Shown one piece after another: positions 1-64,000 of a DNA stretch of 64,000 nt (the first letter of the stretch is position 1; every line of letters begins with the position of its first letter). Position numbers and translations under genes: made by a program. The stretch is from assembly GCA_001643675.2 (NCBI GenBank), contig LSRY02000037.1, forward strand, positions 744,001 to 808,000, written 5' to 3'. This DNA is from Monocercomonoides exilis PA203 (Eukaryota; Protista; Preaxostyla). The notes beneath the pieces are model-generated. The model saw only the letters and a program-made list of their open reading frames with translations, ran no database searches and was not told the DNA's origin.

Positions 1-2579
1 AATAACAATGAAGAAAGAAAGAGGAAAAAAAAAAAAAGAGAGAGAGAGAGAGAAGAGAGAGGAGGGATGATTATCCACACAATCACGAATCATCCGAGTT
101 CCCACAAAAACAAACATATTTATCAAGCAGCAAATGCTAAAACAACATTTGAAAAAACTATTAGTGCATCTTCTTTCTTTTTATCATCGTCAAGTTCCGC
201 TTTTGTTTTAACAAACCCAACAGTAGCATCTCTATCAACTTCTTCTTCAGCTGCCTCTGTGAAAACTTCCTTTGACGGCAGTGAGCCATGCCTCAGTTCA
301 ATCACACAAACAATTCCTTATCCTCTCTCTTCTTCCTCTCTGATTTCCATCTCCCGGCTCAACCCTCGTCTCTGCTGCCTCTTTATCCACTCCTGCACTC
401 ACCACAACACGCGCCTTCTTTTTATTACACACCCACACACTCACCCATTCACTCTTATGTGTTCTTCTCCATCGTTAACACCGCTTTTCCATGTATCGTT
501 CTTCTGTTATGCGGATGCCCTTTTGTTTGAGGTGGAGTTCTTCAGGCAGATGCTGGGAAGAAAGGAAAGAGAAGTCAACAGGAAGAAAATGAAGAATTTG
601 TATGGGAAAGAACAAACGATTGAATGATAAAAAGAAAAAGAGAAAAGAATTGAACATAAGGTTTATAAAAAAACAGAGAAAGATGGTATTTCTGAAAGCA
701 AAGTTGATCGTGTGATATATTTGGAGTCATTTGATGGAAGCAGAACATCATTTAGAGTTTAATACTTCGAAGAATAACAATTGTCTGGAAAAGTTATTTC
801 AGAGGAAGAGTTTTTATGTTCAATAACACAAACGAGGGAAGCAAAAGTGGCAGATTCGAATTCAATGAGGAAAAACATAAGAGGAAAGGGGCAATTTATT
901 ATCGAAGACAAAGAGGAAGAAGAGAGAAGGAAAAGCGAGCAGAGTGTTTTGAACGGAAGTGAGTCTGAAGTGTCGAAATCAGCTTCGTTGAAAGGCAGGC
1001 ATGCTTGTGACATATATTCAGTGATTCCATCATCATTTTCTTCTTATTCACAGTGCGTCAAAACGTTTTTCAGTGATCCAAAGGAAAAGACAAAAAAAGG
1101 CAGCTTAAAGAAAGAAATGCATCAAAGATAATGCGGTTCTGTTCATAGAAGACGAAAATTATTTCTTTGGATCAAAGAATACAACAAAAAGCAAAGCATA
1201 AACCTATCTGTTTCTCAGTCATCAGCCTTTGCTTCATATTCACCTCAGATTTCTTCCAGATATAGCACCTTCAGATGACAAGTGATTTGAAGAGGAAGAA
1301 AGCGATACAGCTGAAGATGGAGAAGATGCAGAAGAAAGAGGCAGTGAAGAAGAGAGAGGAGCTGCTGGAGGAAGAGAAAGAAAACTCAAAATAAAAACGG
1401 TCAAAGCTCGAAGATGAGCAGAAGAAGACACTGGAGCAGGCTGAGAAGAAGAAAGAGGTATTTGTTTCGTATCTGAAAAAGATGAAGATTGAAAGAAGTG
1501 AATCGAACTTCAAAAGCGAAGCGAACAAGAGGAAGATGTTGATGAAGGAGCATACCGAATCGCCTCCAGTTGTTTGGATAATGAAGATGCTTTTAATTTG
1601 AGATGATCTATCTTTTGATCGGCAGGCAGTTTATTTTGGAAGCTGTGCAGATGTCATTCAGAAGAAAATCGCATTTCTATCTATTGAAAAAGGGGAAGAT
1701 AATATTTCAGAAAACTTGGCTCCTTCAAAAGAACATCAAAAGAAGAATAAAAAGAAAAGCAAGATGAAAATTATGTTCCAAAAAAAAACAAAAACATTCT
1801 GAGCCAAAGCGAAGGAAAAATGCGAATGTGTTTTAAGATGTTTGATTTCAAAACTTGTTATTTTTCTTCTTTTGATCCTTATAAGAAAAACTCACTATTT
1901 GTAAGTTTTCTTTGTATTTCACAAGATAATCGTCAAACACAGCAAAAAAAGCGTGAAAGAAGCTTCTTCTTCTTTTCTTTCTTTAATTTCTTCTGCTAAT
2001 AGTGGTGAAGCTGAAGTTTCGCAGCCTTATTTGCCATTTCCAAGCACATCTGCTTCTTCTTCTTCTTCAAAGCCTCACCCGCATTCTCACTCCTCAAAGT
2101 CATCTCATTCAAAACCCAGATCATCAACAACTACCTTATCTCCTTCCTCAACAGCTGGACCAACTGCTTCATCATTGTCGTCGTCATCATCATCTTCTTC
2201 TATTTCATCTTCTTCGTCAGCCTCTCAAAATACATCTGTTTTCAAACAATTTCTTCATTGCCGCCAACCACTTACACAGACACACAAGAAGCACAGCGGC
2301 CACACACTCAAACCGATTTCTACTGCACATACATGCTCAACTCTCTCGCAAAATGCATCTGAAATCAAAAGGCAGAAGAAGAAGCCGGAAGCAAGTTAGA
2401 AGCGGAACTGGTCTCTTTCGTCTTCTTCAGAAAAGACTTGACTGACTATTTCGACATCTTCTCCACATTCATATGCAGTTGCATATTCTTCTTCTTCGTT
2501 TTCTTCGTCTTCCTCTTCTTCTTCTGTTCTTCAAGAAATACAGTGCTCGCTCCATTTCATCCTTCCTTCTTTTTTCCAC

Positions 2580-3441
2580 CACTGGATTAGCTGTGCTGAG
2601 ATGTGTGGGCAGAGAAGCACGATGGAAGACAGTGTGCTGCTGCTGCCTGTTGATGGATGTGACATAGAGAAGCTTGTGTGCGACGGAGAAGTGGGGGTTT
2701 TGGCTCGCATATTGAAATATCCGCAGGAGCTGATGTTTACTGAGAAAGGAATGAAGGCACTGGAAGACAGAGAGGATGAGATCTGGGCAAGGAGGATGAG
2801 AGAAAAGGAGAGAAAGAAAAAGGAAAGGATGGAAAGAAAGAGAAAAGAGGAGGGATGCGAAGGGAGAAATGGAGGGAGGAATAACTTTAAGGATGATACA
2901 GCCATTGAGAAATGCATCTGTAGCCAACTGATAATGTTTAAAAGAACAAGAATAAGACTCTTTTGTACGAATTCTGATCGGATGTTTGCTAGGGAGGTCA
3001 GGGCGTCGAAGAAGCAGGAGCAGCAGATCCAGAGGATGTTGACGATAGAAGGGGAGATGTGGTGGACGACTGAGGAGAGAGAAGCGCAGAGGAAGGAGGG
3101 GAGCCGCACTGATAGAAAGAGAAGCCAGTGTGCTGGTTAACGAATATCTGGTGAGCGCGGTGAAAGGTGACGCAGGCAGAGTCCAAAGCGAAGACTTTTC
3201 TGGATCCTGGAGCAGGCAGCCCAAAATCATCGGAGTCAGCCAGAACAGACGGGCAGATGGACACAACGTCAACTCCAGCGAGCAAAGAGAAAGTGAACGG
3301 AGGGATGCGAGTTCCGCGGAAGGGGATGCAGAAGCGATATGGAGAAAGGGGCGCTACAAGGATTCTGGAACTGTGGTTCAGCGCTTTATATTCATGCACC
3401 ATTTTGTTGTTCATATCCTTTCATGTGAAACTGGTTTTTAA
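2580..3441 (+). pseudogene. Degraded gene relic with a PP2C-like N-terminal motif
   Basis: Frame reads ISCAEMCGQRSTMEDSVLL, resembling PP2C motif 1 (G-x-R-x-x-M-E-D). The downstream sequence is broken across frames and lacks clear DGH/DG motifs. The whole 1-3500 region is fragmented. Confidence 0.35.
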
Positions 3442-4139
3442 CCAATCTGTTCTCAAAACGAATAGGCAGACAAAAGCAGAGCATCTAAGGATGCAGATAA
3501 CTGGATGACATATAATTTATGAGAAGAAGATAGAGAGAATCAGAGGAGAAACAAAGAGAGGAAGATAAAATGAAGATGTTCGTGCGATAGAAGCTTTTTT
3601 AGTGGAAAAAGCAAAAATTGACGAATTTCTTTTCATTTTTTAATATTTTCTTTATTTATCTTAAACTTTGTTTGATATTTAGATAATAATTAAATAATTC
3701 CTAGATTATTTGTTTTCAAACAAACTTATCAACAAACAGTTGATAGCTTGATGAGTGTCTTATGTTACTATTAAATTTTTGCGTGAGTGTTAATGTGAAT
3801 TGATAAATTCAACAAATGTTTTAAGATCTTCAAAATTAATTTAAAAATTTCTTTACAATAACATCACAAAATTAATTTTAATCTTAAAAATTGATAAATT
3901 ACGTATTGTTATTATTGTTTTTATGTTTTATAAACCAGTTAACTTATGTTTTATTAGGTTTATCGAATTTTCGATTTGTTTTTTTGAAATTATTTTTTTT
4001 TCTCGATATTTGAAATAAAAACAATTGGAAACAAATTAAAATCAACAAATAATTAATAATGATGATGCATTCAACTCTTATTTCATATAACTTCAAATTA
4101 AAACTTTCTTTTCAACATCACCCATTATGAAAATTTTTT

Positions 4140-5014
4140 ATGATCAAACCGTTATTTTTTATGATATCAAAAAAAATCACCCATATATATTCATCAGATT
4201 CTTCGTTCAACTCTTTGAATTCTGAAATTTCCACGACGTCTTCTGCTGTCTCATGTTCAACATCTGAAATGCCTCAATCTTTTTCTTTATCTTCCAAATC
4301 AAATTCATCGTCTGCATTCTTGCCTCTCTCGAAATCAAGTTTCACAAATCAAAATCAATCTCCTTCTTCTTCTTCACTTTTTTCTCCTTCATCTTCCGTT
4401 CATCTCGCTTCGTTAACAAGTTCAAATCCTCGATCCCCTTCATCAATTCTCAATTCTTCTTTTTCTTTGGCTTTTTCACCTGTTCCAAATACATGTTCAC
4501 AGAATTCCACAAACACGTCTTGTATAACTTCGTGCTCAGACAACGATTCAATACATCCCTGCGCATCACACACTCCTCTTCCTTCTGCAAATGCAAGAAA
4601 CTCTATGACCTATTCCACTTGTAACAAAAGTCAATCTCAAGACAGAATGGAAAAGTCAATCGAAAATTTCAATAAAAATCTAGCAAAATTCAGAATCCCA
4701 GTGAAATGGTTTTTTTTGCCCACTTAAAAAGTTATGGCTCAGACTGTCGGATAAGTATACAGGTGGAAAACAGAATATTGATGCAGATGCAAAAATAGCA
4801 TGTTGGCTAACCAACATCGTTATTGACAGTAATTCTTTGGAACCAGCTGATGGAGTATTCTATCGAAAAGTGACAGAATACTCCATCAGAAAAGAGATGG
4901 TAAAAAAATTGATAAAGGAGATCAACTCAAAAGCTAGTTCAGAAAGAAAATTGATAAGAAAAATGTCAAATTCTTTAAGCACCAACAGTTTTCCAATTCC
5001 TCGAAATACTAATT
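4140..5014 (+). pseudogene. Ser-rich hypothetical ORF followed by stop-interrupted coding-like sequence
   Basis: 195-aa Ser-rich ORF 4140-4727. Coding-like composition continues to about 5014 with stops. No domain recognised. Confidence 0.25.
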
Positions 5015-5549
5015 AATTATCTCAATTGTTACTTTTTCCGAAAATTTTTTTTGAATGCTTTTTTAACATGTCATCTGAATTCATGAGAAGTAATGTCAGG
5101 TTTTCTTAGCTATCATTAAATACACTCAAATAAAACATTTTCACCACTTGTTTGTGACTTATTATTTCCTGTTTCTCCAAACTCTTCCAATAATATTTTT
5201 CGAACATTTTTTGGCAACTAATCAAAAATTTTCTATCTCCAAATTGTTGAACATTATTAATTGTGAATGTCTTTTTTCATAGAATTAATAAAACTATTTT
5301 TATTTTTTGACATCCTTTTAGCTATATAAAAAAGGGGGAAAAAATTGTGAAAAATATGAGATCTTCCACAAATAAATTTAACTTGAAATTTGTTGGTGGA
5401 ACTTAAAATAACTGCCTTATTTTCAATTTTTCTGAGAAATTTCAAAATTACTCGATTATTTCAAAATAACATATACGAATTTCAAAATTTTTCGAAAATT
5501 TCACAATTACACAAATATTGTGCAATTCATCTATTGAAGTTAGAAATCA

Positions 5550-5551
<2 letters not shown>

Positions 5552-5610
<59 letters not shown>
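5552..5610. repeat. Poly(T) homopolymer, 59 nt
   Basis: Counted directly; lies about 320 bp 3' of the A34-like gene stop. Confidence 0.95.
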
Positions 5611-5931
5611 CATAGTGATAATTCAAAAGGAACTTTCTTCATAAATTCAACTGAACAAATAACATTTCATTCATTCAAAAAATCAAAAAAGTTGAAAAGA
5701 AAAAAATAACAATTAACGTAATGCTGTTAAATAGAATAGATAACTATTCATCAAACGTTTGTCTTTTATGTTTTTTAGTTATCTCAATTCAGTTGTTGAA
5801 ACATCTTCAAAAATTTTGCTTTGAACTTTATATATTTTTTGATAAAAATATAAATAATAAAATAAAAATATTGTAAATGAATAAGAAGATTAAGAATTTA
5901 ATCCAACGATGCGCTTTGAAATGAAAAGAGT

Positions 5932-6894
5932 TCACAAATATTCATCTTTTATTTTTTCATTTTCCTTTTCAGTTGTACTTCTCTTCATCTTTTTTTCTGT
6001 TTCTTTTTTTCTTTTTTCTTCCTTCTTTTTCTTATCCTTGTGTTTGTTATGTTCTTTATGTTTCTTCTCCACCTTTTCTTCGTTGTCATTGCTTTTTGTT
6101 ATTCCAACGTTTTCAGAGCTTTTTGCTTCGCCTTCTTCTTTTATTCTCAATTCTTTGAGATCTTTTTTTATTTTCTTTTCTTTTGAATGCTTCAAAACTG
6201 ATGGTGTTAAAAATTCGTCCTTTAGTTTGCCTTCTTTATCTTTAGTGACAGATGAATACGAAATGAGTGGAATTTCGTGTCCATATCCGACGGGAGGTGT
6301 CCGAAGTTTCAGTCCTTCTTTTTCAGATGGAATTGGTCTGTGAATTCCAGATTCCACTGTAAGTGTGGGTTTTGCAGCATTTGTACCAATTGTAATGCTT
6401 CTAGTAAACCTGGGACCTTGAAAAATTGTTAGAAAAAAAAAACAAATATTATTTCTCTCAAACCAAGAAACCAATGCAATTCATCCTCAGAGTAAACAAG
6501 AGGATATGTATTATACAACTCTTCATCTAAATTTTCAATAAGTCTGATGTCTTCATGTGTTGTATCTTTCTTTTTTTTCCCATCTTTCTCTTTCTTTTTC
6601 GAAGAAAGAGATTCATTTTCAGTATTCATCTTTTCGCATTTTGGAAGAATGCAGGAGCAAAGATCATCATCATCAAACGGACTCAGTAATTTATTTTTAG
6701 GTAGCTTTATATTAGAAAGCTTGTGAACATCAAACTAATTAATATCAAATAGTGAAAAAACATAAGATCAAATAATTATGAAAACAAACGTCAGAAGGGA
6801 ATTTTATAAGCCAAAATTCAGTATCATCATCACCTTCGCGTATAAAAAATTGATTGTCAGGATGCTTTATGAGATTTAAATCTTTAGGAATCAT
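5932..6894 (-). CDS. RPA34: Putative RNA polymerase I subunit A34.5/PAF49 (RNA_polI_A34 family), 3 exons
   Basis: Exons 6894-6790, 6734-6464 and 6416-5932 joined by in-phase GT-AG introns. The protein has EFWLIKFPSDFDVHKLSNIKLP (A34 WLIxxPxxFD motif), KEGLKLRTPPVG (GLKxRFxPFG-like) and a Lys-rich C-terminal tail. Confidence 0.7.
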
Positions 6895-7071
6895 GAAATG
6901 AAAAAAATAAATAGAAATTGACCCATTGTTTCAAATTTTCAGAAAAGAACAAACAAAAACAAGTGAAGTGATTTTAAATGAAATGAGCATATTGTCTTAT
7001 CACAAATTTTGGAGATATGATTCGTTTAAGTTTTCCATAATAATATTGAAATTCTTTTTTTCAGTTAATTT

Positions 7072-7338
7072 CTACAATTTTGAAGGTTTAACCATCTGTT
7101 CTGCTGTTTGCCTCGAAACCTTTTGATCAGTGTTCTGTGGGATGGCTTGTGTTGAATATGATGAATTTTTCCCAAGAGGAGGATAGCAAGTGAAAACAAT
7201 ATCTCTTATTGATGGGCCTAAATCTGGCTTTCCAAAAAGCATTTGTGAATGGCTCGTCATTTGATAGTTTTCAACTTTTGTTACAAGCTCGGCAAATGAT
7301 GAATCTGCTTTTGTAGCATCAAATTTCTCCAAATCCAT
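7072..7338 (-). CDS. Small hypothetical protein (88 aa) ending in -SKL
   Basis: ATG at 7338 to TAG at 7072, with non-repetitive coding-like composition between two genes. No recognised domain. Confidence 0.45.
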   Translation of the reverse strand: MDLEKFDATKADSSFAELVTKVENYQMTSHSQMLFGKPDLGPSIRDIVFTCYPPLGKNSSYSTQAIPQNTDQKVSRQTAEQMVKPSKL

Positions 7339-7434
7339 ACTCAATGTTATCAATCAAAAATGATGGCTTTGATCAAATTTTTCTGATTAATATTATTTTT
7401 TTTTCGAAAATAATAAATAAATAATAAAAATAAG

Positions 7435-10400
7435 TTATGCATGATCCAGTGAAAATCCTCCTCCAACGAAGCGCGGACCAGATGCAACGGGAGGAGAGGC
7501 ATTTGCAGCTTTTTCCCTTTCCCTAATTTCTCTATCTTTTTCAATTAATTTTTGCTCTCTCTTTTTCGTTGCAAAATATTTTTCTTTCATTTCTTGATTT
7601 TCTTGTGTTTTAGATTGAAGTTCATATTGATATTCCTCCATCTGTGCATGTGCAAAGTTCAATTCAGCAGCAAGAGCCTACAAAAAAATATATCAAATAA
7701 TTTAAAAATATCAAAAAATAATTTTTTCATAAAGTAAATAAATAAATGAAAAAATTAATTAATTAAGAAATTAATAAACATTTAAATAAATGAAAAAATA
7801 AATGAATAAAAGAATAAATAAAAAGTTAAGTTTTCCATGAATAGTTTATTCATGCCTTTAGCTGTTTCGTCCTCTCTCTCATAGCTGCCTGCAGTGCATT
7901 GAGCTGCTTCGAAGCTTCCACCCCTGGCTGTCTCTTCAGCACCTCCTTGAGATGGTCATACATCTTTTCCTTCTCCTCCAGCTCCAGGTTCTTCTTCATC
8001 ACCTCCTCCGTCTTCGCAATCAGCCTCTTCTGCAGCGTCTTGATCTTCATCACCATGTCAAACATAGAAGGATCTGAGCCTTCCAGCAGCTTCCACCTGT
8101 GCACATTCATCGGGTTCTCCAGCTCTTCTGCCATCGCCTGAGACTTCGACTTCTCCGCCTGCAGCTCCTGCTGCAGCCTTATCACCTCTCTTTTCAGCTC
8201 ATCCACATTGCCCACCCGCCCTGACAGGATCATCACCTGGTTCTTCAGCTCAGATATTTTGAACTTCAACAGCCGAATGTCTTCGATTCTCTCGTTGTAC
8301 TGCACCTCTCCTTTCGACAGATAGCTCTGTTGGATCTTGATCTTCTCATACAGCAACGCCAGCTCATCATTCCGGCGGATGAGTTGAGAACCCAAAATGT
8401 CCCTCTCCTGCATCACTGCCTTGTACTGCTCACGCAGCTGGCGCACTTGCACTTCTGACGTCGCAATGATGTGGTCCAGCTTTTTGATCTCTTTTTCCTG
8501 AAATAAACAAAATAAATAAATAAAATAAAATAAAATAAAATAAAATAAAAATAAAAATAAAAAAGGATTAGAAAATTATCTTTCAAATAAATAACTTCTT
8601 TTCTTAATCTCTTTTTTTCTTTCTTTTCCTCTTTCTCTTTCCTCCCCTCCTCTTTTTCAAAAACCAAACCTCAGCAGCCACCGTCTCCTCCGACGTCTTG
8701 AGCTGCCTGCACAGATCTCCAATCTCCTTCTCCTTCGTCTGCACCTCATTCACCACTTTGTCCAGATCATGCTTCAGCACAACACACGTCTCACTCTTAA
8801 TCTTGTTCTCGTCCTTCAGCTGCACCAGCTGCTGGTCCATCAGAGAAAACTTCCGTCGATACTCCGCCAGCGCCTCCTGCGCGCTCATCAGATTCCGATT
8901 CGCCAGATTCCTCTCTGCCCTCACCGTCTCATACAGCGACTGCTGCTGCTTCAGCTTCGCTATCAGCTGCCCCCTCTCTTTCTGCTGGTCTGCTATACGC
9001 AAGTCTCGTATCTTCAGATCAGCTATCGCCTGTTTCCATTCTTCCCGGCTCTGGTTGTGCAGCGTCGCATATTTGATCTTCGACTTCTCCAGCTCCATTA
9101 TCCGGTTCCTCAGATCCTGAAGGTCTTTTCTTGCTTTCTCTATTTGTGCCTGCAACGCCTTCTTCTCTTCGATCTCTTCCACTTTCTCCTCTTCGATCTG
9201 ATCTTTCTTCTGCACCGCCCCCACCAGCTTCTGATCCATCAGATTCAGCTTCTTTGCCATCCCTTCGTTCAGCTGCTCCTTCTCACTCAGCTCATTCTCC
9301 AGCACTGCCATCTCGTGCTCCATCATCTTAATCTTCTCCTCCAGCTCCTTCTTCTCCGTCTCCACTTTGTGCGTCTTGTCCTCTGCTGTCCGTGTCATCT
9401 TCACCCACCTCTGCACCTCCCTCTCAATATCCTTCTGCTTCTGCGACGAAACCTGCAAGTCCTTCTCTTTCCCCCTCTTCTCTTGCTCCAACTGCGCAAT
9501 CGTCTTCTGCTGCTGCGTCAGATCTCCATCCCTCTTCTCTATCTCCTTCTCCAGCCGTGTGTTCCTCTCTTTCTCTCTGAAGTAGTTGTTCCGCATCGTC
9601 TCAATCTCCGTCAGCGCTTTCGACTTTGCGTCTCGCAGCTCCTTCGCCTCTTTCTGCGCTGCCCTCAGCTGCTCATTCCTCATTGTGATCTCATAATCCC
9701 TCTGCTGCAGCTGCTCTTCTTGCTCGTGAAGTGACTTTTCCTGCCCGTCACAGCGCCTGCGGAGCTTTTCAATGTCTCCTTCTTTCTCTTTCATTTTCTT
9801 TGCTCCCGCATCCACCTCGCGTTGAAGCCTCAATATCTCGCTTTCTAACTTATGTGTTTTTTCCATGCTTTCCAGAGCTTCTTTCTTTTGTTGCGTAATT
9901 TGCTGTGAAAGCTGATCCCTTTCTGATACAAGCTCGTCTCTCACACGTTGCAACTCTTGAATGACAGCTTCTTGTTCAGCAGAAGCAGATGGTCCTTGAT
10001 CAACAAGTTTGCTAAGATTTGTGATTTCAGCTTTGAGTTGCTCAATTGTTTCTTTCGCTAATTTTTCCTTTTCTCTTGAAGCATTGACCATTTTGAAGCA
10101 TGTGTCAACTTCCTAAAAATTTTTAGTTTTAATTATGCAAAGAAATTTATATAAATTAAAAAATATTGATGTTTAAGAAAAACCTTTCTAAGAGCCGCAA
10201 TTGTTTCGCTATCCTTTTGTGATAAAGTCAGAGCTGCTTTAACTTTTGTTGCGTTGCTAACAATTTCTGCATTTAATTCATGGCATCTTCTAATCAATCT
10301 TTTTTCACTTTCATGACTTTTTTGCAAAGCACGATAAAGTTTTTCATATTCTTGTCTAAAACGATCCAATGAGGTATCTCCCACAAGTTGCGCTAGAACT

Positions 10401-10588
10401 TCATTAAAATCTTTTTCAAATGATTCGAATGCATTTGCCTGAAAGGCTGCCATTCCATCAAAGCTCTTTTATATTTGGTAATTCATATTTACAAATTTTT
10501 ACAAAGAAATCTACAAATAAATGTCAACCTTATCATCATGGCCTTCTTTAAGCTCATCAGCCACAGTTGTTTGTTCTCCTTCAGACAT
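7435..10588 (-). CDS. CFAP58: Cilia- and flagella-associated coiled-coil protein 58 (CCDC147/FAP189), 5 exons
   Basis: Hallmark segments AFESFEKDF..FRQEYEKL..EKRLIRRCHELNAEIV, ERDILGSQLIRRNDELALLYEKIKIQ, EELENPMNVHRWKLLEGSDP and C-terminal PRFVGGGF. Approximate exons 10588-10529, 10465-10184, 10112-8670, 8498-7856, 7677-7435. Confidence 0.95.
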
Positions 10589-10661
10589 ATTTTCAATTTT
10601 AGAAAACGGTTATAATAGAAGTAATTAAGAGTATGGGTATGCATTGATCAAGTTTAACAGA

Positions 10662-10841
10662 TGAGACGAAATTTTTTGATCTGTGAATATTGTTCCATTT
10701 AAGGCTTTCAAAGATTTCTCTCAACTATATAATATTTGTACATTTTTCCCCCATGAAAATGGAAAAATAATTAACAAAAATATGCAGAAAAAGTTTGGAA
10801 CAAATCATTGCTTTTTTCATAAATGAAAGAATTTTGTCCCA
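10662..10841. repeat. Dispersed bipartite element, copy A (18-bp-spacer and 28-bp-spacer inverted half-site pairs)
   Basis: tgagacgaa-N18-attgttcca (10662-10697), a 98-bp gap, then tggaacaaa-N28-tttgtccca (10796-10841). Same geometry as 51696-51874. Confidence 0.7.
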
Positions 10842-12764
10842 GATCTTTTGAAAACATAAATTTTAGAATTTTGTATTTCATAATTTTTATAAATCAAAGT
10901 ATTTACGAATAACACGAAAATTTTTCAAATTCCTTTTTGATTAATTTATATGAACTTAAACAGATTTAATTGATTTCATCTTTTTCGCTCTTTAATGTTT
11001 GTATTTGATTTTTGAAAAATGAAAAAATATTCAAAAAGTTGTTTTTCAGATGCTTCTTTCAAAATGTTAATTGCTGTTTCGAAAATGAGACAAAAATATA
11101 ATGTCGATGAAAAAATCGAGAAAAAATTGATTTATATTGTGGTGTGTGTAATAACAGAACTTAAACATGATGCAAACGTTGAACGATGAAAAGAAATAAA
11201 AAGGCAGCCATAATCGATAAAACTTTATCCTTCATTATGTTTCATCTATAAAAAAGCACAATGCAACTATTACATTATTGTTGATCTTCAACAAATATAA
11301 CATAATCGAATATCCGTTTGCTAATAAAAGTGGCTTAATTGAAAGCAAGACAAAGCACATATGTCTTCAAAAACCCTTAGATTGAAACGAAACCGCAATT
11401 AAAGTCGTTGACAACGGGTACAAAAACGCAGGAATTGAAAAAAAAAAAGATATTTGAATAAAAATTAGAACAAAGTTGTTGCACAACAGGCTCTGCTTTA
11501 AGGGATTTAACGAACAAAAGAAATCAAAATACAAACATAACAAATTTGAGACGCATAACAAATGAAAAAAACAACCCATTAAAATAAATCATTTTGTAAA
11601 ATAAAAAAAATGATTTTGTAGCCCATCATCATTTTTTAGTGATTATCAAAAATAAAGAGAGCAAGTGCTAGTAACAGTATCCGGTGGTGTGGAGTGGTGT
11701 GATGCTAATGTTACATATCCTTATGGCATGACTGGTTTGCGATGAAGGGTTTGGAGGGTTCATCGGAGAAATTATAAGAATTCAAATAAAAAAAGGTGGA
11801 GTGGCCGGAAATTCTTGGAGATGGTGTGAGAATTGCCGGAATGAAGGGATGAATTGAAATCTGCAAACATTTCAAATTCTTTTTTAATTCTGGGTTTTTG
11901 TTATTTCTTTTTCCTCAAATAAAAATAGGGAGAAAATTAAAAACAATATAAATAACTTGATCTGAAAAAAAGATGGAAAGAAAGGAAAGATAAACAGAAA
12001 GAGTGAGATAGACAAATAGATTGACAGAAAGAAAAAGAAATGCTTGCAGACGAAATTAACTACAGAAGGTTGAATTAAAAATACGCATCATATTATTTTT
12101 TTTTCTTCTTTTGAGTTATAAGAACAGCAAAGAAGCGAACAATAAGAATTATTTTGTTCATTTTTCTTTTTTTCTTTTTTCTTTTTTTTTCTTTTTTTCT
12201 ATCAACAACAATAAACAAATTGGCTTAAATAATCCAAAAATTAAAGAATAAAATAAAAAAATACAAAAAAAAGAGGAATAAAGAGAGAGAAAGAGAGAGA
12301 GATAGAGAGAGAGAGAGAGATAAACAAAAATAGTTTGAGAGAAACAAAAGAAGAGAAGATTAAATTGACGATTGTTAAACTCAAAGAACAACAATGAAAA
12401 AGAAGTTTATCAAAATAAAAAAATAAAAATTATATTTCCTGTTAAAAGAAGAGGAACAATATGAAAAAAGAGATAAAAGAAGCATAACTAACTTCAATAA
12501 ACAGAAATAACATATAAATAAATAAATAAATAAACTAATAAATAATATAAATACAAAAAAAATGAATTATATTTCGGAATTGATTTTAAGAAAAAATGGG
12601 GGGAAAAAAAGAAAAGAAAGAAAGAAAGAAAGAAAAAATCGAAAAAGATTGAGATTTGCAACTAAAAAAGGTGAATGTGATAAAAATTGTGAATGTGAAA
12701 TTTTTATATCTCTTGCACAATTAATAATAATATTATTAATATTAATATTATTTTTATTATAAAG

Positions 12765-12795
<31 letters not shown>

Positions 12796-13764
12796 TAATA
12801 ATAATATTGTTATTGAAAGCAACAAATAAAAGAAATAAGTTTTTTTTTTTTTAAAAAAAAAAGGGGGGAAAATGAAAAGTTAAAGAAAAAGATAAAAAAA
12901 AAATTAAATTAAAATTAAAATTAAAAATTAATTCCTTCGATATTCCAATTCAAACAATTGAAAAGAACGAACATAAAAAAACAATATGGAAATAAATTAT
13001 CAAATACGCAACATCTCAAATATCAATTCATTTTTTTATAAAATCAAAAAGGAAAAAGAAAAAACAAATAGCAAAATAAAATTAAACATGATGAAAATTC
13101 AAAGAAACACAAACAATAAATAAAATAAAAACATTTTATTTTTCATATTTAATTGAGAAATAGATGGAAGCACAGTTTTAAACAAAAGAGAATGAGAGAG
13201 AAAGAGAGAGAGAGAAAAAGAAAGAGAAAGAGAAAGAGAATGAAATGTATGGCGAATATATTCGCAATACTAACAAAGTTAAGACCGACAAACAATCGTC
13301 TAAAAAAAAAAAATAACAATGAAAAGATTAAATAAGAATGAATAAGAGAAATTAAGATTGAATAACACGCAAATAGATTAATAGATGAAGAGATGAAGAG
13401 ATGAAGAAGAGAGTGAGAAACAATAGATAAGATGAAATTAATTAGTTAAGAGAAGATCAGAGATAAGAAAAATAGAAGAGAAGAATAGAAGATGAAGACA
13501 ACGATAAGATCAAGAATAAGAACAAGAATAAGAACAAGATTTGCATCTCTTTATTTTTTGGATTAAAAGCCATTCATATATAAGGATTTTAAAAAAGAAA
13601 AAAAACATTATCACACAAATTAATAATTCAACAATAGGAAATCGTTCCTCTATTCAAAAGCAGAAATATCACCTCTTCCTCATCATTATCATCAGGAAAG
13701 AAAAAATTTCTTTTTCTTCCTCAACTTTTTTTCTGATTTAAGAAGAAAAAATTCAAGTTCCTTC

Positions 13765-13870
13765 ATTTTATTTCATTTCATTTCAATTCAATTCAATTCA
13801 TTTCATTTCATTTCAATTCATTTCATTTCAAATAATTTCATTTCATTTCTATTTATTTCTATTCAATTCA
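13765..13870. repeat. (ATTTC/AATTC)n pentamer microsatellite
   Basis: Visible tandem tttca/attca units downstream of the Mei2-like stop codon. Confidence 0.8.
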
Positions 13871-14061
13871 ATCCTTTTTGTTTATAAATAAATTTCTTTT
13901 CTTTTCTTTTCTTTCCTTTCCTTATAAATTCTTCTCCTTCTCAAATGCGCAATCCAGAAATAAATTATTTTTTCTCTTCTTCTTCTAAATTGACTTTAAT
14001 ATTTTTATTTATTTATTTATATTTAAACTTTTTCTACCACCAAATAATTTATTTCTTTCTT

Positions 14062-14093
<32 letters not shown>

Positions 14094-14100
14094 AATTCCA

Positions 14101-17100
14101 TCAAAATGATGGCGCAGGCAATGTTATCTGATGCATCGGAGAAGAAGAAGGAGAAAGAGATTTTAAGAGAAAAGAAGAAACAGAAGGAGAAGAAATAGTT
14201 AGAGCAGCTGCTGCTGGAGAAGAGAGAGAAGAAAGAGAAGAAATAGAAGAGAAAAGAGGAGAAGAACAACAAGAGAGAGAAGAAGAAGAAGTAGAAGAGG
14301 AAGAAGAAGAAGAAGATGATGATGATGGAGAGGGAGAAGGAGAAGAAGGAGAGAAAAGATTAGAAAGAGAAGGAGAAAAGAACGAGAGAGAAGATAAAGA
14401 AGATAAAGAAGATAGAGAAGAATGAGAAGAATGAGAAGAAGATGAAGAAGATGATGAAGAAGAAGATGAAGAAGATGAATTAGAAGCAGAAACAATTGAA
14501 GAAACAGAAGAAGAAAGAAGATGAGCTATTGGTTGGACATTTAGCAGCTCATCATTAATATTGTTATTATCATTGTTATCATTGATTTTGTTATTATTGT
14601 TATTATTAATTGAACTAATGCTCTTGTTCATTTTGGGAGATGGTTGTTCAATCAGATGAGAAGAAGAAGAAGAAGAAGAAGAAGAAGAAGAAGAAGAAGA
14701 AGAAGAAGAAGAAGAAGAAGAAGAAGAAGAAATAAGGCATTTATTTATGATATTTGATTCTTCTTTATCTTCTTCTTTATCTTCTTCTTTATTGTTTTTA
14801 TTGTCTTGTCCATCTTGTTTATCATCATCTTCAATGCTATCGTCATCATCGTCTTCTTCTTCTTCTTCTTCGTCATCTTCTTCATCGATTCTCTTTGAAG
14901 ATATTTGGAGAGGGGAAAATACGGAATGAGATAACAAAGAGGAAGAAGCAATAGAGGAGGAAGAAGAAGAAGAAGAAGTTGAAACAGAAGAAGAAATAAA
15001 AGATGAAGAAATAGATGATTGATTGTTCTTTTCATCTGTCTTTTCAATTTTATCTTCGTCATCAATGATATCTGAAAGTTCAACATCCAACAATGAAGAA
15101 GATATTGCTTCTGACAAAGAAATGGAAGAAGAAGATGAGGAGGAGGAAGAAGAAGAAGAAGAGGGAGAAGAAGAAGAGAAGGAAGATGTGGAAGAAAGAT
15201 CATTCAATGTTGGGGCTAATGGATTAAATGAAGATATAAGTCCGATAGAAATATTAGCTACATCAGAAGAAGGAGGAGGAGGAGGAGAAGGAGAAAGAGA
15301 AATAGAAGAAGAAGAAGAAGGAAGAATAGAAACAGATTTAGGTGTTGGAGAAAGAGATAAAGCAAGAGGAAGAGTAAGAGGTGTTACAATAGATGAAGAA
15401 GGAGAAGAAGAAGGAGAAGGAGAAGGAGAAGATGTTAATGTTAAATCCATTTTTATTTCTTTTATTTCTTTTATCTCTTCAATTTCTTCAATTTCTTCAA
15501 TTTCTTCAATTTCTTTTTGTTCCTCTAATTTTATTGTTTCTTTTGTTTCATTTGTATGTTTCAATATCATCTCTTCTTTGTCATCTTTTTCATCATAATT
15601 ATGATTATTCACTTTATTCTCATCATCTTTATTTTTTGTATCATAAATTCTTTCCTTATTTCCTTCGTTTCTTTCTTTTCTTTCATTTCTTTCATTTCTT
15701 TCATCATTTTCTCTTGTTTCATCATCATAATCCAAGAAATTCTTCACACTTCTGCATTTGGAAGGAGATATATATGAAATATATCGATCGGGTGAAGAAG
15801 AAGAGGAGGAGGAAGAGGAAGAAGAAGAAGAATGAGAGAGAGAACGAGATAAAGAAAGAGGAAGAGGAAGGGGGAGAGGAAGAGATAAAGAATGAGATTG
15901 GGAGAGATGAGGAGGAGGTGGAGGAGGAGGAAGAGGAGGGAGATAAATAGAAGATGAAGAAGATTGTTTTGTTGCTTTAGAAGTTGTTGGTGACGAAAAA
16001 TTATATGAAGAAGAAGGAGAAGAAGAAGCAGTCGGATTTTGAGAAGAATGAGAAGAAGAAGGAGGAGAAAGAGAGAGAAGACGAAGAGAAGGTAATAATT
16101 CTGCTTTTTCCCTCTGGTCAGAGGGTATTGAAGATATTGTACTGGCACAAATAGACTGAGAAGAAGAAGATAATAAAGAAGAAGAAGAAGAAGAAGAAGA
16201 AGAAGATTTCGGAGAAATATCATTCTTCGGAGAAATACAATCAGCATTTAAATTGCTGTATTCAATTTGCTCTTTCACAGTGGAATGATGAAAGGAACAT
16301 TTGAATTTCTCCTGTTGGCTCTTATTCTCCGAAAATGACTGTTTTTGACAATATTTTGGTTCATAATCATTTTCTTTCTCTGTTTCAAATTCTTTTTCTT
16401 TTCCGATTTCTATTTCTATTTTATTTCCTTTTTCTTGTTCTAATTTATAATCAAATTTATCTTCTTTTATTTCTTTCTTTCTTTCTTCTTCTTCTTTTAC
16501 ATTTTTTATTATTTTATCAGAACTCTTCCGAAAATTAAGATTATTCGCTAAAAAACGAATACGGTGGTGTGGTTGTGGCAAATAAAGATTATCATCTGAA
16601 TGAAGACAGGAAATAGAATGAGGTTGAGATTGAGATTGAGAGGGAGAGGGAAGAGAAGATTGAGAGGGAAGAGAATCAGATTGAGAGGAAAGATTAGATT
16701 GAGAATCAGATAGAGATTGTGAGGGAAGGTTAGATTGAGAGGGAAAATGAAGATGAATTATGTCCAATTCAACAGTTTTATAATCATCATCATTGTTATC
16801 TTTATTATCAATAATTTCATTATTTTCATCTTCATCTTCATCATTATCATTATCATTATCATAACATTTACTAATAACGCTACTTAAATCTGCAGCATGC
16901 ATTTCTTCTTTCTCTTTCACATTCTCTTTCTCTTCTTCTTTCTCTTCTTTCTCTTCATCGCATTTAATTCTTCTGCTCAGACAATTCCTCTTCTCCTTCT
17001 TCTCCTTCTTCTCCTTCTCCTCTCTCTCTATCTGAGCAGAAGAAAACGCTAAAAAAGAATCATTATCGTTATTATCACCATTATCCTCTTTATCATTATC

Positions 17101-18223
17101 ACTATTATTATTAGCATAATAATCATTATTAGCATTATTAGTATAATTATTAGTATTATTATTATTATTATGCTCTGTCATATCAGAAGATGATGAAGAT
17201 GAAGATGAAGAAAGAAAAGGAGAAGGAGAAGGAGAAGATAATGACAAACATAATGGAGATGAAGAAGCAGAAGACGTAGTTGAAGAAGAAGAAGAGGAAG
17301 AAGAGGAAGAATGAGGCAGTTCTTCAGATATTCCTTTAAATGCACTGATTGATAGCAGAGATTGAGAGGAAGGAGAAGAAGACGCAGAAGAAGAAGCAGA
17401 AGAAATAGAATGAGAAGAAGAGGATAAAGATGATGATGAAATAGAAGAAGAAGAAGAAGAAGAAGAAGAAGAGGATAAAGATGAAGAAGGAGGTGTTGGC
17501 AATGCAGCTATAGCTGCTAAGGATGAAGAAGGAGACATAAGAGAAGAATAAGAGGAGGAGGAAGAAGGGGAAGGGGAAGGGGAAGGGGAAGGAGAAGATA
17601 ATGAAGAAAGAGAAGAAGAAGAAGAAGAAGAAGAAGAAGAAGAAGAATGAGAAAGAGATAAAGAAGATTGAAGATGGGGAGGAAGAGGAGGTAGTGGAGG
17701 AGGAGGAGGGGGAGGAGGGGGAGGGGGAAGAGGAATATTAATAGAAGAAGAAAGAGAAGAAGAAGAAGAAATGGAAGAAGAAGGTGGCAAAGGCAAAGGT
17801 AATGATTGAATAAAATTAAAATGTGCAGAAGAAGGAAGAGAAGAAGAAGAAGAGGAAGAGGAGGAGGAAGAATTCTTATTATCATTATCAACATCAGCAT
17901 TAACATCAGCATCAGAATTTGTTTCAATAAAATCCGATTTATTTGTAATAGAAAGATTATTATCATTATTAGAAGAAGAGGAAGAAGAAGAAGAAGATAA
18001 AGACATAGAGGAAGAAGAAGAAGAAATATTATCAGACAGAAGAGATATATTATCAGAGAGATGTTGTTGTAGGAGAGGAGAAAGAGCAGAAAGATAAAGA
18101 GGGGAAGAGGAAGAGGAAGAAGAAGATAAAGAAGAAGATGATGAAGATGATGAAATAGAAGAAGAAGAAGAAGAAGAAGAAGTGTTTATTGAAGAAGGAG
18201 AAGGAGGAGAAGGTATAGAAAGA

Positions 18224-18256
<33 letters not shown>

Positions 18257-18400
18257 AGAGGAGAAGAAGAATAAACATTAGAAGATAAAGGACTTGATGC
18301 ATTGTTCATTGAACAGAGGAAGAAAGGAGGAGAAGAAAAAGGTGAGATAGAAGAAGAAGATGAGGAAGATGAGGAAGAAGAGGAAGAGAAAGAAGAAGAT

Positions 18401-18432
<32 letters not shown>

Positions 18433-20371
18433 TAAAGGCGATGGAGAAGGAGAAGGAGACGCAAATAAACTTAAGCCAGGAAAAGAAGAAGATGACGACG
18501 ACGATAAAGAAGAAGAGGAAGAAGAAGAAGAAGAAGCAAAAAGAGGAGAAGAAGAAGAAGGAATAAGAGAAAGATTAGAAAACGATGGAGAAGAAGAAGA
18601 AGAGGAAGAAGAAGAGGAGGAAGAGGAAGAAGAAGAAGAAGAAATAGAAGAAGAAATAGAAGAAGAAATAGAAGAAGAAGAAGAAGAATTAACATTCGGA
18701 GAGAAGAGAGAAAGCTGAGGAGTGAAAGAGATGAGAGAGAGAGAAGGAGAATAAGAAATAGAATTATTATTGATATTATTATTGATATAATTATTATTAT
18801 TATTATTATTTATGTTATTAATCTTTTTCAATGAGAAAGAAAGAGGAGAAAATAAATGGAAGGAAGAAGAATGAGAAGAAGAAGAAGAAGAAAGAGAAGA
18901 AGAGGAAGAGGAAGAGGAAGAAGAAGAAGAAAGAGAAGAAGAAGGAAAAGGAGGAGGAGGAGGAAGATAAAGATGTGGAAAAGAAGAAGGAGGAGAAGTT
19001 GACGAAGAAAGAGAAGAAATAGAAGAAAGAGAAGAAAGAGAAGAAGAAGAAGAAGAATTAATTGGAAGAGGAGGAGAAGCAGATAAAGGCAAAGAAGTTT
19101 GATTTTGATAAATAGAAGAAGCAGTTGCAGAAGAAATCGTTGGAAGAGAAGGAACAGAAGGAAGAGAAGGAAGAAGAGGAGAAGAAGAAACCATATTGTT
19201 ATTATTATTATTATTATCAATGTTATTATTAATATTTTCATTGTTTTCTGTGTTATTTTCATCATTTGGATGGAAATCAACAACATTGGAGACATATTTG
19301 TGGGAATTTTGAATAAAACCTTCGAGATTAGATTGAGAAGATAAGGAAGAAGAGGAAGAAGAAGAAGAAAGAGAAGAAGAATTTGAAGAAGAAGAAGAAG
19401 AAGATAAAATGGAAGATATTGCAGTAGATGGAATAGAAGAAGTTAAAAGAGAAGACAATGAAGAAGCAATCATTGAAAGATCTGAAGGAGAAGGAGAAGA
19501 AATATGATAGGAAGAGGAGGAAGAGGAAGAAGAAAAAGAGGAAGAAGAAGAAGAAGAATTAGAAGAAGGAGAAGAAGAAAAAGAAGAAGAAGAAGAAGGA
19601 TGAGAAGAAGGAAGAGGAGAAGATAATTTTGACGTTGTTTTTTTATTTCTTTTTGATGGAGAAGAAGTTAGAGTTAAAGCAAAAGAGGAAGAAGAGGATG
19701 AGGAAGAAGAAGAAGAAGAAGAAGGAAGAAGAGAAGGAGAAGGAGAAGAAAATGAAGATGAAGAAGATAAAGAAGATGAAGATGAAGAAGAAAAAGTTTT
19801 GTTCTTTTCAATTTCTTCTTTTCCTTCTTTGCCTTCCTTTGTTGGCTCTATTAATGTTTCTGTTCCTTCTCTTTCTCTTTCTCTATCATTTTCTTTCTCT
19901 TTCTCTTTCTCTTTCTCTTTCTCTTTCTCTTTCTCTTTCTTCTCATCAATAATTCCTTCTTCTTCTTCTTCTTCTTCTGTTTTTTCATTCTTTTTGTTTA
20001 TTTCTTCTTTTTTCTCATTCGTTTCCTCTGTTTCCTTCTTCTCTTTCTCTTCCTTCTCTTTCTCCTTCTCTTCCTTTTTCTTCTCTTCTTTCTCTTTCTC
20101 TTCCCTTTCTTCTTCTTTCTCTTCTTCTTTCTCCTTCTCCTTCTCTTTCTCCTTCTTCTTCTCTTCCTCCTCTTTACTCAAGCTCTCCAACACATTCCTC
20201 CAGTACATTTCTTTTCTTCTATCATCCAAAACAATTGTGAATATTTTCTGTTCTCCTTCGAGTGGAGACACTGTTGTGATGGTGATTGAATGAGGAGGTT
20301 TGGAAGATGAGATGGAAGAAGAAGGGGAAGAAGAAGAGGAAAGAGAAGAAGAGGAAAGAGAAGAAGAAGAA

Positions 20372-20410
<39 letters not shown>

Positions 20411-23400
20411 ATAGATGAAGAAGAGGAAAGAGAAGAAGAAGTAGTAGTATTCTGGATTTCTTTATCTTCTTTTGTTTCTTTTGTTTCTTTTGTTTTTGGA
20501 AGAAGAGAAGAATTTAAAGAAGAAGAAGAAGAAGAAATAATATTATTACTAATATTATTATTATTATTTCCGATAGAAGCAGGAGATATAGCAACAGGAG
20601 AAGGTTTATCAGAAGAGAGAGGAAGAGGAAGCAATGAATGAGATGTCTTAGAGGAAGAAGGGAAGAGGGGAAGAGAAGAAGAAGAGGAAGAAGAAGAAAG
20701 AGAAGAAGAAGAGGAAGAAGAAGAAAGAGAAGAAGAATTTGAAGAGGAAGAAAGAGAAGAAGAAAAAGAAGAAGAATTTGAAGAAGCTTTAGAGGAATTA
20801 GATGAATTTGCGCTTGGAGAATAGAAAAATACATTTTGTGGATGGGAATATTGAGAAGATCTTGAAATTAGAGAAGAAGAAGAGGAGGAAGAGGAGGAAG
20901 ATGAGGAAAGAGAAGAAGAGGGAAAAGAAGAGGAAGGAGAAGGAGAAGGAGAAATAGAAGAAGAAGAAGAAGAAGAAGAAGAAGAAAGAGAAGAATTCAC
21001 ATTCGGAACAAATAAAGCAGCATTCGAAGATAAAGAAGGAACAGAAGATATAGAAGATATAGAAGATATAGATGGAATTGAAGACATTGAAGGCAAAGAA
21101 GAAAGAGAAGGAACGGAAGAAAGAGAAGAAAGAGAAGAAGGATGTTGAAAAGGGAAAGCAGGAGTTCCAGAGGAATCAGGAAGAAGGCCATTTCCTGTGT
21201 TATTTATGTTATTATTAGACATATTGTTCATATTGCTTATATTATTACTAATAGTTCTATTGATACTGCTGTTAAATGAAGAAGAAGAAGATAAAGAAGA
21301 AGAAGGAAAAGTAGATAAAGAAGAGGAAGAAGGAAAAGAAGGTGGAGGATATGAAGATAAAGAAGAAGGAGGAGGAAAAGAAGAAGGCATAGAAGAAGGA
21401 ATAGAAGAAGAAGAAGGAGCATAAGAAGAATTCTGAGTGAAGAAAGGAGGCTGAGAAGAAAGATGAGATACAAATGGAACAGCAGAAGGAGATAAATTCA
21501 TTGTTCTTGTTGGATTGGATGAGGAAGAAGAAGAAGAAGAAAGAGAAGAAGAAGAGGAAGAAAAAGAAGAAGAAGAAGAAGGATTAATAGAAGAAATTGA
21601 AGAAGAAGATAAAGGAAGGCTATTAATATTTGTATTCATTCCATTTGAAGGGAATAAGAAAGAAGAAGGGTATTGTTGTTGTTGTTGCTGCTGCTGCTGT
21701 TTATTTGATAGAGGAAAAGAGAAAGAAGAAGAAGAAAGAGAAGAAGAAGAAGAAGAAAGAGAAGAAGAAGAATCAATAGAAGAAGAAGGAGAAAGAGAAA
21801 GAGAAGAAGCAAATGGAGGAGGAGGAGGAAGGAGATAAGGTTGAGAGAAAGGAGAGAGATGAGGAGGAGGAAGAGAAGAGGAAGAAGAAGAAGAAGAAAA
21901 GATATTGGTATTAGTGCTGTTGTTATTATTATTATTATTATTCAATAGAGAATCCGAAGAGGAAGAAGATGAAGAAGAATTAATAGAAGAAGAAGAAGAC
22001 GACGAAGAAGAAGATAATGATGATGAAGAGGAAGAAGAAGAAGAAGAAGAATTAGAAGAAGAAGAAGAAGAAGTTGATCTTTTAGCAGGAATAAACCGAA
22101 ATTGAGTGGACAATATAGGAGGAGCATTATTTGTATTGGAATTAGAAGAAGAAGAGGAGGAGGATGAAGATTTAGTATTTGTGCTTTTATTTGTATCAGA
22201 TGATAGAGAATTCATAGAAGATGTTGAAGAAGATGAAGAAGAAGGTGACGGAGATATTGAAGAAGAAGAGGAAGAAGAAGAGGAAGAAGAATTAGAAGAA
22301 CTAGAAGAAGAACCAGAAGAAGATAAAGAAGCAGTAGAAGCAACCGAATAAATAGAGTTTGTAGTCTTTGTTGATGCATATGACAGCATACTTGGTGATT
22401 TAGAGGTTGATCTTGTACTGCCATTGCTACTATTAATACTATAAATGTTATTATTATTTATTATGGTATTATTAGTATTATTAGTATTATTACTGATATT
22501 ACTGCTGAATGTATTGAAAGAGGAGCTATTGGGATATTCTGAGGGAGACGCATTCATAATACCAGAGATGTTATTAATAGGATTAATGCTATTGATAATA
22601 ATACTATTAGTAACATTAGTACTATTATTACTCTTACTGAATACTTCTCTTTGCATAGAAGAAGAAGATGATGAAGAAGAAGAAGAAGAAGATGATGATG
22701 ATGGATCAGAATAAGAAGGAGAAGAAAGAGTAAAACATGCTTGTTGTCTTTTTCGATCTTGTAACATTTGCTGGGAAGAAGAAGAAGATGTTGATGAGGT
22801 TGATGAAGATGACAAAGAAGGCGAGGAAGAGCGAGAATGAGAAGGAGACGGAGAAGGAGAAGGAGATAAAATAGATGAAAGCAATGGGGCTGTATCAACT
22901 GAATCATTATATTGATATTGCTGTTGCAATTGTTGACTTTGTTGAATATTCTGTTGAATGTTATGTTGCATAGATTGAGGATAACTTTGAATAACACTTT
23001 GATTTTGAACAACATTTTGTGGTTGATTTTGAATGATTCCTGGAGTGGTGCTTGTGTTGATTGGAGGGATCTGCAAGGGAGATGGTGCATTTATTAGACT
23101 GTTATTATTACTACTGCTATTTGAATTAGTATTATTACTATTATTACTATTTGTTATATTACTATTTATGCTATTTATGCTATTAATACTATTAATACTT
23201 ATATTTACACTCATATTAACCCCACTACTACCACTACTATTACTATTATTATTATTATTATTAATACTTTGTCCCATCTTCCTTTTCATTCCTCCTCCTC
23301 TTTCTCTTTCTCTTTCTCTTTCTCTTTCTCTTCCTCCTCCTCCTCCTCCTCCTCCTCCTCCTCCTTCCTTTGATGGGAGCACAGCCATCTTCATCTCCTT

Positions 23401-26400
23401 CTGCCTTGCTTCTTGTAGCTGATGGCAATAGCACCTCCAATTCTGCATTGCGATCTGAACATCTTCTGATAATCGGTTTTTCTCTTCTCTTTCTTCTCTT
23501 TCTGTTTTTCCTTCTATTTTTCCTACTCTTTCTCCTTCTCCTTCTTCTTTGTTTTCTTCTTTGTTTTCTTTGTTTTCTTCTCCTTCTTCAATTTCATTGA
23601 CTTTTTCAATGATGTTTGTATCATCTTCTTTAGTTTCTTCATCTTTAATTTCATCTTTTCCTTTTTCTCCTTTTTCTTCTTCTTTCTTATTGTCATTTTC
23701 ACTTTTATTAATCTTTTTATCTGTAGAAGAAGAAGATATTTGAGATGATGATGAATTAGATGAAGATGAAGATGAAGATGAAGATGAAGATGAAGATGAA
23801 GATGAAGATGTTATGTTATGTTCATTCTCAGTCATTAATTCCAATAGCTTTGGAATGCAACTGTCAACAACTGGATTATGAAAGGCTGACGGCTCTTCTA
23901 ATTGATATTTAAGAAGAGATGATAATAATAATAATGGGAATAATGGGAATAATGGGTATTATAAATAATTTAAAATAAATTAAATTAATATTATTATAGA
24001 AATTAATTAGCAAATGAATAAATAAATAAATAAATTGATAGATAAAAATATATAAGTAATATATAATATCAATGTTGCATTAATAAAAACAACACTCTAA
24101 GCTCTTTCAATTAATCATCACAATATTATTTCTCTTTCATTCCATCCATCCCCTTTTCCATACCTTTCTCCTTCTTCAACGACGACGCCAACACCAGCCC
24201 TGTAGTTCCTTTCCCCTTCTCCATCAGATTCTCCTCATCAATCTTCCTCATCGTCATCTCAAACTCCAATGGAGTTGTTTGTTCTTTTCTAATCCCACCG
24301 CCGTGGCTGAACTCAATCACAGGGCGATGCTGGGATCGGCTGAATTCAGAGGGGAAAAACATCAGAGAAGGGCATTCCAATAGGATGGGGTACATGATGT
24401 CTATGTTGGAATTCCGCTTGTCGGAGAGAGAGGCGATGAAGGAGGCTGGGGTGGGATAGAGGGAAGAAGAGGAGGAGGAGGAGGAGGAGGAAGAAGAAGA
24501 AGAAGAAGAAGATAACAAAGAAGAAGAAGTTGCAGTAGTAGTTGTTGAAGAAGCAGATATCAATGAAGAAGAAGAAGAAGAAGAAGGATTAGCAATATTC
24601 GCACTTCCAGGCAATATTGCAGTATTAACAGTATTATTATTACTATTATTGCTGCTTCCTGATCGATACACCAACGACGACAGCAGCGGCCTTGACCCAA
24701 ACTGACTCGCCGGAAACGAAATCGCCTCTCCTTTGCCCAGAATCATCTCCCTCAGCCTGTCCTTCTCATTCTCCACCAGATACGCCTTTTCTGCATCTCG
24801 CACATCAAAAAACTCGACAAAGCGGTGGAGGCATTTTTGGGGCGTGCTCCTCACTTCCCTGATGGGGCCATAGGCGTTCTCGAGGGAGTGGAAGTAGCAG
24901 TATGTGTCTTGTGGGGGGTAGACGATACTGCGGCGGACGAGACTGATGATGCGGGAGGAGAGAGAGGGGGTGTTGGAGGAAGGGGTGGAAGAAGAATTAG
25001 AGGAAGAAGAAGAAGAAGCGGAGGAAGAAGAAGATGTTGTTGATGTTGTTGTCGTTATTGTTGTTGATGGAGCTGCACCTGTTTCTTCTTCCTTCGCTTT
25101 TTCTTTTCCATTTTTCTTTTCTTCTGTCTCTTTTCCTGTTTCTTCGTCTTTCTCTTTCTCTTTCTCTTTCTCTTTCTCTTGTTGTTGCTGCTGGAGCTGC
25201 TGTTGCATCTTACTCATCCTCAATGCCTCCATCCTCTCCCTCTGCCCAATCAACGACTTCTGCTTCAGCAAAGCCAATGATCTAATTGTAGGCAAATCTT
25301 GAAGAGGTCTTGTTCTACACAAGAACGTCTGTGGTATATTAAACACCACAACCGTCCCGTCATTCTCCGGAGAAACTATTTCTCCGTTCCGCGCGTCGAT
25401 TGGAATTCTCTCTTCTGGAGGCAGGGAAGGGTTGTTTTCAGAGGCAAGCCATTGCTCGTGGAGCTGCTGGAGAGAGCGGTGGGGGATGAAGTAGTGGACA
25501 ATGAGACCCCGATGCATGTGGGAGAAAGGGTGGAGTGAGAAGGAATGATCCATTGGAGAGGAGGAGGAAGAGGGGGAGGATGAAAGAGGAAGAGGAGAAG
25601 AATGAGAAGAAACAGAAGAAAGAGAAGAAGAAGTAGGATTTTTAGTGAGAGGAGGAGGAGTTAATAATAAAGCTGATGCTGATGTTGATGCTGATGTTGA
25701 TGTTGAAATAGAAGTAGATGAAGATGAAGATGATTGTGGCTGTGATTGTGATTGTGACTGTGACTGTGTCAGTGAAGAAGAAGAAGAGGATGACGATGAA
25801 GATGATGATGATGATGAAGTGGTGAATGGAGGCATAAATGAAGAGTGAAAAGATGATGGGGTTGAGTTTGCACTTAATGCTGATGCCATTGGCAATGCAA
25901 CTTCTACAGACTGTGGTGCTGCTGCAAGTGTTGGAGTGTGTGAAGGTGAAGGTGAATGTGAATGTGAAGGTGAATGTGAAGGACTGGATGAAGGAGTTAA
26001 GGAAGGCAATGCAGATGGAGATAGAGACGGAGACGGAGATTGCAATGGAGATGGCAATGGAGAAGGCAAAGGCAAAGGCAGAGGAGACGGCTTCGAAAGT
26101 GTCGACAAAGCAATTGGTAATTTTGAAGAAGAAGGAGAAAATTCAGAAGTACCATCAGGATCTTCCAATAAGGATGCACTTCCAGATTGTTGATTACTAA
26201 TACTCTTTGGAGGTTTAAGGAACGATGCAAGTAAATACTCTCCATTGTTCCCTTTTCTCTTTTTCCTATCTTCTTCTTTCTTCATCGCATTTTGCACAAT
26301 GTTATCCCACTTAGCATCGTCAAAGCTAAGCTTCATCAATTCATCCCTTGCTTTCATCGCACTTTTCAAATTAAAAAACGATACAACAAAAAAGAAATGT

Positions 26401-27063
26401 GTTCGGATATATTGTGGAATAAAATGCCTAATCTCTCCAAATTCAGAACAAAGCGTATAATAAAACTTGGGTGAAAAAATTGGCGGAACGTTTCTAATTA
26501 GAAGAGCTCTTGTTGCATTTTCCTTTGAAAGTGTATGATCATGAAGAATACGTGCAGTCGTTAATTGATTCACTTGAGAACTTGCTGGTCGAGAAATAAG
26601 AGAATTAGGTCTATTTTTCGATGAATGCATATAAAAAGGTGCATTTCTTGAAGGATAAATCAAGCCCGAAGAATCAGAAGGATATGTTGATTGCGAAGTT
26701 CTTGCGCATTGAGATGGCATTTGCTGATTTTGATCTATGTTCGAAAATATGATTGGTTGATGGGGAAAATATCCCATTGAAAAAGAATAATCTTTTCCGC
26801 TAGATGTTTGCGGCTGAGAAATGTTTTCCATCAGTTGATACGGTCTCGAATGGTTTTTTGAAGTCCGTTTGTTTTGAATAAAATTAGACGTATGTGGGTT
26901 CAATGGTTGCCATGGACTAATCAATTGATTTCTTGTGGGATCTGAATAAAAGCAAATGTCCAAAAAAATAGATTATTCAGGGTAATTTTGATGAAAACGA
27001 TAAAGATATGTTCGGTATAGATTTTAATATGTAAATGTAATATAAAAGAATAATACCTGTCAT
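14101..27063 (-). CDS. Giant Mei2-like RNA-binding protein (RRM1 + RRM2, then ~3,250-aa Ser/Asn/Glu low-complexity tail), ~4,193 aa
   Basis: RRM1: TRALLIRNVP..FGEIR..VVSFFNLKSA..LIVHYFIP. RRM2: NDGTVVVFNI..YGPIREVRSTPQKCLHRFVEFFDVRDAEKA..IEFSHGGG, matching Mei2/AML/TEL motifs. Phase-1 introns 27056-26942 and 24163-23898 join ATGACAG to the 945-aa and 3247-aa ORFs in frame. Confidence 0.8.
14659..14731. repeat. (GAA)n trinucleotide tract encoding poly-Ser on the minus strand
   Basis: About 24 perfect GAA units; one of many such tracts in 14100-26000 and 57700-64000. Confidence 0.9.
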
Positions 27064-28115
27064 TTAAAACTGCAAATAACAAGGCCTGGGCACAATTGTT
27101 GAGTCAATTAAGATCGTAAATACCTTAGATTGAGTTATAACTTTTTCCGTTTTATTTGATGATTGATAAAAAGCAATTATTTCTTATCACAGATACATAA
27201 TGATAAAAGAAAAAATTTCCATTTGCATTTCATGTAATTATGAGTTTCATAAGGCAAGAAATTACTGAAATTCTTTATAGTTCTGTTCATTTAATTATTT
27301 TACAAATCATATTTCAATTTTATTTAAACCAAAAAGTTAAATCGGTTTAAATTATTTTAACAGCCTTTCCAATATTTGATGCAAATGCCACAAAATTATA
27401 ATTTTAAAAGCGTTGAATTCAATCATTTGGTACATTTTTTATTTTGATTTTCATTGGATTTCTGTATTTTTTGCAAATAATATTTAACGGATTGTTCGCA
27501 GTAATAATTTGTTTGGTTATAAATTTCATATTTATTGTATCATCTTCAAGTGATAAACTGGAAAACTGCAATAGGAACAATTTAATATTTTGAATTGAAA
27601 CAATTTTTACAATTTTGAGAAAACTTTGTTATTTGGAGTTAACCTTTCAATTAATTTCAACCTTCTCTTCCTGTAAACGATATTCCAATTTTTTTTTAAT
27701 AAAGAGCAGTATTATCAAATTTCAAAGGAAAGGAAAGCTTGAAATAAAGTTTTTATAATATGAACCTCCAATAATTTTTATGGACTTCAGAACAGCTTTC
27801 AGTTGAATCCAATTCTTTGATTCAATTGAAATTATATTTCGAAAAACCAGTAATAAAAAGAAACAAACATTGAAAAATACAAAAGCAACAAAAATAGCGA
27901 TTAAAGAAATTTTTAATAATTGAAAAAAATAAAGAACAGAGTATGTTTTTTATAATTTAAGGTTTTTCAAAGAACATTAGTAAACGTTGACATATAATAT
28001 GATTTTCAAAATAGAACCCAATTTGTGCTTGTTTAAATGTTGTTGAATAAAAATAAATGTCAGGATTTTTTTTGCTATTATATGATTTGATCAAATTGCA
28101 TATTTTCAAAAATAC

Positions 28116-29393
28116 ATGACTGAACAGGAAATCTTTTTTCCGTTGAATGATCCAAGCGCTGATGAATGCAAACCAATTACTGATATTGAAAGTTTGAGAG
28201 TGGAAAAAGCACCAAAAGAGAAAAAGCGAAATTCAAATAGAAATATTTCTCTTGATATTGTTAAAAGTGTTGCAGCGTTTTTTGTTTTGGTCATACACTC
28301 TACATTACTTCAACGAACTGAGTTAAAACACTATGAGAAAAATGGTGTTGAATATCAGTGGCATGTTACAGCAATATATGTTTCACTCACTCAATGTTGC
28401 TCTTCTTTGTTTATGACTGTTTCTGGAATACTTCTGTTACATCCAAAACATTTGAACGATAGCCCCAGAGTAGCAATGAAAATGTTTTTGAAGAGATCAC
28501 TTATTTACATCGTCTGGTGCATTCCTTATAATATGAAGTACATTGTTGAAACAAAGTGGAGAGGGAGATTCAAAAAAACTTTATTCGTTTTGCTCAATCT
28601 TATCATAAATGGAGATGGAACGTTTTGGTATTTATATGTTTTACTGTTTCTTCATCTTGCAACTCCCTTTTTCCAATCTGCATTGAGATCAATTTCCAGA
28701 CTTTCATATGAATTATCGTTGCTTTCTTACTGGCTTGTTTTCCAAGGTTTGAACGGATTACGTTTGTTGATTGACGGGTGGGGGAAAGGCACAAATTTCA
28801 CAAACATGATGTTCTTTGTTTTAGCTGGGCCATTTTTTTATGCATTTGCAGAAGAAGCAGCACACCCAGGGAAAAAATCTGGATATCATTTTGTTGAAGA
28901 TCAAGAAGGAATTTTAAAATGGTTAACAAGCATTAACTGGAAAAAACCTTGGGTTAGAGTTGCGACATTCTGTACTTATATTGGTTCAGCATTCTTCATG
29001 TATTTGATTTGGTCGTATCGAGAAGTTACAGGGCTTCCTAATGGGCTATTTTTAACTTTACCGCACTGTCCATTTAATTCGGTAGTTACAATTTCACTGT
29101 TCTTGTTTATTTACGGTTGTGGGACAGATTGGAACCCTGAATCAAAAATTGGAAAGTTCTTTTATTGGTTTTTCTCTTCAACAGGCTCGTGTACGATGGG
29201 AATATATATGCTCAATGAATTTTTCATATTTCGTCTATTTGGAACTTATTTGCCGATATGGACAGGGAAGAAATGGCTCGATTTCAACCCAGTCTGGTTT
29301 AGCCCCTGTTTGGCAGTGACAGTGTACTTAATATGCTGGATTGTAACACTCATCGCAAAGAAAATTCCTGGAATACGATTCTTTTTCCAGTAA
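28116..29393 (+). CDS. Acyltransferase family 3 (OafA/WecH/YiaH-like membrane O-acyltransferase), intronless
   Basis: RNISLDIVKSVAAFFVLVIH (RxxxLDxxR..H motif), LFMTVSG, FWYLY and GIYM, with about 10 hydrophobic segments in 425 aa. Confidence 0.88.
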   Translation: MTEQEIFFPLNDPSADECKPITDIESLRVEKAPKEKKRNSNRNISLDIVKSVAAFFVLVIHSTLLQRTELKHYEKNGVEYQWHVTAIYVSLTQCCSSLFMTVSGILLLHPKHLNDSPRVAMKMFLKRSLIYIVWCIPYNMKYIVETKWRGRFKKTLFVLLNLIINGDGTFWYLYVLLFLHLATPFFQSALRSISRLSYELSLLSYWLVFQGLNGLRLLIDGWGKGTNFTNMMFFVLAGPFFYAFAEEAAHPGKKSGYHFVEDQEGILKWLTSINWKKPWVRVATFCTYIGSAFFMYLIWSYREVTGLPNGLFLTLPHCPFNSVVTISLFLFIYGCGTDWNPESKIGKFFYWFFSSTGSCTMGIYMLNEFFIFRLFGTYLPIWTGKKWLDFNPVWFSPCLAVTVYLICWIVTLIAKKIPGIRFFFQ

Positions 29394-30300
29394 ATGAAGT
29401 GAAATTTTGTGGGGAAGTTTAACAAACTGTTAAACTTTTGTTGTGTTAACAATTTGTTCGAACTGTATTGATTTTTTCTATTATTATTTTTTTATAAAAA
29501 TGTCATATTCTATTTTATTTCTACTCGATATATTAAAATTTTTCTGAAATTCAAATGGTTTTGATTTATTTCGTGGTTTTCAATTTTATTTGTCGTTTGA
29601 AATTAATTTTTCATATTGTAAATTTTATAAATTTCATCCAAAGTGCTTTTTCTTTGGTTGAATGTTTTATTATTGTTGATGAGATGGTCACTTTTTTTTT
29701 TCGAGAAAAGAAACCATTTGCACTGCATTTCACTATCTTTCATATATTAACAATTTTTTTTTTTTTTTCATTTTTATTTTCCATATTGTTAATATTATTA
29801 TTATTTTTTTGATGCATTTTTATAAATAAGGACCATTGCACACATCACGACCGTGTTGACTGCAAATAATAGAAAGAAAGAAACTCAAATATTAATTTTT
29901 TGATTCGCATTTGATTTAATGTGAGTCAAAAACCTATCCAGAAGGCGAACATTTCAATCAGATTATCGGTTTTTTTGTTGATGGTTTTATTGTTTCAATC
30001 ACCTCCTTCCTTTTGAATTTTAAATAAATTAATAAATAAATTATAAGGATTTGTTTTTATTTTTTATTTTATTCAAATTCAAAAGAGAATAAAGAATTTT
30101 TCCATTATCTTTTTTTTTCTCCATCGAAAATCTTTTCCAAATGATTTGTGGTTTCCATCTTTCACGAGAAAAAGCGCACTGCTAATTTAATGATCGCTCG
30201 TTTTGTCAATCATTTTCAATAGACTCTATTTCGCTTTTTCATTCAGTTTTGTACATTTCTTTGTTGTATCTTCAGTTTCCTCATAATTCTTGAAATTACA

Positions 30301-31860
30301 ATGAATTCGAAAAGAGAAGTAGGAAGAAAACGAAATGATGATAATCAAAATGATATCACTCATAGTATTATCGAAGTCCATGTTGCAGAATCTGCAAGAT
30401 TAGCAGCAAAGCAATCGAACATAGCGGAATACGAGGAGAAGAAGATGCAGATTCTATAACGCTATTTTTGTTGAATGTGAACAGCCATAAAGATCCAGCT
30501 AATTTTCTCTCCCTTTTCTCCTCTCACAAAAATGCTTTCTCAATCAGAAATGGAGGCTCTCTTCATCCTCATTATCACCCTATGCCAAAAATATAATGAA
30601 TGTGAAGAATGCTCTGTCTTTCTGATGTTTCAATCAGCCTTATCAAATCGTGCGAAGATATCTGATGCATACATTTCATCGATGAATCAAATTATTTCGC
30701 TTTCGCAAAGAGTTTTCTTTCTTTTCCTTTTTTGTTTGAAATTCGAGTTCACCTGCGTTTTTTCATTGCTGTGTGCGGAGAAGATAACTCGTAGATCATC
30801 TTTTCAAACTTTGAAATCTTTCATTTCTGCTGCAGTTGTATTTCCTCTGCCTTCATTTCTAACAGCCTCTTCTGCAATTTTGATTTCATGCAGATGCAGA
30901 CAGCTTCATTCATCAAGCATTTTTCATCATTTTTCTGCTTATCTGGCTGATCTCCCTCAGTTTCTGCTCCGAATGGTTCCTATCCTCTCTTTCTTTTTTT
31001 TTGAATTCTAATCTTCTTCGTTAACGCAGGCTTTGCTAATTGCTTATGAAATGCTCCAACTTCCATTTGTCCTAAGCTTCTTTTTAATTAATCCCTGGCA
31101 CGAATGAAATGAATTCATTCACACAGAAAACTTTCTTTCAGCTCTCTGAGAACGAACTGAGAAGGTGAAGGAAACGAATCTGTATGATTGGCTTGATTGG
31201 TAGAAATAATAAATGGAAAATATTTCATTTGCCTTTTTTTTTATTCATTCTTCAATATTTCTATTTCCTCAGATAACTAAAGATCTTTTGAGGTATTTGG
31301 AAAATATATGGTTGCTCCATCAAAAGGCAGAAAAAGAAGATGAAGAAAATTTGATTGCAATTCATTTTTCTTTGATGAACACGAAGATGATGGTGGAACT
31401 GAGAAGAAAGAAGAAAGAAGAAGAGTGAAGATAAATTGCCTGCGTCTTCTTCCAAAAAAGATGAAATATTTTTTTGTGAAGAATATGAAATATGTGCTAT
31501 TTCTTCAATGAATACAAAAAGAGAAATAATTCTTTTTCTCTGTGAAGAAGATGATAAAGATGGTGATGATGATGATGAGGAAGATGAAGAAGGCAAAAAT
31601 GAATGCATAAGATTGTGAACATTGTTGTGATGTTCCATCCAAAGTGAAGTTTAGAAGGGTTCTTCAAAACACACTGAGATTTGCTGGAACACAACGGAAA
31701 ATGTGACATCATAAACAAGCAAATAGAAGAAAAAAAAAGATGGATTGGTTGATGTGTTAATTGGCATTGTGAAAGTGAAAGTGAATGAAAAAGTGTGTTT
31801 GGGCGTGAATAAAACTAAAGCGGATGAAGAAGACGATAATTAGAAGACTGAAAGAAATGA
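30301..31860 (+). pseudogene. Fragmented coding-like relics
   Basis: Several short, stop-interrupted ORFs and degenerate internal repeats (31330-31620). No recognisable domain. Confidence 0.25.
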
Positions 31861-31996
31861 ATGAAGAATTCACAATTTGAGTCGAATATTCTTATTGTGC
31901 AAAAGAAGATGTTGCTTCATCACGAAACAATTTCCTTTCTTTGTCCGCTTTTCTGAGAGCTTGACAAAAGGAATCGAATCGAAAAGGGCATTCACC

Positions 31997-33569
31997 TTAT
32001 ACAAACACAAAGCAATCGAATATTTCATTTGGCAGTTTGTAATAATGATAACGACTGAAAAATTTTGGAAATATGACTTGAAAGCTTGTGGTGATATCTT
32101 CGTATCCTTCATCCTCTGCAATTTCAAATAATTCTCTTTTAACAGCCTTTCTTTTTGCCTCTTCAATTTCATCATCTGCATTTCCTTTCAATCTTTTTGA
32201 TAGAGCATGAAAGAATTTCAAACAATAACATGTGCTTTCGTCTATTAAGGTTGGGTGGTGAAGTTCTTCAAAAACAACTTCAGTTGCTCCTTCGTTCAGC
32301 AAATCATCAGCTTTCACAGCTCTGTTTTCCGCAGCTTTTCTCAATGAGCTAATACACATTGTGCGTATTTTTCGAAAATTTTCCTTTGCTGCTAGAAATA
32401 TCTGAACAGTGCTCCCGATGAGTCCAATAAATTCTTTGCTCCAGTATTTGCTTGAGCAAAAAAGACACATAAATATACAGATCCATCTCTTTGTCATTTT
32501 TGTTTCTTTCTTTTCGGATCTGCTCATTTCATCTTTTTTTCTCTTCCAATTTACATGTTTTATCAGATCTTCCAATTCTCTTGTTGCCTCTCTCACAAAA
32601 TGCAGCTCATCCACAATTACTCCTTTCAAGCTTTTATCATATCGAAATCTGCTGACCAAAAACTTCCAAGCCAATTGATAGGCCAATCGTGTCAGATTAC
32701 GATGTTCCTGGTGATAATGAATAATCTCTTTGATTTTATTCAAATACAGTTCTTGCTTCACTTTCTGCTAAAAAAGGAGAAAGAGAATGCTACACCGTTA
32801 AAAATGAAATTGAAATAAACATACATAAAATTCAAGACTGCTCAGAGCAATGAAAGCCATTTCCACTTCTTTTTGAATCTCCTCGCTTTCCTCTGCCTTC
32901 AATGCAATTTTCAGAAGGCAAGACACAAAAATTTCTGGAACTTCTGTAATAAAGCAATCGAACTCAGGTAGCATTAGATAGCACATGCAAAGATCTATCA
33001 GATGCTTTTCATTCTTTTCATCTTTCTTTTTTTCTTCTTTAACGATCATCTTTTGGATTCTTTCATCCAACGAAAGATCGAAAACACTGTAACTCCAAGT
33101 GTCATTGAACACTTTTCGACATACAATACGTTTCAGCAACAAAATCGTATTTTCCATCGAAAGTTTCTCTTCTTCAATCAAGTTATTGATTTTGTTGCAA
33201 ATTCTTTTCCCGAAATCACAAAAAGATTCTTCTTTATCAATCTCATCCATAGGTTCGTTCGTTTCTTTAATCTTCAGTTTCTGTTCATCTTCAACGCAAT
33301 TTTCCAGTTCATCATGCAATTCTTCAAAAAATTACAAAGAGTTCAAAGTATGAAAATTTTTTTCAACAGAAAAAAATAGACAAATAAAACCGCAAACTTG
33401 CAAACTTTTCTGTAAGCTCTGCTTTGAATTCTTCCTCTATTTCGTAATCATAATCTTCTTCCACTTCTTCTCCTCCAACATAATAAATATTATCAACACT
33501 TAAAACTGAATCTGTTTCTTCTTCTTCTTCTTCTTCTTCAGAAATATTAACTGCATTCGCTTTATTCAT
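31997..33569 (-). CDS. Member of an expanded oxymonad helical-protein family of unknown function, 3 exons
   Basis: Exons 33569-33398, 33321-32825 and 32764-31997 join in frame. Motifs EKFAKLHDELENC, LIDLCMCYL..CLLKIALKAEESEEIQKEVEMA and EIIHYHQEHRNLTRLAYQLAWKFL are recalled as typical of a multicopy Monocercomonoides family. Confidence 0.8.
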
Positions 33570-33699
33570 TGTATGTTCTGTGCATTTGATAAGTATTGGA
33601 AAGTTGTGAACAAGATAATCGACAAATACAAACATTTTTATTTATCAAACAAGTACTGCGAGAATAATAATAAATCAAGCGGGTTAACTTGACAAAAAT

Positions 33700-35460
33700 T
33701 TGCTGTTGCAAGAAAATAACTTGGATAAAGCCTGTTCAATGAACTTTGCCTGGGAGATCGTCAAATCTTTTTTTTTCTTTAAAGTGATCAATCGCATAAG
33801 AAAAAATCCAAATTCGGATGGTATTTGTGAGAAAATTCCGAGGAAACAACCCCTGATTATTTTTCTGTACTTTAGGTATGAGGCCATTGTTTCCAACGAA
33901 AATTTTCATCAGGAAAAGGAAAGGACAAAACATACTTTTTTTTATTTGATGAAAATCTTGAGTCTTTTGTTGAAGATGATACAGTCATTTTTGAAGGGGA
34001 GCAAGATATTTGAAGGTTTGTATTTTTCACACAATCCTTTTTATTTGATGGAATTTGTAAAATTGTTTGTGATATTATTGCAGGAAAAAGCGAAAAAGAA
34101 ATGTGATAATTTGAAACGAAAAATCAACTTATCGAATGAACTTCAGCCGAAAAGAATAGAAATAGAAGAATTACGATTTGCGAACAAGCTAATTTGGGGG
34201 CCTCAAGTTCTCCACGAATCGGAATGTTTAAAGCGAACGTATAATTTGTTATCAATATTACTGCTTCACCAACAGTGGTGTTCAAGTATTCTACCAGAAC
34301 GAAAGTGCAGATGAAACTGGCATCAACAGCACAAAAAAAAAGAAAAAGAAAAAGAAAAATGACAATCAACAAAGATCGATTTATGCAGAAAGTGAAGCTC
34401 AAAGTTATACAAGTGAAAAACATTCACAGCGGAATTTATTATTTTTGAAGTTTACAAATGAAATATGATTTGTTTTTCGTTCATTTAGCACCAAGCAGAT
34501 GAAAGGATGTATCACAGAAATGAATTTCTCTTTTTCAGCCCAGGAAAGTTGACTTATGAGGTGGAAGAAAGGGAAGAATTGTAGTTGAGAGAAACAAATC
34601 ACAGCTTATTTTGCTTGTAGTATTACTGCTGTACAAGCGTGAGATGAAACGCCAAGTTGCTGAACTGTTTATGGAAAATGCCTATGCTAACCGACTCAAT
34701 TGATCAAGCTTCTTTCGATTTGGCGAAAAGGAGAAAGTGGAAAAGACAATAATGTCTCTTCAAATGGATATTTTAAATGGTGTCTTCGAATGCATGCAGT
34801 TTGTTCTGTTTTTTTCAGTCCAATTGAAATGGAGCATGACAAAGACATGGGATGAGGGCAGCATTTGGAGTCTTGCTTGCTTTCGTTGCAGTTTGTTGGC
34901 AGGGAGGAAAGGGAAAATGAGCAAAGATGGATCCTCTGAACAAACAATAAAGACAAAAAAAAACATCGAAAGCAACAGAATGAAGCACAATGGAGTACTT
35001 CAAGAGGAATGGTGTTTACGGAACAGTGTGATTTCGTCCATTTATCGTTTGGAGCGCTCAACTTTGCATTAATGACTGATTTATGTTGAGTTTCAAAAGA
35101 AGTTCTCTCTTATGTACATCTTCAATTTCCTCCTCTTTTGTTTCTGATTTTGATTGTTTTTCTTGCTCTCTCTCATTGAATATTTCTTTGTTAATAAACT
35201 GGGCATGTGCAGGCGATCCTCTTTTTGGGTGTGAATGCAGAGCATAAAAACAGAATTCAATCAGAGCAGAAAGAGACATTTTCTTTTTTCTTTCCTTTTG
35301 TGGAATATGGAGTCATCTTTCTCTTTCTTTATTTATGGATGCTATTTGATGAAAACTTTCATTTTAAGAATTTGTTTTCTTTTTTTTATCAAGATAAAAA
35401 TCACTCAAATAAAAAAAGAAGTATTGCTTCAGGATTCAATTTATTGAAAATGACCAACGA
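33700..35460 (+). pseudogene. Degraded coding-like region
   Basis: Higher-complexity sequence with many short broken ORFs; no domain identified. Confidence 0.2.
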
Positions 35461-36045
35461 AATTTGAAAATTTTTTTTCTTTTTTTTTTCAGTCAAATAA
35501 AAGATGATGCTCATCATCAAAGTCAAATTGTGAAAATATAAAAATTGAAGAAAAAGACAAAGAAAGAAAGAAATGTATTTTCTTTGTCAAACTGAATCAA
35601 ATACATTTGCGTCAAGCTTCATTTATCAAACGCAATAATCAAGCTTCTCTAATTCATCACAAAAAATGAGCAAAAAGAAAAAACAAAATATGAGTGCACA
35701 AACAACCTCTTTGCAGAGTCAAATTAAAAAGAATGAAATCTCATTTGAAAGAAACGATGAAACAAAAAATGATAGCCATCAACAAAATCCCTCGTTTCGC
35801 TCAAAAACAAAGTGAAAAGTGCTCAAAGAAAAAATCACTCGTTATTAAAGGAAATAAAGTGAAAATTAAAAGGAAAAGAAAACTCCAACAAATAATAACA
35901 ATAAGCTTCACTTCAACATTAAACGTAAAAAAGCTTGAATCAAGCATTCAATTTACAAAATTTTTTATTCAATCCAATTCATAACAATCTTGAAATACTT
36001 TTTTTCCTGAAAAATATAAAAAGAAAGCCATTTTGTGCAACTATC

Positions 36046-36691
36046 CTATTTCCGTTTGCGAGCAATCTCGTTCTCAAGCCATTTAAGGCCTTCCAGAAGT
36101 CCATCTCCGGTCAAAGCAGAGCAAGGCTGAATGTACCAAGATCTCCCTGCACAAACACGATCAAGTTCCAGCTTTTCCAGAATATATTCTGGACTGACAG
36201 CCCCTTTCAGATCTTGCTTGTTCGCATATATAAGAAGTGGAGCATTTTCTGCTTCTTTTTGTTGAAGGAAAAAGTGAAGCTCCTCTTTCACACAATCTCC
36301 GCACTCCATTGTTGTGCAAGCAAGGCGAGAAATGTCTGCACTGTCTATTACAAAAATAATCGCATCTTTTTCCTTGCAGAGGCGGTATCCTAATCGTTTT
36401 GCTCTTAAGTTTCCTCCAATATCCCAAATTGTAAAGGTAATTCTTCTGAAATGAAATTCTTCCAAATAGAATCCAATTGTAGGTACTGTTTGAATGTATT
36501 TACTCGGACTTAGCTTATTCATTATTGAAGTTTTTCCTGCGGCTGCAGTTGAGATATTTAAAAAAAGATGAGAGAATTTCTTTCAAAAAAAGACAAATGA
36601 TAATATTTAAACCATCTAACCCCATCATAAAGATATTTTTTTGCCTTAGCATTCCAAAAATTCTCCAAATCTTTGACACCGTCAATCCCAT
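36046..36691 (-). CDS. Divergent Arf-family small GTPase, 2 exons
   Basis: Exon 36691-36613, intron 36612-36543 and exon 36542-36046 give MGLTVSKIW..MMGLDAAGKTS..PTIGF..WDIGGN..IFVIDSAD..ANKQD..CSA, with an N-myristoylation-type MGxxxS start. Confidence 0.92.
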
Positions 36692-36838
36692 TTGGATGCA
36701 ATGTTGTTCTGAAAGCAGATTTGTGTGTTTTAACCATAATCAAAATTTCTTATTGAATAATAGTGGGTATATGAAAATGCATCGATTGAATAATTAATAA
36801 AAAAGGGATAAATCAAGAATTTTTGATGAAAAATATTA

Positions 36839-38409
36839 TAATGACACACTTTTCATCAGAATTATGTGATGCTGATGATGCTTCTTTATTTTTTTGTAAT
36901 AAAAGCAAAAGTCTGAAGTAAAAATCTATCGATCAGTAAATTTCTAAATGATATTAAAGATTTATCGGTTTTTGTTTTAAAAAAAAGAGTTGATCAATAT
37001 TAAAAAATGTTTATTTTCATATTTGGTAGGAAATTATTTTCAAAAAAAAAAATGTGATCTGGAAAAAAGGTTAATTTGTGAATGATGAAAGCATTAATAC
37101 AAAAAAGAAATAACACACAAACAAAACAAAATGACAAGAATCACAAAAGGCTCGATTCAAAAGAAAATACATTTACTGCGAGATCAAGGAAAAGGAAGAA
37201 ACGAAAATGCTCGTTTATTGAATATTTCAGTCAATACTGTAAAAAGACATAAAAACAAACTATATTCAATCAAAACTGTGTCAGACGCAAACTTGGAAGG
37301 CCACATATTCTTACACCTGCTCTGTTGAGGAAAGCTAAAAAAGAATCAAAACGCATACAAATTCGAAGAGCCAGAAATCTGACCGATTATCTTGGAGTGA
37401 ATTTCAGAAATTCCACTGCTCATCAACTATTACGCCTGGTGAATAGAAAATATTCAAAGAGAAAAATCAAACCTTTCCTGTCAAAGAATGCTTGTGAGAA
37501 GAGAAATGAATTTGCTAAAAAACATTTAAGTGATGATGTATTATGGGAACGAACGATCTTCGTTGATGAAAAAAAATACAATTTATTTGAACCAGATAAT
37601 ACAAGAATGGAATGGATTGAACAAGATAATTAGGAAATTTTCGTTCATCAAAGTCAGAATAAACAAGAAAAAATAAGTATTTGGAATGCAGTGGGTTATT
37701 ATTTCAAATCTCCTATCGTTTTTATCAGCGAAACAATGAATTCTAAGGAATATAGTTGAATTATGAAGTTTTCATTGATTCCTTATGCACGCAAGCGGCA
37801 CAAATATAATTGGAGATTTATCCACGATAATTCACCAATTCATCGATCAATCAAAATGCAAAAAGTTTTCAGAAATTTTTCAATAACCAGCGTTGAATAG
37901 CACACTAATTCTCCAGATTTTTGTGTCATCAAAAATGTGTGGAGTATTTTTTGGAGGAAAGTTCTTAATTAAAAAGAACCACAGAAAGATGAAAATCAGC
38001 TGAAACAATCAATTATGGATACATGGAATGAAATTGAAATGGATTATTTAAATTAACATGTTCATTCGATGTTCAAACCCCATCAAACAGTTATTTTGAA
38101 TGAATGAGGATCAATTAACTTTTAATATATTTTGATCATGTTATTGGAATTAATTCTTGGAAATTTACTTTTTTTTTGAAAATTCAGATCGCATATTTTT
38201 GACAAATTATTTTTTCTATTAACATGATAATTTTCCATTTTTTATTGTTTTTGAAAAAAAAAAAAAAAAAATTATCTCTATCACAAAGCATTAACATGTT
38301 TGACAATAATAATAATAATTGAATGTGATTTTTTCCTTACATAACTGTTGGTTCATATTTTCAATTTTTGAAAGTGGATCAGTTATTTTTGATTGTTAGT
38401 GTGTCATTA
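36839..38409 (+). mobile_element. Inactive Tc1-type DNA transposon with long imperfect TIRs
   Basis: Broken transposase 37131 to about 38125: HTH (ARLLNISVNTV), WERTIFVDEKKYNL, IWNAVG, FIHDNSPIH, SPDFCVIKNVW. Terminal taatgacacact (36839-50) is inverted at 38398-38409, and the inner at(g/c)tgatctg-type motif near 37052 is inverted near 38185. Confidence 0.9.
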
Positions 38410-38928
38410 ATGTTGCTCTGAAAAAATATGAATCGACATGTGTGATAATTTTTGAAATCATAATTTTTCTTTCATTATTTTCAAATCGACAAATTCTCTT
38501 GAACATTAACACATGAACGCTGAAAAATGAAATGACTTATCGAAGATATCTGCTTCTTTATTTCTTCAAAGACAATGTTTTCAGAAACTATTGAAAATTA
38601 CTTAACATTTGTATACAAAATTTCTTTTCAAAGACTAACAACCTTTGAAAAAACAGCACACCGAATAAAGTCATGATTTCAAAAATTTTATCCCATATTG
38701 AAACAATTTTTGTGAGAGTTTCAGTGTTATTTCAATAGCGATCCAGTTTTTTCTTTGAAAATATTTGGATAAAAGATCACTTTTTGGAGAACCCACTTTT
38801 ATCGTTTAACATATGAATAAATTACAAAAAAAAAAGGCAAACCACATTTCATGAAAAGGCCTTTCTTCTGTAAAATAAATATGAAAGTTAAATTCATAAT
38901 AGATATCATTTTTTCATTCATTAATGAT

Positions 38929-40192
38929 GTGCGGAAGTTGACAAAAAAGTCAAAAATAAAAAATAAAAAATTGAAGAAAAAATGGGTGAATGAATTTTAA
39001 AAAATTGGAATTTAAAAAAAAAAAAAAATTAATCAACTTCCATGGGGTCAAATTCCGATTCACTTGCACAGTCCCCAGCTCCAAGTGAATCAGATTCTTC
39101 AAATTCTGACATTTCCAAAATATCATTTTCATCTTGTATATCAGATTCAAGCTCTGATGCTGTTGAGTTATTTTTTCACTTTCAGATTCATCCAATTCTT
39201 TTTCTTTTTCAGCTAAATCAAGAGGAACATCCTTTGTGAGATCCTCGAATTGTATTTGTTTGTTTCTTCCGACCAGCTACAGAGATAAATAGTCACCAAG
39301 ATACTTTTCTCTACATCCTGTTCTTGGAAAATATTTCCGTAAATTCGTCCACAAACCTTCGACAGTGTTTGTGCATGCATGTGAATTTTTTTTTTTTGAA
39401 TTTTCGCTTGTGACAGACAGTTTCATGAGAATAACCTTAATCTAACAATCTGGAATAAGCCTTCCATTTATCGCTCATGATCCAAGTTTCAGGAAGGATT
39501 TTAACTCGTATTATTGGAACCAATGACTCAGCCATTCTATTTGGCACGATCATCATGAAGTTCTTCCCCGCACCTCCCTCTGGTTTCCTTTCCACGGCTC
39601 CAAATATCCAAATTTCACTCTTCTTTTTCCCTCGCACATATTTTCTGCGCCTCCAAAAAGCTTCGTCGATCTCCACAATTCTTCACGGCCCTCCAATGAC
39701 AGCTTGATTTTTGTTCAATATTGATGTGCATCTGACTCGAATTACACTCGTCCTATAATGAATTTTGTTTTCACTTATTCCAAGCAGTTCACCAATGTGT
39801 GCGGTTGATAAACCAATGTGATAATACGAAACAATCATCAAAAACTTTCACAGTGGAATTTTCGTATTTTCCAAAGATGTGTTTTAAAAAACAAACTGTT
39901 TTTTCCCACATTTTCCGAGTCTCCAATTTTTGTAATATATGCCTCCGGATGTGAATATCATTTGGCATTTATCGTGTCTGCATTTTGGAGCTTCTCCTTC
40001 CAGTACATTTTCGAAATACCATTTCCAAGCACCCATTTCATCAGAAAATATATCGTTGAGTTCATAAGCAGTCATTTATGTGAACGTTCTGTATGATAAA
40101 TACATTTGATGAATGTTTGATCAAACACATAAATACTTGAAAATGACCTTTTTTCAAAGAATAAAAATTATATTTTTGACCACTTTCCGCAC
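38929..40192 (-). mobile_element. Inactive Merlin (IS1016/IS1595-type DDE) transposon
   Basis: Pseudo-ORF from 40075 to about 39030: Cys-rich N-terminus, IGGP*RIVEIDEA..RKY.RG..WIFGAVER, IMSDKWKAY and HTNTVEGLW, with stops. Imperfect TIRs gtgcggaa(a)gt.g.caaaaa at 38929-38947 and 40173-40192. Confidence 0.9.
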
Positions 40193-40742
40193 GTTTTTTG
40201 GAGATTATAATTGCATTATGATTAATTATAAATCAAATAAAACAGAAATAAACTTATTCCAGACGTTCCCATATCTTCAAGTCTTGCCAAAAATAAATCA
40301 CGATTAATTGCTTCGATTTGTTTGATAAAAAAAAAATATTTCATTTAGCAAACAAAACTTAATAAAAATGATGTTTCTTCATGTTCAGCTACAACACAAT
40401 GAGACGTTCACAAGCACTCAGTAGCAAAAGGCACTTATAAAAAAAGGAAAAGGCAGTACAACTTCAACCTAATGTCACATAAAATATGAAATGAGAAATA
40501 TGTTCAAAACTTAGATCAAGAAACGGTAATATCATATAATATTGACATACAAAAATATCATAAGAAGGAAAAAAAAAAAAAAATGAATGTGTCAAATGAA
40601 GAAAATATCATTCAGCGAATGTTCTTGTTTCGAAATTAAAAATATTTAATAATCATGATAATTATAAAATAAATTAAATGTAGAAATCTTTTCAAAAAAG
40701 ATCTGCAATAAATATGAATTTAAATGAATATACATAAAAATT

Positions 40743-43700
40743 CTATTCACTAAGACTTTGGATAAGACCATTGAATGCAGAACTTGGGTTCGCCAACAGG
40801 TTCGCAGGAGAGTCAAGCTCAGCAACATGCCCTTGGTCCATCACCATGATTCTATCACAATTCATAATGGTGTTAAGACGGTGAGCAATGATAATCATCG
40901 TTTGGCTGCTAAAGACTCTGCGAATGGTCTTCTGTATTTTTGCATCGGTCTCCACATCCACATTCGCTGTTGCCTCGTCCATCACAACAATCTTGCAATG
41001 ATTCAGCATCGCCCTTCCAAAGCAAATAAGTTGGCGCTGCCCGCAGCTGAAGTTGTTTCCTCCCTCAGACATTTGCGTGTCTAGCCCAAACTCCATTCCC
41101 AAAACAACTTCTTTCATCTCAATCAGATCCAACACTTCCCATATCTCATCGTCGCTGCACTTGCTCCCAATGTCCAGGTTGTATCTGAGTGTCCCCGTGA
41201 ACAGCGTGGGGTCCTGGGGGATAATTGCAATTGATCTCCGCACTCTGCTGAGGTCGACCTTAGAGATGTCGATTCCATCGATTAAAACCCTTCCTTTGTT
41301 AGGCTCTTCATCGGGCGCATCCACAGGCTTTCCTGTCTCCATATCTATCATTATGGGCTGGAGCTTTGGATCCAACTCAACAAGTCTAAACAGCGCAAAC
41401 AGCAGAGATGTCTTCCCAGCTCCTGTTCTCCCACACACCCCAATCTTTTCTCCGCCTGCAAACGAGAAGTTCACATCCTGCAGAACATATGGGAGGCCAG
41501 GACGGTATCTGAACGTCACATGCTCAAAATCAACATTCCCTTTCTGTGGCCAGTCAGCAGGGGGATTAATTGCAACCTTCTTGTTGATCTTTGAATACTC
41601 CAATTCCTGTGGCAGATGTGAAGAATAGAAATCCAATCTCTGGTATGATGTCATTCTTGACTCAAGATCGACTGATTGCATCACCATAAACGAGCCCAAG
41701 AACGCAAATGTCATTGAAGCTGTGATTGCCACGCTCAGATTTGCTGGCTCCATGAAGAACCATCCCAGAAGAATCACACCCGTTGTGAACACCATTGTGA
41801 CAATCTGATTGTACATATCTGCCCATGATTTTCCTTCCATGAACAGCACAAGCCGAACAGACCAATCATCGTTTGCCTTGTAGAACTTCTGTCTCCAGCT
41901 TTCTTCCAAATGGAATGCTCGGATTGTCGACAGACCGGCACCAGTAACAGTCTCACTGAAGATCGAAAGCACAGGCGAGCGAGCAATAGCTTCCAGCCTT
42001 TGAAAGTTTCGAGCTGCACGTGAGTAAAGAACAAGAATCACACAGTAAATTAAAAGCGCAGGCAGCCCAATCGCAAGGAAGAACGGAGTGTCAACTGCAA
42101 TAATCACAATTTGCCCAACGATTCCGATTGCCATATTAACCACTTGAATGAACAACCCAAAGAGAGATGTGTCCACCAGGGACATATCTCCTGTGAATCT
42201 ATTCAGGATTCTTCCCATTGGCGTTGTGTCAAAGAATGAAGGCGGACAGTGCACAACATTCTTCAGAAGCGTGTCATGGATGATGCGAATGGAACGAACA
42301 ACTGCAAAGCCAGAGACAACTGCCCTCAGCGATTGGAAGATGAACCCAAACACGCACATTAATCCATACATTCCAATCTTCCATCCATAAGGAATCACAT
42401 CCAACTTTAAAGGATTCCCCACAATGCCCAGCCAGTATGACTGGAATATCTGTGTTCCTTCAGCAATAATAGCCAAAAGAATGTAGATAATGAATCCCCA
42501 CCATGGGAACAATGAGCTCACATAGGAGATGTAGTTGGAAATTGGCACTGCTTCGGTCTCATACTCTTCTTCTGTGATAATCTGCTTTCCTGCTTCAGAC
42601 CCTTTTCCTTCCAAATCTTTGGCTGTTGCACCAGTCGATTGGTCGCTCTTTGCATGATGCTTGTGATGACCAGAATGTTTGTGTGACTTTCCTTTTTTCT
42701 TCTCCATCTTCTCGCCTTCTTTGCCTTCTTCTCCTTCTTGCTTCTCATTTCCTTCCTCTTCTTCCTCTTCCCCATCGCTTTCGCTTTCTTCCTCTTCTTC
42801 TCCTTCTTTGTGCTTCTTATCCTTCTTGTTCTTCTTTTTGATGATGAATTGACTAAAATCAATCCCTTGTGCGAGCAAATCCTCGTATTTCCCCTGTGCA
42901 GCAATAAGCCCATGCTTCAAAAGAATAATGTTATCTGCACGATCCAAAAACTGCAGCTGGTTCGTCATCAGCAGTCTTGTCTTGTCCTTCAGCTGGCCGC
43001 AAATGCACTCCTCCAGCAGATACCTCCCCACGTGTGCATCGACTGCTGAAAGAGGATCATCCAAAATGTAGATGTCTCTGTCTGAATACACAGCACGCGC
43101 CAGTTGAATACGAGCTTTTTGCCCGCCACTCAGATTCACTCCTTTCTCTCCAATGGCTGTTTGGTCTCCAGCAGACAAAGTCCTGAAATCGGGTTCCAAT
43201 GCACACACACGCACCACATTCAGATACTTCTCTTCCTCATAAAACGATCCAAAAGTAATATTACCTCTGACTGTGTTGTTGTTGATCCACGCCACCTGCG
43301 GGCAATACGCGATAGAGCCACGATATCTCACTTCTCCTTCCAATCTGTCCATATCTCCAATGATCGCTGCCCCGATAGAAGACTTGCCAGACCCTACTCC
43401 ACCCACAACCATCGTCAAAGAGCCCTTGGGAAGGGTGATGTTCACAGACTGCAGTGCAATCTTGTTGCGACTCGACGGTGTGGCTGAAGGAGAAGGAGAT
43501 GGCGAGGGAGTGGTCGAGGGTGTTGTTGAAGGTGGTGGAGTCGATGACTGGGCAGAAATGGCTGGTGTTACGTTTTCTGGTGCATTCCCTTTGTCATCTT
43601 TTGATTGCTCTGAGAGAGAGAATACAGAAGGCTGTGTTTCAGATGCGGTTGTTGCAACTGGCGCAGAAATTGTTGTTGATTGGGTCACAACAGCTGGCTC

Positions 43701-45728
43701 ATTGTTCTCCTCTGGAGCTGATTCAGCAGTCTTGTCTGAATCAGAAGTTGATGTTTCTGTATTTGCTTCCTCTTTCTTTTCTTCTTTCTTTTCCTCTTTT
43801 GTTTCTTCTGCCTTCTCAGCTGTTGAAGAAGAAGAAGAAGAAGATGATGATGATGATGATGATGATGCTTTGTCTTCATCAAAGATTGTTGGAATTGGAG
43901 TCTGTTCTGATTTAACATTATCCTTCTGATCTCCTTGATTGCTGTTGTTTGCCTTTGCATTTTCTTTTTTCTCCGCAGTTTGCTTCGCATCCTCCATTTT
44001 CCTGTGCTTGGCTTCTTCCTTCAATTTCATCTTCTCTTCCATTGACAATGGAATTTCTGGAGGATCTCCCCATTTGAATGTTCCATTTGTGATTGTCAAT
44101 GCAACCTCTGCATCATCTGGCTCGTTGATCACTTCCTTCTTCAATTCTGGCAAGAGAAGGAAATCTCTTATACGCTTTTGACTGATGTGGATCATTGCTG
44201 TAGCCTGCAGATACATTGGTATCATGTTCGTTTCTCGTGTCATCATTGTCAAAAACCCGATGTTTGGCATCACTTTCACAGGGAAGTCAAACTGATTAAC
44301 ATTGTAAATGGCAATGTATGTACCGAACGTAGCTATGTTCACCAAAGGTGGAATAGCCCTAATCATCCCTGACATAAATTGCTGCCAGAATGAAAAAACC
44401 AAAACATCTCTCTCTTGCTTTCTTCTTGGAATATCAATTTTGCTGATAAACACATGCTCTAACCCTGTGAACTTCACCACACGCATCCCTTGCAATGTTT
44501 CGTTGGTGACTTTGTTTCTATCATCGTTGTGGCTTAGATATTTCTTCATATTGCCTGCCAGAAGTGATGATATGAACACTTGGATAGGGAAGAATAAAAA
44601 GAGTGTGATGAGAGACATAATACCGACCCATCCAAAATCAACGCACACAAAAACGAATGGCATGATGATTTCAATGGGAATAAATGCAAGCATAAACGGC
44701 ATCCAAATCATATCACAAATATTTTTTGAATCTGCAGCAAGCAATGACAAAAGTCGTCCCGTGTCTATATTGCTTTGTGATGTAATGTTCAGCAAAAGAG
44801 TTTTGTTGTAAATCATTCCGCTTAATGCTGTCTTCACATTCGCAGAATAATGAAAGAAAATTCTTAAAGCCCATGAATTTATGATATTCATGCAAGGACA
44901 AAGAATGAGAATAATAGCCGGAGCATAAGGAAATGTTTCGTTAGGATTGAAAACCTTCCGAGCAACAACTTCAAGAATAAGTTTCATCATATATGGTTGA
45001 ATGAAATAACTCACATAGCTTTGAATTTAAAAAAATAACTTTAAAATTTTTAAAATTTGAGTGAATTCATACCAAAGAGTCAGAAATATCATTGCTGCAA
45101 CCATTTTATACGTTCCAACTCCAAAGACAATCGTTGCTGCAAGGGATGGCTTTGAAGGTTCTTTCATCTTTGTGCTATAAAGAATACACATTCAAATGAA
45201 AATTTTTTGCAAAAACAAAAAATAAATATTTTCATACTTTGGATTCCTGGCTTTTTCCTGCTCATATTCCTCTAATTTCTTAACATACTCAACGTATCGT
45301 TTCATCCAGTACTCTTCTCCATTTTTAGTTGTGACTGATGTGAGATCAGATTTTTGTGTTTCGTAAACGTCCTCATCTTGGATAGGCTTGCAACGGAACA
45401 CAAATTGAAAATAGAAACAGAAAAACACGTTGCAGCAACCCCAATGTGCTTCCTCCGTGTTCCTCCTGCGTTTGATCTCAGTCTTTGAAGCTTGTGATTT
45501 CTTCTTTTCTTCAATATATGCGTGTTCGGGAGGTGCGGACATCGATGGCTCTTGATTTATCATTGAAGAAGGAGAAGAAGGTGGTGTTATTTTCGATGGT
45601 TCCTGGGACTTTTGTGGGGCATATTGAACTATTGATATTTCAGACGTTGCAGATTCTGAATCGCGTTCTTGAACATCTGGAAATGTGGTAGATGGTTTAA
45701 ACACTTCGGGCGAAGATGATTCGGACAT
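40743..45728 (-). CDS. ABCC/MRP-type ABC transporter (TMD-NBD-TMD-NBD), ~1,622 aa, 3 exons
   Basis: GGVGSGKS, IGEKGVNLSGGQKAR, LDDPLSAVD, FFDTTPMGRILNRF, GRTGAGKT, FSCGQRQL, DEATANVD, IAHRL. Exons 45728-45238, 45174-45073 and 45018-40743 are in phase. Confidence 0.96.
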
Positions 45729-46445
45729 TATTAAACAAATTTAAAATTTTGAGTTAATAATTCCGAATACTGATAATCAAACAATGGGAAATTTCCCATA
45801 AGCAGAATTAGTTGAAAACCTGGTTTCGTCTCCTAATTTTTACCATCAATTTACTCAAAAATTGAAATAAATGATGTATGTGTGTTCATGATTCCAATTA
45901 AAAATAAAATTATTTCAAAAAAATTGTTTTTATTGAATGGGAATAAAATTTTAGAATTTAGAATTTTTTATTCTTTCAATATTATGTTTAATCTTATATT
46001 TTTGTAAGAATAAATTGGTTCTTGAAGAATTTCACGAAATAAGTTTCTTCTTTTTTCATTATTATTGTAAAAACAATTGAAAGGTTGATGTTTTCCAGTA
46101 AATCAATCAGTATATTTTCAGAAACTTTTCAAAATAACTATATTTTTTTGTAGTTCGATTAAAGTGAGATGAAAAACAAGCATGGAATGGATGCAGTACA
46201 ATGATTGTGCAAATGAATAGCTAAAAAATTGCATAAACTATTTATTATGATAAAAAAATAGGTTTATTTCGTTCTTTAAAAAAAAAATTATAAGTTTGAA
46301 TACAGATGATTAAATAATTGCATTTATTTGGTAGATTGCATCAAAAGCATTGTTCTTTCTTTCTATCCATCTAACTTTTTTCTTTCATGTTTTCCATTTA
46401 ACATCCATTTCTATGCCACAAAGTGATATGACCTTCTCCTCCACC

Positions 46446-48952
46446 TCAATCTCTCTCTTCTCCTTCTCCATCATCATCTCCTCCATCATCTTCATCTGCC
46501 CCTTCACTGGATGCAATTTTACTCGAACTCATTCCCCCCTTTTTCCCTCTCTTCCCTTTCCCTGACCCCGACAGCCCTTCATCATCTCCTCCACTCTCCC
46601 CGACAAAGAAATACTGCCCTGCCAGCTTCTGCTCTCTGTCTTTAACCGAATTCAGCTTATTCACTCTTGGCCTGAAGTTCGATGGATCTCTTCTGAATGT
46701 AATCTCCAGCTGTGTCAAAAACGAGTTCAGACCAGTTAGCAGCGTCTCGGGTGCTTTTCCCAGTGCCTTTGAACCAGGTGTCCCCTCAAAGACGATCACA
46801 TGGTCTGCTAAATATGTGGCCATGATGAAGTCATGCTCAACCACAAATGCTGTCTTCTTCGAGTGCAGGATGTATCTTTTGATCACTTTTGCTGTCACAA
46901 CTCTCTGTTCGGCATCCAAATACGCTGAAGGCTCATCAATCAGATACACATTGGCTGGTTTTCCCAAGCACACCACAATAGCCACACGCTGAAGCTCTCC
47001 TCCAGACAGATACTGCACTTCTTTGTCCATCAGCTGCTCAATCATCATCGGCTTCAGCACATCCGTATTGAACTGCGCATCCCCAAATCTCGCCCCAATC
47101 GCCCTGTGAAGCAGTTCTCTCACTGTGCGGTGTGGATTCGCCTTGTCAGGCTTCGGAGAAATCTTCTGTGGTTTGTACGAGATATTCAACAAGGGAACCT
47201 CAACTCCGCCGTCTGGCTGCAGAAGCCCTGCAAGCAGATTGACAAGTGTTGTTTTGCCTGTCCCGTTCTCCCCCAGCAGAACAATGATTTCTGAGTCTGA
47301 GAACTGCCCTGCTTCGACTGTGAGCTCAAATGTGCCGAGCTTCTTGTGCATCTCAGGGTAGGTGTATGTGGCTAATGCACCTTTGGATTTGTCTTCCTCA
47401 TCCGCTGTTTCAGAAATCTATATTAGAAATGAATAGCAATTATTAATGTAAATAATTATAAATAATTATAATAATGTGTGATTTTATTATTAAATGAAGA
47501 TTGTTATTAAACAAATTAACAGAAAGGATAAAATTAAAGAAAAAGATGAATTTATCTAAAATAACTTCATTTTAAATCCAACAAACCTTGAAAGAAAGCT
47601 CAAACGGTCTGAAACGAAGATTTTCAGAAGGAATGTGACCAGCCAAGAAGACGTTGATACCATCTCTCACACCCATTGGGAATGTAACAACACCGTATGC
47701 GCCCTGCTGCCCATACAGCACACACACAAAATCAGACAGATAATCCAAAATAGACAAATCATGCTCCACGCAGATAACATAACTTTAAGGTTAATTTTTT
47801 TGATTTTATTTTATTTTTTTGAAGAAAGAAACAATTGAATAATTAAATTAATAGAGATGGATAAATGAGCATATAATTGAAAAAAAGCATCAAATATTTA
47901 ATTAAATAGAAGATTAAGCCCAATGAATCAAAATCAAACTTTGAATCAGTTAAAAGATCACGGATTGTCCGTGCAGCGCGAAGTCTCTGACGAATATCTA
48001 AGTATGATGAAGGCTCATCAACCATATATCTGTATAAAATGAAAAAAAGCAAAGCAGAGATAGTTGATAAATAACAGAGGTGATTGCAATATTTAAATTT
48101 TGAATTTCAATTTACACAAACACATCAGCCTTTTGAACAGCAATAAGAGCAATGCAAAAACGTTGAAGTTCACCTCCGGATAAATCTTCAATTGCACGAT
48201 CTCTAACATTAACAAGATCAAGTTCAACAAGAAGTTCTTCCATCATTCCTCGTTGATTCTTTGCACCTAAAAGTGCTTCAACTTTTCCGTGAATAACTTG
48301 CTGAATTTGATCAACGTATTGGGGTTTGATAATTGCTTTCAGATTTTCCTCCAAAACCTTCGTAAAGTAGTTTTGAAGTTCACTTCCTCTAAAGTAGGTC
48401 AAAATATCTTGCCAATCTGGAGGATTATCAAATTTACCGAGATTTGGCTTTAACTTTCCTGCAAGAATACGAAGTGCAGTTGACTTTCCAATACCGTTTG
48501 TTCCAACAAGCCCAAGAACTTGCCCAGGCTTTGGAACAGGTAACCTGTGAAGTTTAAATGCATTTGGCCCAAATCTGTGTGTGCACTCTTTCTCCAGACT
48601 TTTTGGCAAATTAATAATTTCAATGGCCTCGAATGGGCATTTCTATTTATGATCATATCATAACGACGAGAAAAAATTAAAAAATAATTAATATTTTCTA
48701 AAAAATCAATTCAAGGTCTGTACCAACCTTAACACAAATACCGCAACCAATACAAAGTTCCTCTGATATGAATGCAAGTTTATCTTCGTGCTGTACTTCA
48801 ATGCACAACTTTCCAGCTGTTTTTGAGCCTTGTCTGACCACCGGGCAAAATCTTTTGCATTCCAACGAGCATTTCTTTGGCTTACAACGATCTGCTTTAA
48901 CAATAGCAATACGTTGTAATTTATCTGTATCGTCGCTCCTCTTTCTGGACAT
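46446..48952 (-). CDS. ABCE1: ABCE1/Rli1 Fe-S ribosome recycling ATPase, 5 exons
   Basis: RIAIV..CKPKKC..C.RFCPV and [13 protein letters not shown] (two 4Fe-4S clusters), [16 protein letters not shown] twice, [12 protein letters not shown], and C-terminal FRPRVNK. Confidence 0.98.
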
Positions 48953-49455
48953 TTTTGGATCAAATAACAAAGATCAGACCTTCCATAGATCATAATTTCT
49001 TTTAAACTAGTTTTTTTCAATCATAATCTTTTTCTTGGTATCGAAATATAATATCATTTCATTATATGTTTCTATGTATCAAGTTTAAAATAGCAAATTT
49101 TTCATTTATATATTTATATTATTGCATTTTTTATGTTCAATATTTAAATTAAATATAAATTTTTCAAGGTTTTGAAAAGTTAAAAATTGATAAAAAGTGT
49201 CATTTACTGTTATTGCTGACAAAATAAATATTAGGATAAGATCAATTTTCAACTTTTTCACATATTTTGCTATTCCTAATTCTCACAAATTAATTCGGTT
49301 TTAAAAAATGTTAATAGAATAATTTAATATCTTCCTGCTTATAAAAAATTCTGAAATCAATTTGCATTTACCATTTGTGAACAAAAACTGTTTGACAAAA
49401 ATAAAAAAGACATTACAATTTGCGCAAAAAATCCCTAGCATATTAAAAAATACCA

Positions 49456-49771
49456 GACAAGATCGATTTCTCAATAACCGCAAGAGGAATAATTCTGACA
49501 ATTTTCCTCAAAATATATCTCATCAATACAAATTCAATTGATAAACAAGACTTACAAAACTTCCTCGTTTGTGCTAAGAAAAAATAATTTTCAAAATCTC
49601 TGAGAAACTCAAAATCCTGTTTCTCCAAGAATTAAATAACAATTCTTTCTGAGCACAAACGAGGAAGTTTTGTAAGTCTTGTTTATCAATTGAATTTGTA
49701 TTGATGAGATATATTTATAGGAAAATTGTCAGAATTATTCCTCTTGCGGTTATTGAGAAATCGATCTTGTC
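49456..49771. repeat. Near-perfect long inverted repeat (120-bp arms, 76-nt loop)
   Basis: 49456-49575 is the reverse complement of 49652-49771 with 2 mismatches by eye. Diverged similarity extends about 70 bp further outward. Confidence 0.95.
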
Positions 49772-49946
49772 CGATATTTTTTGCGATGTCAGGTATTTTA
49801 TTCGATATCTGTATTTTGTTTTTAATTGGCTTTGAACAATCCAATCAAATTATTTTTTCCTATCTTTTGTTATCTAAATTACAATTATGTCAGAATTTTT
49901 ATATAATGATGCAAGCCATCTAAAACTTTAAATGTAATTAATGAAA

Positions 49947-50385
49947 TGGGACAGAATTCTTGCATTTATGAAAAAATCAATGATTTGTTCCAAACTATTT
50001 TCACTTCAAATAATAATAACTTTGAAAGAATCATGCAAAATAAAATAAAGAAATATTGGTGATTATATTTGAAATCATAATTTTTTATCGGCGGGTTATA
50101 TATTTTATTTTCTTCTGTTAATAGCGAGATAATTATCATTTCCATATTTTGTGATTGCAACTATTGTAAAAGCAAACGTATTTATTGAATTCATAATTTT
50201 TTTGAAGATAGCATTTTCACTTTTCAATGCTCATTAACAAAAATGCAATACAAAATTTCAAACAGAGTATTGTGACAGAAAAAAAATATGATTTCAAAAA
50301 AAATCACTTTGCTTTTTAAAAAATGAGAAAAATTTTTGACAGTGTTGTGTGGAACAAATTTCACAAAGCAAAAAATTTTGTCACA
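49947..50385. repeat. Dispersed bipartite element, copy B (inverted orientation, longer gap)
   Basis: tgggacaga-N28-tttgttcca (49947-49992; nearly identical to the reverse complement of 10796-10841) and tggaacaaa-N18-tttgtcaca (50350-50385). Confidence 0.7.
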
Positions 50386-50945
50386 TATGAATTTGATGTG
50401 AAAAAGTTCCATTTGTGTAAAAACCCACACTGGGCATTTTCTATCGAAAAAATTATCTGCAGACTTTAATTTTGAAGAACATTTCGAAACGAAATGTCAA
50501 ATGTGGGATTTTGCCCAAGAACAGCATCTTCACATCATTGCTTATCATTCATATTGGAAAGAAACAAATATGAATGAATTGAATCTCTCTTTGAAACAGA
50601 TGTTTTAATATTTTCATAGCAATTAATCCGTAGTTTTTCTCTCAACAATTCAAGGAAGAACATTAAAACATTTTGAATGAAAGATAATACAAAATGAAAA
50701 GAATTCGATGGACTTCATGAAAAAATTGGATAATAAAAAATAAAATCATAATGATAACTCATATATACAACATTTGCTTCTTTTCAATATGAAAAACACA
50801 TTTCGGGATTATTCCATAAAGATAATTAATCCTGCAAACAGGAACAAAAAAATTACTCAAGAAAAATTGAAAAAAAAAAACATTTCATTTATTAACTTCT
50901 GCATTTTTTATTTTATAGATTTTCAGTTTATTATTATTATTATTA

Positions 50946-51395
50946 CAGTCTAAACCGGATATAATCACATCGGTTTTTGCACAACTTTTTGTGACTATAT
51001 CCGATTGTGATTATATACGATGATGCTCAACACAGAAAAAAATAAAAATTAATTAATTAATTAATTAATTTTGGGTCGATTTTTTCATTTTTGAAAATTC
51101 TTCATAAAAACGCATTTTTCATTTGCTTGATCAATTTTGATCATGAACGCACATTATATTGACTTATTTGAGCACATTTTTGAAAAAGTGAAAAATTGAA
51201 AATTTTGATCAAAAAATCGATTTTTCATTGAAAAAATCACCCATAATAATAAAAAATGTGATTATATATTTTCAGCCCTGTGATTATATTCGATGGAAAA
51301 TGAATGAAAAATAGGCCAAAAATGTCGGTGCATGGAAAAATGTGACTATATTCGAATGTGATTATATTCGACGTGATTATATCAGGTTTAGACTG
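50946..51395. mobile_element. 450-bp MITE, Tc1/mariner superfamily (pogo/Tigger-like TIRs), TA TSD
   Basis: TA|CAGTCTAAACCGGATATAATCACATCG ... CGACGTGATTATATCAGGTTTAGACTG|TA. Multiple internal GTGA(T/C)TATAT repeats, no coding capacity, inserted in a (TAT)n tract. Confidence 0.93.
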
Positions 51396-51529
51396 TATAA
51401 TTATTATTATTATTATTTTCGTTTTTATTTTTTTATTTTTATTTTTTTGTAAAGGAAAAAAAAATATTTTGACAAAGATAAAAATAAAAAATAAAAAAAA
51501 AATAAAAATAAAAAAAAATAAAAATAAAA

Positions 51530-51566
<37 letters not shown>

Positions 51567-51695
51567 ATTTTTTTGATTGCATTTCGCTGAACTCATATTT
51601 GAAATGAAAACCAAAGAGAATATGTGAAAATTGTTCACAATTTCAATAATAATCAATTCAACAATTTTTCACTTTGTGTTTCACAAGAACGTATT

Positions 51696-51874
51696 TGGGA
51701 CAAAATATTTTGCTTTATGAATTTTGTTCCATTCTTCTCTAACAAATATTTTTCTCAATTCTTGAATTTTTCTGTAATTATTTGCATCGTAACAGTTGAT
51801 TTAAAATGTTTTGATTGAAGAAAAAGTTTGGACCAAATCTCAGTTTTTTTCATAATTGCAAAAATTTTTCCCCA
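51696..51874. repeat. Dispersed bipartite element, copy C
   Basis: tgggacaaa-N18-tttgttcca (51696-51731), a 97-bp gap, then tggaccaaa-N28-ttttcccca (51829-51874). Confidence 0.72.
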
Positions 51875-52121
51875 TTTGTTCTAATTTCCGTGCTTTCAAC
51901 AATTTTTTGATATGTCTTTTTCGAATATTCCTTTTAAACTCCTTTTTTTTTATAAACTCATTTGAAAAGTTCACTAACCTTTTACAAATTTGAAAACAAA
52001 AATCCGAGAAATTAAACAAATTCTTAAAGCTCATGAATCTATTTGAAAAGAAAAAGCAAATAAAAAAATTAAGAAAACTCATTCATGTTTGAAAATCTCA
52101 ATATAGTTTTAAATAATTAAT

Positions 52122-52760
52122 TTATGCAACAACGGAATATTTTCCAGCATCTCTTGTATCACCCTTTCCAGTGAACTTCAATGTGTTCTTTCTAACAGTT
52201 CCTGAAGTAGCCCATTGTTCAACAACAACCATTCCAGCAGAAGTCATGCTGTGGAAGAAACATCCATGATTTCCTGTGCTCCAGTTGGGATATCTACCAT
52301 TGAAGAAGGTAGCAATAGCGCATCCTTTCTTTGGATATTGAGAACGTGTAATCTTTGGTCCCTCTCTCCATGTCTTAACCAATCCGATATCTTTGCAGAA
52401 CCACTGAACGAGCACAACACACTGTCCATTTCCATAAGTTTTATGTCCAACAATGGAATCAACATTTCCAGGGAAGTAATGTCCTCCAGAAACAGGCTTT
52501 GGTGGATTTGGGCTTGGTGGTGATGGTGGAGATGGTGGATTTGGGCCATTCTGTGGAATTTTCAATTTTTGCCCAACATAAATCAAGTTGGCATTTTTGA
52601 TTCCATTTAAGCTGCAAATTGCACTAACTGTTGTTCCGTATTTTTTGGCAATTGCGGACAAAGTATCACCTTTCTTTACTGTGTAGATGATATATCCATT
52701 ATCTTCAAGGTCAATAAATTCTTCTGCAACAGCGCAAGCAAACAATAATGTGAAAAACAT
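52122..52760 (-). CDS. Secreted LysM + Tae2/Dae2-like (BPSL0067-type) cysteine peptidoglycan amidase, intronless
   Basis: Signal peptide [12 protein letters not shown]; canonical Lys[45 protein letters not shown]; Pro linker; then [33 protein letters not shown] with candidate catalytic Cys and His. Confidence 0.88.
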
Positions 52761-52982
52761 TTTTCAATGATTGTTCCTTTCACAAAAACGATCTTTAAAA
52801 CCATACGTTAGAAGAACTGATCAAACAATTCCATAACCAATTTTAACGTTCACAAATGAGTTTTTAAGTTATCAAAGAAGCTAAAAATTGCACAAAAATT
52901 AATTGCGTTCATTTCTGTGATAACTTATTTAAAAATTATCAATACATATAAAATTAATTCTTTTTTTGTTTTACATTTTTTC

Positions 52983-55683
52983 TCACCAATGTCCTTCGTT
53001 ATGTCCAATTCCTCCAGCAAATCCTCTTCCTTCATTGTCCCATCGACTGCCAATATTGAAAATTCCCTTCGGAATATGTGATGAGCCTCCAAACGAAGGA
53101 GAGTGTTCATAATCATTTGAAGAAGAAGAAGAATTCCGGCGCCCCCATACATCGGGATATGCAGTTGGGTCATTTTCATTATCATTTTCATTGTCGCTGT
53201 ATCTTTCTCTGTCTGAACGAGAAGAACTGCCCAAGCCGAATAAGTTGCTTAGCCCTCCTGGCAAATGACTGGTTGACGGATCATCTGAAGAAGAATCTGA
53301 AGAATCAGAGGAGGAAGAAGAAGAAGAAGAAGAAGGATGTTGAAGAGCTCTGCCGATGAGATAAGCAGAGGCGCCAGTGAGAAGGCCAGGAATGAAGTTT
53401 GAGCGGTTCAGCATAAACATCAGGTCACTCAATCCAAGTGGACGAGGGTTGAAAAAGGAAGAGGAAGAGGAAGAGGAAGAGGAAGAGGAAGAATTTCTTG
53501 TATTTCTTGAATTTCTATTTTGTCTGTCATTTTGATTATTTCTGTTTATTTCTCCACTGCTTCCTCTGCTGTCTCCTGTGAAAAACCTCGCAATCTTAGA
53601 AAGAATGCCAGTTCCATTTGAAATACCTGAACTTCCTGAAGTATTATTAGTTCGTATTCCTGTACCCGTACCTGTGCTTGTCATCACCCCATCTCTTTCT
53701 TCTCTTCCTTCCTCTTCTTCTCCTTCTCTTTCTTTTCCTTCTTCTCCTTCTCCTTCTTCTCCCTCTAAATGGCGTGGATGCTCACATCTGCAGAGAGGGC
53801 ACTCGTCTCTCACCTGAAGCCATTCATCAGCACATCTTCGGTGAAACTGGTGCCCACACTTCGGAAATGTCTCGACGGCATCGCGGGGATTTTCGTGGAT
53901 TTTGCCGGCAAAAGAAGAAGAAGAAGAAGAAGGAGAAAGAGAGGAAGAGGAGAAAGAGGAAGAAGAAGGACGAAGAGGAGGAGGAGGTTCAGAGGGAGGA
54001 GGGAGAGGGGGATATGAGCTTATTCCCTGTTGGTTGATGGAAGTGTTGATGGGGGGAGCAGAAGGAAGAGGGGAGCTGGATTCATCTGAGGTGGATTTGG
54101 AGGGTTGAGAAGAAGAAGATGAGGAGGAGGAGGAGGAGGAGGAAGAAGAAGATGATGATGAAGGAGTAGATGAAGAAGATGATAGTTTTTCACTCTGAAT
54201 TGATGTTTGATAGAACAATAACAAAAAAACAAAATGGAAATACGGAAAGTGATTGAAAGATGAGAGAATCATTGAAAAAAAAATATTAAAAAAATAACAT
54301 TTTTCAATGAAAAACGCAATTAAAAAAAAAAATAAATGAACAACTCATTGAAAAAAAAAAAAAAAAAGAGAGAGAGAAAAAGAAAAAGAAAAAGAATAAT
54401 AAGTAATCTCACAATATTCATCATCTCTAACACACATATTCCTTCATCTTTGCGAGGTGTGAAGGAGGAAAGCGTTCCATACAAATGGGACAGAACTCAC
54501 TGAAGATGGGTTTGGCTTCAGCTTCGCCTTTTTTCAGACGAGAGACCAAGGAAGACTGATGGGGAAGAGAAGATGAAGCGATGAAGAAGTGATGAAGAAA
54601 GGGGAATATTGGTTTGTTGTGGTGTTATAAAGAGAAAATATTAAAAATAACAATAAAACAAAAGAGAATAAATAGATTTCATTGAAATTTATCACATGAT
54701 TCAAAGAAAAACTTCCATACAATTTCATTTGTGAATGTCTTTTCTGTGTTCTTTTTGTGCTGCTTCTTCCACGCAGTGACTGCATACGCAGCGCCAATGA
54801 TAATCCCCAATCCGCCCACAAGAGCAAGGGCCGGATGCTTCGAAAAGAAAGACTTGTTATTTTTTTCGCTTGGATTCGAAGTCCGCCCGAATGGCAAGCT
54901 GCCTTGGTCAACTGCTTGTGTTAGTGCAGTGATTCCTGTCATCAGAGCCTTTCGAAGAAGTTCATAAAAATCGCGGGAAGATGCGATGAAAAATGGATAG
55001 AATTAATAAACAAAGTAATATCTTTAATAAAAAGCGAAACAACAAAAAGGCCATTTAATTGCAATTACCTCAGCATATTTACGCTTTTGGAGGGAAGGCT
55101 TCATTAATGCAATTACAGATTCCATAACTCCATTAGACATTGCTGATCGAAGTCTATTTCCAGTTGTAATATGAACCAGACGATCTTTCATTCTATATGA
55201 AAGTAACAAAGTTAGAATCTTCACACTAAAATAAAATTCAAAATCGAAAGCACACATCAACAACAAAATTATTCCTTTCTTATCTGGTTTTTCAAGTTCC
55301 CAATTTTGGAATAGGTTTGTTGAAAATTCTTCCGTAGTTTCATCTGAAGAAATTCCCTATAAACAATAATTTATTATATTTTATATCCTAAAAAAAATGC
55401 AAACATTTAAAATGACAATTCTTGGATTGAGATTTTTTATCAGTAGCGAAGCTTTTATGTGATTATTGAGAACTCTATATTCTGGTGGTAATAAAATTCC
55501 ATGAGGATCAAATACATAAGATGGAGGTAATGACGTAGAAGTTTTGAAAATTCTTTGGTAATCATTTAGTCGTTGTCTGGGAACAGATTTATTTGGTTCT
55601 TCGAAAGGATCAGGAACTTTTGATGAAATCCAATCACCATGTAGTAGTTCTATTATAAAAAGAAGTGATATTTGAAATATCAT
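52983..55683 (-). CDS. Signal peptide-TPM domain-TM-RING-H2 membrane E3 ubiquitin ligase, ~687 aa, 6 exons
   Basis: Exons 55683-55405, 55356-55256, 55192-55069, 54948-54721, 54555-54436 and 54194-52983 join in phase. TPM motifs YVFDPHGIL, LFQNWEL..KGIILL..DRLVHITTG, MKPSLQKRKY; TM LALVGGLGIIIGAAYAVTAW; RING CPIC..KCGHQFHRRCADEW..CPLCR. Confidence 0.82.
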
Positions 55684-55895
55684 ATTGGTATATTGGTCAT
55701 ATCCACGATTGTAGAAAATTTACCATCTTTAGTATTTCTGATATTTACAATGGGTAAATGATTTTTATTTTTTCGATATAAGTTGATAACAAACAAATCA
55801 TAACCTTTTCATTGTTTTGATGAACACAATAAAAAAGATGATGCTTTTAAATTGGACCATATTATTTTTTTATTCTTTCATTTTTATTTAATTAG

Positions 55896-58800
55896 ATGTC
55901 CTCAAGTCATGATGATTCAGGGCAATTATTCCCCGAATCAAACCATGTAAAGATGTATGTGCTATCTAACAAAAGAGTTTAAAACATATATTTGTTCAAT
56001 TATAGACCTGAGGACGTTGAAAAAGATTATTGTTTATGTAATTGCGAAGGAACGGAATCAGGTTTTATTTATTGGACAAATAGCTCACCACTAATTTTAT
56101 TTATTAATTTGTTAAATCTTTCTTTTGTCAAAAATTTATCTTCTTTTCTGTTATCTCAATAATTTGAATGATATGAAAAACCAATTCTGAACACTTTTGA
56201 ACTTCGCTTTGAATGCATAAAAATTTTTAAAAAGGCTGTGAGATACAATGTGATTTGTGTCTAAACTGGTTTGATGATTTTATTTTGTTTGCATTTTTTG
56301 ATTGAGCGAGATTATTTAAAGGTTCCATTTAAAATGCGCTGAATTGCAAGTGAACGACATAAAAGAAAAGAAGAATTGGCTCTGCACGCAGTGCACAGTA
56401 TGAAACATTTCCCCCCTGAAAACATCTAAGTCTTGTCTTTTTAAAGGAAAAAATTAAAACCTTGAATCTGAAGCAAATGCAAAAATTGTACAGAAAGAAA
56501 CAGAAAGTAAAGCCAAAACACAACTTCCAAAAACGATTAATTTTTCAAATGGCCCCTAAGTCATTGGATGATATGAAAGACAAAAGTGATACTCTTACTG
56601 AACAAAAAGTTTCTTCAGATGTCAAAATTGAAACATTGAGTGAAACTGAAATGAATAATGAAATTGCAGACATGGAATGTCCGTACGAAAATGTTGACGA
56701 TACAATTGATGCAAGTTTCACAGAGGCAATTCACGATCCTATTCCTCTGCACGAGGAAAATGCTCTCAAAGAACAAATCGAAGCTAAACAGGAAACACTT
56801 CTACAACAGGAAGAAAAACCAACCATCATGGAAGATGATAGCAAGTCTTTTCTGTTCAGGCCAAGATGGCAGAGAGAAGACGCACGCAAAGCATCGAATG
56901 ACGAGCATGTGAAAGAAATATTGCGCTTGAATGGGATCAATGCAATGAAATTCCTCAGCAACATTGAGAAGTTTTCCCCGTTTATCCCTCGCCCACCTCC
57001 GTGGTATTCTGACTCTTCCTCTGAAGAAATTGACAGAGAAGGCGCTTTGGTCAAACAAGAAAAACCAATCTTTCCACTTGCTTCTGGTTCTGCTCCTTCA
57101 CTTGTATTTTCCAACGCAGATATTGCTTTGCCATCATCAACATCTTCTCGTTCTCCTTCTTATTCTTCATCCAAATCAGATTTATTGCAAGTGTCAAATT
57201 CCACCTCAATCATTGAAGGAAACCAACAAATAGAAAGACATCTAGCCACACCTCCTCTGCTTGCCTTTGCCGAGCTGCTGCTTTTGCTTCAGTCAAAACG
57301 GCTGAACAATTTGAAAGAGAAGCTGAAAGAAATCAAAGAGGCAGAGAAGAATTCCAATGACTGCAAGTCCTCTTCAAGCACAAAGAGGAGAACAGTCAAA
57401 GAAACACGCAAAGCGCTTCAGATGAGGAGAGAAAGACAGTCACAGGGAGCTTGTTTCATTCGCAGGATATTTCAGAAGATGGGTTTGTTTCAAAGTGAAT
57501 ATACGGCAGAGGACTGGAATGAGATGATGAGCAAAACAGAAGTGGTGAAGTGTGTGAGGACGAAGAAGAAAGTGTACGTGCCAGAGACAGGGTGGTTTGT
57601 GATGTGGAAGGAGGAGCAAAAAGCGAATGGGAAGACGGGAAGTGAAAAGGAAGGAGAAGCATTGCATTCACTGACAACTGTGTCAAGGAACAAGATTGTG
57701 AGGGGATTGATTCCATTTGTGGAAGTAAAGAGAATTCAGAGTGTGAGGAGAGGAAGGAAATCGCAGTCGAAGAAGAAGACGACGATGAAGAAGAAGAATG
57801 AGGTTGGCAATGAAAGCGATGAAAAGAGATCAGAAAAGCAGGGTTTGAAATCTGTGGAGGGAAAGAAAGAAGAAGAAGAAGAAATAGAAAAAGAGAAGGA
57901 AGAAGATTCAGGAATAAAAAAGAGTGAAAGAGAAGATGGATTGACAAAGAATCTTGAAGCACAGTTATCAGAAGTGAAGAAAAAGGAAGGAAAAGAAAAC
58001 AAAGAAAGAGGAAAGACAGAAAATGATGAAGTGAGGAAAAAAATGATTCATCTTGACGAAGTTGAAATAGAAATGAGAAATGAGAAAAAAGACGAAAAAA
58101 TAGAAAAAGAAATAATTTGTGAGAAGAATGCAACATCCAACAAAATAATGACTGAAAAAGAAGAAATTCAAAAGGAAGAATTGAATGAGAGGGCGAATGA
58201 AGAAGATGAGTATGATACAAAGGAAGATGAAACTGTTGGAGCAAAGAAAAGGATTGTAAAGAAAAAGAAGAAGAAAAAGGGAAGAAAGGCAAGTGAAAGA
58301 GGAAGAGGAAGAGGAAGAGGAAGAGGAAGAGAAAAAGAGGAAGAGGAAGAAAATGAAGAAGAAGAAATCCAACAATTGATACGGCACAATGAAGAGCCCG
58401 AGATTGTCAACACACTGAAAGAAGGGAAAGATATTGAAAAATATGGAAAACTTGTTGAAAGAGCTGAAGAAAAAAGTGAAGGAAAAAAGGAGAAAGAAGA
58501 TGAAAAAATTGAAAAAATTGAAAAAATTCCGCAATCAGTTCAAGACAGTGTTATTATTGAGGATGAAATCAAAACAAAGGGAAAAAATGATATTGAAAAT
58601 GAAGTGAAAAAAGAAATGAAAATTCCAAAAGAAAGCAACGCAACAAAAGAAGAAGCATCAAAAACATTAAAAGCAAATACCATTTCTTCAAATAAAACAC
58701 CCAACATCCAATCAATTGCTGAACCCCCATCCACTCACAAATCCTTTTACTCACAAAATTCATCAAATTCATCAAATTCATCAAATTCTTTCAATTCCTC

Positions 58801-60555
58801 CACAAAATCAATCAATTTAAGCCGAGACGAGCTATTCCATCAATTAGAGTCACAATCACTCAGTTCAATCGCATCTCGTTCAACTGGATACATCCGGAAA
58901 GTTAGCAAGCCACCGCGCAAACCGTATCAGATCAATTGGTTTCTTTCAAAAAACACGAAGAAGAAGAAGATAAATGAGTGGGGGGACATCAAAGAGGCAC
59001 TTTTTCTGCTGAAGGATGTGGTTAGGCTGTCGATTAGTGATGAAGTTGTGGTGTGCGTGAAGGAGAAGGAGAAGAGGAAGAGGAGCAAGACAGGGAGGGA
59101 ATGCACGATGAGGTGGAGGGAGATGATGAGGGAGAGGAGGGAGGAGCTGCTGAACGCGAAGAGGAAGGAGGAGGAGGAGGAGGAGGAAGAGAAGGAGAAA
59201 ATGAATGGAAGTGGAAGTGAAAAGGGTGATGGAAATGAGAATGGAAATGATGATGGAAGGGGAGAAAGTTGGAGAGCGGAGGGAAGGAGGAAGAATAAGA
59301 GCAAGGTGATGATGCTGACGTTGATGGAGTTGATGAAGAAGAAGAAGAAAAAAACAAAGGCAAAGAATGAAAAAGATGGGAAAGAGGATAAAAAAGAAGT
59401 TGATGACAAGTCAATTCAATCAAATGATGAACAAACAGAAGTTTCTTCAGTGGAAATTGCTTCGCATTCACAAAATGACAGAAAAGAGGATAAATTAAAG
59501 GAAAGTGAAGAAAAAAAGGAAAACACAAAAGATTTATTTGAAGTGAAAGAACAGGAAATAGACACAGAGAAAGATGTTTTTTTGAATAACACCAAAATTT
59601 CAGATGAAACAACAAAAGAAAATATATCTCTTGGAAAAGATGACGTTGAATCAACAGATTCGATTTCAGTGAATCAAAATGGTTTGGTTGATTCTTCTAA
59701 CTCTTCTTCTTCCTCCTCCTCTTCATCCTCCTCTTCCTCCTCCTCTTCTCCTCCTTCTCCTCCTTCTCCTCCTTCTGTATTGTCTATGCTATTTTCATCA
59801 TCAATTAAAGCATCCCACAAATCTTCCACATCTTCTTCTTCCTTTTCTTCTTCCTCTTCTTCTTCTTCAATGTCTTCTTCCTCCTCCTCCTCTTCTTCCC
59901 CTTTATCATCACCACCACCATCATCTTCTAATTCTTCTTCTTCTTCCCCTTCCTCTTCCCCTTCTTCTCCTCTCCTCAACCCAAAACCTCTCAATCCTCC
60001 CATCAACTTTCCTCTGAATCCAATTTACCCTTTCTCCAACAGCCCTTTCACTCTTCCTTCGCTTCCTTCGCTTCCTTCGCTTCCTTCTCTGCCTTCTCTG
60101 CCTCAGCTTCTCCCTTCTCTTCTGCCTCTTCCTCAACTTGGTTGCTTTCCTTCTCTTTCTCCTCTTCCTCTTCCTCTTTCAATTCCTGTTCTTTTGCCGA
60201 TTCCTTTATCTCTCTATCCACCTTCTGCATCAACAAACATCAGATCAACTTCTTCTTCTTCTTCTTCTTCTTCTAGTTCATCATCATCATCATCACCATC
60301 TTCTTCCTCTTCTCCTTCTCCTTCTTCTCCTTCATCACCATCATCTTCTGCATCATCCTTATCTTCAACAAAACAATATCCCTTAACTTTGTATCTTCCT
60401 CTTTATTTATCTACATCTCTACCACCTTCTCTTCCTCCTTCTCTTCCTCCTTCTCTTCCTCATTCTCTTCCTCATTCTCTTCCTTCTTCTTTACAATCTT
60501 CTTTTTCTTTTTCTTCCTCTTCCTCTTCCTCTTCACATTCAACGTCATCAACAAC

Positions 60556-60591
<36 letters not shown>

Positions 60592-62017
60592 TTCTTCTTC
60601 TTCCTCTTCTTCTTCACAGTTTCTTTCAAATTCTTCGTCTGTTATTGAAAGCTCATCAAAACAAAGTAAACAAAAGAAGGAAAACATTATTAGAATTAAA
60701 GAAGAAAATAAAGGAAAAATGGAAATTGATAATGATAAGGAAAGAGAAAGAGAAAAGGAAAAGGAAAAAGAAAGAGTAAAAGAGAAGGAGAGAAAAAAAG
60801 AAGGGGAAGAGAAAGAAGAGAAAGAAGAGAAAGAGAAAGAAAAAAAGGAGAAGAAAGAAGAAGAAGAAGAAGAAGAAGAATTTAAGGAAAGATTGAATAA
60901 ACCAATTCCAAAAGAGTCTGAAAACAACAAGTCAAACGAAAACCTCACAGAATCAATACAACCATCATCATCATCATCATCATCATCATCATTGCTCTCT
61001 TCCAATGAAGAAGAAATCTCTCTTCAGAAGGAGAAAGAGAAAGAGAAAGAGAAAGAGAAGGAGAAGGAGAAAGAAAAAGAAAAAGAAGAAGAAGAGAAAG
61101 AGAAAGAATATGAGATAGAGGCAGAATATCCAGCTGGTTCTGGACTGCTGTTGTTGTTCCATTCAGCTGTGATGGCTGATCCTTCGCTTCTTTTGGAGGC
61201 AATAGGAGAGATTGGATGGGGAGACGGGAGAGAAGAAGAGGAGAAGGAGAAGGAGAAGGAGAAGAAGAAAGGGAAGAAGAGGGGGAGAAAGAGAAAAGAT
61301 AGAGGAAATGATGAAGAGAAAAAGGAGGAGGAGGAGGAAGATGATGATGAAGCACAAGAGGAAGAAGAAGAAGAAGAAGAAGAAGAGGAAGAGGAGGAAA
61401 AAGATGAAGATGAAGAAGAGGATGAAGAAAGGAAAAGAAATGCGAAGAAGAGAAAGTGGAGAAAACCAAAAAGTGAGTTTTTTGTGGCAGTTGAAGGTAT
61501 TGTTGACAAATCGAGGGGTTTGAAGAAGGATGGTCAGATGAAATTAACACAAGAGAGCATTTATGAGAGTGAAACAGAAGGAAAAGAGAAGGAAAAGGAG
61601 GAGGAGAAGAAGAAGGGAGGAAGAAAAGAGGAAGAAGAAGAGAAAGAAAGAGAAAGAGAAAAAGAAGAAGAAAGTTATGAAGGAAGCGATGAAGAGAGTC
61701 AAAATAAAGCAAAAAAATCGTTTGGAGCAAGAAAGAAACGTATTAAAGACAGTGACGATGAGGGAGAAGATGAAGAAGAGAAAAGAGAAAGAGAAGAAAG
61801 AGAAGAAAGGGAAGAAAGAGAAGAAAGGGAAGAAAGAGAAAGAGAAGAGAAAGAAAAATTAACAGAAGAAGTTTATAACCCTTCTGGTGATAACTTATCT
61901 GAACATAAGAAACCTCTTATTTCAGCCAGCACAACATCCAAAAGTTTAACCAATCTTCCATCTTCATCTTTGTCATCATCATCATCATCATCATCTTCCT
62001 CTTCCCCTTCTTCCTCT

Positions 62018-62052
<35 letters not shown>

Positions 62053-63182
62053 TTCCTCCTCTTCCTCCTCTTCCTCTCCCACTTCTTCCTCCCCCACCAC
62101 CTCCTCTCCTCTTCCCGATCGCCGAACCACCCTTCGCTCACACAGCAGTTCCACAATCGAGGCAGTTCTGGCGCTTGTGAGAGGAGGAAGGTCAGCTCAG
62201 CATTTGTATTCACTTGGATGGAAAGTGGAGGACAAGAAGTATGAGGGATATAAGAGAACAGGGAGGAGGAAGAAGATGATGGAGAAGATGGAGAAAAAGA
62301 AAGAGAAAGAGAAAGAGGAGATAAAGAAAAAGGGGATGAATACGAGGAGAAAGGAGAAAGTGGAAGAGAAAGAGGAGGAAGTGAAGAAGAAAGATAAGGT
62401 CAAAGGAACAAAAGGGTTGAGGAAAGATGAGAAAGAAGAGAAAAAAGATGTTAAAAATAAAATTATTGAGAAAGAAGAAGAAGAAGACAAAAAAGAAGAA
62501 GTCAAACAAGATGAAGCTAAGTTACTCACTGAAAATGCAACATTCACAAGCAAAACAGCAGAAAATGATAGAAATTCAGTTGAAAGGAAACAAAACTCTG
62601 AGAAAGCGACAAAACGAGGAAGAAGGAAAGATAATTCTTCTTCTTCTTCATTGCCACAACTTCAATCAAAGGAATTGCATGTAGAAACACAACCAACAGA
62701 TAATAATTCGAAATCTCATTCTTCTTCTCATTTTTCTTCATCCTCTTCCTCTTCCTCTTCCTCTTCCTCTTCCTCTTCTTCTTCTTCTTCCTCTTCCTCT
62801 TCTTCATCTTCATTGCCATCCACATTCACAAAGTCCACAGTAACCACACGCTCCTCCAAAAGATCTTTAACAACAGAAAAAGAAGAGGAAATAAAAGAAA
62901 AAGAGGAAAAAGAATTGAAAAAAACCAGAAATAATAAAAAAAAAGAAGAAAAACTGCAAAGTTTGATAGAAAAAAGCAACAAAACCGATCTTCCTCTTCA
63001 CATTTTGAGGAGAATTGGATATGATTTTGATGTAAGCTCAATCACACAGAAGAATCATGAAGCAGAGGAAAAGAAGGAAAAACAGAAGAAAACGAAAAAT
63101 CTAACCATAAAACAAGAAGTTGTTGTTGGTGATAGTGTTAATCAAATGGATAAGGATGGAATTAATAGAGAGGAAAATACAA

Positions 63183-63214
<32 letters not shown>

Positions 63215-64000
63215 ATTGATAACAATAATGAAATTGATAAAAACAATAACAAGAAAAGAAAGAAGAAGAAGAAGAAGAAGAAGACAGAGATAAATAAAAC
63301 TGATGTGTCATCAATGGAAGATGAAATGATTGCGAAAACAAAGAGAAATGAAGATTTTCTGGTTGAATGGCCAACAAAACGGAAATATACAAGACAAGGT
63401 GAATTTAATAAGGATGATGATAATTTGGATACATCATCATCATCATCATCATCTTCTTCTTCTTCTTCCTCGTCTTCCTCTTCTTCCTCTTCTTTATCAA
63501 TTTCAAAAGAAATGGATGAAGATCAAACGATTTACACAGATCTACCAACTTCTTCTTCTTCTTCTTCAATTCAATCGAATTCTTCTGACCATTCAGATTT
63601 AACCTCCAATGATATTTCCACAGACACTAATTCTTCTTCTTCTTCGTCTCTTTTTCCGTTTAATTCGTATCTCTCTCCTCTTGTTGATTCTTTGATGCAC
63701 GCACCATTTCCAACATACAAAAATTCTTCTTCTTCTTCCTCTTCTCCTTCTCCTTCTCCTTTACCTTCTCCATCTTCCTCAACTTCCCCTTCCCCTTCTC
63801 CTTCTTTATCCACCCCGTCTTCTCCATTGATAGCTACTCCATCACCGTCTCCATCACTGTCTCCATCATCACCTTCTTTTTCCTCTTCTTCCTCTTCTTC
63901 CTCTTCTTCCTCGTCTTCCTCCTCTTCTTCTGTTTTGTCTATGCTATTTTCTTCTTCAATAAAAGCATCCCACAAATCTTCTTCTTCTTCTTCTTCCTCC
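55896..64000 (+). CDS. Giant PHD-finger protein with Glu/Lys/Ser low-complexity body (3' end beyond window)
   Basis: Exons 55896-55954, 56006-56061, 56235-56268, 56322-56397 and 56447 onward assemble YCLC..IQCDLCLNWFHLKC..WLCTQC (C4HC3). The last exon read open in the same frame where spot-checked up to the window end, which would explain its absence from the ORF track. Confidence 0.85.

Follow-up and report, generated by a model that had tools for sequence, protein, structure and literature searches.

A Tae2-family predicted peptidoglycan peptidase with a LysM module in the oxymonad Monocercomonoides exilis and its likely tick-independent bacterial origin

How a protein with the motifs of an interbacterial toxin comes to be encoded in a protist genome, and what it may do there, is the question raised by one short gene of Monocercomonoides exilis PA203, which lives in the gut and has no mitochondria. 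The gene lies in a stretch of 64,000 nucleotides (contig LSRY02000037.1, positions 744,001 to 808,000; hereafter the window, to which all positions below refer). On its motifs, an earlier sequence-only reading had proposed the capture of a type VI secretion system (T6SS) effector of the Tae2/Dae2 type. On balance, we favour the view that it encodes an oxymonad nuclear Tae2-family cysteine peptidase with a LysM and a predicted signal peptide, likely of a bacterial origin independent of the tick gene, and likely cutting the peptidoglycan cross-links of engulfed bacteria. The features of the locus are as follows.

52122..52760, minus strand: intronless open reading frame of 212 aa plus stop, full-length form of M. 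exilis MONOS_7044 (translation, database match, RNA contigs)
52725..52760, minus strand: predicted short signal peptide, residues 1–12 (hydropathy heuristic, likeness to MONOS_7175)
52554..52685, minus strand: LysM, residues 26–69, most similar to that of LysM-GH19 proteins from metamonads (Pfam, comparison)
52551..52628, minus strand: in-frame 78-nt GT..AG stretch, residues 45–70, an intron in the public model, read through in all contigs listed
52491..52547, minus strand: Pro/Ser-rich linker, residues 72–90 (sequence)
52125..52481, minus strand: predicted Tae2/BPSL0067-family papain-like (NlpC/P60-CHAP superfamily) peptidoglycan peptidase domain, residues 94–212 (HMM, 6WIN, AF2/Foldseek)
52419..52421, minus strand: putative catalytic Cys114, opposite Cys23 of 6WIN (alignment)
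52266..52268, minus strand: putative catalytic His165, opposite His73 of 6WIN (alignment)
52045..52790, minus strand: stretch under the RNA contigs of X5 and X6, which do not mark true transcript ends

The best database match of the window protein is MONOS_7044. In the public model of this gene (P0002) positions 52551–52628 are excised as a 78-nt GT..AG intron, which leaves 186 aa; the 212-aa form is absent from the protein collection searched. Since residues 45–70 are removed, the LysM is broken in the public model. Three contigs cross the stretch ungapped: X6 (52045–52746) and X5 (52275–52790), from RNA runs of one study, and X9 (52172–52742), an RNA or DNA run from a different study. None of the splice joints listed falls at 52551–52628; seven more joints exist beyond these, and contigs drop rare variants. 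Because the contigs run through the 78-nt stretch, the intronless reading is, rare forms aside, the better one, the modelled intron being false, and the public gene model is corrected here. MONOS_7044 is transcribed, with the modelled intron retained. The intronless gene of 212 aa that had been read from the letters is therefore borne out by the open reading frame and the contigs, and its LysM (E 4.3e-21, Pfam) and Pro-rich linker are confirmed as well. The claimed signal peptide stands as a heuristic prediction: hydropathy suggests one (KD8 2.81, A-V-A before E13), the N-terminus resembles that of MONOS_7175, and a basic n-region is missing, as in other metamonad secreted proteins.

Contig depth was considered as a measure of expression and set aside: it is about 2,200–2,600 over the gene and 30–106 over the neighbouring ABC gene in X5 and X6, but these runs were found with this very stretch, and depth cannot rank genes. 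One X5 record (13) carries 30 unaligned letters at its 52790 end, 30 nt upstream of the ATG; they may stem from a library adaptor, a leader sequence or a very short 5′ exon.

By sequence and predicted structure, the window protein is a member of the Tae2/BPSL0067 family with the Tae2 fold, as had been claimed. The motif series given for it is present in full, with GQCVVLV at residue 112, WREG at 131, KGCAIATF at 145, GNHG at 163 and VVEQW at 179. The NCBIfam model BPSL0067_fam (NF033857) scores 82.5 bits over residues 108–208, where its curated cut-off is 27. With the catalytic domain alone as query, PDB 6WIN (Tae2) is the sole convincing solved structure (E 6.5e-16). The AF2 model built from an 80-row alignment (pLDDT 97) was used instead of that from the single sequence (pLDDT 35). 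Its top Foldseek match is again 6WIN (E 6.8e-9, TMq 0.87, rmsd 2.1), with no other match at E≤0.001; the runners-up are staphylococcal phage lysin and amidase structures. The structural comparison thus agrees with the family assignment. Cys114 and His165 lie opposite Cys23 and His73 of 6WIN, which are named as the catalytic residues of Tae2 (Hayes et al., bioRxiv 10.1101/2020.04.10.036376). In the alignment of 150 domains (5 of the 155, shorter than 95 aa, were dropped) 145 retain the Cys and all 150 the His, and 143 have D or E at position 181. We consider it very probable that the window protein hydrolyses peptidoglycan. Separately, Cys147 and Cys167 occur as a pair in 7 of the 150 domains, six of them in the oxymonad-containing clade though not in Blattamonas; this could be a disulfide gained in secreted forms.

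The gene resides among eukaryotic genes, namely CFAP58, Arf, RING and ABC. The RNA runs X5 and X6 skip the introns of the ABC neighbour and the DNA run X1 does not, and intergenic bins have zero depth in X5 and X6. The GC3 of the gene is 0.30, within the range of the window (0.17–0.74); for 103 bacterial homologues the median is 0.60 and the 5th percentile 0.37, both of them higher. The codon use of the gene is also closer to that of the host. The public record of MONOS_7044 sits on a contig of 1,059,404 bp. No DNA contig bridges the gene and its neighbour among those listed, so their linkage rests on the M. exilis assembly, which is described as long-read and decontaminated (PMC8767320). A six-frame search of the window returned no immunity-like gene (best E 0.45), in agreement with the earlier statement that none is adjacent, and no second Tae2 copy. 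What a working bacterial Tae2 effector depends on, a periplasmic immunity gene beside it and a T6SS that delivers it, is absent from the locus, as expected of a domesticated copy. A tae-derived gene that resides in a eukaryotic genome and is transcribed, as this one is, has two of the traits of the Dae class.

Could the gene still be a bacterial contaminant, or could the public model with its intron-broken LysM be right? The reading frame is intronless, M. exilis is reported to be grown in mixed culture (PMC12308965), a bridging DNA contig is missing among those listed, and the 78-nt stretch is in frame with GT..AG ends. Against these points, three runs from two studies give ungapped contigs, GC3 and codon use are host-like, the N-terminus is common to the gene and to the host paralogue MONOS_7175, and the assembly was long-read and decontaminated. 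What weighs most against contamination is that another oxymonad, Blattamonas nauphoetae, has an orthologue in its genome, BLNAU_6536, which adds to the case made earlier; it has a predicted signal peptide and a Tae2 domain 60% identical to that of the window protein, and no LysM. With the spliced eukaryotic neighbours and this orthologue, contamination is very unlikely, and the two ideas together, largely refuted already, are extremely improbable. Residence in the eukaryotic genome, as first proposed, is hence well founded.

Some further features of the window were noted. About 700 bp downstream of the gene (50944–51397) lies an element of ~450 bp with terminal inverted repeats beginning TACAGTCT (2 matches, 0.01 expected), to which very many DNA records align; it looks like a high-copy MITE, presumably of the Tc1/mariner type. 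An extended imperfect palindrome lies at 49400–49827, its two 209-nt arms being 86% complementary and separated by 10 nt; it is likely a foldback repeat, and very many DNA records fall in its bin. The ABC transporter gene or genes, with GT..AG introns skipped in RNA, occupy 40743–48900 (minus strand); many differing letters at 44500–45500 suggest close paralogues. On the plus strand, 28116–29393 is a single 425-aa reading frame with Acyl_transf_3, a family that often serves surface acylation in bacteria, and possibly a further lateral acquisition. A low-complexity reading frame of 3244 aa (14101–23835, minus strand) has a GC3 of 0.17, a strong strand skew and no confident domain.

How far the gene extends among metamonads was examined by profile search and trees. 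In the supplement of PMC10703272, MONOS_7044 and BLNAU_6536 are the sole members of their orthogroup across 19 metamonad columns, M. exilis having one entry; the Streblomastix assembly, which bears on this absence, is fragmentary. Among 1.84 billion representatives, a profile search returned three matches at E≤1e-30, after which the score falls from 160 to 97 bits. With the matches of a further search added, the group comprises ten distinct clusters, which form one clade with a support of 99/100 in a 64-row IQ-TREE tree, and the clade was recovered again in trees of 150, 110 and 353 rows; outside it, the top identity is 44%. Six of its members form a subclade (100/97) in which Blattamonas branches first, followed by two proteins with signal peptide and Tae2 and then by three LysM fusions (100/93). 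Sister to the six are four proteins of 124 aa without signal peptide (P0123, P0290, P0291 and P0293). One LysM fusion, the JGI protein P0003, is LysM-SH3b-Tae2, with a catalytic domain 80% identical; its SH3b is reminiscent of Trichomonas GH19 and NlpC/P60 fusions. No signal peptide is visible in P0003, whose N-terminus is cut, or in P0004, whose N-terminus is odd.

The phylogeny thus gives a single clade that runs from signal-less through signal-bearing proteins to LysM fusions. We infer this order of steps from trees with a midpoint root (LG+G4, about 130 columns; the bootstrap of the 64-row tree had not settled). The attachment of the clade to the bacterial part shifts from tree to tree and points to no single donor, and no tick sequence is among the rows. 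The signal-less sister group could itself be eukaryotic. Its DNA context was not found in the metagenome scan (24 loci, 31–44% identity), in GTDB (best 80 of 174, 37–50% identity) or in the viral contigs searched.

Different from the Tae2 domain, the LysM points to a source inside the host. Over residues 1–71 the window protein shares 82% identity with the start of M. exilis MONOS_7175. The latter resembles GH19 endolysins at its C-terminus and is entered under GH19 in supplement table 2 of PMC12308965. Among 119 database matches of the window protein, MONOS_7175 has the best LysM match (44 of 49 identical), followed by one protein built like it and by three Histomonas proteins (40–41 of 47–49). 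None of 359 Tae2 proteins outside the clade has a LysM (the sets overlap in part). In view of the identity over residues 1–71, the LysM anchor was likely added inside the protist after transfer, by shuffling from its own LysM-GH19 genes. The LysM fusion seen in the sequence-only reading therefore holds and gains a likely source.

Judged by their gene neighbourhoods, the bacterial relatives resemble effector-immunity pairs of the T6SS. A Tae2 reading frame was present at 103 loci, of which 92 had a downstream frame picked (11 did not), and in 72 of these 92 the directly downstream gene belongs to the STY0301 family, which we take to be Tai2; these neighbours encode small proteins whose N-termini resemble signal peptides. 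When 50 of the 80 genome loci were tested for a T6SS, 47 of the 50 carrier genomes had a sheath gene, as did 1 of 14 controls. Core genes of the system lay close by, inside the flanks retrieved, at only 14 of 104 loci, the query source being one of these. By the same heuristic as above, none of 109 bacterial forms near the clade has a signal peptide. Some bacterial members of other branches do have signal or lipoprotein N-termini (P0157 and P0252, for example), so secretion is not unique to the eukaryotic forms.

The family also travels on other carriers. Fusions with eCIS_core, RHS, WXG100, T4SS and PG_binding_1 were seen, seven records are on plasmids, and relatives occur on 12 viral contigs (L105–L116). 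Since prophage contigs and the eCIS, RHS, WXG100 and T4SS fusions carry it as well, "T6SS effector" names the family and not a proven donor. In 11 of the 12 viral contigs the immunity-like gene is kept, and 4 of 6 large reading frames tested near the viral copies are integrases or a transposase; these copies thus fit effector-immunity cargo and not endolysins. Several, beside integrases, look like effector-immunity pairs at prophage edges. An origin from a phage endolysin, considered when Atlas listed Uroviricota clusters, is unsupported: besides the immunity-like partners and the integrases, there was no match among 50,697 GenBank phages.

Is the oxymonad gene a capture of its own, or was it received second-hand? 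It had been claimed as an independent capture of an interbacterial toxin; the Tae2 family and the immunity pairing of the bacterial relatives uphold the toxin part, and independence from the tick is a probable inference. Tick Dae2 has a conserved disulfide, Cys58–Cys89 (PMC9779611). The catalytic Cys is the sole Cys in the mature Blattamonas protein and in the signal-less sister group, which makes this disulfide impossible there; in the window protein the extra pair (147 and 167) is spaced 20 residues apart, compared with 31 in the tick, and the tick trait is absent from the oxymonad proteins. Among the best 120 matches, all named non-oxymonad proteins are bacterial. On these sequence comparisons, the oxymonad gene probably stands outside the tick Dae2 lineage, and we consider an independent bacterial origin quite probable. 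It is rather improbable that the source was another eukaryote, for instance an arthropod with dae2, or a carrier other than a T6SS, such as prophage cargo or an eCIS, RHS, T7SS or T4SS toxin. Second-hand transfer finds a parallel in the patchy relatives of dae2 in a springtail, a fungus gnat and a scorpion, for which secondary transfers are proposed (bioRxiv 10.64898/2026.03.13.711553), yet the Cys pattern and the bacterial matches oppose it. The 12 viral contigs and the fusions speak for another carrier, as does a FastTree placement of the clade near seven viral rows, which is loose and was distrusted; the immunity-paired viral copies, the adjacent integrases or transposase and the blank phage search speak against a phage.

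With an independent bacterial origin as the preferred reading, the history may be sketched as follows. A signal-less, immunity-paired bacterial Tae2 would have entered the lineage at or before the common ancestor of Monocercomonoides and Blattamonas. The host has no peptidoglycan to protect, so the immunity partner would have been dispensable and lost after transfer. A short eukaryotic signal peptide would then have been gained, a state that Blattamonas appears to retain, and in a later step a signal-LysM-Pro cassette would have been acquired from resident LysM-GH19 hydrolase genes. We lean, a little less firmly than towards our overall reading, to an independent oxymonad domestication of a T6SS-family toxin in which every stage is visible: the signal-less effector, the signal peptide alone in Blattamonas, and a LysM anchor (once with SH3b) taken from lysozyme-like genes of the host. 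It would be the first LysM-anchored Dae, paired with LysM-GH19.

As for mechanism, the signal peptide may route the protein via the ER to food vacuoles, where the LysM would keep the enzyme on glycan strands. Tae2 is reported to cleave the DD cross-links between mDAP and D-Ala (PMC10469887), and Cys114 and His165, with Glu181, would likewise hydrolyse the D-Ala-mDAP cross-link, while GH19 muramidases bearing the same anchor would cleave the glycan; the GH19 enzymes of Trichomonas are described as muramidases (PMC12612818). M. exilis is described as bacterivorous by phagocytosis and as possessing lysozymes (PMC12308965). Tick Dae2 is broadened to Gram-positive walls and cannot cross an outer membrane (Hayes et al., bioRxiv 10.1101/2020.04.10.036376); Gram-negative prey would hence have to be permeabilised first.

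The same enzyme, of the same origin, might instead act outside the cell, released or held on its surface, where it would lyse and thin the bacteria of the gut around it, chiefly Gram-positive ones, whose walls are exposed. The secreted Dae2 of ticks directly kills Gram-positive skin bacteria (bioRxiv 10.1101/2020.04.10.036376), the T. vaginalis NlpC_A1 is surface-located according to the literature, and a LysM would suit exposed walls. The mature window protein is cationic (pI 9.5), but bacterial homologues are about as basic (median pI 9.2), and charge therefore does not discriminate between the roles. Feeding by phagocytosis of bacteria argues against release, which we regard as unlikely; digestion of prey is the fairly likely role.

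A separate lineage and a new architecture would join the few known eukaryotic captures of interbacterial toxins. The bare, signal-only and LysM-anchored proteins form a natural series for testing what domestication does to substrate range, and with tick Dae2 widened to Gram-positive walls, convergence is now testable with the oxymonad proteins. For M. exilis, which cannot be cultured without bacteria, the protein is a candidate peptide-cutting partner of the GH19 lysozymes in bacterivory. If this is true, a matched endopeptidase-muramidase pair lets a mitochondrion-free protist open its prey, and a false intron hid the gene in databases. Chou et al. in 2015 reportedly described several independent tae transfers, protists included; such repeated transfers and the antibacterial toolkits of metamonads are already known, and the surprise is limited accordingly.

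The earlier statement that such a gene was undescribed in oxymonads agrees with the literature searched, in which we found no report of Tae2 or Dae2 in oxymonads or other metamonads; an earlier listing as a transfer candidate (LGT table S9 of PMC6759080) is possible. The words Tae, Dae, type VI and BPSL0067 have no occurrence in PMC12612818, and the main texts of PMC6759080 and PMC10703272 likewise lack the words amidase, peptidoglycan, LysM and type VI. MONOS_7044, LysM and amidase are absent from the main text of PMC12308965, and MONOS_7044 from the rows listed of two of its supplements.

Among known systems, the Tae2 of the bacterial Tae2/Tai2 pair (6WIN) agrees with the oxymonad protein in fold (TMq 0.87), in its catalytic pair and in the family HMM that it matches. 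Different from it, the bacterial forms near the clade have neither signal peptide (0 of 109, heuristic) nor LysM and are followed by a STY0301-family gene, and the context of delivery and immunity is wholly missing at the oxymonad locus. Like the Dae2 of ticks and mites, the oxymonad protein is a Tae2-derived Cys/His peptidase in a eukaryote, with an added signal peptide (predicted here), no immunity gene and, by analogy, an antibacterial role. It belongs, however, to another supergroup, is fused to a LysM and a Pro linker, lacks the tick disulfide in its basal oxymonad member, and would likely serve feeding rather than immunity. The third comparison is with the laterally acquired toolkit of metamonads (NlpC/P60, GH19, GH25, GH3 and AMP-Lcn972; PMC12612818). 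As far as the accessible text of that source goes, the toolkit has no Tae/Dae member, and it assigns the endopeptidases of T. vaginalis to NlpC/P60 and not to a T6SS-effector family. Both nevertheless have wall hydrolases of bacterial descent that carry signal peptides (predicted here) and shuffled SH3b and LysM modules, and the N-terminus of the M. exilis LysM-GH19 protein is that of the Tae2 fusion as well.
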